Source: a phage
Assembly: GCA_037431425.1 (NCBI GenBank)
Contig: GCA_037431425.1_4129.1
Length of the DNA: 64,000 bases
Reading direction: 5' to 3' (one strand)
Part shown: positions 1 through 64,000 of the stretch, in pieces
How positions within the stretch are numbered: the first letter of the stretch is position 1
How the letters are laid out: every line of letters starts with the position of its first letter
The notes under the pieces: model-generated
What the model was told of the DNA's origin: nothing
Databases searched by the model: none
What the model saw: only the letters and a program-made list of their open reading frames with translations
Program-made: the position numbers and the translations under genes

Positions 1-31
1 TTATGTATTATATGCATATTGAGGACTGATT

Positions 32-862
32 ATGTCATTGGAAAAATTAATCATTTCCGAATTCCGAAAGTACATCATGGATTGTGATAGAGATATCCAG
101 CGTAAATTCAATGAGTATCTTGACAAATATCCATATTTGATGTTTAATCCATTTGAAACTCAAACCGATGTCAAACTTGGATTTTACATTGGGTTTACTC
201 AACGAATTCTACAACAATATGAGATGAAACAAGCAGAGGTTTGGGTAGAAACTGATTCGAATGAGACGAATGTTTTTTACCTGTACTCTTATTATGCGGA
301 AATTGTTAGTTCAATGACACTAGAAGGGTATCTATTCGTCAAAACATCTGATATTGAAAAAATATACATAGAACCTGTATCTTTGGATATGGTTGCCCAG
401 CTTCCAACTATCCAGCAAATGGATGCGAATGAATTAACATATTCAGTATTTGAGTACCTTAATAGAGATGATTTAACTCAAGAAATTGAGAATATGGTTG
501 CATCATATACTTCAACTCTTATATCTAATGGTTCACTTAGAATAGAACTGATTTACGACGATACTAGTACTAATGCAGTACGAGGTACTCGAATTGGAAA
601 AGTTACTATACGTGTTGTCCACAATGATGTAGTACTTGGTTATATTTCGAAACGTGGTCATGACTTGTGTATGATTAACGCATATGTTATTGACCGAAAA
701 GAATGGAACGATTTAATGCAAAAAATCGTAGACGGAAGTGGAATTCGTGATATAATGAGTAATGAAACAGTGATAATTAATCCTGATATTGACTGTGATG
801 TATATTTTCCAGTTCCTGGATTTACACTACGTAATTTTGGTAAATTAAAGGATACAAAATGA
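32..862 (+). CDS. hypothetical protein, 276 aa
   Basis: ATG preceded by GAGGA; long ORF in AT-rich DNA; stop overlaps next start (ATGA). Confidence 0.8.
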   Translation: MSLEKLIISEFRKYIMDCDRDIQRKFNEYLDKYPYLMFNPFETQTDVKLGFYIGFTQRILQQYEMKQAEVWVETDSNETNVFYLYSYYAEIVSSMTLEGYLFVKTSDIEKIYIEPVSLDMVAQLPTIQQMDANELTYSVFEYLNRDDLTQEIENMVASYTSTLISNGSLRIELIYDDTSTNAVRGTRIGKVTIRVVHNDVVLGYISKRGHDLCMINAYVIDRKEWNDLMQKIVDGSGIRDIMSNETVIINPDIDCDVYFPVPGFTLRNFGKLKDTK

Positions 863-1149
863 AAATTTTAGAAGTTTTACTTGAAAAAGATGCATCTGGT
901 ACTCTTTATGTTGGTAATGATTTCAGTCCTGATCCAATTGATATGATGCAGCGTATTCAATCACTGACCCAATCAATTTCAGTTAAACAACCTTTCCTAA
1001 AAGAATTGGAAATTCATTGCGATAAAGACATGGAGCAGCATGATAATGTTATTTCTGATATCAAAAATCTGTTGACAAAGAACGGATATGTGGAGTATAA
1101 TCCTCCTATCGTAATCGTTATCCCTGGCTTCATGAGAGGAACATTGTAA
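859..1149 (+). CDS. hypothetical protein, 96 aa
   Basis: ATGA start/stop overlap with upstream gene. Confidence 0.7.
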   Translation: MKILEVLLEKDASGTLYVGNDFSPDPIDMMQRIQSLTQSISVKQPFLKELEIHCDKDMEQHDNVISDIKNLLTKNGYVEYNPPIVIVIPGFMRGTL

Positions 1150-1418
1150 TGACGAAAGAAGAAATGAAATCTCGCTTAAGCGAACTGAAGAAAGAACGCA
1201 AACTAGTCCGTTTGGACTGGGACATTCTTAACAAAAAAGATGAGCAATCATATGCTAATTGGAGTTCTGATAAAGTTCGCAATGAACGTAGTAAAGAAGA
1301 CAACAAACAGTTTATGGCACTGTCCAAGCGTTTATCTGCATTAAATAGTGAAATTACAGGTCTACAGAAAGAAATTATTTCGATTTTACGAGATGAGATT
1401 AAATCACTATATGAATAA
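1149..1418 (+). CDS. K/E-rich coiled-coil-like protein, 89 aa
   Basis: TAATG overlap with upstream stop; highly charged heptad-like sequence. Confidence 0.7.
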   Translation: MTKEEMKSRLSELKKERKLVRLDWDILNKKDEQSYANWSSDKVRNERSKEDNKQFMALSKRLSALNSEITGLQKEIISILRDEIKSLYE

Positions 1419-1707
1419 ACATGAAGTATTAGTATTAGATAATAAATTCTATGTACCAAATAATGATAGTACTGAAACATATTATCTAATTAATAAAATT
1501 ATGACTGAAACTAATACTTGTTGTCGTCAAATCCCAGGAAAATATGAGTTCAGTCAGTCTATTGGCTATTATCGTTATAATCCATTGGAATCATTTACAA
1601 TTGACGTGTTGAAAGTTATTGACATTCTTGTACAGAATGGGTATAATGAAAAACATGTAAATAACTCAGAATTACCAGTTTCAAAAATCGTTATTTCTAA
1701 TAATTAG
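1411..1707 (+). CDS. hypothetical protein, 98 aa
   Basis: track ORF 1348 trimmed to ATG 1411, which overlaps the upstream stop (ATGAATAA). Confidence 0.65.
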   Translation: MNKHEVLVLDNKFYVPNNDSTETYYLINKIMTETNTCCRQIPGKYEFSQSIGYYRYNPLESFTIDVLKVIDILVQNGYNEKHVNNSELPVSKIVISNN

Positions 1708-1710
1708 AGT

Positions 1711-1738
1711 TGGATAATAACAGATGATGTGATATAAT
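1711..1738 (+). promoter_or_regulatory. sigma70-like promoter TGGATA-N16-TATAAT
   Basis: hexamers read directly; followed by weak hairpin CCTCA/TGAGG plus T-run at 1773-1792, then gene 1821. Confidence 0.4.
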
Positions 1739-1820
1739 GTTTTTATCGGCAGATGTTAAAATGCAAACCATTCCTCAATGATGAGGGTTTTTCATTAAAA
1801 AGAAATAAAAGGGTATTAAA

Positions 1821-2030
1821 ATGGCTAAAGAAATTCACGCACAAGTACTAGATATCACCGACTTCGACCGCACTGTGAACTACATTCAATTCCAGATTCA
1901 TCAAGCTGAAGAAGCTCTTGCTGCATTCCATGGTACTGGTGCAAGGCCAATCCGTTTTGCTCACCTAGTTGCATGGAAGAAAAGTCTACAAGAAGAACTG
2001 TCTGAAATGCGTAAAGCAAATCGTAAGTAA
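1821..2030 (+). CDS. hypothetical protein, 69 aa
   Basis: AAGGG SD; followed by clear terminator. Confidence 0.7.
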   Translation: MAKEIHAQVLDITDFDRTVNYIQFQIHQAEEALAAFHGTGARPIRFAHLVAWKKSLQEELSEMRKANRK

Positions 2031-2039
2031 TCTGTTTTC

Positions 2040-2066
2040 GCCCCATCAATTCTGGTGGGGCATTTT
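2040..2066 (+). terminator. rho-independent terminator
   Basis: GCCCCA...TGGGGC stem followed by ATTTT. Confidence 0.7.
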
Positions 2067-2093
2067 AATCACATAAATCAAGAGGATTAACAC

Positions 2094-2600
2094 ATGAGTA
2101 TCGAGTATTGGTTTTTGTTTGTGTGTATTGGAACACTTGCATTAATTACAATTGGATTAATTTTTAATACAATGATTACTGGAAGTAAGTACTTTAAAAC
2201 ATTCCAGCTTTTAATGTCAGCTATGCCATATAGTGCAGAAGCCGAAAAAACAATTTCTCTAATTTTAGATAAGTTCGATGCAAATCTGTTAGTTGCGAAA
2301 ATTTCGGATTGTGATACAAATATGGTATTTTATTCTACCGTCGATGAATCAGGTTCAAAATATGACAAATGTACATCTCCTATAGTTGCTGAAATTTTTA
2401 TTGGTTCAAAATATTATGCTTACGGGTATGTAAGAAAATATTATTCCGAAGCAAAAGCTGAGTTGACGAAGAAACGCCCATCGGTAAAAACATTAAAACG
2501 TATCATTGCGTTGGAAAATAAACTTCGTGGAGAAATTAATACAAATGAACCACCATCAGTAATTAAATCAAAAAATAATATTGTCGTGGAGTTAGAATGA
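2094..2600 (+). CDS. membrane-anchored protein, 168 aa
   Basis: AGAGGA SD; N-terminal hydrophobic helix (YWFLFVCIGTLALITIGLIF). Confidence 0.75.
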   Translation: MSIEYWFLFVCIGTLALITIGLIFNTMITGSKYFKTFQLLMSAMPYSAEAEKTISLILDKFDANLLVAKISDCDTNMVFYSTVDESGSKYDKCTSPIVAEIFIGSKYYAYGYVRKYYSEAKAELTKKRPSVKTLKRIIALENKLRGEINTNEPPSVIKSKNNIVVELE

Positions 2601-2601
2601 G

Positions 2602-2889
2602 ATGCAGCCTGAAAAATCAAAACAGATCCTTATTGATGTACAAGCTAAATTATTAGATGTTATGAAAATCATCGATGAGTTACCACAGGGTTATAAGTTC
2701 AAAGTTCGTGAGATGTTATCGTGTGCCGAAACTGTTGTTTCTATGTATGATGATGTGCAGAACGGAGTTATTCCTGATATTTTAAACGATGATGTAAATA
2801 ATACCGAAGTGGAAGAGACGATCTCAGAAACAGAAAATGTATCTAATAAAAAAGTACTTGATATTAGTGGTATAAAAATTAATATCTAA
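2602..2889 (+). CDS. acidic hypothetical protein, 95 aa
   Basis: starts 2 nt after upstream stop. Confidence 0.7.
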   Translation: MQPEKSKQILIDVQAKLLDVMKIIDELPQGYKFKVREMLSCAETVVSMYDDVQNGVIPDILNDDVNNTEVEETISETENVSNKKVLDISGIKINI

Positions 2890-2977
2890 AATATTCAATA
2901 AGAGAATTAATGAGTTATTAAATAGTTAGAGATCAAAACACATACATTCGCAGTTACGTCAAAAATCACTTTATATT

Positions 2978-3004
2978 ACCCAGTACTAGTACTGGGTATT
3001 TTTA
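2978..3004 (+). terminator. rho-independent terminator built from two AGTACT copies
   Basis: ACCCAGTACT/AGTACTGGGT perfect palindrome followed by ATTTTT. Confidence 0.75.
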
Positions 3005-3016
3005 TAAGGATATAAA

Positions 3017-3409
3017 ATGACTAAATCTGAACTATATGAAATGATAGATTTCATTTATGAAATGGTACAGGATGAAAAACACATCAATACTATTGGATCA
3101 GGTCCAAGACAAATTGGTAACCAAATGACATATTCTTTGTCCTTATGGTTACACCAACAATTCAATGTTGATTGTTTGTATTTCCGTCCTGATATTGGTG
3201 CATATTATTTTGTCAATTATGATGCACTAATGAAACAAAGCAAGCGACCAGTTGATGAATCATTTGTTACATACCCATTTTACCTTGCTGAATCAGAGGA
3301 AGATGAATTTCAAAAAGAAACCGTTTTAAGCAAAGGCGAAATTTGTATCCCTTACGCACTTAAAGATAAAATGATTTACATCACAGAAGTTATGAAAACA
3401 TGCTGGTAA
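3017..3409 (+). CDS. EE-x-FQ-x-ST motif family protein, 130 aa
   Basis: AAGGA SD; C-terminal SEEDEFQKETV motif shared with paralogues. Confidence 0.75.
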   Translation: MTKSELYEMIDFIYEMVQDEKHINTIGSGPRQIGNQMTYSLSLWLHQQFNVDCLYFRPDIGAYYFVNYDALMKQSKRPVDESFVTYPFYLAESEEDEFQKETVLSKGEICIPYALKDKMIYITEVMKTCW

Positions 3410-3456
3410 GTGCAATGAAACTCAGATATAATACTATGACTTACTAAGGAGAACAT

Positions 3457-4026
3457 ATGAACTTTATTAAATTCAACACATCTGAGTCAGAAGCATACTT
3501 TAATACAAATAATAAATTTAATATTATTCTTAAAGACGGAACGGTTGTTATCGGAGTATCATTGCTTTCATTTGATGGCGAAAAACTCGAAACTGTTTAT
3601 AAATTCACCAATCTTGATGGTGATTATTGGGATACATCAGATGTATCTAAAATTTGCACACATTATGTATTTGAATCTATTGAAGTTGGTGATGGCTGGG
3701 CATTGACCTGCAATGGTAATAAAGTATTTTCTGGTAACATATTTGGGGTAATTTCCAGTAAAGAAATAGTAGACCATCATCTTCATGTTCTCAATAATAA
3801 CGCCAACACTTATACACCTGATAATATCAAAATTCACGATATTGTAACATATATTGATTATAATGGTTTCAGACATAAAGCAATTGTAACTGAAATTAAA
3901 AAACCAAAAAATTATTTCGATCACGGTTTGATTGAAGTATATATGGTAGGTGGCGAAAAACAATACTTTGAACATTTCACTTATACTGGTTGGGATAGAT
4001 TCCTAACCGTTATTGAGGAATACTAA
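3457..4026 (+). CDS. hypothetical protein, 189 aa
   Basis: AAGGAGA SD; long ORF. Confidence 0.8.
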   Translation: MNFIKFNTSESEAYFNTNNKFNIILKDGTVVIGVSLLSFDGEKLETVYKFTNLDGDYWDTSDVSKICTHYVFESIEVGDGWALTCNGNKVFSGNIFGVISSKEIVDHHLHVLNNNANTYTPDNIKIHDIVTYIDYNGFRHKAIVTEIKKPKNYFDHGLIEVYMVGGEKQYFEHFTYTGWDRFLTVIEEY

Positions 4027-4027
4027 C

Positions 4028-4516
4028 ATGCCGATTCGTGGTGTACCAGACCCAATACGTGAAATTCTTAAGCACATTCGCATTGAAACACTAGAAGTTA
4101 ACATGCGTCGTTATAATATATATTACTTTAAAACTTCCGAAATGAGTTCTGTACAGATTGTCATTGGTACATCTATTAAGATTACTCGTGTACTTGATGG
4201 CAGTACTGACTTTGTTGAATACAACGTACTTACTAATAAAGTAACACATACATATAAATGGAGTGGATATAAAACTATTAAATATGAGTTTGACTTAGCT
4301 AGAACCGAAGAAGAACGATTCATGTTGAGTACTATAAATCCAGAAAACTATCCTGACATTGATACATTTTTGCTAATTTTAAAATTGTATAATAAAGCAA
4401 ATGAGAAAGCTAAAGAGTACAATAGAATCATGTATGAACGCAAAAAAGAACGTGTACAAAAAAGTTATGATCTGTATGATAACCCATACGTGAAATATAG
4501 TAAGGGAAAGAAATGA
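4028..4516 (+). CDS. EE-x-F-x-ST motif family protein, 162 aa
   Basis: track ORF trimmed to ATG 4028 after upstream stop, GAGGA SD; motif TEEERFMLSTI. Confidence 0.7.
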   Translation: MPIRGVPDPIREILKHIRIETLEVNMRRYNIYYFKTSEMSSVQIVIGTSIKITRVLDGSTDFVEYNVLTNKVTHTYKWSGYKTIKYEFDLARTEEERFMLSTINPENYPDIDTFLLILKLYNKANEKAKEYNRIMYERKKERVQKSYDLYDNPYVKYSKGKK

Positions 4517-4917
4517 ATAATGAAGTTCAAATTATCATTACTCCACCTATACAAAGTCTGGATGTAACCATTAGTGATTTTTTGGAAAAATACTATGAAT
4601 GGTTTAATGAAGATTCAGTCATTTATAACCATTCATTACCTGATGGTTTCGTTGAGCTTATTGAATTAAATGCCAAATCACTATACTTCTGTGTTGAATA
4701 CAATGATTATATGACAGATGAAGCATATCGTTTTCGTTGTACATTGTATCCTAACCATTTTTCCATTGGTTATAAAGACTATCAGTACTGCACCACAAAC
4801 TATAGTGTAGAGGAAGAATTTCAGTACAATTTACTTTATCCTGATTTAGATTATACGATTGCAGTACTGTTGACTAAAATCATGGATTTTTATAAAGATA
4901 AATATAATGCAGCCTAA
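4513..4917 (+). CDS. EE-x-FQ motif family protein, 134 aa
   Basis: ATGA overlap; motif VEEEFQYNLL. Confidence 0.7.
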   Translation: MNNEVQIIITPPIQSLDVTISDFLEKYYEWFNEDSVIYNHSLPDGFVELIELNAKSLYFCVEYNDYMTDEAYRFRCTLYPNHFSIGYKDYQYCTTNYSVEEEFQYNLLYPDLDYTIAVLLTKIMDFYKDKYNAA

Positions 4918-5092
4918 GACATTCGATGAGTGGTATCAAATACATTACAATATAAATGCAGCAGATATATACTATTTTAAGCTTGAATTGTATATATCAT
5001 TGCGTGACCCAGTTGAGTACTATAACAACATTATCAATTGTGATGATTTTGGTACATATTTTAGTATTGCAGTTATGGATAAAATAAGATGA
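4907..5092 (+). CDS. hypothetical protein, 61 aa
   Basis: overlaps upstream end; coupled to next gene (ATGA). Confidence 0.55.
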   Translation: MQPKTFDEWYQIHYNINAADIYYFKLELYISLRDPVEYYNNIINCDDFGTYFSIAVMDKIR

Positions 5093-5259
5093 CACACAAA
5101 GAATGGTTAGATGAACTAAAGTTCAAACATGATCATTTTGGCCTTGGTATACGCCAGAGTCATTATGATGTGTTAAAAGATAAACAACTTTTCAAATCAT
5201 TAGTACTTGATGAGGATAGTAATCACTGGTACATCTATGAGCTTGCGGTTAGAGATTAG
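5089..5259 (+). CDS. MTHxEW mini-protein family member, 56 aa
   Basis: translated by hand (MTHKEWLDELKF...); below track cut-off; N-terminus matches three paralogues at 6345-6831. Confidence 0.55.
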   Translation: MTHKEWLDELKFKHDHFGLGIRQSHYDVLKDKQLFKSLVLDEDSNHWYIYELAVRD

Positions 5260-5269
5260 AAGATATAGT

Positions 5270-5562
<293 letters not shown>

Positions 5563-5569
5563 TTTTTCA

Positions 5570-5597
5570 TTGACAACCTCAGTATATTTGCTATAAT
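5570..5597 (+). promoter_or_regulatory. sigma70-like promoter TTGACA-N16-TATAAT
   Basis: consensus hexamers read directly upstream of gene 5632. Confidence 0.6.
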
Positions 5598-5631
5598 CAC
5601 TTCAGATGAATAAATCCACGAGGTATCCAAA

Positions 5632-5832
5632 ATGACAAAAGCAGAACTTGTTGCATTATTGGAATCATACCCTGATGATGCATGTATTGAAATTGTACAT
5701 ACTACACGACATTTTGACATTGAAGATGTAGTACGTTATAATGATAAAGGTGTACTAATCATGGAACTGTGTATTGGTGAAGTGAAAACTGTACCTGAAT
5801 CAGAAAAACGTAAAAAAATTAATCAGGAGTAA
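5632..5832 (+). CDS. hypothetical protein, 66 aa
   Basis: GAGGT SD. Confidence 0.65.
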   Translation: MTKAELVALLESYPDDACIEIVHTTRHFDIEDVVRYNDKGVLIMELCIGEVKTVPESEKRKKINQE

Positions 5833-5836
5833 TATT

Positions 5837-6109
5837 ATGCATTTTGAAAAATTCAACACAAGTCGTGACACACGCATTGATGCTCTTTATGAAACCCAAG
5901 ACTCAATTAGTATTCGTACACGTAGTGGTGATGTATATCATGACTGTACTATTGGTTGGGAACAGGGAAGAACACGTAGTGCAGAATTCGATAACTATCG
6001 CTTCTACCAAGGGGACATCACAATCTGGCCTGAAGACGTAGAAGATATTGCAATTGAAGATGAACATAAAGATGAATTTATCAAATTTAATCCCGAAACC
6101 GAATCATAA
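5837..6109 (+). CDS. hypothetical protein, 90 aa
   Basis: AGGAG SD. Confidence 0.7.
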   Translation: MHFEKFNTSRDTRIDALYETQDSISIRTRSGDVYHDCTIGWEQGRTRSAEFDNYRFYQGDITIWPEDVEDIAIEDEHKDEFIKFNPETES

Positions 6110-6114
6110 ATAAC

Positions 6115-6239
<125 letters not shown>

Positions 6240-6246
6240 CAAAAGA

Positions 6247-6320
6247 CGGGGTATAGCACAATTGGATAGTGCAAGAGAATTCTAATCTCTAGGTTGGGGG
6301 TTCAAGTCCCTCTACCTCGG
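6247..6320 (+). tRNA. tRNA-Arg(UCU)
   Basis: hand-folded: acceptor CGGGGTA/TACCTCG (one G-U), D-stem GCAC/GTGC, anticodon loop ATTCTAA, T-loop TTCAAGT. Confidence 0.9.
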
Positions 6321-6344
6321 CCTACTTCAATTAAAGGTTAAACC

Positions 6345-6509
6345 ATGACGCATGAAGAATGGATGAATGACATTAATTTTAGATATGCAGGTATCGGTAA
6401 CTGGAGAAAGTATCATTGGGAAATCATATCAGACCCAGCAGAATACGATAAACTTATGAATCATGAAGTGTATCCGTGGTTCTTTATTGAAATAATGGTA
6501 CGATTATGA
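6345..6509 (+). CDS. MTHEEWM mini-protein, 54 aa
   Basis: translated by hand; ATGA coupling to next paralogue. Confidence 0.6.
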   Translation: MTHEEWMNDINFRYAGIGNWRKYHWEIISDPAEYDKLMNHEVYPWFFIEIMVRL

Positions 6510-6666
6510 CACATGAAGAATGGATGAATGACATTAATTTTAGATATTCGGGTATCGGTAAATGGCTAAAGTATCATTGGGAATTCATTTCAGAGCCACA
6601 TCTGTATGATAAACTTATCAACGATTCTGCATATAAAATGTACTTAATTGAACTACTGGTACGAAC

Positions 6667-6670
<4 letters not shown>
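6506..6670 (+). CDS. MTHEEWM mini-protein, 54 aa
   Basis: near-identical N-terminal half to 6345 copy; ATGA coupling. Confidence 0.6.
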
Positions 6671-6839
<169 letters not shown>

Positions 6840-6843
6840 AATC

Positions 6844-7284
<441 letters not shown>

Positions 7285-7312
7285 GTATCTTAACAACAGA
7301 AGGTATATTGAA

Positions 7313-7552
7313 ATGGGTAAGTATTTTGTGAGTTATAGTTATAATGTATCACGAAAGATTCCACGCGGTGACGGAATGGGATGGTCTTATGATGCATATA
7401 CTTTAAATGAGTCATGTATCATCGAATTACAAGAAAAAGACCTTGACATTTTAAAAATCAAACAATATATTCTTGATGTTGAATTGGCACATCGTACTGA
7501 TACCTATCCAGATGTAAACAACATCAGCATCTTAGTACTAACCAAAGTATAA
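7313..7552 (+). CDS. hypothetical protein, 79 aa
   Basis: track ORF trimmed to ATG 7313 with AGAAGG SD. Confidence 0.6.
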   Translation: MGKYFVSYSYNVSRKIPRGDGMGWSYDAYTLNESCIIELQEKDLDILKIKQYILDVELAHRTDTYPDVNNISILVLTKV

Positions 7553-7622
7553 GATAAAAAGAACTTTACTAAATAATTCCACTGGAGATTAATATGTTTA
7601 AAGATGAACGTCCAGATTTGTA

Positions 7623-7661
<39 letters not shown>

Positions 7662-7667
7662 GAATTC

Positions 7668-8006
7668 CACAATCAGACGTATATGGTGTAAGTTACGTCG
7701 ATGCTATCCAGAACAAGATCTCTGGTACTCTAGGAAGTGGTGAATGTTAACCTAGACGGGTTTGATAATTGGACGATAGGCAATTATTACTTGACTAGCA
7801 GGTTGAAACTAGAGGTGACAGTCCTTCACCAAACTGGAAAGCCGGATGGACTTTTATTTAAAAGGGTAAGGCGTGGAAATATGTTTACTGTAGTTGCTTT
7901 TAGTAGCCTGTACGCCCCACGTCAAGGTAGTCGAAAGGCAAGTTAAAACGGGTGGTTATAAAGCTGAATTAACAGCGGCGTTTAAAAGCGTCACCATCCA
8001 TTTTTT
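7668..8006 (+). ncRNA. candidate structured RNA of about 340 nt, class unknown
   Basis: strong promoter, no SD-led ORF, visibly higher GC than flanks, local hairpins (GGTGA-CAGTCCT-TCACC; CTAG..CTAG), ends in weak hairpin plus T7 run. Confidence 0.4.
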
Positions 8007-8023
8007 TAATTAAAGTTGGCTAT

Positions 8024-8391
<368 letters not shown>

Positions 8392-8401
<10 letters not shown>

Positions 8402-8420
8402 TATTCAGTACTGATATAAT
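8392..8420 (+). promoter_or_regulatory. promoter TGGACA-N17-TATAAT with AGTACT in spacer
   Basis: -10 ends 6 nt before tRNA-Ser(GCU) 5' end. Confidence 0.55.
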
Positions 8421-8426
8421 TAATTT

Positions 8427-8513
<87 letters not shown>

Positions 8514-8525
8514 TAAATTGTTCCA

Positions 8526-8612
<87 letters not shown>

Positions 8613-8662
8613 CTGATATTGTTATTATATGAGTTCTAACGATAATGAAACACTAGGAACAT

Positions 8663-8833
<171 letters not shown>

Positions 8834-8857
8834 ACGAAATTACAATAGGAAATTAAA

Positions 8858-9043
8858 ATGCAACTTTTAATTCTTTCAATATTGTATATTATTATAATGG
8901 TTCCGATATCAATACGTTTAATTACAGTTGAACGATTTTTATCGAAACATGGAAATAGATCTATGATATTTGTACCAATCGGGTTGATATTGTTTGGTAT
9001 ATTTTCATTTATAATGGGAATTAACGCTACATTCATTTCATAG
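8858..9043 (+). CDS. small membrane protein, 61 aa (2 TM)
   Basis: two hydrophobic helices; the antisense track ORF overlaps the tRNA and is rejected. Confidence 0.6.
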   Translation: MQLLILSILYIIIMVPISIRLITVERFLSKHGNRSMIFVPIGLILFGIFSFIMGINATFIS

Positions 9044-9052
9044 GAAACAAAT

Positions 9053-9310
<258 letters not shown>

Positions 9311-9324
9311 ATAAAAAGAACGAA

Positions 9325-9647
<323 letters not shown>

Positions 9648-9649
9648 TA

Positions 9650-9833
<184 letters not shown>

Positions 9834-9913
9834 TAAATAATACAGTAAGATGGCCTCCCCTCCATATCATGAGAGTATAGAGACTTGTTGGTTATCTTAC
9901 TTTTAAACAAACT

Positions 9914-9987
9914 GCCTCAATAGCAAAATTGGTAATGCACACGTTTTGTAAGCGTGAGATTTTTCCGTTCGAGTCGGAATTGGGGCA
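9914..9987 (+). tRNA. tRNA-Thr(UGU)
   Basis: acceptor GCCTCAA/TTGGGGC (one U-G), anticodon stem CACGT/GCGTG, loop TTTGTAA, T-arm TTCCG-TTCGAGT-CGGAA. Confidence 0.88.
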
Positions 9988-10004
9988 CAAAATAAAGGCA
10001 CACT

Positions 10005-10421
10005 ATGACATACAATATTGTTAAAATGGTGAACTATGTATTAAAAAACAACTCATGGTCACTGCATGATGTACAATTAGAAGATATTGGTGAAGTTAGA
10101 GTATTTTGCTATGATGACGATTTGAACGAAACCACTGATTTGAGTAAATGTTTTAATATTTTTCTTGGTTATGAAATCAATAATCATTTTTATTCATTTG
10201 ATGTGTATTTTGAACGAGTTAAAATCAGAATTGCTAATGTAAATAGTGATTATTATGACACTAGAATTGAATTGAATTTTGATGATATAGATACTGAAGA
10301 AAAATTCTTTCAGTACTGTCTCGTAAACGATCTAAATGGATTGACATTTGAGGACATTAAAGCTATACTTAAAGTTCAAAGATTGATACCAGAAGAGGTT
10401 CTAAATCCCTTTAATGACTAG
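10005..10421 (+). CDS. EE-x-FQ-x-ST motif family protein, 138 aa
   Basis: motif TEEKFFQYCLVNDLNGLTFEDI. Confidence 0.75.
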   Translation: MTYNIVKMVNYVLKNNSWSLHDVQLEDIGEVRVFCYDDDLNETTDLSKCFNIFLGYEINNHFYSFDVYFERVKIRIANVNSDYYDTRIELNFDDIDTEEKFFQYCLVNDLNGLTFEDIKAILKVQRLIPEEVLNPFND

Positions 10422-10779
10422 TTTAATAACTCGTATAATGCAAGATGTTCGTAAGAATCTTTATACTGGTAATTTTGATGATCCTAACATAAAAATATTA
10501 TGTTATGATGGATTCACACTGGTACATCCATCAGAATCTAATAATATATACATAGCATATACTTCTCCTAATCTTTTGTATCAATTTGATTTATATAGTA
10601 CATTAGCGAAAGTAATCTTAGATGTTTCAAAGGAGCCAATTTTTATAGCAGTACGTGATATTGAGTACACAGAAGAATCATTATTCCAGTACTCAACGAT
10701 AAATGACATTGGTGGGTTGACATTGGATGAGGTTAATGCTATAATAGCAGTCTCACGTTTGATTGATACTCACAATTAG
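10414..10779 (+). CDS. EE-x-FQ-x-ST motif family protein, 121 aa
   Basis: motif TEESLFQYSTINDIGGLTLDEV; overlaps upstream gene by 8 nt. Confidence 0.75.
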   Translation: MTSLITRIMQDVRKNLYTGNFDDPNIKILCYDGFTLVHPSESNNIYIAYTSPNLLYQFDLYSTLAKVILDVSKEPIFIAVRDIEYTEESLFQYSTINDIGGLTLDEVNAIIAVSRLIDTHN

Positions 10780-10788
10780 GAGATTCAT

Positions 10789-10980
10789 ATGTTCTGGAAT
10801 TTATTATGCTTGTTTGGTCGTACATTAGTTCTTGCAATTATTCATACACCTGGCATTCGTAATTATGTTTCTTATGAATTTAAGAAAAATTATCACAACA
10901 ATACTGAAGATCGTGCAACTAAGATGTGCAAAGACTTCAATGTAGATGTTCCACCATTCAAGAAGTACGAGGATGAATAA
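10789..10980 (+). CDS. hypothetical protein, 63 aa
   Basis: AGGAG SD; hydrophobic N-terminus. Confidence 0.6.
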   Translation: MFWNLLCLFGRTLVLAIIHTPGIRNYVSYEFKKNYHNNTEDRATKMCKDFNVDVPPFKKYEDE

Positions 10981-11264
10981 TGGAATTTATTGTTGCACCT
11001 GATGAACTAAAAACATTCACGTTCCGAGACAATAACAATTATCCTTATACAAATCATTCATTGAATTCATTACATGTTATTTCAATCATTGCATCTGAAT
11101 ACAGAGACAATCCATGTATTGATTTTAAAACCACTGATGGTGAATATACATGGGTGATCCCAAAAGATAAATATAGTTATCAAGGGGCAGTAGAAATTCG
11201 CGACTCGATTCTACAGCAAATTGAAGATGGACATACTCATCCTAAACTAAACATTCAGTACTGA
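10980..11264 (+). CDS. hypothetical protein, 94 aa
   Basis: TAATG coupling. Confidence 0.7.
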   Translation: MEFIVAPDELKTFTFRDNNNYPYTNHSLNSLHVISIIASEYRDNPCIDFKTTDGEYTWVIPKDKYSYQGAVEIRDSILQQIEDGHTHPKLNIQY

Positions 11265-11381
11265 AATCGCTTATCAGAATAACTTCTAATAATAATTATT
11301 TTTCTCTACTATCTAACAGTATTTTACAAGAATTCTGTATTTTTGAAGTTGATTTTTGAACTTCTTATATGTTATACTTAC

Positions 11382-11411
11382 GGCTGATTCAATTATGAAT
11401 CAGCCTTTTTT
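11382..11411 (+). terminator. rho-independent terminator
   Basis: GGCTGATTC..GAATCAGCC stem plus T6. Confidence 0.75.
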
Positions 11412-11429
11412 CTTATGAGGATTAATATA

Positions 11430-11846
11430 ATGAACAGAGAAGTTATTAGTTTAATGGATGAGTATATAAACCAAACGCATCGTTTGATATTTTTAAATGA
11501 ATTCGAGTCCAGAACAACGTATCATTCTGGAGAATATGAGATAACGACTGGATCATTTCTGAACGGATATATGGAGTTTTTTGAACAAAGCGATAATGTT
11601 TTTATTTCCATATCTGAAAAACATGGTGATGGTTGTGTTATTGATGTATGGCCCAATAAAGTAGAGATTGATACTTCACACAAAATTGTAATTGATGTAG
11701 ACGAATCATTATATGATTTAACTGAAGATATGTATATGCAGCTAAATTTTGTATATGACCTAACTAATATAAGTTATTGTAATTTAAGTAAATTATTTTA
11801 TATTTGTGGTGTATTACATAATAATACACAACAAAATAAAGGATAA
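11430..11846 (+). CDS. divergent member of EE-x-FQ family, 138 aa
   Basis: GAGGA SD favours ATG 11430; motif TEDMYMQLNFVYDLTNISY. Confidence 0.65.
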   Translation: MNREVISLMDEYINQTHRLIFLNEFESRTTYHSGEYEITTGSFLNGYMEFFEQSDNVFISISEKHGDGCVIDVWPNKVEIDTSHKIVIDVDESLYDLTEDMYMQLNFVYDLTNISYCNLSKLFYICGVLHNNTQQNKG

Positions 11847-11854
11847 ACATTTAA

Positions 11855-12259
11855 ATGTTGAAAATTCCACAACAGGCATTATCTATACTAATTGAAAATG
11901 GTGTAATATTTTCTGAAGGATGTAGTTCATTCTATACATGTGATGTGGACCAGTACACATTTGAATACCGTTCATTTAAAAATACATTGAGTGTTTCGTG
12001 TGAAGCTTCTGACAACATTGTACTTGTTGTTTCTTTCTATGGTGTACCAAAATTCTTCATTGATATATATTATGATTCTTTTAAGATACAAACATACGAC
12101 CATTTTCTTGGTGAAGTGCTCTTGCAAATGCCAATTGAACATGTTACTATAAATGAAGATATGTTCTTTCAGCTATCTACGGTATATGATATGTGTGGTT
12201 TGACATTTGACAACATTAATGGTATTTTTGAAATTGCCAGAACCCTACGAGGAAGATGA
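11855..12259 (+). CDS. EE-x-FQ-x-ST motif family protein, 134 aa
   Basis: motif NEDMFFQLSTVYDMCGLTFDNI. Confidence 0.75.
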   Translation: MLKIPQQALSILIENGVIFSEGCSSFYTCDVDQYTFEYRSFKNTLSVSCEASDNIVLVVSFYGVPKFFIDIYYDSFKIQTYDHFLGEVLLQMPIEHVTINEDMFFQLSTVYDMCGLTFDNINGIFEIARTLRGR

Positions 12260-12260
12260 T

Positions 12261-12668
12261 ATGGTCAAAATTTTAAGTGACAATACAGTTGATATTGTTA
12301 TTGATGTACTTGAAAACAGTAATACATTTGAGAAGAAACACAGTACTGTATACTTCGGTAAAGATTGTTGGCTGAACTATACATCTGATAGTTCATTTAT
12401 AATTCATGTTGAAAAGGGTGATATTGGATTAACGATACATGCTTCCTATAATAAAACAATCACTGTTATTGCCAACAAGCCAAGTTCTTCTGATTTCTGG
12501 GATATTATTGATGATTGTGATCATTTCATGTCAACATTCTATAAAACAGAAGAAGAACATTTCATGGATAGTACTGTTCGAGAATTACAAATTCCATTTA
12601 AATTAATGAAAGCGGCAAGGGATTTTATTTCAAAATACAAAAAAACAGGAGTATGTGATGCAATTTAA
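12261..12668 (+). CDS. EE-x-F-x-ST motif family protein, 135 aa
   Basis: track ORF trimmed to ATG 12261, 1 nt after upstream stop; motif TEEEHFMDSTV. Confidence 0.7.
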   Translation: MVKILSDNTVDIVIDVLENSNTFEKKHSTVYFGKDCWLNYTSDSSFIIHVEKGDIGLTIHASYNKTITVIANKPSSSDFWDIIDDCDHFMSTFYKTEEEHFMDSTVRELQIPFKLMKAARDFISKYKKTGVCDAI

Positions 12669-13119
12669 TGGTAATGTTTCTAAAGTTGCTTTAGTATTTG
12701 AAAATTGTGAGTGTGTGTATATTGATGTAAAGGATGTTTTATGGATGCATATTGGTGATGAGAAGACACTTTGTAGTCGTTTTTCGAATGGACTGACAAT
12801 TAGTACTGGTATTGGTGAGTTTGGAATTGCGTTACGTAGTAATACTCCAGCGGATTTTATGGACAATACCACACTGTTGGAACGTTTAAAAATGCGTGAC
12901 GTTACACATGTTTATCTATATGATAATCAAGACGTAGAACGTCATTATGTTGTTGAATGGGCTGATTATAACATGAATGGGCAATATTCCGTAAACCAGC
13001 GTGTACAAATTACACCAGGTGGTAATATTGTATTTGTTAGTACAACAGGTAAATTAATCAACGTAGATGATAAAAATATCGATCTATTTACGTCATACGA
13101 TAGTTATAATTTGAGGTGA
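12658..13119 (+). CDS. hypothetical protein, 153 aa
   Basis: AGGAG SD 6 nt upstream of ATG 12658 (track used GTG 12655). Confidence 0.75.
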   Translation: MQFNGNVSKVALVFENCECVYIDVKDVLWMHIGDEKTLCSRFSNGLTISTGIGEFGIALRSNTPADFMDNTTLLERLKMRDVTHVYLYDNQDVERHYVVEWADYNMNGQYSVNQRVQITPGGNIVFVSTTGKLINVDDKNIDLFTSYDSYNLR

Positions 13120-13123
13120 TATT

Positions 13124-13486
13124 ATGAACTTGTGGATATTTACACTTATTTGTTGTATTACTATTGTACTTTGTCGTCTAATTCATGTATACTCATATCA
13201 TAAAGCGTTACGTATTGAGCAAGAGACTTACTTAAAAAAACAGCCACCGAAGAAGTTACCATCACCGTATGGGTTGAAACGTGAAATGCACTCCAAAAGC
13301 AAAGAGTGGGGATATGCAATCACAAAAAATGGGTATATTTACACAGCGAGTAATGGTTATTTTCAAATTCACCACAAATTAGAGGTAGCAGTTAAGATTT
13401 TGTGGGAAATGGAGGATATTGGTGGTTATGAGCGTACTAAGTTTGAATACATATCAGATGATCCAGGAACTTCGCGAGAAACATGA
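13124..13486 (+). CDS. membrane-anchored protein, 120 aa
   Basis: GAGGTGA SD; N-terminal TM (LWIFTLICCITIVLC). Confidence 0.75.
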   Translation: MNLWIFTLICCITIVLCRLIHVYSYHKALRIEQETYLKKQPPKKLPSPYGLKREMHSKSKEWGYAITKNGYIYTASNGYFQIHHKLEVAVKILWEMEDIGGYERTKFEYISDDPGTSRET

Positions 13487-13520
13487 TATAATTATCGATG
13501 TTGAGAAGAAGGAAGTTGTT

Positions 13521-13631
13521 ATGAAAAAGCAAGAATATCGCATATTAGATAACTTCCGTCTAAAATCATTTATAATGAAGTTCTGTACAGATGAACATCT
13601 TACTGGACGAGCAATACGTAAGGAGTTGTAA
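13521..13631 (+). CDS. possible small protein, 36 aa
   Basis: AAGGAAG SD before ATG 13521; the longer track ORF overlaps the previous gene. Confidence 0.35.
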   Translation: MKKQEYRILDNFRLKSFIMKFCTDEHLTGRAIRKEL

Positions 13632-13632
13632 A

Positions 13633-13974
13633 ATGAACTTAAGTTCAACAATTCAGTTTTTGAGCAATAACTTTGATAGGATCATATCTCGCGGTGGGAT
13701 GATTGTACATCCAGATACAGACGAAATGTATATCATTGGATTTGATAAAAATTCTTATGATCAAGTGCTTGTAATTTCAAAGTTAGAAAGTTATAATGAA
13801 GTCGTTCAGTTTTGTTGTACCGAATTTGGTATATACATTAAAGATGCTGAAACAAATACGATTTCACATTATTTTTATCACACACTGATGGGTACTAAAG
13901 ACTTCGGATTAAAGTTTGATGATTTAGTACAATGTCATTATATGTTTAAAACCTTCCCTGTTAGTGGACACTAA
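13633..13974 (+). CDS. hypothetical protein, 113 aa (distant EE-FQ family?)
   Basis: AAGGAG SD before ATG 13633; C-terminal GLKFDDL resembles the family tail. Confidence 0.65.
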   Translation: MNLSSTIQFLSNNFDRIISRGGMIVHPDTDEMYIIGFDKNSYDQVLVISKLESYNEVVQFCCTEFGIYIKDAETNTISHYFYHTLMGTKDFGLKFDDLVQCHYMFKTFPVSGH

Positions 13975-13988
13975 GGAGTGTATCAAAT

Positions 13989-14774
13989 ATGAACAACATT
14001 TTCTTCAAAACTATTTCTTTCAAAAAAGAATCTTACTCATATTCCTATGTTGATGGTAATGTGCTTAATATTGTTCTGAATGGGGTAGATGTTCCTGTGA
14101 AATTCGACTCACATGAAGAAGCAGTCGATGGGGCAAAAGAATTGAATTCAATTCTCAATGGTGAAGATAGTCAAAAACAAAAGGTAAAATCCGATTTAGA
14201 TGCACTTTTGGAAAAAATCAAAAGTGGTGAAGTTCTTGAAATTTTAGAAAACTGTAATGAAAAACTACGTAAAGTAGTCAATGATGTTCATGACCAGATT
14301 CAAGAAAAAGCACTAGACCAAGCCTTTAAACATGTATCTAAAAAAGCTGAATCACGTATTGATAATATGGTCAAAAACATTGATGATGTACTTTCACATC
14401 TCTTTACCAAAGAATACGAATGTAACACAGACGAGCCAGTTACTGAATCTAAAAAAGAAAAACGCAACTTTGGTTCAAGTGATGATGTATTTGGTTTTTC
14501 TAATGTACGAACAAGTGCAGATGAACCAAAGGAAATCAGTGAGATGCTCATTGGTGACATGACAACAAAACAACTTCGTAATGAAATTGACAAGTTTGTT
14601 ACTACATCTATCAAATCTGAACGTGCACAAAATATGTTCAAAAGTATCAGTGCTAATTTTGGTACTGAAGCCACCGAACAAGCACTAAATGCATTTAAAG
14701 AATTGATTTATAATGTTGCCATTCGCAATCCAGAAAAAACACTCGAAGAAGTCCTACGAGAAAATTTCAAATAA
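13989..14774 (+). CDS. charged helical protein, 261 aa
   Basis: AAGGAG SD; K/E/D-rich; followed by bidirectional terminator. Confidence 0.8.
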   Translation: MNNIFFKTISFKKESYSYSYVDGNVLNIVLNGVDVPVKFDSHEEAVDGAKELNSILNGEDSQKQKVKSDLDALLEKIKSGEVLEILENCNEKLRKVVNDVHDQIQEKALDQAFKHVSKKAESRIDNMVKNIDDVLSHLFTKEYECNTDEPVTESKKEKRNFGSSDDVFGFSNVRTSADEPKEISEMLIGDMTTKQLRNEIDKFVTTSIKSERAQNMFKSISANFGTEATEQALNAFKELIYNVAIRNPEKTLEEVLRENFK

Positions 14775-14787
14775 TTAGATAAAAGTA

Positions 14788-14816
14788 AAGCCACTACTTT
14801 CGTAGTGGCTTTTTTA
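14788..14816. terminator. bidirectional rho-independent terminator between convergent genes
   Basis: AAAGCCACTAC-TTTC-GTAGTGGCTTT flanked by an A-run and a T-run. Confidence 0.8.
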
Positions 14817-15971
14817 TTATGCGTTATAACCAACAATAACGACAGTACAATCAATTGGATTTACTACTTTAACAGTTACGTTATCATCTTCATCAAACTG
14901 TATTTCGCTATGAACTACCTGTTTGGTTGAAGAATACAATTGAACTTGTGGTAATACTTTACCATGTTCAGTAACTGGAATAGATAGTGAATACATAGAG
15001 TCTTCATCTTCTACCCAATCACTCTCCACATATTCCTTATGGAATGGGGTGGTGTGTAGTGTTTTGCCCATAATACGCAAAGACACAGGCGAATTATCGC
15101 TTTGGTTCACTGTAATATCACCTTTATCATCAACAGACATATCAACACCTATTTGGTGTAAATCATCGCTATATGCTTGGAGAACTAATTTATTACCACG
15201 TTTATGAACATCATATGGTACGACCGCAGAAAAAACTCCATCACCTGATGGTTGGAATTGCGTCAATTGAACCGGAGTAACATAATCAACATCCTCGCCG
15301 TGTTCTTGAACATCAAATTCAACAACTTTAGTGTTATAATATGGGGAAGTTAATGTGGCAGTACCTTTGCCTTTTTGTTGAATAGCATCTACTTGAATCG
15401 TAAACTCATCATCAACAATTTGTTTAGTGACGTATTCTTTCCCTTCTGGTAATACAAATTTAATTTCCATGCCATTGGTATCAATTTCAGAACCAGCATT
15501 GAATAGTTTACCACTAATTGATTTATCACCAACAAATACTGGTGAAATAATAATATTATCAATATCCCTATCAATAATACTACATTCTGGGGTATACATA
15601 TTATAAAGAGATTTTGAATTTCCTAAAATAGTTTTGTGTAGTAGGAATTTATAAACAAATCCAGTATCTGCCTCTTGCTGCTCATTAGTGTGTCCACGAA
15701 CAAAGAAACTGTTTCTATTAATTTCACTTAATAGTTCATCATTAGATTTACTATAATTTAGCAGATAACCTTTATTATCTTTAGTTGTTAGTTGGACTTT
15801 ACGGTAAATTATATTAGTTCTTGGGTCAACCAAATCATATAATTTGTGACTTCTCTGACGATAGATTCTAATATTTTTAAGTTTAGTTCCGTCATTAAGT
15901 ATCGCTCCATCAACGACATAACCACATTCGCCAAACTTGTATCTACCTGCTGACGCTATAGACCTTGACAT
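14817..15971 (-). CDS. hypothetical protein, 384 aa (beta-rich, possibly structural)
   Basis: lone minus-strand gene in a plus-strand block; AAGGAAGG SD; own upstream TATAAT. Confidence 0.8.
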   Translation of the reverse strand: MSRSIASAGRYKFGECGYVVDGAILNDGTKLKNIRIYRQRSHKLYDLVDPRTNIIYRKVQLTTKDNKGYLLNYSKSNDELLSEINRNSFFVRGHTNEQQEADTGFVYKFLLHKTILGNSKSLYNMYTPECSIIDRDIDNIIISPVFVGDKSISGKLFNAGSEIDTNGMEIKFVLPEGKEYVTKQIVDDEFTIQVDAIQQKGKGTATLTSPYYNTKVVEFDVQEHGEDVDYVTPVQLTQFQPSGDGVFSAVVPYDVHKRGNKLVLQAYSDDLHQIGVDMSVDDKGDITVNQSDNSPVSLRIMGKTLHTTPFHKEYVESDWVEDEDSMYSLSIPVTEHGKVLPQVQLYSSTKQVVHSEIQFDEDDNVTVKVVNPIDCTVVIVGYNA

Positions 15972-16029
15972 TTATCCTTCCTTTGTTATAATTATTATAA
16001 CATATTTATTGTATAGATTAAAAAAATGA

Positions 16030-16058
16030 TTGACACGTGTAAGAAAAACTGATACTAT
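16030..16058 (+). promoter_or_regulatory. promoter TTGACA-N17-TACTAT
   Basis: read directly in divergent intergenic region. Confidence 0.55.
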
Positions 16059-16088
16059 AACATTTAATTATTAAGTGAGGATTTTTGT

Positions 16089-16673
16089 ATGAATGTTATT
16101 GAAGATAGATTAGTACTGAAAAATGGAAAAATGACTGTTAAGTTATATAAAGACGAAGCTGATTCATTCATGGCAAAAGCTATTGAAAAATCAGAACGAT
16201 ATAAATTATTAGCACCTGCTAGTAAATCACCGTATGGTTTTAATCATGCCCATAGTCATTTTGTAGGAATGGTTTGTGAACATGCATCTTTAGTTCTTTT
16301 TAATGAAATTGAAAATAATACTGGTATTAAACTTAATATTGATCCTGCATTTCAAAATGATGCACGCGATGGGGAGTGTGATATTAAGGTAAACAACCTT
16401 CGTATAGAAGTAAAAGGTATTAAGTATAAATCATGGACCGACTTTGGACCGTGTGTCAGCACTCGACAGTTGAAAAATATCCAAAAAAAAGCTGACGTAA
16501 TACTATGGGTATTGTATAATGAGAAAAAACAAGAGTTCACGTTTGAGGGTTTCAACTATGTGAAAGATATTAGTTCTATCCCAGTTGTGCTCACGGGTGT
16601 CCCAGGGCGACCAATGATTGAAAATCATCCAGTACTGAGTATTATCAAACCACTTCAGGAGTTACCGTTATGA
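16089..16673 (+). CDS. PD-(D/E)XK-type nuclease-like protein, 194 aa
   Basis: GECDIKVNNLRIEVKG matches the D..(D/E)xK restriction-endonuclease-fold signature; motif level only. Confidence 0.55.
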   Translation: MNVIEDRLVLKNGKMTVKLYKDEADSFMAKAIEKSERYKLLAPASKSPYGFNHAHSHFVGMVCEHASLVLFNEIENNTGIKLNIDPAFQNDARDGECDIKVNNLRIEVKGIKYKSWTDFGPCVSTRQLKNIQKKADVILWVLYNEKKQEFTFEGFNYVKDISSIPVVLTGVPGRPMIENHPVLSIIKPLQELPL

Positions 16674-16897
16674 TTACAGCCACTGTATACCAAGATATCA
16701 ATGAAGAGTTTAATTCCAAAATTGCATTTTTACAATTCCCAGTTATCCCACCAGTTGGGGCAACATTAAATCTAACCATTTGTGGGTTTGAAAAATATTA
16801 CGAAATTCTAGATATTGAGTACTGTGCTGATGTGTATTCATGTAATAGTGAATTTGCCATTCCGGTATCAATCGATATTATCGTTAAAGAGGTTTAA
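16670..16897 (+). CDS. hypothetical protein, 75 aa
   Basis: ATGA coupling. Confidence 0.65.
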   Translation: MITATVYQDINEEFNSKIAFLQFPVIPPVGATLNLTICGFEKYYEILDIEYCADVYSCNSEFAIPVSIDIIVKEV

Positions 16898-16900
16898 AAT

Positions 16901-17356
16901 ATGTTTAAAAATTTTATTGTTATTGTAGCAGTACTGTTTGGTGCATCATGTTTTATTACACCAGTACATGCAGAAGAACAACGTCAAACTATTAAAACTA
17001 TTGGTACTGGTAAAACACCACCTAAACGTACTGCGGAAGAATACATGCCGGAAATCCGTGAGCGTTATCGCCAGACATACAGGGAAAAACATGCAAATGA
17101 CAAACCAATCAAAAAGCACAAATGGGAAGTAGTTAAATCCCCTTCATTTTGTGCTGGTTATGCGAAGGTAAAGGTTGAACAACACAACAACCAGTACTAT
17201 AAGGATATGTATTACTTCTATGACTCCAGAATTTCTGACACTGATTTGATGGCAGGGAAGGTTGATAAAGAAGAATTTCTTCAAGGTTATGATATGATGG
17301 ACGATGCTAAGATCATGGAGTGTGTAGATGTGTATGAAAAATATAGAGGGTTCTAA
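16901..17356 (+). CDS. secreted protein, 151 aa
   Basis: signal-peptide-like N-terminus (FIVIVAVLFGASCFITPVHA/EE). Confidence 0.75.
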   Translation: MFKNFIVIVAVLFGASCFITPVHAEEQRQTIKTIGTGKTPPKRTAEEYMPEIRERYRQTYREKHANDKPIKKHKWEVVKSPSFCAGYAKVKVEQHNNQYYKDMYYFYDSRISDTDLMAGKVDKEEFLQGYDMMDDAKIMECVDVYEKYRGF

Positions 17357-17817
17357 TGATACTACTAGTATTATTATCAAGCCCGTTTGCTTATTTTATT
17401 CTGTATAATATTTTTAGTAATGCTCATCATTTTAAATACGCACAAACAATTGCAAAACATGAAGGATGGTGGCATTTTTTTCCAGCACTACTGTGTTCAT
17501 ATATGTTCAATGAACGCTATTTTATTTTTCCAGAATATACAAAGTACTATTATGATACTAAAATAAATGGCATAATTGAGTACTGTCTACGTAATTATCT
17601 GAACAATACAGATAATGTTAAAGTGAATTTATTAAATGGAAATTCACCAAGAATAGTCTTTACATCTTACATAGAAGACCCCATTTACTTATATCTATAT
17701 GATTATAGTATTTCGGTTCGTTGTTCTATGCGTAGTAGTTGTGAGTACTTTATCTTACTACCTACACAAATAAGATTAATAGAAAAATACTTGAAATTGA
17801 TTGACAAAAAAGATTAG
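17356..17817 (+). CDS. membrane-anchored protein, 153 aa
   Basis: TAATG coupling; N-terminal TM. Confidence 0.7.
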   Translation: MILLVLLSSPFAYFILYNIFSNAHHFKYAQTIAKHEGWWHFFPALLCSYMFNERYFIFPEYTKYYYDTKINGIIEYCLRNYLNNTDNVKVNLLNGNSPRIVFTSYIEDPIYLYLYDYSISVRCSMRSSCEYFILLPTQIRLIEKYLKLIDKKD

Positions 17818-17829
17818 TAGGGTTATAAT
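17801..17829 (+). promoter_or_regulatory. promoter TTGACA-N17-TATAAT
   Basis: consensus hexamers overlapping the end of the upstream CDS. Confidence 0.6.
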
Positions 17830-17861
17830 CATAAGACTAACCGACAAAAGAGGAACTGAAA

Positions 17862-18320
17862 ATGGACGTATTGGCTACCAATTTCAAACGTAACACAGAA
17901 GAGCGTGAAGGATACCTTAGTATTAGCGATGTAGTTGATGATAACTTCAAACAATACATTTTTAATAGTGCGATTAAGTTAAAATGCACAAAGGATGCAC
18001 CAGACCGTAGTTTTACTAAATGGATTGCATATTGGGAAGATTCACCAATTGCAATTGAAATGACAGTTATTACAACAGTTCTGGAAACGGGATATATCAA
18101 AGCTATTGTAGTTGATAAGAAAGTCAGATCTCTTGATGAAATTAACCCATATCCAGCCCGAAATTCTAAAGTTTTTGGGTTTTTGGTTGAAGGTAAGTTT
18201 ATGATTGAAAAAGATGCAAAAGAATATGTAATTAATATGCTACAAACACCAACCGAGAAAAAAAAGGTCGTTGACCAGAATGCTATTGATTCCATCAAGA
18301 AAGCATGGGGACTTAAGTAA
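17862..18320 (+). CDS. hypothetical protein, 152 aa
   Basis: AGAGGA SD; the mirror ORF on the minus strand is rejected. Confidence 0.75.
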   Translation: MDVLATNFKRNTEEREGYLSISDVVDDNFKQYIFNSAIKLKCTKDAPDRSFTKWIAYWEDSPIAIEMTVITTVLETGYIKAIVVDKKVRSLDEINPYPARNSKVFGFLVEGKFMIEKDAKEYVINMLQTPTEKKKVVDQNAIDSIKKAWGLK

Positions 18321-18321
18321 C

Positions 18322-18744
18322 ATGTTCACACTAAGTAATACAAAATATCTTTTTCTTATTAGTATTATTGGTTGGGTTATGGCTCCAGTGCTTAATGCAC
18401 TGGGGATTCCAGAGGAACACAAACTTGTCAATATTTCAGGTTTAATCCAAGCTATTTCGTGGTATTCATTAATCATATTTTTTGTGTGTATTAACACATT
18501 TGCACGCGAGTATCGACGCTTACTTTATTTTAAAGTTTTCGGAACCACATACTATAGTTTTCTTTATACATTTATTTTAGTTCCATGTGTAGTATATGCC
18601 TTTGTTTTTGATTACTATACATATATGTGGGTGTGTAGTACAATGTTTGTTATGTTAGAATATACAAGAACTATTCAAAACTCATATGCAGAAGAGTTTC
18701 ATGATCAAGAAGTCAAACGCAAATTAACGGAGCTAAACAAATGA
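18322..18744 (+). CDS. polytopic membrane protein, 140 aa
   Basis: track ORF trimmed to ATG 18322; several hydrophobic helices. Confidence 0.7.
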   Translation: MFTLSNTKYLFLISIIGWVMAPVLNALGIPEEHKLVNISGLIQAISWYSLIIFFVCINTFAREYRRLLYFKVFGTTYYSFLYTFILVPCVVYAFVFDYYTYMWVCSTMFVMLEYTRTIQNSYAEEFHDQEVKRKLTELNK

Positions 18745-19166
18745 GAGTATATAATAAAATTTGTATTTTTGTATTTTTAGTTTGTGCGTTCAATTCCTTT
18801 GGCTACTACTGCAACGAAAACAATATTTCATATGGATTAAATCCTTTGTGGTTTTCAATTTCAAATGTAGCTCAAACTGGTATTGCTATTATGTCTGCCC
18901 TTATGTTCTTTCCAATAGTTACGATGGATACTGATTATGAAAGGCTTGGATTTATCCGTGATACTGGTGACGAACCTTACAGTAGATTGATTGTGTTGTA
19001 TCCATTTATTGTTATATTAGGTACTAATATCCAACTTGGGTCTTTATCTAATAGTCTTACTTCAGCAGTCATTACCATCTTTGCATTCATATTTTTTATG
19101 GTACACAAATCAGTACTTAAATGGCACATCACTCAATTGGCAGAGAAGGGTACAGAAATCAGTTGA
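18741..19166 (+). CDS. polytopic membrane protein, 141 aa
   Basis: ATGA coupling; hydrophobic helices. Confidence 0.7.
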   Translation: MRVYNKICIFVFLVCAFNSFGYYCNENNISYGLNPLWFSISNVAQTGIAIMSALMFFPIVTMDTDYERLGFIRDTGDEPYSRLIVLYPFIVILGTNIQLGSLSNSLTSAVITIFAFIFFMVHKSVLKWHITQLAEKGTEIS

Positions 19167-19191
19167 CGTGATGTATCGAGTCATATATAAT
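19163..19191 (+). promoter_or_regulatory. promoter TTGACG-N17-TATAAT
   Basis: upstream stop TGA sits inside the -35. Confidence 0.6.
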
Positions 19192-19225
19192 TATTACATC
19201 AAAACGATCAAATGGTAAGGAACTT

Positions 19226-19477
19226 ATGAACATTGATAAGGTCAAAGAACTTAGTGCAGCACTAATTAAGAACGAAGAAGTATGTGAAGAACTTCGCAGT
19301 ACTATCAAAGTGGAGTATGCACGTCTTCAAGCTATGCTTCAGGAGTCAGAATGGGTTGTAACGAAATCTATCGAATCCATCTATAAGGATATCGAATCTC
19401 TTTTTAACAAGAAAAGTAAAATCGAATCTGATTCATATAACAAACGCAAAGAATTAAATTCAGTACTTGGAATCTAA
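19226..19477 (+). CDS. coiled-coil-like protein, 83 aa
   Basis: AAGGA SD. Confidence 0.7.
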   Translation: MNIDKVKELSAALIKNEEVCEELRSTIKVEYARLQAMLQESEWVVTKSIESIYKDIESLFNKKSKIESDSYNKRKELNSVLGI

Positions 19478-19487
19478 AAAAAAGTAT

Positions 19488-19516
19488 TTGACATAAAACA
19501 AAATATGGAGTACAGT
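19488..19516 (+). promoter_or_regulatory. promoter TTGACA-N17-TACAGT
   Basis: overlaps hairpin ATATGGAG..CTCCATAT. Confidence 0.4.
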
Positions 19517-19554
19517 GTGCTCCATATTTAATTATAAGATAAAAGGAAACCGTT

Positions 19555-19824
19555 ATGAAATCTATTCTCGTTGCAGTTAACCAGATTGCTTCTCCATCTT
19601 TCAACTTCAAACAAGCTGTTGCTGATAAATTGAAGAAAATCTGCCCCAACGCTGAATTAACGTTCTGTGTGTTTGATTCTGAAAAAGTATCAACGGTTGA
19701 TCTAAACTATATCATCAACGACATTAAAAGCATTTCAGGCGAAAGTAATTTAAACTTACTAAATGAGATTGCTGATGATTATGATCATACACTAGTAATT
19801 TCGGAGAAATATTCAATCAAATGA
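19555..19824 (+). CDS. hypothetical protein, 89 aa
   Basis: AAGGA SD. Confidence 0.7.
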   Translation: MKSILVAVNQIASPSFNFKQAVADKLKKICPNAELTFCVFDSEKVSTVDLNYIINDIKSISGESNLNLLNEIADDYDHTLVISEKYSIK

Positions 19825-20240
19825 TTAGATTACTTCAGTACTTAATCATTAAATTTTTTGGCTGTCATACAATTGAAGGAAAAGCTACACTTGCACATAA
19901 AATTTTTGTAGCATTGTGTACAGGTGATTATGACGTATTGAATAAGTACTGTAAATCTCAAGCATGTATTGATATAATGGCACTTCGTATCTATGAGTGT
20001 CAATTCAATAGATATAATTTTTACCAGTACAGATATGATAAACAAGAATTTGATAGTTTTGGAATGTTAAAAAATTTATGCAACAATAAAAAGAATATGC
20101 ATATATCTGAATTTATTGCTTTGTATTTTTATTTAAAAAGTTCATTGTTCATGAACACGAGTCAACTTTTTGATACTAGATTTAATGCATTCAAAGGTGA
20201 AGAATTTTACATATATAATAAATTCTTAGATAAGGTTTAA
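19821..20240 (+). CDS. hypothetical protein, 139 aa
   Basis: ATGA coupling. Confidence 0.7.
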   Translation: MIRLLQYLIIKFFGCHTIEGKATLAHKIFVALCTGDYDVLNKYCKSQACIDIMALRIYECQFNRYNFYQYRYDKQEFDSFGMLKNLCNNKKNMHISEFIALYFYLKSSLFMNTSQLFDTRFNAFKGEEFYIYNKFLDKV

Positions 20241-20241
20241 T

Positions 20242-20739
20242 ATGACAACAGTTTACATTGATAAACGATTAAATTTATTGATTACTGATTCTAGAGTTAC
20301 ATTAACCATACCACGAAACTTATTTGGTATTTTCCCACTAAAACCAAAATATCAATATGAAGTTGTTAATCAAAAAACTTTATATGTACATGACCGTTTA
20401 TTCAGTGCTAGTGGGACAATAAGTGAAATTGATAAAGTACTGAATTGGTTAATTAACAAAGAACCTGTTATACCGCACAAAAAACTAGGTTGTCATTGTG
20501 TTCTACTATCCAAAGATTATATCATTCACATGAATATATCTAATGGTAAGTTCACTAAGAAACTTCAATATCTTCATGAAGACTATACATTCTTTATGGG
20601 AAGTGGTGGAGAGTATATGGTAGATGCAGCAATACATGAAGACACTACGACTTTATGTAATAAAGTTTTTAGTACATTCATGGACGTTCATAACCATGAT
20701 TCTTTTACAGATAGTAATATTAATGTGTATAAATTTTAA
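20242..20739 (+). CDS. HslV/proteasome-beta-like Ntn-hydrolase (Thr protease), 165 aa
   Basis: MTT N-terminus (Thr nucleophile after Met removal); KTLYVHDRLFSASGT aligns with HslV KVRRLYNDKVIAGFAGGT; FMGSGGEYMVDAA aligns with IGSGGPYAQAAA. Confidence 0.6.
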   Translation: MTTVYIDKRLNLLITDSRVTLTIPRNLFGIFPLKPKYQYEVVNQKTLYVHDRLFSASGTISEIDKVLNWLINKEPVIPHKKLGCHCVLLSKDYIIHMNISNGKFTKKLQYLHEDYTFFMGSGGEYMVDAAIHEDTTTLCNKVFSTFMDVHNHDSFTDSNINVYKF

Positions 20740-20760
20740 TTTCGTCAATAGGAGAAGTAG

Positions 20761-21726
20761 GTGAAAAAACTTGATTTGAATACAATTGCAGATGAAGTTC
20801 TGGATGAATGCTTTGGTAATGAAGAAGTGAATACGCTGGATGCGTTAGAACCAGTTCAAGAAAAAGATAACATTGACGAGAAAAATAATGGTAATTTCAA
20901 GTTTAATATTAGTCTTAAGCGACCAGCAAATGTAACAAATGAAGATATTATTCGTGATATTCAAGCAGGTATTAACGTAAAGAAAAATACTGAACTATTA
21001 GTTCGTTATAATTACGGTTTGATTATTGATGTTGCAAGTAAATGCACGTGTTATATTCCATTTGAAGATAAGATTTCATATGGCATTGAGGGATTCATGC
21101 GAGCATTAAAAACATTTGACCTTAGTAAGAATGTAAAGTTCGCTACGTATGCATCGTCAAGTATCTATATGACTGTATACAATGAAAGCTCAGATGCTAA
21201 TCATCTGGTCCACTTCCCTCGTTACATGAGTGTTAATAAGATACAAGTGAAACGCTTCTGTCATAATTATGAGCGTCAGCATGGTTGTCGTCCTACACCT
21301 GAAATTATTTCTGAAGAGACTGGTATTGAAATCCAGCACGTTAAGAATTGTTTATTATTCCAAAGTGAATATACTTCACTGGATGCACCATTGGATGGTG
21401 TTTCTGATGGGACGATGAGTGATATTCTGCATTCATCTGAAGGTGATTATAATCTTAATGTTGACAGTATTCGTGCACCGTTGCGTTATACCATCAACGA
21501 ACTAACTAATGAGTTGAGTGCTAAGGAATGTGAGATTATTCAACGTGTTCATGGATTAGGTGAATTTAATCCTGAAACACTACGTGAAATTGCTGATAGT
21601 GGTTTTATTGATGACAATGGTAAGTGTGTAAAATCCAGATCTTCGGTTCATCGTAAATACAGTGATGCTCTTAAGAAACTCAAGAAATTAGTGCTCGCTA
21701 AAGGGTACGAATACGAAGATTTCTAA
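20761..21726 (+). CDS. sigma-70 family RNA polymerase sigma factor, 321 aa
   Basis: GTG start with GGAGA SD; region 2 (YGIEGFMRALKTFDLSKNVKFATYASSSIYMTV), region 3 and region 4 (TLREIAD..VHRKYSDALKKLK) recognisable. Confidence 0.8.
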   Translation: MKKLDLNTIADEVLDECFGNEEVNTLDALEPVQEKDNIDEKNNGNFKFNISLKRPANVTNEDIIRDIQAGINVKKNTELLVRYNYGLIIDVASKCTCYIPFEDKISYGIEGFMRALKTFDLSKNVKFATYASSSIYMTVYNESSDANHLVHFPRYMSVNKIQVKRFCHNYERQHGCRPTPEIISEETGIEIQHVKNCLLFQSEYTSLDAPLDGVSDGTMSDILHSSEGDYNLNVDSIRAPLRYTINELTNELSAKECEIIQRVHGLGEFNPETLREIADSGFIDDNGKCVKSRSSVHRKYSDALKKLKKLVLAKGYEYEDF

Positions 21727-21731
21727 ATTGT

Positions 21732-21758
21732 AAAGGTTGGCATATGCCAACCTTTTTT
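21732..21758 (+). terminator. rho-independent terminator
   Basis: GGTTGGCA-TA-TGCCAACC plus T6. Confidence 0.8.
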
Positions 21759-21761
21759 ATT

Positions 21762-21789
21762 GGGACACAGAATAAATATATGATATAAT
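21762..21789 (+). promoter_or_regulatory. promoter GGGACA-N16-TATAAT (same architecture as tRNA promoter at 6115)
   Basis: read directly; ..TGATATAAT as at 6131-6142. Confidence 0.5.
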
Positions 21790-21795
21790 AATTAT

Positions 21796-22248
21796 GTACA
21801 ATCCTGTTGAATGCAGAAATGCATATAAATTAGAACCTGATCCTATCGAAAACGTAGATGGCAGATGAGCAGTTCAGCAGTGCGATGAGCAGAAGAAACC
21901 CGTCAGAAGTGGGCATAGTTTGAACCCCTCACGGCAATGCGGCTCAATAAAGAACTCCGATAAGCATACAGAGAGTTCCTAGATAGACATATAAGGAATC
22001 ACACCTTACCAGATTTGCTAAGGGAGTCTTGAAATAAGACAGCTTGAGCTTTGATTGTATAGAGTTTCAAGTGAGTGCTGGGATGAAAAGACCAGTGACC
22101 GTTGCATATGACCGTGATAGGGAGAAACAGAGCAACCCGCTTCCGTTTGTGATTGATCATTTTAACAATATAGATCCGTCCAAAATTCACGATACAATAA
22201 TATCCGATGCCATCAGCGTCAAGAAGAGACTTAATTGTCTCTTTTTTA
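21796..22248 (+). ncRNA. candidate large structured RNA of about 450 nt, class unknown
   Basis: promoter-to-terminator unit (AGAGAC-TTAATT-GTCTCT plus T6 at 22225-22248); higher GC than flanks; only two mutually antisense, alt-start, SD-less ORFs. Confidence 0.4.
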
Positions 22249-22314
22249 TTACTTTCATTCCCCTGTGGGGGGATGAAATAGTCCTCAACAAATCCCGTCA
22301 AGTATTAAAAGTCC

Positions 22315-22343
22315 TAGACAGTTATGAAACATTCGCGTATAAT
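22315..22343 (+). promoter_or_regulatory. promoter TAGACA-N17-TATAAT
   Basis: read directly upstream of gene 22408. Confidence 0.5.
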
Positions 22344-22407
22344 ACGTAGTATTAGAAGCGAACAGACATCTCGAAGAGATGGATGATTAACTATTAAGGA
22401 ATATCCA

Positions 22408-22617
22408 ATGAATTCAATCATATTTTTAGTAGTAGCTTTCTCTGTTAATTCCGGTGTACAAATAACCCCAATGAATTCCATGAATCAATGTATAGCAGTT
22501 CGTGATAGTACATACGAACAAGTAAACAAAAATATTAGAATGACAGTTAGTAAAGAACAAATGTGGTGTTACAATAGTAATACTAACGCAAAGCTTATTG
22601 TAGGACAAACTCAATGA
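22408..22617 (+). CDS. small secreted protein, 69 aa
   Basis: AAGGA SD; signal-like N-terminus. Confidence 0.6.
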   Translation: MNSIIFLVVAFSVNSGVQITPMNSMNQCIAVRDSTYEQVNKNIRMTVSKEQMWCYNSNTNAKLIVGQTQ

Positions 22618-22844
22618 GTTATGGTGTTCGTTTTGAGATTCGCTCTATTGTTATTAATGATGATAAGAAAGCATCGTTAGATAGTGATATACGTGAAATT
22701 TATCTATCATGTATCCGTGCAAAATCTGAAGCAGATGCATTAGCACAAATGTATAGTTTTAACTTTTCAAACGGATTTAATTTGGAACGAGTTATTGAAG
22801 TGAAAAAAGTACTTATAGGTTGTAGCATAGAAGGAATCATGTAA
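22614..22844 (+). CDS. hypothetical protein, 76 aa
   Basis: ATGA coupling. Confidence 0.65.
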   Translation: MSYGVRFEIRSIVINDDKKASLDSDIREIYLSCIRAKSEADALAQMYSFNFSNGFNLERVIEVKKVLIGCSIEGIM

Positions 22845-22845
22845 A

Positions 22846-23634
22846 ATGTGCACTATAGATGAACTGATTCGACGGAATTCAAAATATTACAAACCATCAG
22901 AAATTGTAGATAACATTACTAAATCAGAGTTCGGACCAAATACACGAAAACTAATTCATGTAATGTTACGTGATGGCTTTAAATGTGATTGTTGTGGTGA
23001 ATCCAATGTGGTATTCACTTTACATAAGCACAGTACTAAAGAACGTTATAAATTCAGACCTTATGTACTTAAAGGGAAACGCCTTGTACGCATGACGTTA
23101 GACCATAATGTACTGGACTGTCTTCAGGGCGGTAATGATAAAGAAAACATGACTGCACTGTGTGAGGATTGCAATGCATTACGCCAGCATAAATTTGCTG
23201 AGTACAGCGAGTTTAAGTTCTGGTATCATAATGCAGATCGTTCTATTGAACCTGACGTTAACTACTGCTTTATCGAGTACATTAAGAATGCAAAAGATAC
23301 ATACATTCTTAAATCTATGGAACCAATTACCGTGTTTCCAATGAACCTATACACTACATTAAAGAATAGTTTTATGGTAGGTGATATTGATGCATTCAAG
23401 TATTTTGACAAAGGTGCAAAACATTTTGAAGTTCAATGTCTTAGTACTGCACTATGTGAACTTATTAAAATTTACATAAAAGATTATTTGGGTATTGACA
23501 ATGTACGCGTACCAGAGTATACTTTTTCTATTGATTTCGATTGTGAATCAATCAAAGAGTTTGGGATTCTTTTCAATAAACAAATAGAACTTGCAATTCA
23601 AAACGAAATCAAGTACTATAATACTAACATTTAA
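22846..23634 (+). CDS. HNH endonuclease domain protein, 262 aa
   Basis: CDCCGES..LDHNVLDCLQGGNDKENMTALCEDCNALRQHKF is an HNH/His-Me finger with Cys pairs. Confidence 0.7.
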   Translation: MCTIDELIRRNSKYYKPSEIVDNITKSEFGPNTRKLIHVMLRDGFKCDCCGESNVVFTLHKHSTKERYKFRPYVLKGKRLVRMTLDHNVLDCLQGGNDKENMTALCEDCNALRQHKFAEYSEFKFWYHNADRSIEPDVNYCFIEYIKNAKDTYILKSMEPITVFPMNLYTTLKNSFMVGDIDAFKYFDKGAKHFEVQCLSTALCELIKIYIKDYLGIDNVRVPEYTFSIDFDCESIKEFGILFNKQIELAIQNEIKYYNTNI

Positions 23635-23649
23635 TCAGAGGAAATTATT

Positions 23650-23832
23650 ATGCAAATCATCATTCTTATCGTAGGTATCATTCTTGGTGTATATGGTCAC
23701 TCCTGGATGAACGAGAAGTTCCCTAATACCCGTCCTGAGTATTGCAGTACGAATGTATACCAGAATGGTGAGAAACCAAAGGAAAGTATTGGTAAAAAGC
23801 TGGACAAAGTACTTGACGTTATCAACGAATAA
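23650..23832 (+). CDS. membrane-anchored small protein, 60 aa
   Basis: AGAGGA SD; N-terminal TM. Confidence 0.6.
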   Translation: MQIIILIVGIILGVYGHSWMNEKFPNTRPEYCSTNVYQNGEKPKESIGKKLDKVLDVINE

Positions 23833-23841
23833 GGGTAAAGT

Positions 23842-24042
23842 ATGTTTAAATCAAATACAAATGTTGGTAAGAAGGTTAAATTACTTGAGGATGTATCCAC
23901 CTTGAGTGGAATTTTCCCAAGAGGTCACATCATGACTATTATTGCAGAAACATCCCGTGGGTGGGATTTGGAAGATGCTGATGGTAATCGCATCCTTGAG
24001 GCTGGATTCTATGGTCATCGTGAATATAAAATCATTGATTAA
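23842..24042 (+). CDS. hypothetical protein, 66 aa
   Basis: AAGGG SD. Confidence 0.6.
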   Translation: MFKSNTNVGKKVKLLEDVSTLSGIFPRGHIMTIIAETSRGWDLEDADGNRILEAGFYGHREYKIID

Positions 24043-24051
24043 GGATGTAAC

Positions 24052-24135
24052 ATGACTTTAGAGATTGTCTTTGGTATTGTTAGCTTAGTCGTCTGTGTGG
24101 GTTGGTTTGGGTATCTGATGATTTTTGGTGATTAA
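24052..24135 (+). CDS. possible 27-aa single-TM peptide
   Basis: hand-translated MTLEIVFGIVSLVVCVGWFGYLMIFGD; AAGGA SD. Confidence 0.4.
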   Translation: MTLEIVFGIVSLVVCVGWFGYLMIFGD

Positions 24136-24138
24136 TAC

Positions 24139-24166
24139 TTGACATAAGATATCAGTACTGTATAAT
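24139..24166 (+). promoter_or_regulatory. promoter TTGACA-N16-TATAAT with AGTACT in spacer
   Basis: read directly; followed by a structured 90-nt leader. Confidence 0.7.
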
Positions 24167-24259
24167 GTTTATATCAAAGGGAATGCAGTGAAAGGAAAGA
24201 CAGCATAATCGTACTCGTCACTGTGTTCCTTTACTTTTAAATTAAATGAGGAATTAACT

Positions 24260-24568
24260 ATGTTTCAAACTAACACTCAAGGTTTTGTAATCATTGATTT
24301 GAATCAAAACAGCGGTAATTGGATGAAACCTACTGACGCATGTATGCAGTTTGATTTCTTAGGTTACAGAATTAGTGTAAGCACTGGTGCTTCTGTACTG
24401 AGGGGTGGTTGTATTGTTGAACATCTGGTAACTGATCCAGAAGGTCGTGAGTATGAAATCGCAGGTTCAGTACAAGATGCCATTATGTTTGTATGTCAGC
24501 GTGAAATGAATGGTTCGAATTCAAATGCACTGACTCATGCTCTTTCTCAAGAAGTGGAGATTCGTTAA
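24260..24568 (+). CDS. hypothetical protein, 102 aa
   Basis: GAGGA SD. Confidence 0.75.
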   Translation: MFQTNTQGFVIIDLNQNSGNWMKPTDACMQFDFLGYRISVSTGASVLRGGCIVEHLVTDPEGREYEIAGSVQDAIMFVCQREMNGSNSNALTHALSQEVEIR

Positions 24569-24819
24569 TGAAATACATTGTAGCAGTACTCGTCGCATTT
24601 TTACTCACTGCATGTGATGCTTCAACCAAAGAACGCACAAGTGATTTTATTCTCCCGACTGAATTAAAAGAAGCCGGATGTAAGATTTATCGTATGCAAA
24701 AGGACGGTGCTGATGTAACCTTGTATACAGTTTATTGCCCTAATGCAAATACCAGTACTGGATACACTAGCGGTAAAACACGAGTCAATACTTCAGTGAT
24801 TAATGGAGTACAACAATGA
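24568..24819 (+). CDS. lipoprotein, 83 aa
   Basis: signal plus lipobox LLTAC. Confidence 0.75.
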   Translation: MKYIVAVLVAFLLTACDASTKERTSDFILPTELKEAGCKIYRMQKDGADVTLYTVYCPNANTSTGYTSGKTRVNTSVINGVQQ

Positions 24820-25184
24820 GCCTTGATACAACCCGTGCAACAGATTTATTAACTCGTCTGAATGATGAAGAATATCTTGCTGAAATAAAGTACAAGCTTG
24901 ACAAACTGGTTCGAAGTGCTGAAGTAATTGAAGTTGAAGGTCACTTACCAATGGATCAATTCCATACGTTCAACGAAGAGATGGTTTATTATCCTAATGA
25001 AATTTGGATTGAGTGGCAACATTGGACTGGTAAAACACTACGTATTGAAGGGTATTGTGTGAAGTATGAACGTGATCCTGGTTATGTGACAAAAACTTTG
25101 TCAATTTGGTGTACAAAAACACATGAACTCGTTGAGGTGAATTTGAATTATATGAATGGCTTCCGTTGGGGTGATGTTAAATGA
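24816..25184 (+). CDS. hypothetical protein, 122 aa
   Basis: ATGA coupling. Confidence 0.75.
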   Translation: MSLDTTRATDLLTRLNDEEYLAEIKYKLDKLVRSAEVIEVEGHLPMDQFHTFNEEMVYYPNEIWIEWQHWTGKTLRIEGYCVKYERDPGYVTKTLSIWCTKTHELVEVNLNYMNGFRWGDVK

Positions 25185-25456
25185 TTAAAAAACTCTTGAC
25201 GGTGTTCTTTGTATTCAGTACAATGTTTCTTACAGCATGTAACGATGACGGCAGGTTAAGTGCAAAAGACTTAGCTCGATTAGATTGTGCATACACAGGT
25301 AAGTCTTTTATTAACGAGTATGAGGTATGCACACAATCAGGTCGTATCTGTGGTGGTTGGGAGAAACGTCAGGAGCGATTGTATGTATATGAATGTCCTG
25401 GACAACTCAACAAAGTACTAAGCACACAAAAACTTGTTTATGATAAGGTTGAATAA
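25181..25456 (+). CDS. lipoprotein, 91 aa
   Basis: signal plus lipobox FLTAC. Confidence 0.75.
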   Translation: MIKKLLTVFFVFSTMFLTACNDDGRLSAKDLARLDCAYTGKSFINEYEVCTQSGRICGGWEKRQERLYVYECPGQLNKVLSTQKLVYDKVE

Positions 25457-25671
25457 TGACTACTAATGAAATGATGCAGGTTATTTGGGATAAAGGTTGT
25501 GATATTAAAATCACTAGTACTGATGTTCGTGTATTCAAAACTGAATACCTGGAGTACTTGGACCTTGATACTTATAATAATATTGTATCAATTGAACATA
25601 AAGGTGCAGTACTTGAAACTATTGATGTGGTTCTGAAGAAAGCAACAGACCTATTAGGTGCGTCAGTGTGA
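25456..25671 (+). CDS. hypothetical protein, 71 aa
   Basis: TAATG coupling. Confidence 0.65.
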   Translation: MTTNEMMQVIWDKGCDIKITSTDVRVFKTEYLEYLDLDTYNNIVSIEHKGAVLETIDVVLKKATDLLGASV

Positions 25672-25814
25672 ATAATAAAGAGTGGGAAGAATACCGAAAA
25701 AAATGCCGAGAGTTTGATAAAGAACTAACTGGTACTATTAATGCAGTAATGGGTGTATCTGTTTTTATTGCAGTTGTGTCATTATTTGCTGTTATTATTA
25801 ATAAATTTTTATAG
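25668..25814 (+). CDS. possible tail-anchored membrane peptide, 48 aa
   Basis: GTG overlapping upstream stop (GTGTGA); C-terminal TM; hand-translated. Confidence 0.4.
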   Translation: MNNKEWEEYRKKCREFDKELTGTINAVMGVSVFIAVVSLFAVIINKFL

Positions 25815-25822
25815 GAACTCCC

Positions 25823-26020
25823 ATGTTTACTTTATATCTCGCAGTGGTTCTTACTAATGGTGAAATCACTCGTACTATTGGTGAAGGTGTATATAAAACG
25901 CCTGAGCAATGTTACTCTGCTACACATTGGCCTCGTGATAGTGATGATACTCGTACCGAATTTAAATGCATGAAAGTAAAAGGTGATTTTGTTAACCTTA
26001 AAGTTATTGAGGATAAATGA
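25823..26020 (+). CDS. hypothetical protein, 65 aa
   Basis: AGGAA SD. Confidence 0.6.
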   Translation: MFTLYLAVVLTNGEITRTIGEGVYKTPEQCYSATHWPRDSDDTRTEFKCMKVKGDFVNLKVIEDK

Positions 26021-26535
26021 TGAATATTAATGAGTTGTTAATATTATTGTTTAATCGTGGAAATGATGTAAGACGTACTATCTATCAAGACAAAATACAC
26101 ATTGAAACTGATAAATGTTATGGTAAAACAACTCATGAGATTTTAAAACCGAACGGTAAACGATATGCCGACGTATGTTTTCATGAAAGAAGTGATGGTA
26201 GTGACATAATCAGTACTGATATTGTGTTTTATGCTAGATCATCGGCAGAATCGTATGAAATCGAACTTGTATATTGCCCTAGTTCAAAAGCACACAATAA
26301 GCGTCAGATATTGTATGATGTTTATTCACCACCAGGTGTAGCTGAACATTTTGTTATCGATTACAGTACTGAAGAAAGTGTGTTTCAACAGAGTTTGATT
26401 CATAACTTCCAGTTGAACGATCCAAATGTACCAAAGATGTTCAAACTACTCGATGTAATTGATGTTGATTTTGAATTTGTTATGTGCATCAGAACTTCTT
26501 TAATCGATGAATTTATGGAATTACTTAATATATGA
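26017..26535 (+). CDS. EE-x-FQ motif family protein, 172 aa
   Basis: ATGA coupling; motif TEESVFQQSLI. Confidence 0.7.
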   Translation: MMNINELLILLFNRGNDVRRTIYQDKIHIETDKCYGKTTHEILKPNGKRYADVCFHERSDGSDIISTDIVFYARSSAESYEIELVYCPSSKAHNKRQILYDVYSPPGVAEHFVIDYSTEESVFQQSLIHNFQLNDPNVPKMFKLLDVIDVDFEFVMCIRTSLIDEFMELLNI

Positions 26536-26753
26536 ATCGTTACTACATTGTTTATGAGCATGTATCTGAGTTTAATAATATACGTGGATATAAGAAAGAA
26601 GTTCAGAAGATTGATGTATTTGTACATGCTTTTAATCCTACTCATGCACTAATGAAACTGTTTGATGAAGTAACTAAGTACAACACACCAAAAACACAAC
26701 GCTATGTTGGAACTGTACATAGTGTAATGCTTACTGAATATGATGGAGAATGA
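26532..26753 (+). CDS. hypothetical protein, 73 aa
   Basis: ATGA coupling. Confidence 0.65.
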   Translation: MNRYYIVYEHVSEFNNIRGYKKEVQKIDVFVHAFNPTHALMKLFDEVTKYNTPKTQRYVGTVHSVMLTEYDGE

Positions 26754-26756
26754 CAA

Positions 26757-26975
26757 ATGAATTTATATCTTGTTGAAGGGTCAGTGCAAGTGTGCACCGT
26801 AGATGGTGAAGGTTATCGCTTTTCACATGTAGAAGATTTTAAGTACGTTGTACATGCGGAAGGTCAGTATGACGCAGAAATTCAGGTTAAAGAATCATTC
26901 CGTAATAAGAATGCCATTGGAAAATTCAAATACCAGAACTTACAATTCATTGTATGGCCCAGCATTAATGACTAA
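26757..26975 (+). CDS. hypothetical protein, 72 aa
   Basis: starts 4 nt after upstream stop. Confidence 0.65.
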   Translation: MNLYLVEGSVQVCTVDGEGYRFSHVEDFKYVVHAEGQYDAEIQVKESFRNKNAIGKFKYQNLQFIVWPSIND

Positions 26976-27183
26976 GATGTGGTGGTGTCATGGTGTCTAC
27001 AATGTCTATGAATATGGTAGATTCAAAATGAGCAGTACATATGCCAGACGTGTAAATGCGAAAAACCAAGTTGATGCTGCTTGTGAGATTGTAGAGTGGT
27101 ATGCAGAGTTCAATGCAATTGAATATATGTACGAAATAGTCACAATAAATGTTGTACAAATTGACACTTCTTTGATACAATAA
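26968..27183 (+). CDS. hypothetical protein, 71 aa
   Basis: track ORF 26848 trimmed to ATG 26968, which overlaps the upstream stop. Confidence 0.55.
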   Translation: MTKMWWCHGVYNVYEYGRFKMSSTYARRVNAKNQVDAACEIVEWYAEFNAIEYMYEIVTINVVQIDTSLIQ

Positions 27184-27214
27184 CTTTATCAAAACAACTT
27201 CATCTGAGGATTTT

Positions 27215-27877
27215 ATGTTAGTAAATCTCAACTTTATCACTTCTCCTGATTGGGCATTGCGTGGTGTTTCTTTGAACTTTAAAGAAACTCATTTTGAACA
27301 CATTGGTGATTGTACTTTAGTTAATGCTACATTTGATCCACATCATCCTTTTTGGGCTAAAATTCACGATCCAAATGTAAACAATAGTACATCAGTCATG
27401 ACTATTGTTCAAACGAAACATCCTGGTATTCTTGCAGGCTACCGTCCTGAACATGCAATTGAACACTTCACTGATTACGATGTGGTTGATGAATATCCAA
27501 TGATCCATAAAGATGGAAGTTTATACACATCTGAAGACGTTCGTGCTATCTTTAATAGTACTGATGATATTCTACCAAGTGGACGAGCACGTCCTAAGTC
27601 TTATCTTATGCATTCATCTTATGGTGTAGCAGACACACTTGAGCAGATTATGAAGAAGTTCAAGAACCTAATTGAAGGTCCAGAAGAAATTGTTTTATGC
27701 TATCATCCAGTACTGAAATCTGACCAACCAGAGAGTGGTGGGTGGCGTTGGCATAAGAATGGTGAGTACATCGGAACTAAGCGTAGTAAAGAACGCTTTG
27801 AGTACTTGTATGATGAGCCAGATGTTGATGTTGTTTTGTGTTATAATTTTCTTAAGGTGAAAAAGAAATGTATCTAG
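27215..27877 (+). CDS. hypothetical protein, 220 aa
   Basis: GAGGA SD; long ORF. Confidence 0.8.
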   Translation: MLVNLNFITSPDWALRGVSLNFKETHFEHIGDCTLVNATFDPHHPFWAKIHDPNVNNSTSVMTIVQTKHPGILAGYRPEHAIEHFTDYDVVDEYPMIHKDGSLYTSEDVRAIFNSTDDILPSGRARPKSYLMHSSYGVADTLEQIMKKFKNLIEGPEEIVLCYHPVLKSDQPESGGWRWHKNGEYIGTKRSKERFEYLYDEPDVDVVLCYNFLKVKKKCI

Positions 27878-28110
27878 TATTGAATTTTGTAGTTGTGTTT
27901 TTGTTTATGTTATATCCTACACTTGTAGCATTAGCCACTAAACGAACATGGACACACATTATTACTGTTTTCTTTCTTAACGTTGTTCTTGTATTTGTGT
28001 CTATTATTATTCCAATAAGCTTTACATATACTGACATTGTATTTGTATTACTCTTTGTGTTCAGTTATCTTATGCTCATTGATGAAAATAATATTGACAA
28101 ACGTTCTTAG
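27868..28110 (+). CDS. membrane protein, 80 aa
   Basis: hydrophobic throughout. Confidence 0.65.
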   Translation: MYLVLNFVVVFLFMLYPTLVALATKRTWTHIITVFFLNVVLVFVSIIIPISFTYTDIVFVLLFVFSYLMLIDENNIDKRS

Positions 28111-28121
28111 AACTGTATAAT
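28094..28121 (+). promoter_or_regulatory. promoter TTGACA-N16-TATAAT (spacer AGAACT variant)
   Basis: read directly. Confidence 0.6.
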
Positions 28122-28164
28122 AGTTACTGTAGTTTAAAAACACTTTATTTTGAGGATATGAAAT

Positions 28165-28485
28165 ATGTTATCAGTATTGTTTTCGATTCCATCCCTAGTT
28201 CTGATTTGGCTTATTGTTTACGAATTCTTTATCACTGATGTTAATGATAAAAAAGAGTTTGTACAGTTGTTTCTGCTAGATTCACCGATTGTCCGAATTT
28301 ATTATACTATCGTTTGTGTTTCAGTACTTGTATGGATTGTGAGTTTTATTTTTCCATTGGGATCATTAGTATATACATTGAATTTTATGGAAAATGTAGT
28401 GGCTATTCTATGGCTAATTGCAGCATGGTATGCAGGTAATGTTAGTATTTGGATTGATATTTTAAAATCTAAATTCACAAAATAA
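28165..28485 (+). CDS. polytopic membrane protein, 106 aa
   Basis: GAGGA SD; 3 hydrophobic helices. Confidence 0.7.
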   Translation: MLSVLFSIPSLVLIWLIVYEFFITDVNDKKEFVQLFLLDSPIVRIYYTIVCVSVLVWIVSFIFPLGSLVYTLNFMENVVAILWLIAAWYAGNVSIWIDILKSKFTK

Positions 28486-28568
28486 TATTTAATAGTAAAA
28501 AAATACCCCTATGATATTAAATACTTGTATACTATATGTACAAATGTATTTTTCTATAGGGGTTTGTT

Positions 28569-28928
28569 ATGGGTAGATATATAAAATTAATAGCATTTGC
28601 TTGCTTATTATTTTCATGTTTTAGTTATGGTTCGTCATCTGTAACACAATGTCGTAGTTCGAATGGAACTATATATTCATTGACAAACGATCCGAATAAT
28701 GGTAAAAACATTGTTATCAATGGTGTAACTTATCGTGTTAAAGCTCAGAGTACCATCGGTAATAAAAAGATAACGACTTATGTAAATGATTCTGGAACAA
28801 TTGCGAATGTTATATTAATCGTTAACCCAATAACAGGTAATGGTGATATCTATATTGTGATTTATTTGGATACAGCATTACAACGAGAACTAAATTTGGA
28901 TGAATTAAATCTGCACTGCAAAATATAG
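28569..28928 (+). CDS. lipoprotein/secreted protein, 119 aa
   Basis: signal plus LFSC lipobox-like; paralogue of 29319. Confidence 0.7.
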   Translation: MGRYIKLIAFACLLFSCFSYGSSSVTQCRSSNGTIYSLTNDPNNGKNIVINGVTYRVKAQSTIGNKKITTYVNDSGTIANVILIVNPITGNGDIYIVIYLDTALQRELNLDELNLHCKI

Positions 28929-28938
28929 GATATAATAT

Positions 28939-29316
28939 ATGCTCAATTCTATTGTGATTTGGTTTTTAAGTATTCCAATTATTTTATCTTTTGTAATTTC
29001 TATTTGTATGATTTTATATTTTATTTTTGCTGGGGTGTATTTTATTTTTACAAACAAAGATATTTTTATTTCTAAACTTGATTCTATATTTGCTTGTGAG
29101 TCGTTAGCTTATAATTTGTGGATAATTTGTTCTTGTATCATGGGTATGGCATTCCTACTACACGAATTTAATGTCATTGATGATAATGTTGTATATATTA
29201 GTACTGGGTTAGCATTATATCCAGCTACATGGTACTTGATTTATGTTGTCGATATATGGTATAGTACTTACAAAGAATACCAGTGTAAAAAGTCATCAAA
29301 AGTTGAGAGGAAATGA
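28939..29316 (+). CDS. polytopic membrane protein, 125 aa
   Basis: hydrophobic helices. Confidence 0.7.
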   Translation: MLNSIVIWFLSIPIILSFVISICMILYFIFAGVYFIFTNKDIFISKLDSIFACESLAYNLWIICSCIMGMAFLLHEFNVIDDNVVYISTGLALYPATWYLIYVVDIWYSTYKEYQCKKSSKVERK

Positions 29317-29318
29317 TT

Positions 29319-29669
29319 ATGAAAATTATCTTGTTTTTTGTATCTATGTTAGTTTGTGGTTTAGTGTCAGCAGAACCGTTGGAAGGTGTTGTTTGTACAG
29401 ATGGAAATACCAAACACACATATCAAGGTGATAGCTATGACCGCGATATCGTTTATATTGATGGTCAACAATACAGCTTTGTTAAAGAACATACCATTGG
29501 TGACATTAGTTTTACTGAGTTCGCGAAAGATGAGAATCCGAAGGAATTGGCATTTATTGAAGTTGATTTGTATGAAGACAGTAATGGCTCTCAATATGCT
29601 AAACTTGTATTGATGCGTCGTGGTGCAAAAGAAACAAGTTTTGGTGGTTTATGTAAATACAAGGACTAA
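29319..29669 (+). CDS. lipoprotein/secreted protein, 116 aa
   Basis: signal MKIILFFVSMLVCG; shares ..(I/V)DG..Y..K..TIG.. pattern with 28569. Confidence 0.7.
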   Translation: MKIILFFVSMLVCGLVSAEPLEGVVCTDGNTKHTYQGDSYDRDIVYIDGQQYSFVKEHTIGDISFTEFAKDENPKELAFIEVDLYEDSNGSQYAKLVLMRRGAKETSFGGLCKYKD

Positions 29670-29674
29670 ATTTT

Positions 29675-29866
29675 ATGTTGATTTATCAATGTGACGGTAT
29701 TCGTGTTCTACAACATCCTTATCTTCAAATCTTTCATGTTCAGATGTTTATGGAAGGTGATAATCCGAGAACTTATGAACGCACATATGATTATTTCACG
29801 GTCAAAGAGTGCGACAACATCGATGAAGTACGACGATTAGTACATGAACTCCAAAACAAAGGTTGA
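29675..29866 (+). CDS. hypothetical protein, 63 aa
   Basis: stop TGA lies inside cassette -35. Confidence 0.6.
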   Translation: MLIYQCDGIRVLQHPYLQIFHVQMFMEGDNPRTYERTYDYFTVKECDNIDEVRRLVHELQNKG

Positions 29867-29892
29867 CTTCGGTCAGCCTTTTTTGTTATAAT
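29861..29892 (+). promoter_or_regulatory. terminator-promoter cassette copy 1
   Basis: GGTTGAC-TTCG-GTCAGCC hairpin plus T6; TTGACT in the stem acts as -35, TATAAT 18 nt downstream. Confidence 0.75.
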
Positions 29893-29920
29893 TATTTTAT
29901 ATTCTAATGGAGTTTAAATT

Positions 29921-30361
29921 ATGTTAGTATATCGTTTTGAACTTAAATTTAGTTACATTGAACCTGATTTGAAACCAGCAACAAATGTTGGTCCATTTGC
30001 ACGGTATTCTTCAAAATATAGTACTAAAAATGGTTTTGACCGTTTGTATATGTCTACGCCTACGCAGTTCCAACCTGAACCAACTGATGATGGGATCTAT
30101 TCAATCAAATATGGATGGGCATTTGGCTGTCAAAGTTTGAATGATTTGTTTCGGTTCTTTACTATGGACTTGGGTAAATTACATCGTGCTGGGTTTGCTA
30201 TTTCCGTATATGACGTACCTGATAATCACGTTGATATTGGACGAAACCAGGTTCAGTTCCATTATAGGAGTGCAACTTTGGTTCGTATTATGTCTATTAA
30301 GGAAGCAAAGGATGAGTACCGCCATAGTAAAAGAATAATACATGAGGCTGTATATGGATAA
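29921..30361 (+). CDS. hypothetical protein, 146 aa
   Basis: GGAG SD. Confidence 0.75.
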   Translation: MLVYRFELKFSYIEPDLKPATNVGPFARYSSKYSTKNGFDRLYMSTPTQFQPEPTDDGIYSIKYGWAFGCQSLNDLFRFFTMDLGKLHRAGFAISVYDVPDNHVDIGRNQVQFHYRSATLVRIMSIKEAKDEYRHSKRIIHEAVYG

Positions 30362-30698
30362 GACTCAAATAGAATTAAAAAAATTTGTATCGTTCTATCT
30401 ACCAAATGATCCACGTAATTCACAAAAAGATTTTGAATATTATAATATCCTAAGTAAACAGTTAATGAGAAAGTTTCAACAGTGTTTAAGTATATTCAAT
30501 ACTGATGGTAGACGTAGATACCGAATCATTTCAATGAATGATGAAAACGCAAACTACTTTGATTATGATGTTGTTTTTAGAGCATATAATGATGACCGAA
30601 TTAAATTAAATTATGATCAAATAATATTTGATCTAAGTGCTATATCTGTTATAATTACTCACATCGCCGAGATTAATGGTTTTAAAGAGTGGTATTGA
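30354..30698 (+). CDS. hypothetical protein, 114 aa
   Basis: trimmed to ATG 30354, which overlaps the upstream stop (ATGGATAA). Confidence 0.65.
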   Translation: MDKTQIELKKFVSFYLPNDPRNSQKDFEYYNILSKQLMRKFQQCLSIFNTDGRRRYRIISMNDENANYFDYDVVFRAYNDDRIKLNYDQIIFDLSAISVIITHIAEINGFKEWY

Positions 30699-30712
30699 AT
30701 AGAGGACAATAT

Positions 30713-30979
30713 ATGAAGCTTAAATTGCAATATAATGGATTTACTTTACGTAATGATACTGAGTTTGTCAATCGTTCACCTGGTGCTGAACTTTTTTTGC
30801 GAGAGATGAACATTCCTTTCATCATCACTACTGTAGGAGATCGTGAAGTTTTACAATACGCAGAGCATCCTATTATTGATGTTCCTTGGTACTCTGAACA
30901 TATGTACATGGATATGGCACGTCGCTACAACTGTAAGTTCATAGTAGAAGGTGATAAAATTACAGTACAATTTAAATGA
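30713..30979 (+). CDS. hypothetical protein, 88 aa
   Basis: trimmed to ATG 30713 with AGAGGA SD. Confidence 0.65.
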   Translation: MKLKLQYNGFTLRNDTEFVNRSPGAELFLREMNIPFIITTVGDREVLQYAEHPIIDVPWYSEHMYMDMARRYNCKFIVEGDKITVQFK

Positions 30980-31046
30980 TGTGAATTGAAATGATCATTT
31001 AAGCATCATTGTAAATGTAGAAATGGTGTACATGAAGTATAATATA

Positions 31047-31080
31047 AAAAGGGAAATCATATATGGTTTCCCCTTTTTCT
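31047..31080 (+). terminator. rho-independent terminator
   Basis: AAAGGGAAA..TTTCCCCTTT plus T-run. Confidence 0.75.
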
Positions 31081-31120
31081 TATTACGTACAATTAAGGAC
31101 ATATATTAATTGAGGAAATT

Positions 31121-31693
31121 ATGAATCGTAAAGGTCGTTTTAAGGTATCAAAGAAGAACAAAAGTTCTAGATTTAAGCCTATAGTTTTAACCGTTAAAGC
31201 CAAAGCGGAATTAACTGCACTTAGTAAAAAGATCATTTCATCTAAGATTAAAGTATCATACGTAAATTCGGTAAAATATCGAAAGGTTAAACCACAAGAC
31301 CTACTCATTTCACTTATATTTGAACGTAATGATTTTGAGATATCAGTGGATGATTATAGAGCCTATAATGCTGGTTTCATTAATGTTACTTGTACTACAG
31401 AACTAACTGAATTAGAACATTTGTCATGTATAGTAAATCTCGATAAAGGTGTAGTGAAATACCACTTTGTACATTTTACTAATATTAATGATGGAAAGGG
31501 TGTACAATCCAGAACTATAGTACCTACATGTGATGTGACTAAATTATCAAAGCTCAATGACGAAGAATATTTTCAAGAAAGTACTGTAACTGAATATATA
31601 GATGAAATTATAGCAACTTACAAAGAATGTATATGGGTTTTAAATGCAATGAAGCCTAAATTATGTTTGATGAATATTGTACGTGATTTATGA
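31121..31693 (+). CDS. long-form EE-x-FQ-x-ST family protein, 190 aa
   Basis: basic N-terminus; motif NDEEYFQESTV. Confidence 0.75.
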   Translation: MNRKGRFKVSKKNKSSRFKPIVLTVKAKAELTALSKKIISSKIKVSYVNSVKYRKVKPQDLLISLIFERNDFEISVDDYRAYNAGFINVTCTTELTELEHLSCIVNLDKGVVKYHFVHFTNINDGKGVQSRTIVPTCDVTKLSKLNDEEYFQESTVTEYIDEIIATYKECIWVLNAMKPKLCLMNIVRDL

Positions 31694-31706
31694 ATAAGGA
31701 ATTGAA

Positions 31707-32150
31707 ATGTGTTGGGTAAATGTAAACAGTATTGAGCTTAATGAAAAAGATATTTTTGCATTTGTAAATTTAACAAATAATACAGTTCTAAAAGGTCGAT
31801 TGTTCAGTTCCAGCACTGGTGAAAAATGGATTTCATTGATGAATGATTGTGGTGAGATTTATAATGTGATGTCGTTACCACAATGGGTCTATAGTAACAC
31901 TGCGGATGATGTTCTTGCAGCAGTTATGCGTGAGTTTGAAAAACTTCCCGGTGGTGATATCAAAAACAAAGTTTTTAATGCCGAGCGTAAAAATTATACA
32001 GCACAGCAATTAGAATCACTCGCTATTGCTGCATATCAAGCTGCTATTAAGAAGCCAGAATGTGTTATTCTTAAGTATATTCCAGACTTAAAACTCACAT
32101 TGGAAGATATGGATGCATTCATTTTTACATCTGAACTTGAACAGTACTGA
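31707..32150 (+). CDS. hypothetical protein, 147 aa
   Basis: AAGGA SD. Confidence 0.75.
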   Translation: MCWVNVNSIELNEKDIFAFVNLTNNTVLKGRLFSSSTGEKWISLMNDCGEIYNVMSLPQWVYSNTADDVLAAVMREFEKLPGGDIKNKVFNAERKNYTAQQLESLAIAAYQAAIKKPECVILKYIPDLKLTLEDMDAFIFTSELEQY

Positions 32151-32263
32151 TTTAACTTTGGGACAAACCTTCCTATAATGATATAATTTTTTTGTCAGTT
32201 TATTTAAATGACATATGAAATATAAATATTATTGTAAAGTTTATCTCTTATAGGAGTTATAAA

Positions 32264-32647
32264 ATGGTTGATAAATGGAATAAGAAAGAACCATCTCATG
32301 ATGTGGATATTTCTGACCTAGATAATGAACATAAACACAAGTACCTAGATTCACTAGGACTACTAAAGCCGGACCAAAGTATTGCACATGATCGTCCTTC
32401 ACGTGAAAAAGCATTCAGTCTGGAATCTCTAGGTCATGAGCTAAATCGTGTGTTTGAAGAACACCCAATCTATGTACGTGATATTATTGAGAAACTTAAA
32501 GTAACTCCTAAAGAGCACTTTAAAGCAACTGTACACTCTGCATTCAATGCATTACATGAAGCACTTAAGAAAACTCACAACCTTCGTAAGATTCATGATG
32601 ATATTGTAAATGCAATTGAAAGTGAAAAGCATAAGTTCAAAAAGTAA
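32264..32647 (+). CDS. charged helical protein, 127 aa
   Basis: AGGAG SD; shares YLDSLGLL and VPKE modules with 32736 gene. Confidence 0.75.
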   Translation: MVDKWNKKEPSHDVDISDLDNEHKHKYLDSLGLLKPDQSIAHDRPSREKAFSLESLGHELNRVFEEHPIYVRDIIEKLKVTPKEHFKATVHSAFNALHEALKKTHNLRKIHDDIVNAIESEKHKFKK

Positions 32648-32654
32648 TAGAAAG

Positions 32655-32698
32655 GGTTGACTTCGGTCAGCCTTTTTTTATATACTATAAATATAATC
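32655..32698 (+). promoter_or_regulatory. terminator-promoter cassette copy 2
   Basis: GGTTGAC-TTCG-GTCAGCC plus T7; TATACT/TATAAT downstream. Confidence 0.7.
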
Positions 32699-32735
32699 AT
32701 AGAGAAAAAACATGAAATCTATGGAGAGAAATCAA

Positions 32736-33983
32736 ATGCCAAGTAATTTTACTGATAAAAATGGTGGTAACATGGCAGGTCACTCGGATAAATGGAGTGA
32801 ACGCAACCGCCGCCCAAATAGTTACCAAGCAGGCCAAGGTTCCCGTGGCTCCAGAAACCAAGGAACGGGACTTGCTGGCAAGGCAAACGCAGAAGCAGGT
32901 GAAGTTAAGAGTACTGAGAACATGACTGAGCTAGAAAAGCTACGTTATGTTAATTCATTAGGACTTCTTAATGCTACACAAAAACAACGTCTAGCTGATA
33001 TGGAACGCGAAGAAAAAGAAAAAACAACTACTAAAGAAGAATCAAAACAGGAAGCACCGAAGCCGTCTAACCCTGTCAAAGAACTGTCTGATAAGTTAGG
33101 TAAGATCTTTGCAAATAAACCCCAACTTATTCAAGGTATTGTCAAAGAATTACAATCTGTACCTAAAGAAGAATTAAAAGTCAAAGCACAAGCTGTTCTG
33201 GATGCAATGAAAGGAAATACCAGTACTGAACCAACTGAAGTGTTCAGTACTATTATGCGTGCACTGGAAGGTAAACAACAAGGTGAAGAACGTGGTGATG
33301 AAGTAAGTCTTGAACGTATTCTTAAAACATTTGATAGTATTGGGAAAGAAGATCGTGTTAATGCACAACAGGTTAAAAATGTTCTAGCAAAATTGGAAAA
33401 CCGTCTAGAAGGTAAAGATGATAAGATTAAATTGGTATCTGATGTAGTTGACAATGCACTTAAATCTTATGTACAAGGTGAAAAGAGTCGTTTTGTGACC
33501 GCGATGGATGCAGCATTCAATACTATGAAAAAGTACGAAGCTGACCATGGTGAGAAGGTTACACCTGATGGTTATCTGATGCGTGATGATGAAGAAGGTG
33601 CAGTAGAACAGAATGATGTTCATTCTGACGAAGATATTGATGACATGGAAGCTGAACTGTCACAAGATCGCCAAATGACTGAAAAATCACACAACGAACT
33701 AAAGAAATTAATGCAGTGGGTCGCTGATGTTGGAGAAAAAGCGGGTGCTGATAAGAAAAGTATAAACCGAAATCTTAGTTGGATTAAAGATAAAGTAGGT
33801 AACAACGCTCGCAAACTACAAAAAGCATGGACTGATGTAGTGAATGGTGCAGTAGATATTGACGTTGAATCTGGTGAAGCATATGATTATGCATTGACTA
33901 CACTTGATGATTCTTTTCGTGACTACGAAAAAGGAAACGTGACTCCTTGGGAAAAGGACATAATGAGCAAATACGGCAAATGA
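32736..33983 (+). CDS. large charged, low-complexity protein, about 415 aa
   Basis: GGAGA SD favours ATG 32736 over the track start 32712; paralogous modules with 32264. Confidence 0.75.
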   Translation: MPSNFTDKNGGNMAGHSDKWSERNRRPNSYQAGQGSRGSRNQGTGLAGKANAEAGEVKSTENMTELEKLRYVNSLGLLNATQKQRLADMEREEKEKTTTKEESKQEAPKPSNPVKELSDKLGKIFANKPQLIQGIVKELQSVPKEELKVKAQAVLDAMKGNTSTEPTEVFSTIMRALEGKQQGEERGDEVSLERILKTFDSIGKEDRVNAQQVKNVLAKLENRLEGKDDKIKLVSDVVDNALKSYVQGEKSRFVTAMDAAFNTMKKYEADHGEKVTPDGYLMRDDEEGAVEQNDVHSDEDIDDMEAELSQDRQMTEKSHNELKKLMQWVADVGEKAGADKKSINRNLSWIKDKVGNNARKLQKAWTDVVNGAVDIDVESGEAYDYALTTLDDSFRDYEKGNVTPWEKDIMSKYGK

Positions 33984-33992
33984 TAACAAAAA

Positions 33993-34024
33993 GGTTGACT
34001 TCGGTCAGCCTTTTTTGTTATGAT
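33993..34024 (+). promoter_or_regulatory. terminator-promoter cassette copy 3
   Basis: GGTTGAC-TTCG-GTCAGCC plus T6; -10 TATGAT. Confidence 0.7.
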
Positions 34025-34052
34025 AGTGCTATCCACTATTGAGGCCAGAGAG

Positions 34053-34694
34053 ATGACAAAGCAAGAAATATTCAAAACTTTAATTGACATATTACGTCCA
34101 TCTAAATTACGGTGTGCAATGGAGTTTGATATTCCTTATGCTGAACAGGTAATCTTTCCACAAGTGAAATCGGCAGGACTTACGTTACTTGGTATGGGAA
34201 TGTACTCTGTAGTAGTTGAACATAAAAACTATCCAGGTCGTGCATTTAAAGTAACCACGTCACGATGGGATGGTTTTCGTGCTTATGCAAAGTACTGCAT
34301 TGAAAACGCAGGAACTAAATTTCTTCCTGTTATATACAGTGCAAATGAGCAAGGAAACTTCGGCTGGTATGAGATGGATAAGTATTACCCTATAATTAAA
34401 CAAAAAAATAATTACGATGATTTTGTGAGTACTAAAATTGGTGATTTATATTCGTATGCACATGCTGGACAATATGCTTCATCAATATCTAATATGCGTG
34501 GTAGTCCAGAAGAAATTGCTATTGCAACAGTTGTTGCGAACATAATGAAAGAGTTTCATGGTCGTTTTGTACCAGACATTCATTCCAGAAATGTAATGAT
34601 GGACAAAGATGGTAACGTATATATCACAGATCCTATTTCATGTGATGTACGGAGAGAAATACCAATCACACAAGAAGACCCAGTTTTTTATTGA
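34053..34694 (+). CDS. protein-kinase-like (PKL fold) protein, 213 aa
   Basis: GMGMYSVV (Gly loop), RAFKV (AxK), PDIHSRNVMMDKDGNVYITDP (HxD/N catalytic loop plus metal-binding D); start moved off the cassette -10. Confidence 0.6.
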   Translation: MTKQEIFKTLIDILRPSKLRCAMEFDIPYAEQVIFPQVKSAGLTLLGMGMYSVVVEHKNYPGRAFKVTTSRWDGFRAYAKYCIENAGTKFLPVIYSANEQGNFGWYEMDKYYPIIKQKNNYDDFVSTKIGDLYSYAHAGQYASSISNMRGSPEEIAIATVVANIMKEFHGRFVPDIHSRNVMMDKDGNVYITDPISCDVRREIPITQEDPVFY

Positions 34695-34719
34695 CAGAAC
34701 TTTAATACTGTTATATTAT
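34691..34719 (+). promoter_or_regulatory. possible promoter TTGACA..TATATT
   Basis: -35 overlaps upstream stop; spacer 15-17 depending on -10 choice. Confidence 0.4.
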
Positions 34720-34757
34720 TTAAAAATGATAAACGAATTGCATCTAAGGGTAAAATC

Positions 34758-35039
34758 ATGCGTTCATTTGAAAACTTAATCGGAAAAAACCGTTTAGCAG
34801 AAATTGAAGCAGATGTAAAAGAATTGTCACAATCAAAAAGTTATATCCACTTAGATGAACTTTTTATTAAGTACGGTGAAATTGGATTTAAGACACTATT
34901 TGTTTTTACTTTGAAAGTACACAGTTTAAAGTACTTCGATTTAAGTTATAAAAATGGTCAACCGAATCTATATCATATGTATTATCTCAAGAATATAGAA
35001 GAAGCTCATTCCTTATTTTCTGAATATCTGAAGGTATAA
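34758..35039 (+). CDS. hypothetical protein, 93 aa
   Basis: AAGGG SD. Confidence 0.7.
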   Translation: MRSFENLIGKNRLAEIEADVKELSQSKSYIHLDELFIKYGEIGFKTLFVFTLKVHSLKYFDLSYKNGQPNLYHMYYLKNIEEAHSLFSEYLKV

Positions 35040-35040
35040 A

Positions 35041-35379
35041 ATGGAACAATATTTTGAATTAATTAATAAAGTGTCATTCTATGTAGTGTCATTGACGTGG
35101 GTTTATTTCATGTTTTGCTACATTATTGCATTCTTCCGATATACTACTTTATATGAACGTATCTATTATGATGCACCAATTTCATTCTTGGTGTTCTGTG
35201 CATGTACGTGGGGAATATTAGAAGTACTGATATGTGGATATAGAACTGATGAATTAAATCTGGTATCGGTATTGACTGGGTTATCACTTGGTGTTATGAT
35301 ATCTTTCTTTCCAGTATGGTTGTTCTTTGAACTGATCCATCGCATTGATGTATGGCGTTCTAATATCCCTGAAAAATAA
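35041..35379 (+). CDS. small polytopic membrane protein family, 112 aa
   Basis: 3 TM; C-terminal RSNIPEK tail shared with paralogues. Confidence 0.75.
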   Translation: MEQYFELINKVSFYVVSLTWVYFMFCYIIAFFRYTTLYERIYYDAPISFLVFCACTWGILEVLICGYRTDELNLVSVLTGLSLGVMISFFPVWLFFELIHRIDVWRSNIPEK

Positions 35380-35388
35380 GGATTGATA

Positions 35389-35730
35389 ATGATTTTCTAT
35401 ACTAATGCGTTTGCTTATGCTATTGCATCAATCTACATTGTGTACTTCTTATTTGGTGGAGTACTGTACTTCTTTAAGTACAAAACATTGTTTAACCGAA
35501 TGTATCCAAATCACCCAATTGTAGTAGTACTTTTGATAATTTCTGTTGCTCATATCATTGTAGAAACAATAATGGGTATCAGTGCAGTACATTACAGTCT
35601 AGGTACTATTGTAATTATTACTATGATCATAGCATACATTTTAGTAATGGGTTCTGGTTTATTTGGGAATGTAGCAATGAAAATGTATAATCGAATCAAA
35701 ACATTACGTGATAATCTACCGGAGCGTTGA
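35389..35730 (+). CDS. small polytopic membrane protein family, 113 aa
   Basis: ATG 35389 with AAGGA SD (track used TTG 35383); tail RDNLPER. Confidence 0.75.
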   Translation: MIFYTNAFAYAIASIYIVYFLFGGVLYFFKYKTLFNRMYPNHPIVVVLLIISVAHIIVETIMGISAVHYSLGTIVIITMIIAYILVMGSGLFGNVAMKMYNRIKTLRDNLPER

Positions 35731-35731
35731 G

Positions 35732-36076
35732 TTGTATAATTTAAATTTAATATCATATATCATAACAACAATGTTTACTTTCTATGCCTTTGTTGGTATA
35801 ATCCTACTGTACTTTAAATTTTATAAAGTCTTTGACCGTTTATTTCCATCATTGGAACATGAATTCTTAGTGGTGATGTACATATGTTTAACGTGTATGT
35901 CTACATTTTTCACTGTATTTGATGGTATCATCGGTATTAAAGCTGAAGATCCAAATGGAAGTACACTTGTTGCCTTTATCCTGGTAGGATTCTTCGGCAC
36001 TTATATCACTTTCATTTCAACATGGTCTGTGGTTGATTATCTCATTAGATTACGAGATAAAATGCCAAATCGATAG
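35732..36076 (+). CDS. small polytopic membrane protein family, about 114 aa
   Basis: start uncertain (TTG 35732 after GGAG, or GTG 35708); tail RDKMPNR. Confidence 0.65.
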   Translation: MYNLNLISYIITTMFTFYAFVGIILLYFKFYKVFDRLFPSLEHEFLVVMYICLTCMSTFFTVFDGIIGIKAEDPNGSTLVAFILVGFFGTYITFISTWSVVDYLIRLRDKMPNR

Positions 36077-36085
36077 GGGATTGCT

Positions 36086-36343
36086 ATGTTTGCATTGCGT
36101 AATAAAAATACAAAAGAGATTCTATGTATCTCAGCAGTATGGGATTGTGCAGGAAGTGAAATGATCCTCGAAGAAGGTTCAGGTGATTGTGTTTATGTTG
36201 TTCAGGATCGTCGTGAACTTGAATCATTACTTGATGAATTTAATGCTGGTGGTAATCCTAAAAGTACTGAATTCCCTGTGATTATTAATCCAGCACCACC
36301 TGGTTCTTATGAAATTCTACAACTGTGGGAGATGGATAAGTAA
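36086..36343 (+). CDS. hypothetical protein, 85 aa
   Basis: paralogue of 38215 (MFALRNK/MYALYNK; ..LESLLDEF/..LQRLLEN). Confidence 0.7.
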   Translation: MFALRNKNTKEILCISAVWDCAGSEMILEEGSGDCVYVVQDRRELESLLDEFNAGGNPKSTEFPVIINPAPPGSYEILQLWEMDK

Positions 36344-36723
36344 TGCGTCAAATGTACAAAGTAACCGAGCTAAACAAGCGTCTGATTAAACAATCAATGT
36401 TCGAGGACAAAGAGTCTTATTATAACTTTAAACGTGCTGTAGAGGCTGCTATCCATATCCAGAAGCTTAAAGATAGTGGTTGTATTATTCTCGAAAATGG
36501 TTCTGATGTTGTAACGGATGACTTTAGTGTAGCGTTTGATGTTTCACCAGATGGTATACTATCAATGCCACGATTAGGAACTGGAAACATGACTGTTTGG
36601 GTCGGCTTCACTATGGGTAATGTACCAGACACGGTGTATGTAGATGATATTGAGTTGAAAGAAAGCTTCAAAAACTTATCTTATCTTGAACCACAATACG
36701 CACATGAAATGAATTTATTTTGA
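36343..36723 (+). CDS. hypothetical protein, 126 aa
   Basis: TAATG coupling. Confidence 0.75.
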   Translation: MRQMYKVTELNKRLIKQSMFEDKESYYNFKRAVEAAIHIQKLKDSGCIILENGSDVVTDDFSVAFDVSPDGILSMPRLGTGNMTVWVGFTMGNVPDTVYVDDIELKESFKNLSYLEPQYAHEMNLF

Positions 36724-36724
36724 G

Positions 36725-36752
36725 TTGACAAACAGATTTAGTACTGTATAAT
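36725..36752 (+). promoter_or_regulatory. promoter TTGACA-N16-TATAAT with AGTACT in spacer
   Basis: read directly; leader hairpin GGGATG..CATCCC. Confidence 0.7.
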
Positions 36753-36799
36753 GTTTACCAACGGGATGAATTTCCCATCCCTACTATCGAGGAATTACC

Positions 36800-37354
36800 A
36801 TGATTACTTTTAAGAAAACAGCTAACCATATCCATGAAATTTACATTAACGGTCATAAAGCTGGGCTTCTTCGCTTACTGGCACATCATCCTAATGTAGA
36901 CGTATCTGATAATGAACCTAAAGATTGGCGTGTCTTTTTCTTTGGAAAGTACAGTGATTTTCAAGTATCAAATCTGAAGAAGATTCGTTCAGTATGCACG
37001 TTAACTGAAATTAAAGAAAAGTTAGCAGAAGCACTGAAAACCAATCCAGATGGAATCCTTCCTCCTGATAACTTTGTAGATAAAGGTTATGCTTTAGCTC
37101 ATTTCAAAGATGGTACTATTCAATCTATTAGTACTGAATATGAATATCAATGGACTGAGTACTTCACTTATGGCTCACCTAATACATTGATGGCTTCACG
37201 TAGTAAATTGGAAGAAGTACTGACACGTATTAATGAACGCGAGCGTCAGTTCTATGACAAACCAGAAATGTGGAGTTCAACTCACATTGACCGTATTGAC
37301 TATGTTATTATGACTCCAATCTTTAACACTGCTTACTATGATTCTTTGAAATAA
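36800..37354 (+). CDS. hypothetical protein, 184 aa
   Basis: GAGGA SD. Confidence 0.8.
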   Translation: MITFKKTANHIHEIYINGHKAGLLRLLAHHPNVDVSDNEPKDWRVFFFGKYSDFQVSNLKKIRSVCTLTEIKEKLAEALKTNPDGILPPDNFVDKGYALAHFKDGTIQSISTEYEYQWTEYFTYGSPNTLMASRSKLEEVLTRINERERQFYDKPEMWSSTHIDRIDYVIMTPIFNTAYYDSLK

Positions 37355-37365
37355 GGATAACTTAT

Positions 37366-37542
37366 ATGAAACTACGTACTCGTAATCGCCTGATGGATGC
37401 ACTGTACCATGAACAGTATTCATTAAATGAAGTAAAGAGACAGTTAATGTATACATATCAGTTACCTGCCCGTGCTGCGAAACAACGTGCTAAAGAATTA
37501 CTGAAAGAAGCTATCGAGTACTGGGAGTCTGATTCGTATTAA
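37366..37542 (+). CDS. small basic helical protein, 58 aa
   Basis: hand-translated MKLRTRNRLMDALYHEQ...; AAGGA SD; below track cut-off. Confidence 0.55.
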   Translation: MKLRTRNRLMDALYHEQYSLNEVKRQLMYTYQLPARAAKQRAKELLKEAIEYWESDSY

Positions 37543-37581
37543 TATTACGTGATATGTCACATTAATTAAGTGAGACGATAA

Positions 37582-37833
37582 ATGAAAATTTTATTAGTTC
37601 TAATACTACTAATTGTTTTACCATTTACTTTAGTATCTCCTGAACTTGCATGGAATGTGTTTGTGTACTTGGTATGTACTATTGCGGTAAATGGTATCTT
37701 GTTCTTAGTTCTATTCATAAATGGAATAGGACACGGTGGTGGATGGACCAGTACTGCTAATATTGTACATAAAACCACTATGTCTTTATTTGTAGTGTGG
37801 AATTTATTCTGGACTTGGTTTGTGTTCTTCTAA
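37582..37833 (+). CDS. membrane protein, 83 aa
   Basis: 3 hydrophobic helices. Confidence 0.7.
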   Translation: MKILLVLILLIVLPFTLVSPELAWNVFVYLVCTIAVNGILFLVLFINGIGHGGGWTSTANIVHKTTMSLFVVWNLFWTWFVFF

Positions 37834-37841
37834 TTAAAAAT

Positions 37842-38213
37842 ATGAATATAGATTTGAAAGGTTCAACACGAACTGTTATCCTTATTGGTGATTATGCTAT
37901 TAAGATTCCAACCTTTAAAAGTTGGAAGTTATTCCTAACTGGAATGATAGCGAACCTCAATGAACGTTCATGGATGCAGTACTCCAATCGTAGTGATAGT
38001 GGAATATCCCCTACGCTGTGGTCCTCTCGTACTGGTTTAATAACAATACAGAAACGTTGTAAACCTGTACAACATAGGGGTTTATTTTGGGTTGAGTTGT
38101 GTGCGTTGGCATCAAAATCAGAGTTGAATACTGACTTCTTCTATTCAGATGCGAAGCCAGAAAACTTTGGGTATCTGTGTGGTAAGTTGGTTAAACTTGA
38201 TTATGGAGATTAA
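37842..38213 (+). CDS. minimal protein-kinase-like protein, 123 aa
   Basis: YAIKIP (VAIK-like), SDAKPENFG (catalytic-loop-like), KLDYG (DFG-like); unusually short. Confidence 0.5.
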   Translation: MNIDLKGSTRTVILIGDYAIKIPTFKSWKLFLTGMIANLNERSWMQYSNRSDSGISPTLWSSRTGLITIQKRCKPVQHRGLFWVELCALASKSELNTDFFYSDAKPENFGYLCGKLVKLDYGD

Positions 38214-38214
38214 T

Positions 38215-38484
38215 ATGTACGCATTGTATAATAAAGAAAAGAAACGATTTGCTAAGGTTGAAATTTCGATTGATACATTTGACATGTTGGAGTACTGTAT
38301 TGTAACGGATTTATATGCTAACTTGTATTACGTTCTTGATGACGTATCAGTACTGCAACGATTGCTTGAGAATTCCAAAAGTCAATGCCAGGGCATCTAT
38401 GATGGTTCATCTTATGAAACACCTGAGTGTTCCTACGGCTATCTGGACGGGTATGAGATTGTGAAGTTGGGGATTGTTGAATAA
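38215..38484 (+). CDS. hypothetical protein, 89 aa
   Basis: trimmed to ATG 38215 with GGAGA SD. Confidence 0.65.
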   Translation: MYALYNKEKKRFAKVEISIDTFDMLEYCIVTDLYANLYYVLDDVSVLQRLLENSKSQCQGIYDGSSYETPECSYGYLDGYEIVKLGIVE

Positions 38485-38496
38485 ATGGATTAAACA

Positions 38497-38910
38497 ATGA
38501 AGAAGTGTATCACGTGTAATATTGAAAAAGACATTAGTGAATTTGGTATAAGAAAAGATACTGGGAAACATAGAAATACATGCAAAGGTTGTAGTAATAT
38601 TACCAGTAAGAAAACCAGAAATAAAAAAACTGATGTCAAAAAACTTGAAGAAATCAAAAGAAAAAATAAAGATTTCATGTCCAGAGTTAAATCATTTTAT
38701 GGTTGTAGTATTTGTATGATGAAGTATCCAGAATGTTTAGACTTTCATCATCTTGATCCGAATATCAAAGAACATACACCAAGTTCTATGTTCAGTAAAA
38801 GTCGAGATGCTATCAAAGATGAAATTCGAAAGTGTATGATTCTTTGTTCTAATCATCATCGCATGGTCCATTCTGGAAGACTATGCTTAATTGAAAGAAA
38901 AAAGGGTTGA
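38497..38910 (+). CDS. HNH homing-type endonuclease, 137 aa
   Basis: CxxC..CxxC zinc motifs; CLDFHHLDP...LCSNHHRMVH. Confidence 0.75.
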   Translation: MKKCITCNIEKDISEFGIRKDTGKHRNTCKGCSNITSKKTRNKKTDVKKLEEIKRKNKDFMSRVKSFYGCSICMMKYPECLDFHHLDPNIKEHTPSSMFSKSRDAIKDEIRKCMILCSNHHRMVHSGRLCLIERKKG

Positions 38911-38936
38911 CTTCTGTCAGCCCTTTTTGCTATAAT
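38904..38936 (+). promoter_or_regulatory. terminator-promoter cassette copy 4
   Basis: GGGTTGAC-TTCT-GTCAGCCC plus T-run; TATAAT 18 nt after -35. Confidence 0.75.
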
Positions 38937-38966
38937 CATTTCATCGAAGCTTGAGGATATTAAAAA

Positions 38967-39449
38967 ATGAACTACTTAGATTTGATTAACTCATATGTAA
39001 TTAGCCCATATATTAACGATGAAAGTATTAAATGTGTAGTATCAGTTGAGGATCACCCAACTGGTGCATTAAAACTATTTGGTGCAGGTCAAATTAACAA
39101 CCGCAACGGGTATACATTTGAATATTTACCATCAAGTGATAAGTTTGGATGTTATGACCACGAAACAAATAAGGGATATATTTGGGGAACACACTTAAGT
39201 ATTGCACAATCTTCGCTTTTCGAAGACCATAATGGGTATATGTGGCGATATTTAGGTGCAGTACTGCTTGATATCGCCCGTAGGTATAAGAAGTGTATAA
39301 CATTAACTTATACTCATACAAATGAATATAAAAACGAAGTTCAAGTTATTGATGAGGATTTTTTTAAAAATATTCCTTATATTGATTTTAACTGTCAAAA
39401 TGGTTATGCTACATACCCAGCAAGTTTTGAAGGTGAAAGATACTTTTAA
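38967..39449 (+). CDS. hypothetical protein, 160 aa
   Basis: GAGGA SD. Confidence 0.75.
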   Translation: MNYLDLINSYVISPYINDESIKCVVSVEDHPTGALKLFGAGQINNRNGYTFEYLPSSDKFGCYDHETNKGYIWGTHLSIAQSSLFEDHNGYMWRYLGAVLLDIARRYKKCITLTYTHTNEYKNEVQVIDEDFFKNIPYIDFNCQNGYATYPASFEGERYF

Positions 39450-39455
39450 AAAGAG

Positions 39456-39483
39456 TTGATTTAAAATGTATAAGTGATATACT
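39456..39483 (+). promoter_or_regulatory. possible promoter TTGATT-N16-TATACT
   Basis: read directly. Confidence 0.4.
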
Positions 39484-39541
39484 TATCATATCAAGACGAA
39501 ACAACAACCAACATGTAAACGCTACTAATTAGGAGACACAC

Positions 39542-39952
39542 ATGATCAACAAACATTTCGCAGTTTCCAAAACTGTAACCATCGATAATGAATGGGAAAT
39601 TACCATTCTAAATGATACGGCTCGTGGACTACTGGCAGAGAATATTCTCCAGAAGTATATTGACTGTGAATCTGAGTTGATCATTCATGAACGCACTAAA
39701 TTTCTTCTAATTGGTGGAAAGAAATGTAAAGTTCTGGTATTCACCGACAAAATGACTCGTGCAGATATCATTACTAAATTGGTTAGTTCTTCACGTCATC
39801 GTCCGGGTGTTAATAGATCAATTGATGAGATTAAAGAAATGAAGCCAGGTGATTTATTCATTGTTGCAGGGTTTGATTCAAAAACAAGAAAAATGAGTAT
39901 TTCAGAAATGTATACTAATGCTGAAATGCGTAACAAATTCTTTTCTAACTAA
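39542..39952 (+). CDS. hypothetical protein, 136 aa
   Basis: AGGAG SD. Confidence 0.75.
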   Translation: MINKHFAVSKTVTIDNEWEITILNDTARGLLAENILQKYIDCESELIIHERTKFLLIGGKKCKVLVFTDKMTRADIITKLVSSSRHRPGVNRSIDEIKEMKPGDLFIVAGFDSKTRKMSISEMYTNAEMRNKFFSN

Positions 39953-39987
39953 TCAACCCATGTAGTGTAATCTTATACACATTTTAG

Positions 39988-41205
39988 ATGGATAAAAATA
40001 TGATCTTCGAAACTGAAAAAACATTACTTGAAACTTACACTTTGGATAATCTAGTTAAACTTAACCTTGAACGACCAGATATCCAACGCAATTGGCAATG
40101 GAAAAATAATAACCAAAACAATCTTATTATTTCCATTCTAAAGAATTCTCCAATTGGTCAATTTTTAGTATGGAATGAAACTAGTTCAAATACGATGTAC
40201 ATCACTGATGGTCGTCATCGCTATACAGTAATTTCAAACTTCATGAACAATAAATTCCCAGTCACTGTTAGAACTGAAGATGGGACTAAGGATTATTATT
40301 ATGGTTCTGATGATCCAGTAGAAGAAGAAAGCATTTCACTGAAACTTGGTGGAAAGCGTAAAACATGGGATTTTTTATCTAAAGAAGAGCGTGATGCTTT
40401 TCGTGCAAAGGAAGTATCAGTAACATTCGTTCATACAGACGATGCTGAAAAGATTTCAGATATGTTTATTGCAATTAATACTGCATCATCTAATCTATGT
40501 AAAGTTGATTTGTTAGTATGTAAGCACCACACAAATACATATATGAAACGTATTGATAAGCTATTTTCAATTGAGTTTGGCAAAGATGAACCCATGGCAG
40601 CATTAGTGAGTGATTTTTACCGTGCAATCGGTCATTGTTGTGTTAATGGTAATCATGAGAAACACTTATCGAAGCTTAAAGCTAACCCTAAAGTACAGAA
40701 GCGTGAATTTTTTGAAATGTTCTTTATGGTCAAAGCGTTCGCGAAATTATGTGCTAGTGCACTAGATGGTAAGCTAAACTCATACCGTATGCCAAAGATG
40801 AACCAACAAATTGAAGAAGCAATTATTAGTACTGAATCTCTTAGTGAGAAACATGCTGATGCTGATTTTGTTCAGTTTGTTAATGCAGTTCGTGAGATGA
40901 ATTTGGTATCACCTGTAAAATCTGCACAAAAATTTCAATTTATCCATGAAGATATGAAGAATACCTTTAATAAGAGACTCTTTTGTATTTTGATGGGATT
41001 GTTTTATGCTTATGGTACAAGATTGCCATTACATTTTCGTGATGTATGGGGTGACATTTATAATGAAATGTCAGAAAAAAGTTCAGAACTACCTACTAAT
41101 GGAACCGATAGTCCTTCCGCAATTTTAGCTGGCATTGAAATGATTGAACCATACTTTAGTTCAGCATTTAATAATATTCCATTGAGTGCTTACGTGGGAA
41201 AGTGA
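39988..41205 (+). CDS. DUF262 / ParB-like nuclease superfamily protein (GmrS-like), 405 aa
   Basis: N-terminal DIQRNWQW...ITDGRHRYTVIS matches the DUF262 (F/Y)QRxYxW ... DGQQR signature. Confidence 0.65.
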   Translation: MDKNMIFETEKTLLETYTLDNLVKLNLERPDIQRNWQWKNNNQNNLIISILKNSPIGQFLVWNETSSNTMYITDGRHRYTVISNFMNNKFPVTVRTEDGTKDYYYGSDDPVEEESISLKLGGKRKTWDFLSKEERDAFRAKEVSVTFVHTDDAEKISDMFIAINTASSNLCKVDLLVCKHHTNTYMKRIDKLFSIEFGKDEPMAALVSDFYRAIGHCCVNGNHEKHLSKLKANPKVQKREFFEMFFMVKAFAKLCASALDGKLNSYRMPKMNQQIEEAIISTESLSEKHADADFVQFVNAVREMNLVSPVKSAQKFQFIHEDMKNTFNKRLFCILMGLFYAYGTRLPLHFRDVWGDIYNEMSEKSSELPTNGTDSPSAILAGIEMIEPYFSSAFNNIPLSAYVGK

Positions 41206-41414
41206 AAAAACGTGGTGTACTAAATACACCACAAAAACAATATCTTTTGAAAAGATATTCTTTGTGTTATCTTTGTGGACAGAAGATATCGGATTCAGAT
41301 ATACTACATTTTGACCATGTTCAATCATTAAAAGATGGTGGTAGTAATGAATTAAGTAATATACGACCAACGCACTCCATTTGTAATTTACGTAAAGGTG
41401 CTAAGAGTATGTAA
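41202..41414 (+). CDS. small HNH endonuclease (GmrD-like partner), 70 aa
   Basis: GTGA overlap with DUF262 stop; HFDHVQSLKDGGSNELSNIRPTHSICNLRKG is a classic H-N-H. Confidence 0.7.
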   Translation: MKKRGVLNTPQKQYLLKRYSLCYLCGQKISDSDILHFDHVQSLKDGGSNELSNIRPTHSICNLRKGAKSM

Positions 41415-41463
41415 AGCTAATACTCCCCAAAGATGGGGAGTATATATAATTAAAGGGATTTAT

Positions 41464-42300
41464 ATGAGTATTAAAAATAAATTAGATCAGTATTATACAA
41501 ATCCAGAGTATGCTAAAAAATGTTATACTAAATCATTAGAGTTTATTTCGTCTCGAATGGACATTAATTCATCTTATTATATGGAGCCTTGTGTTGGGAC
41601 TGGTTCGTTTTATCTACAGTTTCCTGAATCCCGTCGATTTGGGTGTGACATTGATCCGGTACATCTTGATGAAAATGTTATCCATTCCGATTTTTTACTT
41701 GAATTTGGTATCAATGCAAGAAGTAAAGGTGAACCAATACTTGTTATAAGTAATCCACCTTTTGGGAAAATTTCTTCTTTAGCCATTAAGTTTTTTAATA
41801 AATGTGCATCAATGCCTGAAGTGAAATATATTTGTTTTATTGTCCCTATGACATTTCGAAAAGCAGCAACACAAAATAAACTCAATGAGATGTTTCACCT
41901 GGTATTAGATGAAGATTCACCAAATGACGCTTTTATACTGCACGGAGAACCACATCATGTACCATGCGTATTTCAGATATGGGAACGTAGGGATACAGTT
42001 CGTGAGAAACATGAGATTAAGAACAAATCAGACTATTTCGACTATTGTACTAAGGAAGAGGCTGATGTTTTTATAAAACGTGTAGGAACCAAAGCAGGTG
42101 AGTATGCCGAGCCAGGGAAAGAACACAAAGATGCAAGTATGTACTACATTAAAACTAAGTATGTTGATGAAATCATTAAGGTTTTGAAAAGTAAAGATTA
42201 CCTTGATGAGATAAAACGTATACGTAAAACCACAGCAGGGGTATACTGTGTGTCCAAATCTGAAATCGTTCTTAATATTGAAAAACGTTTGAATCTTTGA
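41464..42300 (+). CDS. DNA methyltransferase, NPPF (N6-A or N4-C) gamma-type, 278 aa
   Basis: motif I EPCVGTGSF, then motif IV SNPPFGK; start moved to ATG 41464 after hairpin ACTCCCC..GGGGAGT and AAGGGA SD. Confidence 0.75.
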   Translation: MSIKNKLDQYYTNPEYAKKCYTKSLEFISSRMDINSSYYMEPCVGTGSFYLQFPESRRFGCDIDPVHLDENVIHSDFLLEFGINARSKGEPILVISNPPFGKISSLAIKFFNKCASMPEVKYICFIVPMTFRKAATQNKLNEMFHLVLDEDSPNDAFILHGEPHHVPCVFQIWERRDTVREKHEIKNKSDYFDYCTKEEADVFIKRVGTKAGEYAEPGKEHKDASMYYIKTKYVDEIIKVLKSKDYLDEIKRIRKTTAGVYCVSKSEIVLNIEKRLNL

Positions 42301-42308
42301 AAATTATA

Positions 42309-42340
42309 GGTTGACTTCGGTCAGCCTTTATTGTTATAAT
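42309..42340 (+). promoter_or_regulatory. terminator-promoter cassette copy 5
   Basis: GGTTGAC-TTCG-GTCAGCC; TATAAT 18 nt after -35. Confidence 0.75.
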
Positions 42341-42368
42341 CATTTTATATAACCAAGAGGATGATTAC

Positions 42369-42872
42369 ATGACACGCATTAATTTAGTACACGTTAAAGA
42401 ACTTGCTGACCAACATTTGATGGCTGAATATCGTGAACTTCCACGGGTGTTCGGTGCTGTACAAAAACACGTTCAAGCACGTAAGCGTGTCCGTGATTTT
42501 AAAATTAACAGTACTTATCTGTTAGGTTCAGGCCATGTGACATTCTTCTACGACAAGTTACTGTACTTACAAAAGCGTCATGTTGAGATTGTTAACGAAT
42601 GTTTGCGTCGTGGTATGAAGATTCAAAACACGGAAGTAAACGACATCAGCGGCTTCCCTGATGAGTTTTGTAATGACTACGTACCATCGGAGTCAGAGAT
42701 TAAAATGTCTCGTGACCGTTTGATTGAGAAGCTCCAGATGAAGCCTAAGTGGTATAAGTTTACTGCTGTTGAAATTCCACAGTACGTTAAAGATATGCAG
42801 AACGTAAAATCTAGTACTGATATGTTCGAAGAAATTGAAGAGCAAATCAAAGATGAAATGAATAATTATTAA
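42369..42872 (+). CDS. denV: pyrimidine-dimer DNA glycosylase (T4 endonuclease V family), 167 aa
   Basis: [41 protein letters not shown] is near-identical in pattern to T4 EndoV; C-terminal extension of about 30 aa. Confidence 0.9.
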
Positions 42873-42878
42873 AGGTAA

Positions 42879-42911
42879 GGGTTGACTTCGGTCAACCCTT
42901 TTTGCTATAAT
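42879..42911 (+). promoter_or_regulatory. terminator-promoter cassette copy 6
   Basis: GGGTTGAC-TTCG-GTCAACCC plus T-run; TATAAT 18 nt after -35. Confidence 0.75.
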
Positions 42912-42939
42912 CATTTCATCAACTACAGAGGGTAACGAA

Positions 42940-43713
42940 ATGAACCGTACAGAAAAAGCACTTCAAATCGAAAAAAACTTCAACTCCATGATGGCAGCAC
43001 TGGAATGTCTTCTGGATACGCAAACTAACTCCATCAATTCTTTGATTGTATCAGGAAAAGGTGGTGTTGGTAAAACTTACAACGTTGACCAGCGTTTACG
43101 GAAAGCGGATGATAACTTTGAAATTGACTACAAAAAAATCAGTGGTAAAGTAACTACTGTGGGTCTGTACGAAGCACTGTATCGTTCACGTCATGCTGCT
43201 TCTGTACTGTTGCTGGATGATGTTGATATCTTCTCTGATGAGACTAACATTGACTTACTCAAAGCTGTATTGGATACATCTGAAAAGCGTGTAGTATCAT
43301 ATGCAACATCTGCTAAGTACCTTGAACAGCAGGGTATTCCTAAGCAGTTTGAATTCCGTGGTAAGGTTATTTTCCTGACGAACAAAAACCTGTCACAGAT
43401 TGCTAAAGGTAAAAGTAGTTTAGCACCACACATCGATGCACTGATTACTCGTAGCATCTTTGTTGATCTGCAACTGTTTACAAATGAAGAAGTAATGATT
43501 CACATTGAAAATATTATGAACAAAACAAACATCCTTGAAAACAATGGTGTTAACAAAAATGGTTGCAAAGCAATTCTGAATTGGATGCTGAACAATGAAG
43601 ATCGTCTGCGTAGCCCATCACTGCGTATGCCAGTACTGATCGCTGGTTTGTATAATAAATTTCCATACGACTGGGAGTCTATGGCAGAGAATATGTTCCT
43701 TGAGAAAATTTAA
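42940..43713 (+). CDS. P-loop (AAA-like) ATPase, 257 aa
   Basis: Walker A SGKGGVGKT; Walker B VLLLDDVD. Confidence 0.7.
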   Translation: MNRTEKALQIEKNFNSMMAALECLLDTQTNSINSLIVSGKGGVGKTYNVDQRLRKADDNFEIDYKKISGKVTTVGLYEALYRSRHAASVLLLDDVDIFSDETNIDLLKAVLDTSEKRVVSYATSAKYLEQQGIPKQFEFRGKVIFLTNKNLSQIAKGKSSLAPHIDALITRSIFVDLQLFTNEEVMIHIENIMNKTNILENNGVNKNGCKAILNWMLNNEDRLRSPSLRMPVLIAGLYNKFPYDWESMAENMFLEKI

Positions 43714-43775
43714 TTATATGTGTTGACGATTCTACTATAGTGTAGTTCTATAATACTTCATACTGGAGATACGAT

Positions 43776-44117
43776 ATGCTTGAGTTTTTTAATTCAAATA
43801 CAATGCTTGGTATTACTTTAATTTACATGTTTGTATTTTTGTTTTATCATTCAATTGTAATTAGTCTGTGGTATTTTAAAAGGAAAGTTGTTTTTAAATT
43901 GTATTCGTATGATAATGTATTCTTAGTTGTATATAGTATTGTACAAGGTGGGTTTATTTTATTTGGTATTATGACTTATTTCATTTATCGATTGGAAATT
44001 GATAATACACCACACATTACACAATATGTTGTGTTTTCGGGACTAATCGTGTGGTTGTTGACATGTGTCGTGTACTTTATTATTAAAGCTCGTGACAAAA
44101 TTAAAGGGGAATTCTAA
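43776..44117 (+). CDS. small polytopic membrane protein family, 113 aa
   Basis: GGAGA SD; 3 TM; tail RDKIKGEF. Confidence 0.75.
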   Translation: MLEFFNSNTMLGITLIYMFVFLFYHSIVISLWYFKRKVVFKLYSYDNVFLVVYSIVQGGFILFGIMTYFIYRLEIDNTPHITQYVVFSGLIVWLLTCVVYFIIKARDKIKGEF

Positions 44118-44455
44118 TGTTAACATTTTTTCAGTCAGATACAATGATTAGTATTACGTTGATTTATCTGTTTGGATTTTTCTTTTATCATGCACTAGTT
44201 GTAGTACTATGGTATTTTAAAAAGAATATAGTTTTCAAACTGTATCCTAAAGGAAACGTTTCATTACTTCTTTTCACTATTATCCAAGGTATCTTTGCAA
44301 TTTTTGGTATTACTGCACATTTAATTTATTGTGCTAATCCACATTTGAACTCAATATCACAATACATTGTATTTTTTGGATTACTAATTTGGGTACTAAT
44401 ATACGTAACTAATCTCATCATTAATGGTAGAGCTAAAATTCACGGGGACTTTTAA
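44117..44455 (+). CDS. small polytopic membrane protein family, 112 aa
   Basis: TAATG coupling; close paralogue of 43776. Confidence 0.75.
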   Translation: MLTFFQSDTMISITLIYLFGFFFYHALVVVLWYFKKNIVFKLYPKGNVSLLLFTIIQGIFAIFGITAHLIYCANPHLNSISQYIVFFGLLIWVLIYVTNLIINGRAKIHGDF

Positions 44456-44802
44456 TGTTTGAATCTTATCTTGACTTTTTAAGGAATAGTCCAGTAGCAC
44501 ACTCACTTGCTGGGATTGTTCTATCAGGCTATATCACATTTTGGGTAGTTATGTTTCTAGGATGGTATTTTAAACGACAATTCTATAAGCGTAACGGTGA
44601 AGATTTTATGAATTCTGCTATTAATCAATCGTTGTTTGCATCAACATTGATAGCATCAATTGTAGCAACACTCACTGGTGCAGTTCTACCAGCATTCGCC
44701 GCAGTTTACGGCACACTTGGAGTGGTATGTTTATCTTTTATATTGATCATTAAACTTTGTTGTGTTATGATTGAACTTCGAAATAAGATACCGGAGGAAT
44801 GA
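44455..44802 (+). CDS. small polytopic membrane protein family, 115 aa
   Basis: TAATG coupling; tail RNKIPEE. Confidence 0.75.
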   Translation: MFESYLDFLRNSPVAHSLAGIVLSGYITFWVVMFLGWYFKRQFYKRNGEDFMNSAINQSLFASTLIASIVATLTGAVLPAFAAVYGTLGVVCLSFILIIKLCCVMIELRNKIPEE

Positions 44803-45137
44803 TGGAGTATTTTATTGATTTACTGCCGTGGTATATGAAAGTGAGTATTTTATACTATATTATTAGTACTGGATTCTACTTCCTGATGTGGTTTTTTAAA
44901 CGACCAATTTCAGTGTACATCGCTGATAACATGCTGCAATTAAAATTACAAGCATGGTTTTATATGGCGATGTTTATGCCTATTATTCACTACTCAATGA
45001 TTAGTCTAGGTTTACGTTCTAATGGTGAACCAATTGTATTAGTATTCTATTGGGCTTCAACTCTAGTATATGTCGGTTTGTTGTTATACCCAATCGTTCA
45101 TATATTACGTGCTAAAGTTCCTGATGCGAGGTACTAA
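44799..45137 (+). CDS. small polytopic membrane protein family, 112 aa
   Basis: ATGA coupling; tail RAKVPDARY. Confidence 0.75.
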   Translation: MMEYFIDLLPWYMKVSILYYIISTGFYFLMWFFKRPISVYIADNMLQLKLQAWFYMAMFMPIIHYSMISLGLRSNGEPIVLVFYWASTLVYVGLLLYPIVHILRAKVPDARY

Positions 45138-45451
45138 TGGATATAGTAACATTGATTTACACGTTGTATTCATTCTATTTTATTATGTGTTGGATTGGAT
45201 TTTTATTTGTACTGAAGACGTTTGATTATGTTGAAAGACAGATAAAAGAATTTTGTATTCCTTTTATTGGGTCAACCATAATTAGTATTACTTGTTTGTA
45301 TTATTTGGTATGTGATCCACCAGATAACACTGCAATGATTGACTTTATGTTAGCACCAACTACTGTTATTTTTTTATGTAGTCTGCTGCCACCTATTAGT
45401 CGTGGGTTAGCAGAATTTAGACGCAAACAAAAGCTTAAACGAGGGATGTAA
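45137..45451 (+). CDS. small polytopic membrane protein family, 104 aa
   Basis: TAATG coupling. Confidence 0.7.
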   Translation: MDIVTLIYTLYSFYFIMCWIGFLFVLKTFDYVERQIKEFCIPFIGSTIISITCLYYLVCDPPDNTAMIDFMLAPTTVIFLCSLLPPISRGLAEFRRKQKLKRGM

Positions 45452-45819
45452 TGGAAATCACACTTATTATATTAACTTCTATGTTGTTTATTAGTACAGT
45501 TGTTATTATTGGCAAGTTCTTCTGTGTATCCTTCTTGGAAACCGTATATGATGAAATTGCAGATGATTATGAATTAGAAGCAGGATTTTTTATTACGTAT
45601 TGGGTTAGTTTATTACTGCTTATCACAGTATGGGTTTTGCATATATTCCAATGGGGTATGGTTGGTGATGATCCATTACTGGGAATTATTTGTGCGACAT
45701 TTGGGCTACTGACTGGTGCTGCCCACAATCTGATAGTAATTGTGCAAACTATAAAATGCGTATTAGTTCCACATTTTCAGAGAATGCACCAAAACATTAA
45801 ACGCCGCAAACGAGGTTAA
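45451..45819 (+). CDS. small polytopic membrane protein family, 122 aa
   Basis: TAATG coupling. Confidence 0.7.
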   Translation: MEITLIILTSMLFISTVVIIGKFFCVSFLETVYDEIADDYELEAGFFITYWVSLLLLITVWVLHIFQWGMVGDDPLLGIICATFGLLTGAAHNLIVIVQTIKCVLVPHFQRMHQNIKRRKRG

Positions 45820-45820
45820 T

Positions 45821-46183
45821 ATGAACGGGATAGAGTTATCTGTGTTTGGTCAATCGCTAATAATTATTAATACTTTCTTTTTCTCACTTAATGCATTTAT
45901 GTGTATTGGGAAGTATTTTCATAAACGACCATTATCAAATATATATGATGTAATTCAAACGAGATATAGTCCAGCATATACTATAGTTATTAGCAGTTTC
46001 AATTTTGGTTTTGTTTTATTAGTAATTGGAATGTTAACATCAACGTTGAATATCATCACATTCGGTCTTATGATATGTTCATTGGCATTAACATTAGTTA
46101 TATGTTGTTTAGTACTACACCTTATGGTTCTATTATATTTAAAGATATATGCAATTCACCACCGCTTAGGTACGAGGAAATGA
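45821..46183 (+). CDS. small polytopic membrane protein family, 120 aa
   Basis: adjacent start; 3 TM; basic tail. Confidence 0.7.
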   Translation: MNGIELSVFGQSLIIINTFFFSLNAFMCIGKYFHKRPLSNIYDVIQTRYSPAYTIVISSFNFGFVLLVIGMLTSTLNIITFGLMICSLALTLVICCLVLHLMVLLYLKIYAIHHRLGTRK

Positions 46184-46184
46184 T

Positions 46185-46556
46185 ATGAGTTATCGTGAAG
46201 TATTTTCTATAATTTCAATTATTATGTTCAGTGCTGGGACATTGATTTGGTTATTATACTTTTTCTGTATTAATCCAGTGTATAATATGTTATGCAATAT
46301 TAAATCAAGTACTGGCTATATGACCTTTATGATCTTTATGGGATATTATTGTCTAAGCATTTTAGGTGTTTTTTTGGTTGTTATATTTGATCTAGGACCA
46401 AACAGGGACGGTCTGCAAATGTATGAGTTAATAACTATGTTTGGGTGTATGATACCAACTGCACTAATGTTTGTAGCTATTGGTGCTGGATGTATAAAGT
46501 TATACAATTATTTAAAATCCATTCATCATTACATTCATAATAAACGTATGTCCTAA
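46185..46556 (+). CDS. small polytopic membrane protein family, 123 aa
   Basis: adjacent start; 3 TM; basic tail. Confidence 0.7.
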   Translation: MSYREVFSIISIIMFSAGTLIWLLYFFCINPVYNMLCNIKSSTGYMTFMIFMGYYCLSILGVFLVVIFDLGPNRDGLQMYELITMFGCMIPTALMFVAIGAGCIKLYNYLKSIHHYIHNKRMS

Positions 46557-46560
46557 TAAA

Positions 46561-46590
46561 AATCCAGTACTATTAAGTACTGGATTATTT
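46561..46590 (+). terminator. terminator hairpin built from two AGTACT copies
   Basis: AATCCAGTACT-ATTA-AGTACTGGATT then ATTT. Confidence 0.6.
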
Positions 46591-46601
46591 GAGGTAGAGC
46601 A

Positions 46602-47249
46602 ATGAAATCGAAATTAGGTTTGTTTTACAGTAATTATTTTGTTAAGCAGCGTAAATTTATAAAGAAATACTTCTCTACAGAGAAGTCCGGTCCTATAATT
46701 TTTAAAAGATCAAAATATTATACTTACTTAGCTGGTGTTAAACAGTCTAAAAAATTTATTGCTCTATTAAATAAAAATAAAGTGAAAGCTTCTTATGTTG
46801 AAACCAGAAAAAATTCCCCTATAACTCCTAGTGATTTTATTGAGTACGGGTGTTTTTATATTGAGAATAATGGTAACACCTATTTTATGGATATTGATTG
46901 TAATACATCGAATCTTTTTAACATTGTAATAAAACCATCAAAACAATATAATGTTTATGGTGATGCTAATATAAAATTGATCAAAAACAAAGATTGGTTT
47001 GATTTTGAAATAAATGTTTTAGATGAAAATTTTGATGAAGTGCCCAGTAAACCTGAAATATGTGATATTCTAAATAGTTTAAAAGGTAGTAGCTACAATA
47101 TACCATCTGATTTAATGTTTCAGTACTCTTTAATAGATAAAGATATTGAAGATTATATTGCGTGTGCTAAAATCTTGAATTATCTGTATGATGAATTTAA
47201 AAAGAGTTCTAAAATCACAGCATTCACACTTTATAATATTTCTATATAA
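46602..47249 (+). CDS. long-form EE-x-FQ family protein, 215 aa
   Basis: basic N-terminus; motif SDLMFQYSLIDKDIEDY. Confidence 0.7.
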   Translation: MKSKLGLFYSNYFVKQRKFIKKYFSTEKSGPIIFKRSKYYTYLAGVKQSKKFIALLNKNKVKASYVETRKNSPITPSDFIEYGCFYIENNGNTYFMDIDCNTSNLFNIVIKPSKQYNVYGDANIKLIKNKDWFDFEINVLDENFDEVPSKPEICDILNSLKGSSYNIPSDLMFQYSLIDKDIEDYIACAKILNYLYDEFKKSSKITAFTLYNISI

Positions 47250-47260
47250 TTTAAAATATT

Positions 47261-47287
47261 AAAGCCAGTTCTCTCGTACTGGCTTTA
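47261..47287. terminator. bidirectional terminator between convergent genes
   Basis: AAAGCCAGT..TACTGGCTTT. Confidence 0.7.
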
Positions 47288-47290
47288 ATA

Positions 47291-48436
47291 TTATTTTTTC
47301 CAAGGAAGTAACGAAGTTGGTATTTTGATAGGTATATTTGATGAAACAACATCAGGAAAATTTGCATCCCCACAAACATACAAATTATCGTCTTCGTCTA
47401 TCAATAATATATAGTTGTAACTTCTACAAAACCCATTTAAACCTCTTCCCTCTAATGCAGATAAATTTATTTCAGTGAATTGTGTTATATATGTTTCATT
47501 TGAACCAACACCACATTGACCATTAGCATTTATACCACAAGTAAGCAATTTATTATTGTTTTGAATTATACATGATGGTCCAGCAAGGTTTGTACCTAGT
47601 TCACCTACAACGTTGACCTCACCTTGTAATGATAAATTTGGAATCACTGTACTCATTGGGACACGAGATGTATTTCCAACACCTGCTTGTCCTGAACCAT
47701 TAGTGGATGCTACTTTAACAGTACCGTCATTAAGAAAAATATAAGATGTTTCGATTGTATTAACTGCTTGAGTAGCTGATGTTATTGACGTATCCTGTTT
47801 GAATTTGAGTACATTTGTTGTTGTCGAACCAGAGATATATGTAGCACCTGCGTACCAATATGTTCCATCCTGGAGTACTAAACCAGTACTTCTAATTGAA
47901 CACCCAGCACTTCGAACATTTTCTATATGACTATATGTAAAGGTTGATACAATTGAAGATTCACCATTACCAAATACCCCACCAGTACCTGCACCACAGA
48001 AAAACCATTTACCGTTTTTCAAAAATACACGCATACAAGCAGAAATAACCACACTATCAATATCACTTGCAGTTACACCAAAATCGGTAAAGAAATGAGT
48101 TATATCAATCCAATTGCCACCAGTATTTGATGGGAGATGTGGAATTACAACTCTAGTCCCTGTGTACCAGATTGTATCATCATCTTTAATAACAAGCGTA
48201 CCTTGAACACCCCCCCAATACCTGGTTACATTAGTATTAACAAGTGTCCACTCATTAGATGATTCCGTTGAGCCATTACCACCTTGACCATATGATGATG
48301 AACCGCACCAGTATAAATTGCCATTTTTATTTAAATAAAATTTTGCATCAGCCGAACATTGTAATCTGTATTTGAATACAGTTTTTGGTGCTGGTGCAAT
48401 ATTTGCATACTTAATCATTCTTCCAAAAGGTAACAT
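47291..48436 (-). CDS. RCC1-like repeat beta-propeller protein, 381 aa
   Basis: MLPFGRMIKYANIAP N-terminus; repeats such as LYWCGSSSYGQGGNG, LLTCGINANGQCGVG. Confidence 0.8.
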   Translation of the reverse strand: MLPFGRMIKYANIAPAPKTVFKYRLQCSADAKFYLNKNGNLYWCGSSSYGQGGNGSTESSNEWTLVNTNVTRYWGGVQGTLVIKDDDTIWYTGTRVVIPHLPSNTGGNWIDITHFFTDFGVTASDIDSVVISACMRVFLKNGKWFFCGAGTGGVFGNGESSIVSTFTYSHIENVRSAGCSIRSTGLVLQDGTYWYAGATYISGSTTTNVLKFKQDTSITSATQAVNTIETSYIFLNDGTVKVASTNGSGQAGVGNTSRVPMSTVIPNLSLQGEVNVVGELGTNLAGPSCIIQNNNKLLTCGINANGQCGVGSNETYITQFTEINLSALEGRGLNGFCRSYNYILLIDEDDNLYVCGDANFPDVVSSNIPIKIPTSLLPWKK

Positions 48437-48478
48437 AATTTCTCTCCCTCATTCATTATACTGTATTTAACCCAATTA
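48437..48478 (-). promoter_or_regulatory. conserved leader/promoter box of RCC1-like genes
   Basis: minus strand reads ..AAATACAGTATAATGAATGAGGGAGAGAAATTATG. Confidence 0.5.
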
Positions 48479-48480
48479 AG

Positions 48481-48503
48481 AAAAGCCAGTATCAAGTACT
48501 GGT
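48481..48503 (-). terminator. rho-independent terminator
   Basis: minus strand ACCAGTACTTGATACTGGC plus TTTT. Confidence 0.7.
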
Positions 48504-48509
48504 ATTTTA

Positions 48510-49859
48510 TTATTGTAATGGAATTTCAGTGAGTGTTTTATATGTACTTCCGTTATACACCCCTCTCCAATATACTTTACCATCAGTACTAACCACTAAT
48601 AATCCATATGTTGTAAACCCAAGAGTACCACCAACATACATAGCATCTTTGATTCTAATACCAATGTCTTCATATGTAAATGACGCGACTGCACCCGCTT
48701 GCCATGAAGGACTAGCGTAGTAATCACTATAAACACCATGTGCTTTATATATTGATGTTGTTCCTGGTTCAAAAATGACAGTTCCACAGTAGTTCATTCG
48801 TATTTTAGTACTGGATGAAGTTGGTACATTTATACCTACATCATCTTTTATCCCTGTGGTTAGGACGTTAAAACCACCCGCCACACGGTTGACGTCATTC
48901 GCACCGATTAAATACATACCAACGTTGTAGCCCATATAAAACACACTAGAGCTTCCATTCCAGAAAGAAAAACCACCACCATTCCCACAGCGATATAGTT
49001 GTGAATTTGAGCAGTACATCATACCTTCGTTTGTCGCATCAAATTCATCTGCTTTTCCTATTGTAGCTACAGTAGTCCAAGTTTTAATTACTTGGTTTGT
49101 ACTAGCTGGTGTTTGTATACCATATCGTATATTATACCCTTTACCGACTATTGTACCATCTTCTAATTTGGCATAAAGTACAGGTCTATTACCAACAAAA
49201 TACATATTATTGTGTGACATGTCTATTGTGCATCTTAATGAAACTACTTTTTGTTTCAATTGATTATCTTTAGTAAAAGAAGTAAAGTAGTAATCTGATG
49301 TTGAGTTGTTTATTAAACCTTGTATTGACAACCCCATATACCAGATTTCTCCCTTACTATTCAAAGCTGCCAAAATACAACTATATTTTGAAGTGTATGT
49401 TGGGTTTACTGAAGTTGCTGGTCCTTTGTCATATCCACCACAGAATACCATCTCCACAACTTCACCTACGTTAGCAAAATAAGAAGATACATTGATAAAA
49501 CCATTTGTTATAAAAGGTGCTGTATTTATACTTGAATGTGTGAATATCCCATTTGCATATACACCACAAAAATGATATGAACCATCATTATCTTGGACTA
49601 TTATTCCATTTGATAGTAACCAAAAATTGTTTACATTTTTTCTTACTAATTCGATTCCTGCCCCATTAGTTGGCGTTATACCAAAAGAAACATATTTTGT
49701 TTGACCAATTCCATATAAATTTCCATTTGATGCTAATATTGCACCAAACCAATTACCACCACCATTCTTGTTATGACCCATACCTATAGAATCAAATTTC
49801 TTAACAGTAGGAGCTTGTACTTTGTTCCCATAATTCACCATTCTTCCAAAAGGTAACAT
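48510..49859 (-). CDS. divergent RCC1-like repeat protein, 449 aa
   Basis: same MLPFGRMVNYGN N-terminus; degenerate G-rich blade repeats. Confidence 0.75.
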   Translation of the reverse strand: MLPFGRMVNYGNKVQAPTVKKFDSIGMGHNKNGGGNWFGAILASNGNLYGIGQTKYVSFGITPTNGAGIELVRKNVNNFWLLSNGIIVQDNDGSYHFCGVYANGIFTHSSINTAPFITNGFINVSSYFANVGEVVEMVFCGGYDKGPATSVNPTYTSKYSCILAALNSKGEIWYMGLSIQGLINNSTSDYYFTSFTKDNQLKQKVVSLRCTIDMSHNNMYFVGNRPVLYAKLEDGTIVGKGYNIRYGIQTPASTNQVIKTWTTVATIGKADEFDATNEGMMYCSNSQLYRCGNGGGFSFWNGSSSVFYMGYNVGMYLIGANDVNRVAGGFNVLTTGIKDDVGINVPTSSSTKIRMNYCGTVIFEPGTTSIYKAHGVYSDYYASPSWQAGAVASFTYEDIGIRIKDAMYVGGTLGFTTYGLLVVSTDGKVYWRGVYNGSTYKTLTEIPLQ

Positions 49860-49900
49860 ATTTCCCTCCTTTATTCATTATACTATATTTAATACTAAAA
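49860..49900 (-). promoter_or_regulatory. conserved leader/promoter box
   Basis: minus strand GTATTAAATATAGTATAATGAATAAAGGAGGGAAATATG; TATAAT at 49877-49882; no -35. Confidence 0.55.
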
Positions 49901-49925
49901 GAAAAAGCCAGTACAGAGTACTGGC
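49901..49925 (-). terminator. rho-independent terminator
   Basis: GCCAGTAC..AGTACTGGC plus T-run on minus strand. Confidence 0.75.
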
Positions 49926-49931
49926 ATTATT

Positions 49932-51083
49932 TTAAATTGGTGAATCTTCAACAAATATAGTACTAGCAGTACCACCTGATACTGGGTTAGTACCACTTGA
50001 ATATATTTTGTTTCCATCTGTCATATATGTTTTACCATAGCAACTTTGGATTTTAACATCTTTGAAATTCAAATCAGGAGTAATAGATTTAGTGTAAGTT
50101 AATACGTTAGTAGTTGAACCTGTACTTAATTGTCCATAGTATGAAGTTGCAGAGTTATTACCAGCAACGTATACGCCAGTATCAGTAATAACAAAGTTCG
50201 AGTAATATCCGTACCCATATCCTATATCTAATATATTTCCTTGTGGTTGATTTACCACTGCTGTTGTCAATATTTGGGTTGTAGCCCCAGTACCAGTCGC
50301 TGCCTGACCATATGTTTGGTCACCACCTGTGTACACTGAAACAACTGACGTGCTTTTGTTTCTTGCAATACCTTGCACCATTCCATTAATTGTACTTATA
50401 AATGCAATAGTGTTAACAGTTGCTGGTAATCTGGATGACAATGTGAAGAATTTATAAGAAGTAGGACCGTCAGTGTTCCCATAAACTTCACCTGTGTAAT
50501 ATAATCTACCACTTTCAGCAATAAATGAACACATGTTTATACCTGCAATAATCCTTTTCGGTATCGCACCAGTTGGTATAATTGATTGTACTAAAGTAGA
50601 AAAACTACTAGTATAAGAATAATTACCAAGCTGTCCTCTTGTGTTATAACCACCACACCAAATGGTCCCATTACTCATAAGTATTGAAATGAAGTTATTT
50701 CCTAGTGATATTTCTGTAATTGTTCCTTGTGATTTGACTTGGTTAATAACGGTTTGCATAGAAGTCCATGCATTAACAGATGACGTACCCATACACACAT
50801 TGTATTGTTGTCCTGTGTATTGATATGTCCCATCTGACTTGTGAATCATTGTAGCATACTGACCACACCATACATCAGTGACATCAGATGCAGTTACAGT
50901 CCATGATGATCTGGCTATATTGTCACCTAAACCCAACTGACCATTTGAATTGTTACCACGGGTGTATAACTTACCATTACTACCCAATACCATAACCCAG
51001 TTATACCCTGCAACTAATTTTTTAATGGCAGCAGGGGATGGTGCAACATTCCCATAATCAAACATTCTAACAAAAGGTAACAT
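49932..51083 (-). CDS. RCC1-like repeat beta-propeller protein, 383 aa
   Basis: LYTRGNNSNGQLGLGDN and IWCGGYNTRGQLGN are canonical RCC1 blade motifs. Confidence 0.85.
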   Translation of the reverse strand: MLPFVRMFDYGNVAPSPAAIKKLVAGYNWVMVLGSNGKLYTRGNNSNGQLGLGDNIARSSWTVTASDVTDVWCGQYATMIHKSDGTYQYTGQQYNVCMGTSSVNAWTSMQTVINQVKSQGTITEISLGNNFISILMSNGTIWCGGYNTRGQLGNYSYTSSFSTLVQSIIPTGAIPKRIIAGINMCSFIAESGRLYYTGEVYGNTDGPTSYKFFTLSSRLPATVNTIAFISTINGMVQGIARNKSTSVVSVYTGGDQTYGQAATGTGATTQILTTAVVNQPQGNILDIGYGYGYYSNFVITDTGVYVAGNNSATSYYGQLSTGSTTNVLTYTKSITPDLNFKDVKIQSCYGKTYMTDGNKIYSSGTNPVSGGTASTIFVEDSPI

Positions 51084-51124
51084 ATTTCCCTCCTTTATTC
51101 ATTATACTATATTTAATACTAAAA
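51084..51124 (-). promoter_or_regulatory. conserved leader/promoter box
   Basis: identical to the 49860 copy. Confidence 0.55.
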
Positions 51125-51125
51125 G

Positions 51126-51150
51126 AAAAAGCCAGTACTTGAGTACTGGC
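51126..51150 (-). terminator. rho-independent terminator
   Basis: GCCAGTACTTGAGTACTGGC (two AGTACT) with flanking A and T runs. Confidence 0.75.
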
Positions 51151-51157
51151 TTTCTTA

Positions 51158-52348
51158 TTACAATTTTCTAGGTGTATCCAGAACATATCTATTTGTTTTA
51201 GGGCCACCATCATCATAAGTTCCGGTTGAATATATATTTTTCATATCAGCAGTTAGGAAAGTACGCAACGAACCGCGATATATTTTTATTTTATCATACA
51301 TAGAATATGTTATTTCTGACGGCAATGGACATGCAGTAAATTTACCAATGGTAGCATCATAACCAACACCCAATGTACCAGCATAACTACTCGCATTTAA
51401 ACCAGTTGCATATACACCTGCACTCGTAACTAGTATACTAGATTGTGCTGGGTATCCAGTATGGATTGAATAATAAGTACCAGGTGGCAATGTGGCACTA
51501 TTATTTCCTAAAACTCCATTAACATTGCTAGATGTAGTTTTATTTCCCCATGCTCCATTATTAGCTAATCCACCAACTAGAAACTGACGTGCTCCTGTAC
51601 TTGGATTCTCTACTAAAGCACTGACAGCACCAAATGAACAAACAGTATATTGTAATGTTTTTGTATATGTGGTACTTGGCTGATATAAAGTATATTCATT
51701 AAATGGTGTCCATGTGGTACTAGTACTTATGCCAGATGTAATACCACCAATATATAAATTATTTTGTTTATCAAACAACATTACACAGTTATATGTTGAC
51801 ATTATTTGTGCAATATCAACATCTGGTGTTACAGCTTTAACAAATGAGCCATCGGTTATTTGTTGAGTTTTTCCAGTACCATCTGCGAATTGTCTAGCAC
51901 TATTCCACCCTGTACTCCATATTGTATTATTATCCATTAAGAAAGTAAACCACGTAGTACCTGCATACATTTGTTTAATTGAAGTACTTGAACTTTGTTT
52001 GTACAAATTTTCAATATATTGGTTATAACTTAAAAACGTAGTAGTACTAGTTTCTAAACCAATATGACTACCATATCCACAATAAAAATAATTTAAGTCA
52101 TTATCTTGAACTAACAAAGTTCCTTGTGTCATCCAGCAATCTTTGATATTTTCTCTAATTAATGTCCACGACCTTACTGCATTATTATTTCCTCTACCAA
52201 ACTTCCCCCAACTATTACTGCCTCGTGCGTATAGTTGACCGTCGGTATAAAGTACAACAACCTCAGTATCAGTTGGTATTATTTTCTTAATTTGAAGTGG
52301 GACGGGTACAATATTCCCGTACTTAACTATTCTTCCAAAAGGTAACAT
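51158..52348 (-). CDS. RCC1-like repeat beta-propeller protein, 396 aa
   Basis: MLPFGRIVKYGNIVP; LYARGSNSWGKFGRGNN. Confidence 0.8.
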   Translation of the reverse strand: MLPFGRIVKYGNIVPVPLQIKKIIPTDTEVVVLYTDGQLYARGSNSWGKFGRGNNNAVRSWTLIRENIKDCWMTQGTLLVQDNDLNYFYCGYGSHIGLETSTTTFLSYNQYIENLYKQSSSTSIKQMYAGTTWFTFLMDNNTIWSTGWNSARQFADGTGKTQQITDGSFVKAVTPDVDIAQIMSTYNCVMLFDKQNNLYIGGITSGISTSTTWTPFNEYTLYQPSTTYTKTLQYTVCSFGAVSALVENPSTGARQFLVGGLANNGAWGNKTTSSNVNGVLGNNSATLPPGTYYSIHTGYPAQSSILVTSAGVYATGLNASSYAGTLGVGYDATIGKFTACPLPSEITYSMYDKIKIYRGSLRTFLTADMKNIYSTGTYDDGGPKTNRYVLDTPRKL

Positions 52349-52386
52349 ATCCCCTCCTTATTCATTATACTATATTTAATCAAAAA
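52349..52386 (-). promoter_or_regulatory. conserved leader/promoter box
   Basis: minus strand ..AAATATAGTATAATGAATAAGGAGGGGATATG. Confidence 0.55.
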
Positions 52387-52387
52387 T

Positions 52388-52410
52388 AAAAGCCAGTATC
52401 AAGTACTGGC
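52388..52410 (-). terminator. rho-independent terminator
   Basis: GCCAGTATCAAGTACTGGC. Confidence 0.7.
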
Positions 52411-52424
52411 ATAGTTTTATAATA

Positions 52425-53531
52425 TTATTTCGGCATCGTAATTGCAGACCATGAATTTGTAGTAATTGGACCTGGTATGTACACTAAAGAACCACATGCA
52501 TAAATTTGTCTATTCCCATCATACACAACACTAAAGTTAGTACAAGTAAACAATGACGAATTTAATGGATTGTAAGTATCTAATGTTAGTGTATTCACCC
52601 ACTTATTTGAACCTAGACCACCTGACCTACCAAATGCACCAGTACTGTATATCTTACCTTCAGTTGTTGCATATATATTAACATATGAAGTTGAACTGGA
52701 TTTAGCTATTTTATGTATCTTACTATCAATAGCACTGGAGTTAAATGTAAAAGGATATATTTCTACGTTAGTTGATGAACCATTACCGAGTTGACCAGAA
52801 TACTGCAAGCCAGCGACGTATGTACCACCACCTGAATATGCTATAGTACTAGTACTGTTACCTCCCATTATTTTAACACTAGTTAAACGACTTACTAAAG
52901 TAGTGTACTGACCTTTACTAACACCTAGTGAACCATAACTACTAGTACCACATCCAATAAGGTTACCGTTGGATGTTAAGATTAATGTGTTGTTTTGTGT
53001 ACCATATATATCAGCAACTTCATTTGTACCAGTATTCAGTACTAACACAAAAGCACTCTGTGAATTAGGATATCCACCACCGAGTGAATAGTTACTGTTC
53101 ATGCCTCTTCCATAAACCTTTGTACCACTAGCATCTACGTAGTGCATCGTATCTGAACCAATTGATATCATTTTAATATTAGATATGTGTGGAAATGAAG
53201 AAGTAACATCTAAACCACCCAAGGGGATTGCAGTATTACCCGTACCTAACTGAGAAGTAACTCCGTGCATTCTGAACTCTTCTCCTTTGAGATACAGAAG
53301 ATTGTACCCACCAGCCCATGCATCAGAAACACCCTCTGCAACTAATATCCAATTATTTTTTTCCGCTGTACCAACGGCATTCAACTGCCAATATGAATTA
53401 TCTCCACATCCATATAATGTACCATCACTATATAGTACGTACAAATTATTGGTTCCACAAAATACTTTCTTGATCGTTATACCTTCTGGAGCTATATTTC
53501 CATAGGTCATTATTCTTGCAAAAGGTAACAT
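52425..53531 (-). CDS. RCC1-like repeat beta-propeller protein, 368 aa
   Basis: MLPFARIMTYGNIAP; LYGCGDNSYWQLN, LIGCGTSSYGSLGV. Confidence 0.8.
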   Translation of the reverse strand: MLPFARIMTYGNIAPEGITIKKVFCGTNNLYVLYSDGTLYGCGDNSYWQLNAVGTAEKNNWILVAEGVSDAWAGGYNLLYLKGEEFRMHGVTSQLGTGNTAIPLGGLDVTSSFPHISNIKMISIGSDTMHYVDASGTKVYGRGMNSNYSLGGGYPNSQSAFVLVLNTGTNEVADIYGTQNNTLILTSNGNLIGCGTSSYGSLGVSKGQYTTLVSRLTSVKIMGGNSTSTIAYSGGGTYVAGLQYSGQLGNGSSTNVEIYPFTFNSSAIDSKIHKIAKSSSTSYVNIYATTEGKIYSTGAFGRSGGLGSNKWVNTLTLDTYNPLNSSLFTCTNFSVVYDGNRQIYACGSLVYIPGPITTNSWSAITMPK

Positions 53532-53570
53532 ATCCCCTCCTTATTCATTATACTATATTTAATACAAATA
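53532..53570 (-). promoter_or_regulatory. conserved leader/promoter box
   Basis: same box as other copies. Confidence 0.55.
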
Positions 53571-53572
53571 AG

Positions 53573-53595
53573 AAAAGCCAGTATCAAGTACTGGC
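53573..53595 (-). terminator. rho-independent terminator
   Basis: GCCAGTATCAAGTACTGGC. Confidence 0.7.
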
Positions 53596-53601
53596 CTATA
53601 T

Positions 53602-54771
53602 TTAAACTGGCGAATCTAATATAAATTCTAAACTACTAATGCCACCATATGTGACATCTGTTCCCGTGCTATATACAAAATTACCATCAGTTATATAAGT
53701 TCGGTTATAACTACCTGCCATCTGTGACTTACTATAATCAAACCCATCAGGTACGATTGCTTTGGTATATACTAATGCATTAGTAGATGTACCAATACCT
53801 AACATACCAGCTTGTGTAGATTGATTGTAGCCGCAACAATATATACCATCTGTTGTAGCAATAACTTGGTTATAATATGAAGTATTGTTAGCAATGCTTA
53901 CTACATCACCAGGTGGCATTAGTGATGCTGTTTGTACCTCAAATGCTCTATAATCTTTGAGAGAACCATCTTTCCCATCTGCTTGTGCACCAAATATTCT
54001 TGAACCACCATTTGCGATGATAGTTTTACCAGTAGGATCAGTGCCTATTGCCATTGCCATTGAAGTACCATTATTCACATAGTACTTTATATTAATTGTA
54101 TTACTTAAGCTGGTAGGAGCACCATAATATATATTATATAACTTACTTCCTGAACTTGTAACTGCATTGACTCTTCCTGTATAAAATAACCATCCTTGGT
54201 TTGTAACATAACCGTGCATTAAATTACTTGCAAACAATTTAACAGGTAATTGATTTGCTACGGTAGGAACAGTACTTTTGACGAATCTACCAGAAACATA
54301 GTTAATTGTTGTTCCATCACCCAACTGACCATCCGACCCTACTCCAGTACTCCATATTGTTTGGTCTGATAGTAACACACTTGTAGTCTGATAACTAATG
54401 GCTATATCTAATATTGGTAATGTTAATGTATTGAATATAGGCATAGCAGATGTCCATATTGATACTCCTGACCCTTTCATACCAACAGTTGTTGAACTTC
54501 CACTGTACCATATTTCATTATTGCTTTTCTTAACAACTATCGACGTGGCTCCCATCCAAAAATCTTCAACACCAGAAGTACTAAAAGTCCATGTAGTAAC
54601 AGTATTTTTGTGACCTAAACCCAAAATACCATATGCATTATCACCACGCACATATAAATCACCACTGTTTGTTAAAACAGCAACATTATCGTTGTTAGCA
54701 AGTATTTTTTTAATATTTGGTTTAGCAGGTGCAATATTCCCGTACTTAACCATCCTCGCAAAAGGTAACAA
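53602..54771 (-). CDS. RCC1-like repeat beta-propeller protein, 389 aa
   Basis: TTG start with GGAGA SD and non-conserved leader; LYVRGDNAYGILGLGHK, IWSTGVGSDGQLGDG. Confidence 0.8.
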   Translation of the reverse strand: MLPFARMVKYGNIAPAKPNIKKILANNDNVAVLTNSGDLYVRGDNAYGILGLGHKNTVTTWTFSTSGVEDFWMGATSIVVKKSNNEIWYSGSSTTVGMKGSGVSIWTSAMPIFNTLTLPILDIAISYQTTSVLLSDQTIWSTGVGSDGQLGDGTTINYVSGRFVKSTVPTVANQLPVKLFASNLMHGYVTNQGWLFYTGRVNAVTSSGSKLYNIYYGAPTSLSNTINIKYYVNNGTSMAMAIGTDPTGKTIIANGGSRIFGAQADGKDGSLKDYRAFEVQTASLMPPGDVVSIANNTSYYNQVIATTDGIYCCGYNQSTQAGMLGIGTSTNALVYTKAIVPDGFDYSKSQMAGSYNRTYITDGNFVYSTGTDVTYGGISSLEFILDSPV

Positions 54772-54810
54772 AATTAAATCTCCAAAATTAAAATAATTAT
54801 ATAGTATTTA

Positions 54811-54843
54811 CAAAAATACCAGTACATATTTCAGTACTGGTAT
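54811..54843 (-). terminator. rho-independent terminator
   Basis: ACCAGTAC-ATATTTCA-GTACTGGT. Confidence 0.65.
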
Positions 54844-54847
54844 ATTA

Positions 54848-55969
54848 TTAAAAGGGCAACGGTAACTCAGTAAAAGAACTTACGTCCGGTAAACCATACA
54901 TTGAATTAGCATCACCACAGTAATACCACTTCGTAGAATCATGTACCACCGATAAACGCAGTGCACATAACACTTCCTGTATGTCATTAAACACCATCGG
55001 GACTAACTCATATGTATCTGCAAATGAAGATACACCACCACTCGCATGAAAAGTATTTGTCCCAGCATAAAATAACTGATTAGTGTTCTTACCCACAGCA
55101 AATGTAATCAAATTCCCATCATTCTCCCATAAAGAAGAAAACTTATCAACACTACCAGAAAGCTCTGTGTAAGTACTCGTAATGGCATTAACCGCCGCCG
55201 CATTACCCATCTGTTTATTCAAGTTCTGCCCAGCAATAAAATATCTCGTTCGTGCACTAGAATCAGTATATAATAACCCAGTGTTCGTGGTCATCATTCC
55301 AATGTCCTTAATCGTCATACCAGGCTGTGAATAACTTAGATACGAAGTTAAATTAACATTATTACCCAACGAACCGTTAGAACTCATGCCACAACGATGT
55401 AATATACCACTTGTATCAACGTAGATAGTACTAACACCACTCGTATACAACTCTTGTACATTATTCGCAATAAACACAGCAGTCGCCTTATTACTAACCC
55501 CACCAAATGATAGGTTATTATCAAATCCCTTAGCGTATAATTGATTATTAGTAGTCAATAATCCAATCGTGTAATAAGACATTTTCATATCCCTTACTGT
55601 ACTCAAATCTACTGCCCCAAATTGATACGTAACATCTGTCCATTTGAAAATCTGTGCACTACCAACACCACCCGTTTCAAACCATTTGTCACCACAGTAC
55701 AATATGCGATTATCCTTAGTAAAGATAACTGTTAACGCTCCACTACCACACGCAAACTTTACATCACTTCTAACCTTCGTCCAATCACGTACATAGGTAG
55801 TGGTGTTATTACCTATACCTAACTTGCCATAACGGTTATAACCACGCACCCATAAATCACCACTCTTAGTAATTAATAGTAATGCGTCTCCTGTACTTAT
55901 TATTCGAAATCCCGATCTAGGATCAGGTACAATATTCCCGTACTTAACCATTCTCCCAAAAGGTAACAT
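54848..55969 (-). CDS. RCC1-like repeat beta-propeller protein, 373 aa
   Basis: MLPFGRMVKYGNIVP; LWVRGYNRYGKLGIGNN. Confidence 0.8.
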   Translation of the reverse strand: MLPFGRMVKYGNIVPDPRSGFRIISTGDALLLITKSGDLWVRGYNRYGKLGIGNNTTTYVRDWTKVRSDVKFACGSGALTVIFTKDNRILYCGDKWFETGGVGSAQIFKWTDVTYQFGAVDLSTVRDMKMSYYTIGLLTTNNQLYAKGFDNNLSFGGVSNKATAVFIANNVQELYTSGVSTIYVDTSGILHRCGMSSNGSLGNNVNLTSYLSYSQPGMTIKDIGMMTTNTGLLYTDSSARTRYFIAGQNLNKQMGNAAAVNAITSTYTELSGSVDKFSSLWENDGNLITFAVGKNTNQLFYAGTNTFHASGGVSSFADTYELVPMVFNDIQEVLCALRLSVVHDSTKWYYCGDANSMYGLPDVSSFTELPLPF

Positions 55970-56008
55970 AATTCCCTCCTTTATTCATTATATCATATTT
56001 ACCCAAAA
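55970..56008 (-). promoter_or_regulatory. conserved leader/promoter box (first gene of array)
   Basis: minus strand ..AAATATGATATAATGAATAAAGGAGGGAATTATG. Confidence 0.55.
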
Positions 56009-56013
56009 AACAC

Positions 56014-56042
56014 TTGACACCCTTTCAGTACTGTTGTACGAT
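56014..56042 (+). promoter_or_regulatory. promoter TTGACA-N17-TACGAT with AGTACT in spacer
   Basis: divergent from the RCC1 array; drives the small-gene array. Confidence 0.6.
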
Positions 56043-56067
56043 AGAAGGAATATTAGGAGAACTACAC

Positions 56068-56295
56068 ATGACAAATACCCTTAAGTACTACCTCAATACT
56101 CTGCCCGACCTAGAGTACGGGAAGTTTCTCGCAGATAGTTCGTGGCTGATTGAGCTAAAAACACATAACAGCCCTGGATGCACCCTTATGATGAACAATG
56201 CTATTGATACCCTTATAGTGAGTATTTTACATAGCAATATCTACAAGGATAACAATAAACAATTAACAAAAATATTAGTACTGCTATCTCTATGA
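56068..56295 (+). CDS. small tandem-array protein, 75 aa
   Basis: trimmed to ATG 56068 with AGGAGA SD; KYYLNTLP N-terminal pattern. Confidence 0.65.
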   Translation: MTNTLKYYLNTLPDLEYGKFLADSSWLIELKTHNSPGCTLMMNNAIDTLIVSILHSNIYKDNNKQLTKILVLLSL

Positions 56296-56495
56296 ATATC
56301 GAACAGTTCTACATCAATGCACTACCAACTAAAAGTCTTCAAGAAAGCCTACTGTATACACAAAAGAATTTTAAAAACTTCAAACGTTGCCCTAAACTAC
56401 TGAACTCGTACATGAATAATATCATAAGAAATGTTTTACAAGGAGAAGAAAGTATGCAATACTATCACATCATTATCCTTATATTGGAGTACTAA
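56292..56495 (+). CDS. small tandem-array protein, 67 aa
   Basis: ATGA coupling; EQFYINALP; ends ..ILILEY. Confidence 0.65.
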   Translation: MNIEQFYINALPTKSLQESLLYTQKNFKNFKRCPKLLNSYMNNIIRNVLQGEESMQYYHIIILILEY

Positions 56496-56496
56496 T

Positions 56497-56706
56497 ATGA
56501 ATACCGAACATAAAGAATTCTACACCAAATACCTCAGCAACGAAGAACAATTGTTTCTAAGAAGTGTATCACCTTTACGTATAGATACACCACACGCCAG
56601 AGAATGCTTTAATAATTGTATACGTAGTACCCTAGAAGCAATCGAATATAATAACAAAAATATTATGTACTCCAGTTTAATCGGACTAATATACTTCTAT
56701 GAATAA
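56497..56706 (+). CDS. small tandem-array protein, 69 aa
   Basis: GTACTAATATG junction; HKEFYTKYLS; paralogue of 59716. Confidence 0.65.
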   Translation: MNTEHKEFYTKYLSNEEQLFLRSVSPLRIDTPHARECFNNCIRSTLEAIEYNNKNIMYSSLIGLIYFYE

Positions 56707-56890
56707 TCATAAAGATTTCTATTGCAGTAAACTACACAAACAATACAGAGATTCATTTCCCAATGAACCTATGGATATGAATAGTCCCTTTTATAACTTT
56801 GACTTCAGACTGGAGACACGTTATGCAATAGAACATCAATTTCCTGAAACTAAGTACTTATCTATCATGAACCTCATCTTTAAGTTCTAA
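56699..56890 (+). CDS. small tandem-array protein, 63 aa
   Basis: HKDFYCSKL; paralogue of 59918. Confidence 0.6.
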   Translation: MNNHKDFYCSKLHKQYRDSFPNEPMDMNSPFYNFDFRLETRYAIEHQFPETKYLSIMNLIFKF

Positions 56891-56942
56891 AAGGTGCACC
56901 AAGGACAGAGTATTTTAATATAGTAAGGCTAATTACACTACC

Positions 56943-57128
56943 ATGAATCACATAAGCTACTACTACCAACAACTATCCGACAGAGACAAGTACAGTCACA
57001 ACTCCCATGTGTGGTACTACAAACGCGGCAGTATAAGAGACAAACATCATTACTTCAGTGCTGCTATAACAGAAGTACTAACAACTAAGTACACGTACAG
57101 AGCAGTACTGAAACTTATCTCTATATAA
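56943..57128 (+). CDS. small tandem-array protein (LKLISI subtype), 61 aa
   Basis: ends AVLKLISI. Confidence 0.65.
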   Translation: MNHISYYYQQLSDRDKYSHNSHVWYYKRGSIRDKHHYFSAAITEVLTTKYTYRAVLKLISI

Positions 57129-57136
57129 GGTACTAT

Positions 57137-57322
57137 ATGAATACATTTGAGTACTATACCAATAAACTATCTATGCCTGAAAGATCTCATCTCTATGTGT
57201 GGAGAAATGCGTATAAAAACGGAAATAAACTTATACAAAGAAATTCCCTTACAGTGTGTACCAATTTAATTAACGCAGAGTACCGCACATATATTGAAGT
57301 ACTGAAACTCATCTCTATCTAA
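57137..57322 (+). CDS. small tandem-array protein (LKLISI subtype), 61 aa
   Basis: MNTFEYYTNKL..EVLKLISI. Confidence 0.65.
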   Translation: MNTFEYYTNKLSMPERSHLYVWRNAYKNGNKLIQRNSLTVCTNLINAEYRTYIEVLKLISI

Positions 57323-57330
57323 GGTACTCT

Positions 57331-57510
57331 ATGCAAGAATTCTATATCTATAATCTCCAGCACAAAGATAGATACAACTATAATCAATTCCAAAGGTACT
57401 ACACCGTCGGGAACATCAAAGATAAAAAACGATACCTACTATCATGTACTGTAGATGCACAAAACAAAAAGTACACGTACAGAGAAGTACTGAAACTAAT
57501 TTCTATTTGA
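57331..57510 (+). CDS. small tandem-array protein (LKLISI subtype), 59 aa
   Basis: hand-translated MQEFYIYNLQ..EVLKLISI; below track cut-off. Confidence 0.6.
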   Translation: MQEFYIYNLQHKDRYNYNQFQRYYTVGNIKDKKRYLLSCTVDAQNKKYTYREVLKLISI

Positions 57511-57518
57511 GGTAATAT

Positions 57519-57707
57519 ATGAATACTTTTGAGTACTACTTCAATAAACTAAATTCCATAGAACAAAATATGTACAATTCATATATTAAGTACTATCAAT
57601 CATCTGCACCTGGAATTAAAAATATATCAATAAAGATTATCACTAACCGTGTACTGACATCTGAACGTTATATGTATATGGATGCACTGAAACTCATCTC
57701 TATGTAA
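57519..57707 (+). CDS. small tandem-array protein (LKLISI subtype), 62 aa
   Basis: MNTFEYYFNKL..DALKLISM. Confidence 0.65.
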   Translation: MNTFEYYFNKLNSIEQNMYNSYIKYYQSSAPGIKNISIKIITNRVLTSERYMYMDALKLISM

Positions 57708-57717
57708 GGAATAAACT

Positions 57718-57897
57718 ATGAACAATTTCTATATAGAACACATAACCATAAAAGACCGTTTCATGTACGACACCTTCGTGAAGTACTACAACCTCGCAAC
57801 TAACAGTACTAAAAATATCAATCTCAATAGCTGCATACACCAAGCACTAACAAAAGAAAATCCCTTCAGGGAAATCCTTGCACTTGCATCTGTATAA
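57718..57897 (+). CDS. small tandem-array protein (LKLISI subtype), 59 aa
   Basis: hand-translated MNNFYIEHIT..EILALASV; below track cut-off. Confidence 0.55.
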   Translation: MNNFYIEHITIKDRFMYDTFVKYYNLATNSTKNINLNSCIHQALTKENPFREILALASV

Positions 57898-57907
57898 AGG
57901 AATTCAA

Positions 57908-58573
57908 ATGAAACTTAATCCACAAAGTAAACAATACCTTAAGCACTTTAAGTACCTCAACAGTATTCAAGCAGAATCTATTACATCTTCTTATACTTAT
58001 CACCCGAATATACTAAAGAAACGAAATAAAAAGAATAAATCCAGTACAGATCTAGTATCAAAGAACCTCAAATCGTACTTGAAGAAAAATAATATCTCTA
58101 TTCATTGTGCGAATATCTATAATACTGATTTAAAAGCATTGAGTACTAATACCAGCACAAAAACACTAAAGAATACATCTATCTATATCTATATGCACCT
58201 GGATAATATCCCGTGCACTATAATTCTATCTTTCGGGAATGTATACTTCTTCGGGAATTGTAATACCACCCATGATATCCGTACAGCACAATTCCAAATC
58301 GGAGATATGTACTGCATGGGTTCAGAAAAAATACACGATAACATGCATTTCTTCCAACAGCAACGTACAGAAGAAACTAATACAGTACTAGAATTCCTCA
58401 AAGAACTTCAAAACAAAGAATTATCTCAAGAAGAACTATTCATGTACAGCACCGTAATCAATAATCCAGAACTCTACAAAAACGCGTACAATCTAACAAA
58501 ACATGTGCAGGAACTTATTAGTACTAATAAGAAAATTCATCACCTCATGACATATATTGCAAACTATGCATAA
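57908..58573 (+). CDS. long-form EE-x-F-x-ST family protein, 221 aa
   Basis: trimmed to ATG 57908 with AAGGA SD; basic N-terminus; motif SQEELFMYSTV. Confidence 0.7.
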   Translation: MKLNPQSKQYLKHFKYLNSIQAESITSSYTYHPNILKKRNKKNKSSTDLVSKNLKSYLKKNNISIHCANIYNTDLKALSTNTSTKTLKNTSIYIYMHLDNIPCTIILSFGNVYFFGNCNTTHDIRTAQFQIGDMYCMGSEKIHDNMHFFQQQRTEETNTVLEFLKELQNKELSQEELFMYSTVINNPELYKNAYNLTKHVQELISTNKKIHHLMTYIANYA

Positions 58574-58751
58574 AGAATACTACCAAAATAAACTCCCAAT
58601 GCATCTACAACACCTTGTACCAACAGAACCATTGGGTATAGAAAAAGACTACGAAAAAGACTACTTCATTAAGTGCACCAAATCCTCAATAGATATTGAG
58701 GACTATAATCGAGTACTGTATCACATCCTTTTACTAATATATAAGTACTAA
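58566..58751 (+). CDS. small tandem-array protein (IYRY subtype), 61 aa
   Basis: MHKEYYQNKLPMHLQHL..LLLIYKY. Confidence 0.65.
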   Translation: MHKEYYQNKLPMHLQHLVPTEPLGIEKDYEKDYFIKCTKSSIDIEDYNRVLYHILLLIYKY

Positions 58752-58752
58752 T

Positions 58753-58947
58753 ATGAATAATGAATACTATAAAGAATACTACCAAAATAAACTCCCTATG
58801 TATCTACAACACCTTATACCAACAAAACCTATTGGCATAAAAGATCATGAAAAAATAATGTTCCAACAATGTTCTAAGTACATCCTAATAGACGATCACA
58901 ATCCATATATGCTGTACTATATAATAATGCTAACATTCAGGTACTAA
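58753..58947 (+). CDS. small tandem-array protein (IYRY subtype), 64 aa
   Basis: KEYYQNKLPMYLQHL..IMLTFRY. Confidence 0.65.
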   Translation: MNNEYYKEYYQNKLPMYLQHLIPTKPIGIKDHEKIMFQQCSKYILIDDHNPYMLYYIIMLTFRY

Positions 58948-58948
58948 T

Positions 58949-59131
58949 ATGCACAAAGAATACTACACACAATTTCTCCCCAGTATATTTGAACACTACG
59001 CCAGATATAAAGTCCCACTGGATAACGATTTGGCAGTACTCGGATTCAATAACTGCATAGAACGCAGTATAGAAAATAGTAGTTCATATGACCAACTATA
59101 TAACACTATCCTACTTATATTCAGGTACTAA
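58949..59131 (+). CDS. small tandem-array protein (IYRY subtype), 60 aa
   Basis: MHKEYYTQFLP..ILLIFRY. Confidence 0.65.
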   Translation: MHKEYYTQFLPSIFEHYARYKVPLDNDLAVLGFNNCIERSIENSSSYDQLYNTILLIFRY

Positions 59132-59132
59132 T

Positions 59133-59321
59133 ATGTTTAAAGAATACTACGCAAAATATTTCCCAATGTATCTCAGAACTAATCTATTAGATAAACCTCG
59201 CGATATCAATGCTCAAAACGATAAAGTGTACTTTATTATGTGCACTAAAGCATGTATACTAGATCATGACAGCTACCATCGAGTACTCTATCATACACTG
59301 TACCTAACATTCGTGTACTAA
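59133..59321 (+). CDS. small tandem-array protein (IYRY subtype), 62 aa
   Basis: trimmed to ATG 59133; MFKEYYAKYFPMYL..LYLTFVY. Confidence 0.65.
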   Translation: MFKEYYAKYFPMYLRTNLLDKPRDINAQNDKVYFIMCTKACILDHDSYHRVLYHTLYLTFVY

Positions 59322-59331
59322 AGAGAACATT

Positions 59332-59526
59332 ATGCAACACAAGTTCAAAGAATTCTACTTAAGCCGCCTGGAACTAAACTCCCAAATGCTTATACCACTA
59401 AAACCAATAGATATCAAGGATAAGAAAAATACCCAACAATTCATCTACCATACACAGTGTGCTATCTCCCCAGATTATAATACATATAAATTGTACTATA
59501 TCATCGCCCTAATACTCAGGTACTAA
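59332..59526 (+). CDS. small tandem-array protein (IYRY subtype), 64 aa
   Basis: FKEFYLSRL..IALILRY. Confidence 0.65.
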   Translation: MQHKFKEFYLSRLELNSQMLIPLKPIDIKDKKNTQQFIYHTQCAISPDYNTYKLYYIIALILRY

Positions 59527-59528
59527 TC

Positions 59529-59714
59529 ATGTATAAAGAATACTACACACAATTTGTTAAAGAAAACTACAAATATGCCGTCCCCATAAAACCCTTAAAT
59601 GCTAATGACCCAAATACTATATTCCTGTTTAATGACGCAATACGTACAGTACTCAATACTAAAGATGAACAAGTGCAGTACGTATTCTTACTTTTACTTA
59701 TATACAGACACTAA
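59529..59714 (+). CDS. small tandem-array protein (IYRY subtype), 61 aa
   Basis: MYKEYYTQFV..LLLLIYRH. Confidence 0.65.
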   Translation: MYKEYYTQFVKENYKYAVPIKPLNANDPNTIFLFNDAIRTVLNTKDEQVQYVFLLLLIYRH

Positions 59715-59715
59715 T

Positions 59716-59925
59716 ATGAATAAAGTACATAAAGAATTCTATTCCAGATACCTCAGCCTATCAGAACAAATGTTTATAAGATCTACACCACCATTAAGTA
59801 CTGATACTTACTTCGGTAGAGTATGCTACAATAAATGTGTACAAATGACTTTAAACGCAAACGACAATAATAACAGTACTAACCTGTACTCAGGCATCAT
59901 AGGTATACTATTTCTATATGATTAA
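59716..59925 (+). CDS. small tandem-array protein, 69 aa
   Basis: trimmed to ATG 59716; HKEFYSRYLS; paralogue of 56497. Confidence 0.65.
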   Translation: MNKVHKEFYSRYLSLSEQMFIRSTPPLSTDTYFGRVCYNKCVQMTLNANDNNNSTNLYSGIIGILFLYD

Positions 59926-60100
59926 AGAATATAAAGACTTCTACATAAGAAAACTAACATTCGTCCCCGTAAGAATATACAAAGAATGCGACCCAAGATT
60001 ATACCTATGGCACTTCAATGAGTGCATAAAAGATTCTATATACCCTAAGAACTATAAAGAACAATTGTGCTCAGTACTAACACTAGTACTATCATATTAA
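59918..60100 (+). CDS. small tandem-array protein, 60 aa
   Basis: YKDFYIRKL; paralogue of 56699. Confidence 0.6.
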   Translation: MIKEYKDFYIRKLTFVPVRIYKECDPRLYLWHFNECIKDSIYPKNYKEQLCSVLTLVLSY

Positions 60101-60113
60101 TAGAGATAATACT

Positions 60114-60326
60114 ATGAATAAAGAACATAAAAACTTCTATATAAGTAAACTAAAAGAAAATGAACAAGTATGGATTAGATCTATAATAGAACTGGCATTT
60201 AATAGATACGCACTGAATAGATGTACACAGATTGCTATAGACCCTTATCCCATTGAAGAGGATGAAAAGGATGTACAGTACAATCAGTACTACTATATCT
60301 TAATGCTTATATATAGACCTATATAG
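60114..60326 (+). CDS. small tandem-array protein, 70 aa
   Basis: HKNFYISKL..LMLIYRPI; last gene before the noncoding region. Confidence 0.65.
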   Translation: MNKEHKNFYISKLKENEQVWIRSIIELAFNRYALNRCTQIAIDPYPIEEDEKDVQYNQYYYILMLIYRPI

Positions 60327-60340
60327 GAAACTACACAGGC

Positions 60341-60423
60341 GAATTGCTAAAATTCAGCCTGCTATACGTCTGAATTGTTAAAATTCAGCCTGCTATACGT
60401 CTGAATTGTTAAAATTCAGCCTG
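60341..60423. repeat. 31-bp direct tandem repeat, 2.7 copies
   Basis: GAATTG(C/T)TAAAATTCAGCCTGCTATACGTCT at 60341, 60372, and partial at 60403; each unit contains the inverted repeat TGAATT..AATTCA. Confidence 0.9.
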
Positions 60424-60467
60424 GACAAATGCGATCACCAGGATTCTCTCCAGGCTAAACACCGTAG

Positions 60468-60534
60468 TCATAAGTAATCATAAGTAATCATATATAAACA
60501 TTTATATGAGCATTTATAAGCATTTATAAGCACC
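60468..60534. repeat. short tandem decamers
   Basis: CATAAGTAAT x2.5, then GCATTTATAA x2, each block flanked by ACCGTAG. Confidence 0.75.
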
Positions 60535-61027
60535 GTAGAATCACAGAATGATTATATATGATTCAGTACTGCCCCAAAAGTATTCAGTACTGAAGAATTA
60601 CCCCTGAATGATTCAGTACTGATATGCCACTAAGTAGGCAGAGGAAGTCTGCCGTACTTTGTAGTTTCCAAGCTCCTTTTCCATTTTGCAAATTACATCA
60701 AATGTAATCAAAAGTAATCACGTAATGATTAGTACTGAAATATTAGTTTCATCTTTTTTCAAATACCTTTTTACCCTTCGGGGTAAATGTATTTTTACCC
60801 ATTTACCTTTGGGGTAAAATCCCATTACCCCTTGAGGCTCCAGCAAAAAGTTGGAAAGTACTCCATCCTAAATCTCGATCCTAAAAATTTTGGAGTACCT
60901 ATGAAATAAAAGTTGGATCTTCGAAAGTTGAAATTTACGTTGGGACGTTTATGATTTGTGGGATATAATGATGTTTGTAGTCGGGTAGTTCTCAAGAATA
61001 TCAGTACTGAATGGTGAAAGAAAGTTA

Positions 61028-61055
61028 TTGACATTATGATTCAGTACTGTATAAT
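61028..61055 (+). promoter_or_regulatory. promoter TTGACA-N16-TATAAT with AGTACT in spacer, inside ORF-free region
   Basis: read directly; downstream has GNRA hairpin CTGTC-GTGA-GACAG and no ORF. Confidence 0.6.
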
Positions 61056-61435
61056 GTTCTACATAGAGAGATGAGTTGCTGCGAACAATTCATTTACTCT
61101 ACCTCCTGTCGTGAGACAGTACAGAAAAGATAGTTCCTCCTGTGGTGGTACATCTTTTTGAACCTCATATGAAAATCGTAATAACAGTACTGGTATTAAC
61201 AGAATGGTATCAGTACTGACTTTAATCTAATACATTATACCACCAGCTTGTGCTGGTGGATTCCCTCTAACAGTATTCAGTACTACATGATAGTCTTCAT
61301 CCTCCTAGGGTAACATAGTGAGGGCTATTGTGGGAGTACTGAATACTCCTTTCAAAAGATAGAATAATGGTATAGTACCGACGGATTTTGGGCGTAGTTA
61401 CCCTGGGTGTATTTTGGACGTAGATATGTCTAGCC

Positions 61436-61578
61436 CTCCAGAAGTCTGGAAGTAAAGATGGCTATCTATCTAGACGGCTAAACGGCTAGATTTCTAGATG
61501 GCTGTATGGCTAGACGTTTGGATGGCTAAACGGCTAAACGGCTAGATGGTTACACGTCTGGAAGTATAGACGGCTAAA
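61436..61578. repeat. iteron block: 8 GGCTA cores bracketed by direct repeats GTCTGGAAGTA
   Basis: GGCTA at 61460, 61476, 61484, 61508, 61524, 61532, 61540, 61572 (consensus ACGGCTAAA/ACGGCTAGA); GTCTGGAAGTA at 61444-61454 and 61556-61566. Confidence 0.85.
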
Positions 61579-61927
61579 TCAAAATTTTTATTTTGTTTTT
61601 CCAATAGTTCCCCTACCGCGTGAGGATATTTTTTCCCCGCAGTATCTGGAGTTAGATTTTTCTGAATCTGGAATCATTATCTAATAAACTGGGGGCAATG
61701 TCAACCGCCTGGATGAATATTTTTAAAAAATAATCTAGTACTAAATTTTGGGCGTAACTATGCACCCGGTGGGCTTGAGTCTTTCTCGACTTGATGAAAT
61801 AATTATATCAGTACTGAAAAAATAAAGCAATACCCTAAACGCAAAAAAAATTTAATTAATTTGCTTGCTATTCTGGGCCGTACTATGGTACTATTAATTC
61901 AGTACTGAGAAAGTGCTTTTACCTGCT

Positions 61928-61999
61928 AGGGTGCGGGAGTGTATCCTTTTTAAATTTTATGAATTTTGGGCAGATCTCCGCACCCTGTGGGTTAGTGCC
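61928..61999. repeat. GC-rich dyad element (long hairpin), copy A
   Basis: AGGGTGCGGGAG ... CTCCGCACCCT arms around an AT-rich 45-nt core; shares the 16-mer GGTGCGGGAGTGTATC with the 63898 copy. Confidence 0.7.
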
Positions 62000-62210
62000 T
62001 TGTGTCCGGCTTATGTAGTAATTATACGCTTTTTCAGTACTGAGTCAATACCTAAAAACAAAATAATTGAAAATAATTTAACGCGTTTAAACGGCCCGTA
62101 AAGCCCTGGAATGATTAGAATGGTGCAAATGTATAGCTTAGGTGTAATATCTCGTTAGAATGCGACTGAGGCCGTTTTACGGGGTATAGGGATGATTTAG
62201 TGGATTGATT

Positions 62211-62298
62211 CAGTACTGAATAATAGTACTCCTATATAGAAAGATAGTTCCCCTGGATGGTTGCAGTACTGAATAATAGTACTCCTATATAGAAAGAA
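62211..62298. repeat. 35-bp direct repeat x2
   Basis: CAGTACTGAATAATAGTACTCCTATATAGAAAGA at 62211 and 62264. Confidence 0.85.
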
Positions 62299-62329
62299 AA
62301 CTATTTTAAAAAGTATTTGTAGAAAGTAC

Positions 62330-62388
62330 TTGCACCGTACTGATAAAAGCGTATAATGTTTTACATCGAGAGCGGGAGCACTTCCCGC
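62330..62388 (+). promoter_or_regulatory. conserved promoter plus 5' hairpin cassette, copy 1
   Basis: TTGCAC-N16-TATAAT, then TTTTACATCGAGAGCGGGAGCACTTCCCGC (stem GCGGGA/TCCCGC). Confidence 0.7.
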
Positions 62389-62412
62389 TACACATTAAGA
62401 GAGATTAAAACG

Positions 62413-62775
62413 ATGGCGACTCAAATCAATAAAATTATTGCTAACCTGGTTAACTTCCGTGAAGAGATGAAAGGTCTTCCGGCTGAAACGGTAAAAATTC
62501 ACATTTCAGCTTATCGGGAACTTATTGCAATGTTACCGCTTAAGCGTGAACAATACGCCGCTACCGTGATGCTTGATGCGATGATCAATAAGATGATCGC
62601 CAGTGATTTAACGATGGTTTATCAGTACATGGGCGAAAATTTCGCGGTGTCTGGTAAGCCAGTACCAGGGATGGCAACTACTGAGGAATTGCACGGTTTA
62701 AATTTAAAACAAGATGCATGGGATAATATGCCTCGTTTCCTGGTATGGGCTGACAGTGGCAAAATTTACAAATAA
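62413..62775 (+). CDS. hypothetical protein, 120 aa
   Basis: trimmed to ATG 62413 (MATQINK) downstream of the cassette; higher GC than the rest of the window. Confidence 0.75.
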   Translation: MATQINKIIANLVNFREEMKGLPAETVKIHISAYRELIAMLPLKREQYAATVMLDAMINKMIASDLTMVYQYMGENFAVSGKPVPGMATTEELHGLNLKQDAWDNMPRFLVWADSGKIYK

Positions 62776-62789
62776 GTTTAATAAAGTAC

Positions 62790-62875
62790 TTGCCAACTAA
62801 GTTTAAAAGCGTATAATACTTTACATCAGGTGCAACGGGAAGTTTAAAAACTTCCCTATAGGGGAATAGTTCCCC
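62790..62875 (+). promoter_or_regulatory. promoter plus 5' hairpin cassette, copy 2 (variant)
   Basis: TTGCCA-N16-TATAAT; hairpins GGGAAG..CTTCCC and GGGGA-ATAGT-TCCCC. Confidence 0.65.
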
Positions 62876-62896
62876 ACTATATAAGAGGATTAAAAA

Positions 62897-63136
62897 ATGG
62901 CTAAATCAAAAATGTTCTTAGGTCACAAAAACAAAACTCATTGGAATGTAAGCCTTTGGATTAATAACGATGAATCATTATACCGGTTGGCCCTGGACTT
63001 TATTGCCGCTAATACTAATCGCAATGATGCGGCCCGTCATATGATGTTATTTTTAGAACAGACTGGACAAGATAAAACACCGGACGGATTCAAATATAGC
63101 ACTACTGCGATCCGTGCGGCGATGGTTGGAATGTAA
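62897..63136 (+). CDS. hypothetical protein, 79 aa
   Basis: AGAGGA SD. Confidence 0.75.
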   Translation: MAKSKMFLGHKNKTHWNVSLWINNDESLYRLALDFIAANTNRNDAARHMMLFLEQTGQDKTPDGFKYSTTAIRAAMVGM

Positions 63137-63149
63137 TAGAATTTATTTA

Positions 63150-63184
63150 AAGTACTATCGCAAAAAATGATAGTACTTTATAAT
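63150..63184 (+). promoter_or_regulatory. AGTACT-based hairpin abutting TATAAT
   Basis: AAGTACTATC..GATAGTACTT stem followed directly by TATAAT. Confidence 0.5.
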
Positions 63185-63221
63185 AGTGTTTTATTCATAC
63201 ACCAACGATAAGGGCAATAGC

Positions 63222-63488
63222 ATGAATATTAAGTATTTTGCGACGCGTGAACAAGCTCGGAAGGCGGCGAAAGTGGAAGGTGCAACGTTTAAAGATATGG
63301 GCATACAATCGGAACGTGGTAAACGTTGGGCCATTGTAAAGCGTAGTACAGCCAGATCATTACAGTACTGGTTAGCGGCTTTAAAAAGTCCTGCTAGTGT
63401 ATCGCGTCGAGTGGTAGAAATAAAGCTCGACCGTAAGGGGAATCGTGTTACCGTGTACCGTACTAAAAAGATAGCAGTACTTGAATAA
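63222..63488 (+). CDS. basic hypothetical protein, 88 aa
   Basis: trimmed to ATG 63222 with AAGGG SD. Confidence 0.7.
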   Translation: MNIKYFATREQARKAAKVEGATFKDMGIQSERGKRWAIVKRSTARSLQYWLAALKSPASVSRRVVEIKLDRKGNRVTVYRTKKIAVLE

Positions 63489-63495
63489 AAAGAAC

Positions 63496-63554
63496 TTGCA
63501 AACTATGTTTAATGGCGTATAATGTTTTACATCGAGAGCGGGAACACTTCCCGC
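63496..63554 (+). promoter_or_regulatory. conserved promoter plus 5' hairpin cassette, copy 3
   Basis: TTGCAA-N16-TATAAT, then TTTTACATCGAGAGCGGGAACACTTCCCGC; near-identical to copy 1. Confidence 0.7.
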
Positions 63555-63575
63555 CTATAAACTGGAGTAATAAAA

Positions 63576-63806
63576 ATGACTAATATGTATATGACTGAAG
63601 TTAAAACCGTAAAAGATACTACCACGAATAAAACTACTTACTTACAGCGGATCTGCGGTGTATGGCAACGTATCAGCAAATCAAAGTACTATAAATTAAC
63701 ATCATATGCCAATCGTTCGGATTCATTCAGTACTGAAATAAAAGGTAATAAAGTACACCAATACGGCACTTATTATTATTATAGCCTGGACGCGATTGCA
63801 GTATAA
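63576..63806 (+). CDS. hypothetical protein, 76 aa
   Basis: GGAG SD. Confidence 0.7.
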   Translation: MTNMYMTEVKTVKDTTTNKTTYLQRICGVWQRISKSKYYKLTSYANRSDSFSTEIKGNKVHQYGTYYYYSLDAIAV

Positions 63807-63836
63807 GTAGTTTACAAATCTTTACAATTGCCGGTA

Positions 63837-63865
63837 TTGACTTAAAATGTCAGTACTGGCATAAT
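63837..63865 (+). promoter_or_regulatory. promoter TTGACT-N17-CATAAT with AGTACT in spacer
   Basis: read directly; transcribes GC-rich dyad copy B. Confidence 0.55.
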
Positions 63866-63885
63866 GTATCTATTGAAACGAACAA

Positions 63886-63966
63886 TTTGGCCCACGGGGT
63901 GCGGGAGTGTATCTATAGCAAAATTAGTTTAGTATAATTACAATTGTGCACCCGGTGGGTTAGCTG
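63886..63966. repeat. GC-rich dyad element, copy B
   Basis: CCCACGGGGTGC (63891-63902) pairs with GCACCCGGTGGG (63948-63959), 11/12; same 16-mer as copy A. Confidence 0.7.
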
Positions 63967-64000
63967 TTGTCATGGGGTATATTATGCCAGTACTTGATAA

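What the first reader, a model, noticed from the sequence alone, without database searches (positions are those of the whole stretch)
61436..61578. Iteron-like block: eight GGCTA cores in 117 bp, bracketed by an 11-bp direct repeat
GGCTA, with consensus ACGGCTA(A/G)A, occurs 8 times exactly plus one GGCTG variant between 61460 and 61576, with irregular spacing of 8-32 bp. The block is framed by GTCTGGAAGTA at 61444 and 61556. The left copy is part of the palindrome CCAGAAGTCTGG. Chance expectation for 8 copies of a 5-mer in 117 bp is far below one. This is a classical arrangement for initiator (Rep) or small-terminase binding arrays.
Basis: seen in the sequence. Interest (0 to 1): 0.6.

Follow-up and report, generated by a model that had tools for sequence, protein, structure and literature searches.

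The report
Giant MetJ repressor-binding array in phage
The "iteron" block is a head-to-tail run of about 17 eight-base sites that match the binding site of the host's methionine/SAM-sensing repressor MetJ; it lies 0.8 kb inside the end of a jumbo coliphage genome, and similar arrays occur in unrelated phages of MetJ-bearing bacteria, which suggests these phages exploit this host protein.

Summary
In detail: eight GGCTA plus one GGCTG on the + strand in 117 bp, about 0.04 expected. The spacing is not irregular. Every copy sits on one 8-bp register.

Read in that register, 61424-61575 is 19 contiguous octamers (AGACGGCT, AAACGGCT, AGATGGCT, ACACGTCT...). Seventeen pass the published weight matrix for the E. 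coli MetJ "metbox" (consensus AGACGTCT), and 15 of them are uninterrupted. It is the only MetJ-type site in the 64-kb window. Per box it scores like the real metJ/metB and metF operators, but it is 3-4 times longer.

The window is an Asteriusvirus (PBECO4/121Q-like) jumbo coliphage. By homology to fEgEco12, the array lies about 0.8 kb inside the left end of the ~21-kb direct terminal repeat.

Equivalent arrays occur in other jumbo genera, in T5-like and T7-like phages, and in Pseudoalteromonas PH1 and Vibrio D164. All but one have hosts in MetJ-bearing orders. No phage encodes MetJ, and no binder gene is shared between lineages.

Rep iterons and terminase sites are not supported. The best reading is a host MetJ·SAM super-operator. 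I infer that it acts as a MetJ sink. An end-linked cis role is the main rival. No binding data exist.

The parts
61424..61575 (+). Metbox array. Nineteen contiguous 8-bp slots: ATATGTCT agccctcc AGAAGTCT ggaagtaa AGATGGCT ATCTATCT AGACGGCT AAACGGCT AGATTTCT AGATGGCT GTATGGCT AGACGTTT GGATGGCT AAACGGCT AAACGGCT AGATGGTT ACACGTCT GGAAGTAT AGACGGCT. Seventeen slots pass the MetJ box threshold (124.5 bits). All boxes have the same polarity (GGCT half on the + strand).
   Evidence: PWM from PMC3228920 applied; 8-bp periodicity.
61456..61575 (+). Uninterrupted core of 15 boxes (107.3 bits, mean 7.15 bits per box). This is the only site in the 64-kb window that meets the published MetJ-site criteria.
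   Evidence: The other seven registers give 0-2 passing boxes. In 200 Markov-1 simulations of the window the longest run was 3 boxes.
61576..61599 (.). A/T-rich tract (22 of 24 bases A or T) directly after the last box. A T-rich tract follows the array in all jumbo genera compared.
61599..61620 (+). Element TTCCAATAGTTCCCCTACCGCG. It follows the array in Asteriusvirus, Eneladusvirus and Mimasvirus (TTCCATTAG(T/C)TCCCCTTCCGCG). Function unknown. The ATAGTTCCCC core recurs in 5' leaders of nearby early genes.
61384..61406 (+). Element GATTTTGGGCGTAGTTACCCTGG just upstream of the array. It is conserved across jumbo genera (GAATTTTGGGTGTACTATCCCT) and related copies lie at 61411, 61745 and 61962. 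Function unknown.
   Evidence: (families D13, D18).
60633..60653 (+). Context: predicted left physical genome end and start of the direct terminal repeat (AGTA|GGCAGAggaagTCTGCC, a hairpin at 60637-60653). This places the array 0.79-0.94 kb inside the end.
   Evidence: fEgEco12 has a 20,993-bp DTR defined by PhageTerm and restriction mapping. Its two DTR copies are identical. Alignment to the window is; the hairpin is.
61028..61055 (+). Context: consensus sigma-70-type promoter-like site (TTGACA-16-TATAAT) firing towards the array from about 400 bp upstream. The -35 is conserved across genera.
61676..61704 (-). Context: promoter-like site (TTGACA-17-GATAAT) on the minus strand. It would fire leftward into the array from about 100 bp downstream. 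No promoter-like site overlaps the array itself.

Best explanation
The block is a tandem array of host MetJ binding sites (metboxes): a super-operator of 17 boxes, 15 of them contiguous. It lies in the terminal repeat of an Asteriusvirus jumbo coliphage.

Established for MetJ (from the literature, not tested here): each MetJ homodimer binds one 8-bp box, operators are tandem runs of two or more boxes, and S-adenosylmethionine (SAM) is the cofactor.

Inferred for this array: in a SAM-replete E. coli cell, about 15-17 MetJ·SAM dimers coat roughly 130-150 bp of phage DNA. The site lies 0.8 kb inside the genome's left end and is repeated in the right terminal repeat. It holds more boxes than any host operator checked here.

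Most likely consequence (inference, about 0.4 of my belief): the array acts as a sink. One virion genome carries about 34 boxes, and replication multiplies them. MetJ is drawn off the roughly ten host operators, and methionine/SAM biosynthesis and uptake genes are derepressed for the phage's benefit.

Second possibility (about 0.3): the MetJ-coated segment acts in cis near the genome end, as a roadblock or architectural element for transcription, DNA entry or packaging.
For: SHOWN:
(1) All repeats share one 8-bp register.
(2) With the published MetJ matrix and site rules (PMC3228920), the whole 64-kb window has one site: 61456-61575, 15 boxes, 107.3 bits, mean 7.15 bits per box.
(3) Positive control: the same scan of 6.1 kb of E. 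coli K-12 finds only the metJ/metB operator (4 boxes, 31.2 bits) and the metF operator (4 boxes, 24.9 bits).
(4) Specificity: the true matrix column order is the best of 40,320 permutations, and 0 of 200,000 randomised matrices reach the observed fit.
(5) The box logo agrees with the host matrix at positions 1-5, 7 and 8, including the T8/A1 junction.
(6) Arrays persist through sequence turnover. Eight Asteriusvirus genomes have 14-21 passing boxes; Serratia BF, Erwinia pEa12, XbC2, CBB and GAP32 have 13-14. The register is kept throughout, so indels are multiples of 8.
(7) The same arrays occur in unrelated phages: T5-like Vibrio, Aeromonas and Providencia phages (8-28 boxes; PR1 reads GGACGTCT AAACGTCT...), T7-like PGT2 (9 boxes), Pseudoalteromonas PH1 (about 34), and Vibrio D164 (19 + 17).
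(8) A synthetic query built only from host-type metboxes retrieves 55 phage records. All but one (Xanthomonas phage XbC2) have host genera in Enterobacterales, Vibrionales, Aeromonadales or Alteromonadales (only Pseudoalteromonas was looked up, the other assignments are my own knowledge). MetJ exists only in those orders plus Pasteurellales.
(9) No phage record encodes MetJ. No protein is shared among array-flanking ORFs of the three lineages. The ten flanking window ORFs scanned have no DNA-binding domain hit.

FOR THE SINK READING (inference): no promoter-like site overlaps the array. The distance to the nearest repeat boundary differs between lineages (38 bp, about 0.8 kb). Box number varies from 8 to about 34. 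Hosts have about 10 MetJ sites each (over 2000 sites in 206 species).
Against: - There are no binding or expression data for any phage array.
- Box position 6 is G in 46-57% of jumbo and T5-like boxes (7 of 9 in PGT2), against about 10% in host boxes. All boxes in an array share one polarity, which a symmetric dimer does not require.
- Xanthomonas phage XbC2 keeps a 14/16-box array, although Xanthomonadales lack MetJ.
- Perfect 8-bp microsatellites with similar units exist in bacteria that lack MetJ, so a resembling octamer alone is not proof.
- Against the sink role: T5-like phages degrade host DNA early (my own knowledge), so derepressing host genes would gain them little.
- Also against it: wherever ends or terminase genes are known, arrays lie in end-proximal or first-entering DNA, and the 0.65-0.76-kb distance from the end is kept across jumbo genera. 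Both points hint at a cis role.
Confidence: 0.7

Rival explanations
1. Same binder, different purpose. The MetJ·SAM-coated segment acts in cis as an end-proximal nucleoprotein element. It could be a transcription or replication roadblock at the junction between genome units, a host-factor scaffold for terminase (as IHF is at lambda cosB), or part of a DNA-entry pause or anchor like the T5 injection-stop region.
For: Arrays lie near genome ends or packaging genes wherever these are known.
- Jumbo phages: 0.65-0.95 kb from the left DTR end.
- PGT2: bases 38-109 of an exact 260-bp DTR.
- Providencia PR1: 9620-9691, inside the 10,461-bp left repeat. The array is directly followed by CTCTGCGC, which resembles the T5 nick-1 motif CCCTGCGC, and is preceded by DnaA boxes.
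- Vibrio D164: between an HNH gene and a Terminase_4 small-subunit gene.

The window array sits between convergent promoter-like sites. The T5 injection-stop region is already proposed to work through a host protein, DnaA (10.1101/866236).
Against: The distance to the repeat boundary is not conserved between lineages, and the array lies near the left boundary in some lineages and the right in others. Terminases of these phages are unrelated. Intrinsic terminators would be a simpler way to insulate transcription. RecBCD-type motors displace bound proteins (my own knowledge). T5 itself has no array.
Confidence: 0.3
2. The array is bound by a phage-encoded protein, for example a small ribbon-helix-helix protein or the small terminase subunit, and its resemblance to the MetJ box is coincidental or mimicry.
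For: Contiguous 7-8-bp repeats are typical of ribbon-helix-helix binders such as plasmid ParG and omega (my own knowledge). The terminal repeat encodes dozens of tiny proteins of unknown function. The G bias at position 6 and the uniform polarity depart from the host logo. XbC2 keeps the array on a host order without MetJ.
Against: At least five unrelated phage lineages would each need a protein with the same specificity. No homologous ORF is shared near the arrays. The ten flanking window ORFs scanned have no DNA-binding domain hit. No MetJ homologue exists in 50,697 phage records. Host distribution tracks MetJ. Providencia and Pseudoalteromonas phage arrays use canonical GGACGTCT/AAACGTCT boxes.
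Confidence: 0.12
3. One reading: iterons of a replication origin bound by a Rep-type initiator.
For: The site is a direct-repeat array with an adjacent A/T-rich tract (61576-61599) and a strong promoter-like site upstream. GC skew changes sign at about 60.1-60.9 kb, close by.
Against: The units are 8 bp and contiguous rather than 17-22 bp on helical phasing. No Rep-like gene was found among the flanking ORFs. There are no DnaA boxes in 60.3-62.4 kb. The same array occurs in phages with unrelated replication systems.
Confidence: 0.04
4. A selectively neutral 8-bp minisatellite produced by replication slippage.
For: Relatives differ by gain or loss of whole 8-bp units. Perfect 8-bp microsatellites with similar units occur in many bacteria.
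Against: The array is degenerate: 13 distinct units among 19 slots (counted from the listing), so it is not a recent expansion. It is retained at a syntenic position across three genera whose flanks are poorly conserved. Box quality is kept at 7-8 bits per box despite turnover. It recurs in unrelated phages of MetJ hosts.
Confidence: 0.04

Closest known systems
MetJ operators of the E. coli methionine regulon (e.g. metJ/metB, metF)
   Same: Contiguous 8-bp metboxes matching AGACGTCT, with comparable information per box (7.15 bits here; 6.2-7.8 in the metF and metJ/metB operators scanned). Degenerate boxes alternate with strong ones. T-A junctions separate the boxes.
   Different: The array has 15-17 boxes, against 4 in each of the two K-12 operators scanned here. 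It is not upstream of a met gene and overlaps no promoter-like site. It lies in a virulent phage's terminal repeat. G is strongly favoured at box position 6, and all boxes share one polarity.
Host-factor site clusters that bind or titrate a protein: DnaA boxes in the T5 injection-stop region (10.1101/866236), the E. coli datA locus (my own knowledge), and repeated decoy transcription-factor sites (PMC3322331)
   Same: A non-coding cluster of sites for a host DNA-binding protein, placed in a phage repeat or acting by sequestration. In Providencia phage PR1 and Vibrio phage PVo5 the metbox array lies close to DnaA boxes.
   Different: A different protein, MetJ, whose binding depends on SAM. No titration has been demonstrated. 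There are no DnaA boxes near the window array.
Ribbon-helix-helix centromere arrays of plasmids (TP228 parH/ParG; pSM19035 omega heptads) - my own knowledge
   Same: Many contiguous 7-8-bp sub-sites, each bound by one ribbon-helix-helix dimer, forming a coated filament.
   Different: No partition ATPase or ribbon-helix-helix gene was found among the flanking ORFs. The octamer matches MetJ, not ParG (ACTC-N4) or omega (WATCACW).
T7 SRL/SRR short-repeat arrays beside the terminal repeat, and lambda cosB with IHF - my own knowledge
   Same: Short repeats or host-factor sites within a few hundred bp of the DNA ends of non-permuted phages.
   Different: The T7 repeats have a different unit and period and no known binder. 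The lambda cosB host-factor (IHF) element is a single bend site, not a 15-box array.
Iteron origins
   Same: Direct repeats next to an A/T-rich tract.
   Different: Unit length and spacing differ. There is no initiator gene and there are no DnaA boxes.

Membership tests
MetJ operator (metbox array) | 8-bp unit matching the metbox matrix (consensus AGACGTCT) | tested here: met
   17 of 19 slots score at least 3.15 bits, with a mean of 7.3 bits. The true matrix is the best of 40,320 column permutations, and 0 of 200,000 random matrices do as well.
MetJ operator (metbox array) | Two or more boxes directly adjacent, on an 8-bp register with no spacer | tested here: met
   15 adjacent boxes at 61456-61575. 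The other seven registers give 0-2 passing boxes.
MetJ operator (metbox array) | The host encodes MetJ | tested here: met
   The closest relatives are E. coli phages. E. coli K-12 has metJ. MetJ is confined to five gammaproteobacterial orders, and phage arrays track four of them. One exception is XbC2.
MetJ operator (metbox array) | Overlaps the promoter of a methionine or SAM gene that it represses | tested here: not met
   No promoter-like site overlaps the array. There is no met gene nearby; the flanking ORFs have unknown function. The array is therefore metbox-like in sequence but not a classical operator in context.
MetJ operator (metbox array) | SAM-dependent binding by MetJ protein | not testable with these tools
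   Needs EMSA, footprinting or ChIP.
Iteron-type replication origin | Repeats of about 17-22 bp spaced on helical phasing | tested here: not met
   The units are contiguous and 8 bp long.
Iteron-type replication origin | Cognate initiator gene adjacent, and DnaA boxes | tested here: not met
   The ten flanking ORFs give no Pfam DNA-binding or Rep hits. There are no TTWTNCACA boxes between 55.4 kb and the window end.
Iteron-type replication origin | Adjacent A/T-rich unwinding element | tested here: inconclusive
   A 24-bp A/T-rich tract lies at 61576-61599. It is short, and unwinding was not tested.
Terminase recognition site (pac/cos) | Lies close to the physical genome end | tested here: met
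   0.79-0.94 kb from the end, inferred from fEgEco12.
Terminase recognition site (pac/cos) | Sequence specific to the phage's own small terminase lineage | tested here: not met
   The same octamer array occurs in jumbo, T5-like and T7-like phages and in a phage with a Terminase_4 small subunit.
Ribbon-helix-helix plasmid centromere (type Ib) | Adjacent partition ATPase and ribbon-helix-helix adaptor genes | tested here: not met
   None among the ORFs within about 2.4 kb upstream and 2.2 kb downstream. No plasmid carries a similar array.
Structured RNA | Match to a known RNA family, or one well-defined fold | tested here: not met
   Rfam finds nothing in 60000-64000. The ssDNA fold has z = -4.0 but a diffuse ensemble (MFE frequency 0.0002), as expected from quasi-palindromic boxes.

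The most novel reading that the evidence does not exclude
Phages of at least five unrelated lineages that infect MetJ-bearing Gammaproteobacteria carry giant MetJ operator arrays of 8 to about 34 boxes (a 36-box tandem of uncertain kind occurs in one IMG/VR contig). The lineages are Rak2-like jumbo myoviruses, T5-like siphoviruses, a T7-like podovirus, Pseudoalteromonas PH1 and Vibrio D164. The arrays lie in end-proximal DNA, and I infer that this DNA enters the cell first. They would be a portable, protein-free device for hijacking the host's SAM-sensing repressor. It could work as a non-coding 'auxiliary metabolic' element that derepresses methionine/SAM supply by titration, or as a SAM-gated nucleoprotein checkpoint at the genome end. 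In T5-like phages it lies in the long-unexplained injection-stop region, next to DnaA boxes and the nick-1-like motif.
Probability: 0.5. Interest if true: 0.85.

Novelty: new variant of a known kind. Interest (0 to 1): 0.75.

Why it matters
If MetJ binds these arrays, this would be a clear case of virulent phages carrying a large binding array for a host metabolic repressor with no phage protein involved.

- It would give a cheap, non-coding route to reprogramme methionine/SAM metabolism. SAM feeds DNA methylation, polyamine synthesis and several restriction and defence systems.
- It could equally couple events at the genome end to the host's SAM status.
- It gives a concrete, testable candidate component for the T5-type injection-stop region in Vibrio, Aeromonas and Providencia phages.
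- It shows that repeat blocks in phage terminal regions, usually written off as iterons or pac sites, can be decoded by scanning with host transcription-factor matrices.

I found no paper in the searchable library that links MetJ to these phages. That is absence of evidence in one library only.

Tried and rejected
- Rfam on 60000-64000: no match.
- Array against E. coli genomes and plasmids: no match.
- Full-text search for the octamers returned only primer noise.
- IMG/VR pattern scans mostly re-found CBB- and GAP32-like contigs, plus T5-like contigs and a 36-box AGATGTCY tandem in a contig with a gpA-type terminase.
It returned mainly perfect 8-bp microsatellites from taxa without MetJ. It says nothing about host chromosomes and is only a caution.
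- T5's DRD repeat (TGTGCAAATCCGACA) accompanies arrays in T5-like phages, and a related motif occurs in PH1, but GTGCAAAT is not enriched in the window.
- I considered that the ATAGTTCCCC element after the array marks a transcription start that the array would repress. Other copies lie inside 5' leaders, not at starts, so I dropped this.
- I considered RNA-level roles such as CsrA or Hfq sponges. The unit does not fit their motifs (my own knowledge), so I did not pursue this.
- A shared phage-encoded binder was not found.

Full report
**1. The observation.**
Reading 60800-62400 and searching for GGCTA confirm eight + strand copies at 61460, 61476, 61484, 61508, 61524, 61532, 61540 and 61572, and GGCTG at 61500. 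GGCTA is not enriched in the window as a whole: 38 matches on both strands against 48 expected. Outside the block the + strand has 20 copies, so about 0.04 are expected in 117 bp. The cluster is far beyond chance.

Tandem Repeats Finder reports periods of 8, 16 and 24, and the repeat finder lists copies every 8 bp. The two GTCTGGAAGTA "brackets" are 112 = 14x8 bp apart, so they are in-register units of the same array. CCAGAAGTCTGG is only an imperfect palindrome.

**2. Where the block lies.**
The surrounding 2.1 kb matches Asteriusvirus jumbo coliphages. The best match is ph0011 at 95.5%; PBECO4, 121Q, G17 and fEgEco12 follow at 86-91%. The block sits in a roughly 2-kb stretch (60326-62356) with no convincing ORF.

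fEgEco12 has 20,993-bp direct terminal repeats defined by PhageTerm and restriction digests (PMC13070987). Its two copies are identical. Aligned to the window, its first base corresponds to window 60633 (AGTAGGCAGAGGAAGTCTGCC, a terminal hairpin).

The block therefore lies 0.79-0.94 kb inside the left end of the terminal repeat, and would be present in both repeat copies of a virion genome. For this particular phage the end is inferred by homology. The window and fEgEco12 differ inside the block by an 8-bp insertion and an 8-bp deletion.

**3. The same array elsewhere.**
A sensitive blastn with the block found it in all Asteriusvirus records. In records that start at the physical end, the matching stretch lies at about 720-980.

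At 650-810 bp from the record start it also found an alignable array in other genera of the clade: Serratia BF and Erwinia pEa_SNUABM phages (Eneladusvirus), and CBB, XbC2 and GAP32 (Mimasvirus). Across these genera the first 650 bp are poorly conserved. The array and the element after it (TTCCATTAGTTCCCCTTCCGCG) are the best-conserved part.

Unexpectedly, the same octamer array also appeared in unrelated phages:
- T5-like Demerecviridae of Vibrio (Pontus), Aeromonas (AhSzq-1, AhP_Mru1) and later Providencia (PR1);
- the T7-like Escherichia phage PGT2.

Unrelated phages sharing one motif points to a host factor.

**4. Identification as MetJ boxes.**
Read from 61424, the block is: ATATGTCT agccctcc AGAAGTCT ggaagtaa AGATGGCT ATCTATCT AGACGGCT AAACGGCT AGATTTCT AGATGGCT GTATGGCT AGACGTTT GGATGGCT AAACGGCT AAACGGCT AGATGGTT ACACGTCT GGAAGTAT AGACGGCT.

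[quoted passage not shown] One homodimer binds each box (PMC3228920).

I applied the published weight matrix and site rules of Augustus and Spicer:
- The 64-kb window contains exactly one MetJ-type site, 61456-61575: 15 adjacent boxes, 107.3 bits, mean 7.15 bits per box. Two further in-register boxes lie at 61424 and 61440.
- The other seven registers give 0-2 passing boxes.
- 200 first-order Markov simulations of the window never exceed three adjacent boxes.
- As a positive control, the same scan of 6.1 kb of E. coli K-12 finds only the metJ/metB operator (4 boxes, 31.2 bits) and the metF operator (TTACATCT GGACGTCT AAACGGAT AGATGTGC; 24.9 bits).
- Any periodic sequence scores well with some matrix, so I permuted the matrix. 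The true column order is the single best of 40,320, and none of 200,000 randomised matrices of equal information reaches 7.15 bits per box.

The box logo of 107 jumbo-phage and 78 T5-like boxes agrees with the host matrix at positions 1-5, 7 and 8. Position 6 differs: G in 46-57% of phage boxes against about 10% in hosts.

**5. Independent support from distribution.**
- A synthetic 120-nt query assembled only from host-type boxes retrieved 55 phage records. Their hosts are Vibrio, Erwinia, Aeromonas, Providencia, Escherichia, Yersinia, Klebsiella, Pseudoalteromonas, Serratia, Pectobacterium and Salmonella, plus one Xanthomonas phage, XbC2.
- MetJ homologues exist only in Enterobacterales, Pasteurellales, Vibrionales, Aeromonadales and Alteromonadales. 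Pseudoalteromonas is Alteromonadales. Xanthomonadales have no MetJ.
- New lineages found this way are Pseudoalteromonas PH1 (about 34 boxes over 370 bp, many GGACGTCT) and Vibrio D164 (two arrays, 19 and 17 boxes).
- No phage record encodes a MetJ homologue. No ORF is shared between array-flanking regions of the three main lineages. The ten window ORFs flanking the array have no DNA-binding Pfam domain.
- These lineages are few, so the host association is suggestive rather than a statistic.

**6. Position in other phages.**
- PGT2 has an exact 260-bp terminal repeat with the array at bases 38-109.
- In Providencia PR1 the array (AGCCGTCT AAACGTCT GGACGTCT AAACGTCT AGATGGCT GGACGTCT AGATGGCT GGACGTCT AGACGTCC) lies at 9620-9691 of a 10,461-bp left repeat. 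Paired DnaA boxes lie just upstream. CTCTGCGC follows directly and resembles T5's annotated nick-1 motif CCCTGCGC. This corresponds to T5's "repeat region 3", the candidate injection-stop region, for which a DnaA-based model has been proposed (10.1101/866236). That preprint does not mention MetJ.
- T5 itself has no array.
- In Vibrio D164 the arrays lie between an HNH endonuclease gene and a Terminase_4 small-subunit gene.
- So wherever ends or terminase genes are known, arrays lie in end-proximal DNA. The distance to the boundary, and whether the near boundary is the left or the right one, differ between lineages.

**7. How it most likely works.**
*Shown:* the sequence is a metbox array of operator quality and unprecedented length. 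It is conserved through sequence turnover and unit gain or loss.

*Inferred:* MetJ·SAM dimers coat about 130-150 bp.

*Function is not shown.* I favour a sink (about 0.4) for these reasons:
- no promoter-like site overlaps the array;
- the module works in unrelated genomes without a partner gene;
- box number is free to vary;
- a virion genome carries about 34 boxes, while hosts have about ten MetJ sites each. fEgEco12 has a 45-min latent period and a burst of 38, so replication would add many hundreds of boxes.

The main rival (about 0.3) is a cis role of the coated segment near the genome end, as a roadblock, a terminase scaffold or an entry pause. It is favoured by the end-proximal positions. 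It is also favoured because T5-like phages destroy host DNA early (my own knowledge).

Rep iterons, a phage-encoded binder and a neutral minisatellite are each unlikely, for the reasons given under the rival explanations.

**8. Caveats.**
- There are no binding data.
- The G bias at position 6 and the uniform polarity are unexplained. Possible causes are tandem-duplication ancestry, avoidance of perfect palindromes, or tuned affinity. The single strand still folds better than shuffles (z = -4.0) but without one defined structure.
- XbC2 is an exception to the host rule.
- Perfect 8-bp microsatellites with similar units occur in bacteria lacking MetJ.
- Literature searches in the available library found nothing that links MetJ to phage arrays. 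This does not prove novelty.

**9. Verdict.**
The block is best described as a giant MetJ operator-like array in the terminal repeat of a jumbo coliphage, one instance of a recurrent and apparently undescribed feature of phages infecting MetJ-bearing hosts.

Noticed in passing
window 61240-61259: CCACCAGC-TTGT-GCTGGTGG is a perfect hairpin made of the E. coli Chi octamer in both orientations. It lies about 610 bp inside the predicted left genome end and about 165 bp before the array. Only two other Chi sites occur in the 64 kb. It is conserved in fEgEco12. The copy nearer the end has the orientation that RecBCD entering from the left end would recognise (orientation rule from my own knowledge).
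   Followed up: partly
window 60633-60653: Predicted physical left end and start of the terminal repeat, by homology to fEgEco12. A hairpin GGCAGA-ggaag-TCTGCC begins 4 bases from the end. Termini of Serratia BF, XbC2 and CBB (TATCTTCTCCTGAAGTC...) share the GAAGTC core.
   Followed up: partly
window 60000-64000: CAGTACTG palindromes (often TTCAGTACTGAA) are concentrated here: 15 of 43 copies in the window. Several lie inside promoter spacers, for example TTGACAttatgatTCAGTACTGTATAAT at 61028-61055. They may be operators for an early-gene regulator. The AGTACT core resembles the SlmA binding site (my own knowledge, untested).
   Followed up: partly
window 48000-60900: GC skew is about +0.1 over 1-46 kb and -0.1 to -0.28 over 48-60 kb. 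It turns positive again at 60.1-60.9 kb, which is the predicted repeat start, although the ORFs on both sides (56.3-60.3 kb and 62.3-64 kb) are on the + strand.
   Followed up: no
window 60341-60532: Just outside the repeat on the unique side there is a 31-bp unit repeated 2.7 times (60341-60423) and two 10-bp repeat runs (60464-60532). fEgEco12 has only one copy of the 31-mer.
   Followed up: no
window 59088-60326: Six consecutive small ORFs of 60-108 aa on the + strand all match one PHROG of unknown function (phrog_11711). This is a tandem paralogue family ending just before the repeat boundary.
   Followed up: partly
window 62320-62388, 62780-62848, 63486-63554: A repeated promoter-plus-leader cassette (AAGTACTTGCA...GCGTATAATGTTTTACATC...) lies in front of each early gene of the repeat. 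The leader hairpin GGGGAATAGTTCCCC recurs, and its ATAGTTCCCC core also follows the array at 61604.
   Followed up: partly
L048 (Providencia phage PR1) 2380-2580; L049 (Vibrio PVo5) 3080-3400: In PR1 the metbox array lies between DnaA boxes and a GCGC motif that resembles the T5 7.9% nick site. In PVo5 a similar GCGC-containing motif and DnaA boxes flank the array in the reverse order. These positions fall inside the region equated with the T5 injection-stop signal.
   Followed up: partly
L176 (Pseudoalteromonas phage PH1) 2700-2900: Three copies of a ~57-bp repeat containing GAGTGCAAATCCACAC lie immediately upstream of the PH1 metbox arrays. The motif resembles T5 direct repeat D (TGTGCAAATCCGACA), which also accompanies arrays in T5-like phages.
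   Followed up: no
L177 (Vibrio phage D164) 623-790 and 2247-2398: Two metbox arrays (19 and 17 boxes) lie between an HNH endonuclease gene and a Terminase_4 small-subunit gene. In HK97-like phages this is where cos is expected (my own knowledge).
   Followed up: partly
L053, L059, L077, L092, L117 and other genome-contig loci: Perfect 8-bp microsatellites with units such as GAATGGCT, AGCCGTCC and GGACGGCT occur in Gemmatimonadales, Bacteroidota, Verrucomicrobiota and Streptomyces contigs. The search pattern selected for them, and their meaning is unknown.
   Followed up: no
L046 (IMG/VR contig 3300031658_004036) 7257-7544: 36 near-perfect AGATGTCC/AGATGTCT units (356 bits) lie in a 17-kb contig that encodes a gpA-type large terminase and a DUF5906 protein. 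This may be another metbox-type array or a plain microsatellite.
   Followed up: partly

What the first reader, a model, noticed from the sequence alone, without database searches (positions are those of the whole stretch)
62318..63560. Conserved promoter plus 5'-hairpin cassette heading each gene after the noncoding region
Two near-identical copies (62330-62388 and 63496-63554) read TTGCA(C/A)-N16-(C)GTATAATGTTTTACATCGAGAGCGGGA(G/A)CACTTCCCGC. A variant lies at 62790-62875. Every transcript would therefore begin with the same roughly 30-nt leader ending in a GCGGGA/TCCCGC hairpin.

These genes are GC-richer than the other 62 kb, which suggests a different origin or temporal class, for example immediate-early genes next to a genome end. 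The hairpin could be a stabiliser, an RNase III/E site or a regulator-binding site.
Basis: seen in the sequence. Interest (0 to 1): 0.5.

Follow-up and report, generated by a model that had tools for sequence, protein, structure and literature searches.

The report
Early-gene promoter plus 5' hairpin cassettes
The repeats are real copies of a modular "strong host-type promoter + 5' RNA hairpin + ribosome site" cassette that heads most of the ~50 small genes in the 21-kb terminal repeat of a jumbo coliphage; it is a new variant of the promoter/stem-loop cassettes (PeSLs) known from T4-like phages, not a new kind of element.

Summary
The two copies share an exact 26-mer (0 expected by chance) and 39 of 40 nt from the -10 box to the end of the hairpin. 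The variant at 62790-62875 is real.

The window comes from an Asteriusvirus jumbo coliphage (121Q/PBECO4/phAPEC6 group). By homology, the physical left genome end lies at about window 60633, so these are the first genes of a ~21-kb direct terminal repeat (DTR).

In a complete relative, 27 of 34 consensus sigma-70 promoters in the DTR are followed by a GC-rich hairpin that starts 4-7 nt after the predicted transcription start. Only 4 of 75 such promoters in the other 335 kb have one (p = 4e-15). Stems covary, no T-run follows them, and the ribosome-binding region stays unpaired.

The same architecture, with homologous ORFs in a different order, occurs in a Klebsiella jumbo phage and in ~150-kb phi92-like phages. 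One gene-plus-cassette indel is bounded by two cassettes.

Best reading: these are immediate-early expression cassettes read by host RNA polymerase. The 5'-terminal hairpin most likely stabilises and insulates the mRNA, and the repeated cassette allows gene shuffling as PeSLs do. They differ from PeSLs in that the hairpin lies inside its own transcript. Transcription starts and hairpin function remain untested.

The parts
60633..60633 (.). Predicted left physical end of the genome and start of the ~21-kb direct terminal repeat
   Evidence: Position 1 of vB_Ec-M-J (annotated DTR 1-21525) aligns to window 60633. Several records that begin at the physical end match window 60802 at their positions 139-149. 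fEgEco12 termini were verified experimentally (PMC13070987).
60634..62317 (+). About 1.7 kb without credible ORFs, just inside the end. It holds a consensus promoter (61028-61055) and many CAGTACTG palindromes, 8-bp tandem repeats and other repeats.
62325..62357 (+). Cassette 1 promoter: AGTACT overlapping the -35 box (62325-62330), -35 TTGCAC 62330-62335, 16-nt spacer, -10 TATAAT 62352-62357
   Evidence: AGTACT sits at this same offset in 19 of 32 DTR promoters of the relative.
62365..62412 (+). Cassette 1 predicted 5' UTR. The predicted start is A at 62365, the 8th nt after the -10 box. Six unpaired nt (AUCGAG) are followed by hairpin 62371-62389 (7 bp, -12.3 kcal/mol), an unpaired A-rich linker and a purine-rich SD-like stretch (AAGAGAG, about 62397-62403).
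   Evidence: fold; RBS unpaired in the centroid
62413..62775 (+). Gene 1, 120 aa, unknown function (phrog_7352)
   Evidence: 60% aa identity to a phi92-like phage ORF.
62785..62896 (+). Cassette 2 (variant): AGTACT 62785-62790, -35 TTGCCA 62790-62795, -10 62812-62817, predicted start 62825, hairpins 62837-62856 and 62861-62875. The first hairpin lies in a 29-nt insertion that two relatives lack.
62897..63136 (+). Gene 2, 79 aa, DUF7249 / phrog_871
   Evidence: 87% aa identity to ESCO32 ORF 6094.
63156..63488 (+). Gene 3 (63222-63488, 88 aa) with a different promoter (TATCGC-17-TATAAT, 63156-63184) and no leader hairpin. This is the exception to 'each gene'.
   Evidence: (ortholog at L003 2861)
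63496..63575 (+). Cassette 3: -35 TTGCAA 63496-63501, -10 63518-63523, predicted start 63531, hairpin 63538-63554 (extended 63535-63556, -12.0 kcal/mol), SD GGAG 63564-63567
63576..63806 (+). Gene 4, 76 aa, unknown function (phrog_5293)
   Evidence: 96% aa identity to an ORF of the phi92-like phage ESCO32.
36725..36790 (+). The only cassette look-alike in the 60.6 kb outside the repeat: TTGACA-16-TATAAT GTTTACC, then hairpin GGGATG/CATCCC (-9.1 kcal/mol), then SD and ATG
   Evidence: Ortholog at vB_Ec-M-J 324771.

Best explanation
This is a multi-copy, modular early-gene expression cassette of an Asteriusvirus jumbo coliphage, concentrated in the long direct terminal repeat. Each unit has these parts, in order:
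- an AGTACT-flanked, near-consensus sigma-70 promoter (TTGCAA or TTGACA, 16 bp, TATAAT);
- a conserved start region (GTTTTAC-A-U-C/A/G-G/A-A-G);
- a GC-rich hairpin of 6-10 bp, G-rich arm first, beginning 4-7 nt from the predicted 5' end;
- an unstructured A-rich linker, a Shine-Dalgarno sequence and the ATG of a small ORFan.

Proposed mechanism:
- Unmodified host RNA polymerase fires all these promoters as soon as the repeat enters the cell. This is inferred from promoter quality and position.
- Every mRNA therefore starts with the hairpin. This follows from promoter geometry.
- The hairpin most likely limits 5'-end-dependent decay by RppH and RNase E. It also keeps the G-rich leader from interfering with the open ribosome-binding site, giving each unrelated ORF a standard, strong expression context. 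This step is inferred by analogy with the ompA-type and T7 gene 10 5' stem-loops.
- The ~70-90-bp cassette is repeated head to tail, so it also provides homology for insertion, deletion and exchange of single-gene units, as proposed for PeSLs. This is partly shown by comparative evidence.
For: Real and non-random: three-copy repeat family; exact 26-mer twice, 0 expected.

Identity and position: Asteriusvirus, 96% to ph0011; DTR; end at window 60633; PMC13070987 via (termini verified in a relative).

One cassette per gene:
- 26 promoter-plus-hairpin cassettes by the first scan of the vB_Ec-M-J repeat, all on the + strand, every spacer 16 nt, about 85-nt intergenic gaps. Past the end of the repeat the genes abut or overlap and have no cassettes.
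- whole genome, 27 of 34 promoters in the repeat have the hairpin against 4 of 75 outside. Mean leader dG is -11.0 against -3.4 kcal/mol. Fisher p = 4e-15.

Structure selected:
- 8 bp paired in all 17 distinct sequences, 6 pairs with changes on both sides, covariation 0.50 against 0.23 shuffled (0 of 500 shuffles reach it).
- 70 distinct sequences, 9 of 9 pairs with changes on both sides, 0.455 against 0.202.
- 59 unique hairpins, mean -12.7 kcal/mol, first paired nt at +4 to +7 in 50 of 59, + strand more stable than - strand in 40 against 14.

Not a terminator: (0 of 55 hairpins followed by 5 or more T in 8 nt). One search shows that canonical T-run terminators exist separately in the same repeat.

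RBS left open.

Breadth: searches show the same architecture in the Klebsiella phage fENko-Kae01 DTR and in Justusliebigvirus ESCO32 (11 of 19 early genes), with homologous ORFs (60-96% aa) in a different order.

Shuffling: (an ORF-plus-cassette indel bounded by two near-identical cassettes; mosaic spacer within an otherwise identical cassette).

Mechanistic precedent:
- 5' hairpins impede RppH and RNase E (PMC3997798).
- The T7 phi10 leader starts with an analogous hairpin, GGGAGACC/GGUUUCCC.
- RB49 PeSL promoters are very strong in reporter assays (PMC2839356).
Against: - No transcription start, RNA-seq or half-life data exist for this phage group in the literature searched.
- With the predicted start, most hairpins are preceded by 3-6 unpaired nt. 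Published work (own knowledge: Emory, Bouvet and Belasco 1992) found protection only when very few nt are unpaired, so the stabiliser role is uncertain.
- The strand-neutral count of wobble pairs (G.T 11 against A.C 4, p = 0.12) only weakly favours selection on the + strand RNA.
- The covariation counts come from paralogous, related copies, and from alignments chosen or fitted by structure.
- About 20% of repeat promoters (a class with the leader ACTTACATCAAC...) and gene 3 of the window work without a hairpin, so it is not obligatory.
- A systematic test of indel breakpoints against cassettes was not informative.
Confidence: 0.6

Rival explanations
1. Classical PeSL function. The hairpin acts mainly on RNA coming from the upstream gene, as a terminator, attenuator or 3'-end protector. 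It would insulate each cassette from read-through, and its presence in the cassette's own leader would be incidental.
For: - PeSL stem-loops of RB49/phi1 are also G-run/loop/C-run. One of them reduced lacZ expression like rrnB T1 (PMC2839356).
- Intergenic gaps of ~85 nt leave no room for a separate terminator.
- Hairpins would also protect upstream mRNAs from 3' exonucleases (own knowledge).
Against: - None of 55 hairpins is followed by a T-run, while ordinary T-run terminators occur separately in the same repeat.
- The hairpin keeps a fixed distance from the -10 box and start site, which a pure terminator does not need.
- In genuine PeSLs the stem-loop lies upstream of, or inside, the promoter, not in the transcribed leader.
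Confidence: 0.18
2. RNA operator. The shared 5' hairpin is the recognition site of a phage-encoded or host RNA-binding protein or nuclease. That factor would control the whole set of terminal-repeat transcripts together, for example timed shut-off of early mRNAs or translational repression.
For: - One structural motif heads dozens of unrelated genes of one temporal block.
- The upper stem is conserved (GAA...TTC, nearly invariant A-U pairs at the loop end), and so is the single-stranded 5' flank.
- Many stems contain GGAG, the target of T4 RegB (own knowledge).
Against: - Loop length (3-8 nt) and loop and stem sequences vary widely. This fits poorly with a sequence-specific binder.
- No candidate protein was identified.
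- GGAG is absent from many copies, including the two focal ones.
- No Rfam family matches.
Confidence: 0.12
3. DNA-level element. The inverted repeat just downstream of the start site is a palindromic operator for a dimeric repressor that shuts the early promoters off, or it is a cruciform.
For: An inverted repeat centred near +15 is a classic operator position, as with lac O1 (own knowledge). It is present at nearly all promoters of one class.
Against: - The half-sites covary instead of being conserved.
- Arm length (6-10 bp) and the spacing between arms (3-8 nt) vary.
- G.T positions break DNA symmetry.
- The fixed AGTACT palindromes at the -35 and -10 boxes are better operator candidates.
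Confidence: 0.05
4. Passive repeat. The hairpin is only a passenger of a promoter module that spread by duplication and recombination, and it has no function of its own.
For: - The cassettes are clearly related by descent and recombine.
- Some repeat promoters work without a hairpin.
Against: - Pairing is maintained through many changes on both sides.
- It is maintained across distant phage lineages whose stems differ in sequence.
- The enrichment is sharp against non-repeat promoters of equal quality.
Confidence: 0.05

Closest known systems
PeSLs (promoter-early stem-loops) of T4-like phages RB49/phi1, PST/T4, nt-1/KVP40 (Arbiol et al. 2010, PMC2839356; Comeau et al. 2014, PMC4122927)
   Same: - Multi-copy ~70-100-bp intergenic cassettes: an A/T-rich stretch, a near-consensus sigma-70 early promoter, a G-run/loop/C-run stem-loop, an SD and an ATG.
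- Clustered in regions full of small ORFans.
- Associated with single-gene indels between close relatives.
   Different: - In RB49 the stem-loop sits in the promoter spacer or over the -10 box (seen directly). In PST and nt-1 it sits upstream of the promoter. In both cases it is not part of the cassette's own mRNA and is read as a terminator. Here it lies at +4/+7 to about +25 of the cassette's own transcript, at a fixed distance, with no T-run.
- Here the cassettes fill a direct terminal repeat of a non-Straboviridae jumbo phage rather than internal hyperplastic regions.
- Here whole units are shared with unrelated ~150-kb phages.
5'-terminal stabilising stem-loops (ompA and papA 5' UTRs; T7 gene 10 leader)
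   Same: - A stable hairpin at or near the 5' end, followed by an unstructured, AU-rich ribosome-binding region.
- The T7 phi10 leader GGGAGACCACAACGGUUUCCCUC folds at -16 kcal/mol. It even shares the string ACGGUUUCCC with several cassette copies.
- 5' hairpins impede RppH and RNase E (PMC3997798).
   Different: - The predicted hairpin starts 4-7 nt from the end rather than 0-2 nt.
- The promoter is sigma-70 type, not T7 type.
- The element is a repeated family heading dozens of genes.
- Stabilisation has not been measured.
Pre-early (first-step-transfer) genes in the terminal repeat of phage T5
   Same: A long direct terminal repeat carries small host-takeover genes driven by very strong host-type promoters (own knowledge). 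The T5 N25 initial transcribed sequence is also purine-rich, with GAGAG (own knowledge).
   Different: - No sequence homology was tested or claimed.
- T5 is not known to have one promoter-plus-hairpin unit per gene.
- Two-step DNA entry is not known for Asteriusvirus.
Lambda-type nut/boxB and phage N4 hairpin promoters
   Same: A small conserved hairpin lies close to early promoters.
   Different: - No boxA-like motif.
- Loops are not GNRA-like pentaloops.
- The hairpin is downstream of a complete sigma-70 promoter rather than being the promoter itself, as it is in N4.
- Considered and rejected.

Membership tests
PeSL (promoter-early stem-loop cassette) | Near-consensus sigma-70 early promoter with an A/T-rich upstream stretch | tested here: met
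   TTGCAA or TTGACA, 16 nt, TATAAT in all copies, with an AAAGTAC upstream element
PeSL (promoter-early stem-loop cassette) | Adjacent stable stem-loop, typically G-run/loop/C-run | tested here: met
   59 unique hairpins, mean -12.7 kcal/mol, G-rich arm first
PeSL (promoter-early stem-loop cassette) | Stem-loop placed upstream of or within the promoter, so that it acts on upstream transcripts. [quoted passage not shown] | tested here: not met
   Here the stem starts 12-14 nt after the -10 box, which is +4 to +7 of its own transcript. RB49 PeSLs examined directly have it in the spacer or over the -10 box.
PeSL (promoter-early stem-loop cassette) | Many copies clustered in ORFan-rich plastic regions and associated with indels between relatives | tested here: met
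   27 copies in 21.5 kb. A cassette-bounded ORF indel. ORFs shuffled between phage families. A systematic breakpoint test was uninformative.
PeSL (promoter-early stem-loop cassette) | Stem-loop terminates or attenuates transcription; mini-circle formation | not testable with these tools
   This needs reporter assays and inverse PCR. Sequence gives no T-run.
Sigma-70 promoter | -35 and -10 hexamers with a 16-18-bp spacer, intergenic, oriented toward a gene at a consistent distance | tested here: met
   Strand bias is 34 on + against 5 on - in the repeat. Activity not measured.
5'-terminal stabilising stem-loop (ompA/T7 g10 type) | Hairpin within a few nt of the mRNA 5' end | tested here: inconclusive
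   The first paired nt is at +4 to +7 from the predicted start in 50 of 59 copies and at +1 or +2 in 7 of 59. The real start is unknown.
5'-terminal stabilising stem-loop (ompA/T7 g10 type) | Lengthens mRNA half-life in an RNase E/RppH-dependent way | not testable with these tools
   Requires half-life measurements.
Intrinsic (Rho-independent) terminator | GC-rich hairpin immediately followed by a U-run | tested here: not met
   0 of 55 hairpins have 5 or more T in the next 8 nt. None of the cassette hairpins is listed by the terminator scan.
RNase III processing site (T7 early type) | About 20 bp of largely double-stranded RNA | tested here: not met
   Stems are 6-10 bp. The length requirement is from own knowledge.
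Any Rfam RNA family | Covariance-model match | tested here: not met
   No match at E <= 1 in window 60000-64000

The most novel reading that the evidence does not exclude
Large, unrelated enterobacterial myoviruses (Asteriusvirus jumbo phages, a Klebsiella jumbo phage lineage, and phi92/rV5-like phages) draw on a common pool of self-contained single-gene units, each made of promoter, 5' hairpin, RBS and ORFan. The shared 5' hairpin would then be more than a generic stabiliser. It would be a regulon-wide RNA tag, read by a phage or host factor to time or privilege expression of the first-entering genes, and at the same time the recombination handle that moves these genes between phage families.
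Probability: 0.2. Interest if true: 0.65.

Novelty: new variant of a known kind. Interest (0 to 1): 0.45.

Why it matters
- It assigns a concrete regulatory layout to the ~50 unannotated genes of the terminal repeat of Asteriusvirus phages, which are being developed for therapy. Almost every one is its own transcription unit, with a near-consensus host promoter and a standard structured leader. That points to an immediate-early host-takeover regulon.
- It extends the PeSL idea beyond T4-like phages and shows a variant in which the stem-loop belongs to the mRNA. This makes two functions directly testable: mRNA protection or insulation, and cassette-mediated gene shuffling.
- The same units, ORFs included at up to 96% aa identity, appear in phi92-like phages. 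That suggests exchange of early genes between phage families at single-gene resolution.
- The cassettes are also natural, compact, insulated strong-expression parts for E. coli.

Tried and rejected
- RNAalifold on a plain MAFFT alignment of 53 whole cassettes found no hairpin, because variable loop and stem lengths put the arms out of register. I replaced it with a loop-anchored ungapped alignment (A2) and a covariance model (R1).
- Model R1 missed the two focal copies at E <= 1, because they have 3- to 5-nt loops and GCGGGA stems. Genome-wide counts therefore rest on the regex plus RNAfold scan, not on the model.
- Rfam search: nothing.
- Intrinsic terminator: rejected, no T-runs.
- RNase III site: rejected on stem length.
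- boxB/nut-like and N4-type hairpin promoters: rejected on anatomy.
- Palindromic DNA operator: disfavoured by covariation and variable arm spacing.
- Strand asymmetry of wobble pairs as proof of RNA-level selection: only suggestive. The fold-based count gave 36 G.U pairs and 40 against 14 in favour of the + strand. The strand-neutral count gave 11 against 4, p = 0.12.
- Systematic test that indel breakpoints between two relatives fall in cassettes: crude chaining, 3 of 12 breakpoints in 13% of the sequence, not informative. I rely on the one clean example.
- Literature searches found no description of these cassettes in Asteriusvirus, Rak2-like, rV5-like or phi92-like phages, and no transcription-start maps for them. 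One search failed on syntax.
- IMG/VR scan for the exact 22-mer: only 4 contigs, three of ~350 kb and one a 109-kb contig.
- A RegB-like nuclease gene in the phage was not searched for.
Full report
**1. Observation**

The region was read directly.
- Repeat finding gives a three-member direct-repeat family: 62320-62388, 63486-63554 (83% identity over 69 nt) and 62780-62848 (61%).
- The 26-mer TATAATGTTTTACATCGAGAGCGGGA occurs exactly twice in 64 kb. None was expected in 100 shuffles, even with 3 mismatches allowed.
- From the -10 box to the end of the hairpin the two copies differ at one base. The 16-nt promoter spacers differ at most positions.
- Both leaders fold into a single hairpin (-12.3 and -12.0 kcal/mol; z = -3.6 and -3.3 for the first 31 nt). 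The Shine-Dalgarno region and start codon stay unpaired.
- The variant at 62790-62875 has the same promoter and two hairpins.
- The third of the four genes (63222-63488) has another promoter and no hairpin, so 'each gene' overstates the case.
- The end of the window is GC-richer: 38.7% against 33.4%, and no equal-sized window in the first 60.6 kb reaches that value.

**2. Where this lies**

- Megablast places the window in Asteriusvirus, the 121Q/PBECO4/phAPEC6 group of jumbo coliphages. The best hit is ph0011 at 96%.
- Records that start at the physical genome end match window 60802 at their positions 139-149. Position 1 of vB_Ec-M-J aligns to window 60633.
- That record annotates a 21,525-bp direct terminal repeat.
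- The finding therefore covers the first genes, about 1.7 kb inside the left end, of the terminal repeat.

**3. The cassette is a large family, nearly confined to the repeat**

- In the vB_Ec-M-J repeat, most of the 53 small genes are separated by ~85 nt. Each gap holds (AAAGTAC)TTGCAA or TTGACA, 16 nt, TATAAT, GTTTTAC, AT(C/A/G)(G/A)AG, a G-rich hairpin, an A-rich linker, an SD and an ATG.
- Just past the end of the repeat the genes abut or overlap, and the cassettes stop.
- I fetched the whole unique genome and scanned it. On the + strand, 34 promoter-like sites lie in the repeat, and 27 of them have a leader hairpin (dG <= -9 kcal/mol, starting at +8 or earlier). Outside the repeat there are 75 sites in 335 kb, and 4 have a hairpin. 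Mean leader dG is -11.0 against -3.4 kcal/mol. Fisher p = 4e-15.
- Only one outside site (324771, orthologous to window 36725) resembles the cassette.
- In the window's own 60.6 kb outside the repeat, 17 consensus promoters were found. Only the one at 36725 has a comparable hairpin.

**4. The hairpin is under selection for pairing**

- 59 unique hairpins average -12.7 kcal/mol.
- A loop-anchored, ungapped alignment of 17 distinct copies shows 8 bp paired in every sequence, 6 pairs with changes on both sides, and covariation of 0.50 against 0.23 in shuffles (0 of 500 shuffles reach it). Sliding the partner columns by one drops pairing from 91% to 67-69%.
- A covariance-model alignment of 70 distinct matches gives 9 of 9 pairs with double changes and 0.455 against 0.202.
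- Caveat: the copies are paralogues, and the alignments were chosen or fitted by structure.
- The + strand RNA folds more stably than the - strand in 40 cases against 14, and 36 of 516 pairs are G.U. A strand-neutral count of interior wobble positions is only suggestive: G.T 11 against A.C 4, p = 0.12.
- The first paired base is +4 to +7 from the predicted start (the A eight nt after the -10 box) in 50 of 59 copies. The stem begins 12-14 nt after the -10 box. A sigma-70 start, normally 6-9 nt after the -10 box (established knowledge), must therefore lie upstream of it.

**5. What the hairpin is not**

- None of 55 hairpins is followed by 5 or more T in 8 nt, and the terminator scan lists none of them. 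Ordinary T-run terminators do occur elsewhere in the same repeat, for example at L003 4895, 6625, 7357 and 15793.
- Stems of 6-10 bp are too short for RNase III (own knowledge).
- Rfam has no match.
- A palindromic DNA operator is unlikely, because the arms covary instead of being conserved, and arm length and spacing vary.
- The fixed AGTACT palindromes at the -35 box (19 of 32 promoters) and abutting the -10 box (11 of 32) are better operator candidates.

**6. Relatives elsewhere**

- A 93-nt cassette query hits 119 phage records. Besides Asteriusvirus, these include ~140-150-kb Vequintavirinae and Stephanstirmvirinae phages, at about 90% identity over 40-71 nt.
- The Klebsiella aerogenes jumbo phage fENko-Kae01 has the same layout in its own 19.7-kb terminal repeat, with its own stems, for example GGGGGAAacatcTTCCCCC.
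- In the phi92-like Justusliebigvirus ESCO32, 11 of 19 small early genes are preceded by a promoter, CACATAG, a hairpin (GGCGGGAAAtggTTTCCCGCC), an A-rich linker and an SD.
- The ESCO32 ORFs are themselves homologous to Asteriusvirus repeat genes, but in a different order: 96% aa identity to window gene 4, 87% to gene 2, 60% to gene 1, and others to genes 8-18 kb further into the repeat.
- The cassette in front of an orthologous ORF is not always the same variant.
- Between close relatives, vB_Ec-M-J carries one extra ORF flanked by two near-identical cassettes where the window and ph0011 have a single cassette. The window has a private 29-nt hairpin insertion in that leader. The spacer of cassette 1 is mosaic between phages while its flanks are identical.
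- Together this points to exchange of promoter-hairpin-ORF units by recombination within cassettes. A crude systematic breakpoint test was uninformative.

**7. Comparison with what is known**

*PeSLs.* These are cassettes of T4-like phages with a strong sigma-70 early promoter plus a G-run/C-run stem-loop. They cluster in ORFan-rich hyperplastic regions. They are proposed to terminate upstream transcription and to mediate modular shuffling, and mini-circles have been detected (PMC2839356, PMC4122927).
- I looked at genuine RB49 PeSLs. Their stem-loop lies in the promoter spacer or over the -10 box. In PST and nt-1 it lies upstream of the promoter.
- Here it lies inside the cassette's own transcript at a fixed distance. 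One defining feature is therefore not met, while the others are met.
- No paper in the searchable library describes such cassettes, or maps transcription starts, for Asteriusvirus, Rak2-like, rV5-like or phi92-like phages.

*5' stabilising stem-loops.* The closest functional analogues are those of ompA and papA and of the T7 gene 10 leader.
- The T7 phi10 transcript starts with GGGAGACCACAACGGUUUCCC (-16 kcal/mol), followed by an AU-rich RBS region.
- 5' hairpins impede RppH and RNase E (PMC3997798).

*T5.* The terminal-repeat location with strong host-type promoters recalls the T5 pre-early region (own knowledge).

**8. Mechanism proposed**

- Shown: a repeated, structurally constrained cassette, specific to the repeat, with promoter-like geometry and an open RBS; cassette-bounded gene turnover.
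- Follows from geometry: the hairpin is in the 5' leader of each transcript.
- Inferred:
  - immediate-early timing, driven by unmodified host polymerase;
  - protection from 5'-end-dependent decay, and insulation of the RBS from the purine-rich leader;
  - the cassette as a recombination handle.
- Main weakness of the stabiliser step: 3-6 nt are predicted to be unpaired ahead of the stem.
[quoted passage not shown] The repeat of the relatives also carries DksA-like, acetyltransferase and protein-kinase genes. This fits host takeover.

**9. Verdict**

The element is a new variant of a known kind: PeSL-like early cassettes with a transcribed 5' hairpin, filling a jumbo-phage terminal repeat and shared across phage families. 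Interest is moderate, at 0.45. The result is useful for annotation, for phage regulation and as a testable model of gene-cassette exchange, but it is not conceptually surprising.

Noticed in passing
whole window; promoters at 62325-62330, 62785-62790, 63152-63157, 63173-63178: The palindrome AGTACT (often CAGTACTG) is strongly over-represented. There are 158 sites in window 1-60660 (about 21 expected from base composition) and 26 in 60661-64000 (about 1 expected). In a relative there are 983 in 357 kb. In terminal-repeat promoters it sits at two fixed places, overlapping the -35 box and abutting the -10 box. It may be an operator, a modification site or another recognition site.
   Followed up: partly
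window 61458-61577: An array of about 15 degenerate 8-bp tandem repeats (ACGGCTAA / ATGGCTAG ...) lies in the noncoding stretch just inside the genome end. It looks like an iteron or protein-binding array (family D1).
   Followed up: no
window 61028-61160: A perfect consensus promoter (TTGACA-16-TATAAT) has no ORF behind it. The predicted ~100-nt transcript has a 5' hairpin, two CCUCCUGU (anti-SD-like) motifs and a terminator-like hairpin with a U-run (-31.8 kcal/mol, z = -2.5 for 128 nt). This is a candidate small RNA.
   Followed up: partly
window 61744-61783, 61929-62001, 63897-63959: A repeated element has GGGTGCGGGAGTGTATC (exact 17-mer twice) paired with a downstream GCACCC(G/T)GTGGG box, also found in relatives. 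It is possibly a structured RNA or a binding site (families D9, D11, D17).
   Followed up: no
window 62201-62297: A 44-nt direct repeat at 53-bp spacing (93% identity), each copy containing CAGTACTG and AATAGTACT, lies immediately upstream of the first cassette (family D6).
   Followed up: no
window 58949-60326: A tandem array of about seven paralogous small ORFs (60-77 aa, all starting M-x-K-E-Y/H-Y/K...F) lies on the + strand just before the genome end.
   Followed up: no
L003 (vB_Ec-M-J) 10353, 14011, 17286, 20042: There are four copies of AAAGGGATTGACTCCGGTCAGTCCCTTT-GCTATTATAT. This is a 12-bp hairpin whose 5' arm contains a -35 box (TTGACT), followed by a TATTAT -10 box. It is the classical PeSL arrangement (stem-loop over the promoter), and it coexists with the leader-hairpin cassettes.
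   Followed up: no
L003 3693-3810 and 14147-14262; L004 17317-17432: A cassette promoter is followed by a ~90-nt structured, ORF-less leader (ends AUCAGGAC...CCCCUGAU can pair) and then by a second consensus promoter. These are possible small RNAs repeated within the terminal repeat.
   Followed up: no
L005 (Justusliebigvirus ESCO32) 3122-6954 vs window 62413-63806: Small early ORFs of a phi92-like phage are 60-96% identical in protein sequence to Asteriusvirus terminal-repeat ORFs, but in a different order. This indicates cross-family exchange of early genes.
   Followed up: partly
window about 47000-60000 (- strand); L013 7206-24767: GC skew turns negative here. The homologous part of the relative holds 14 tandem paralogous ~380-aa genes on the - strand, annotated 'regulator of chromosome condensation' (RCC1-like).
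   Followed up: no
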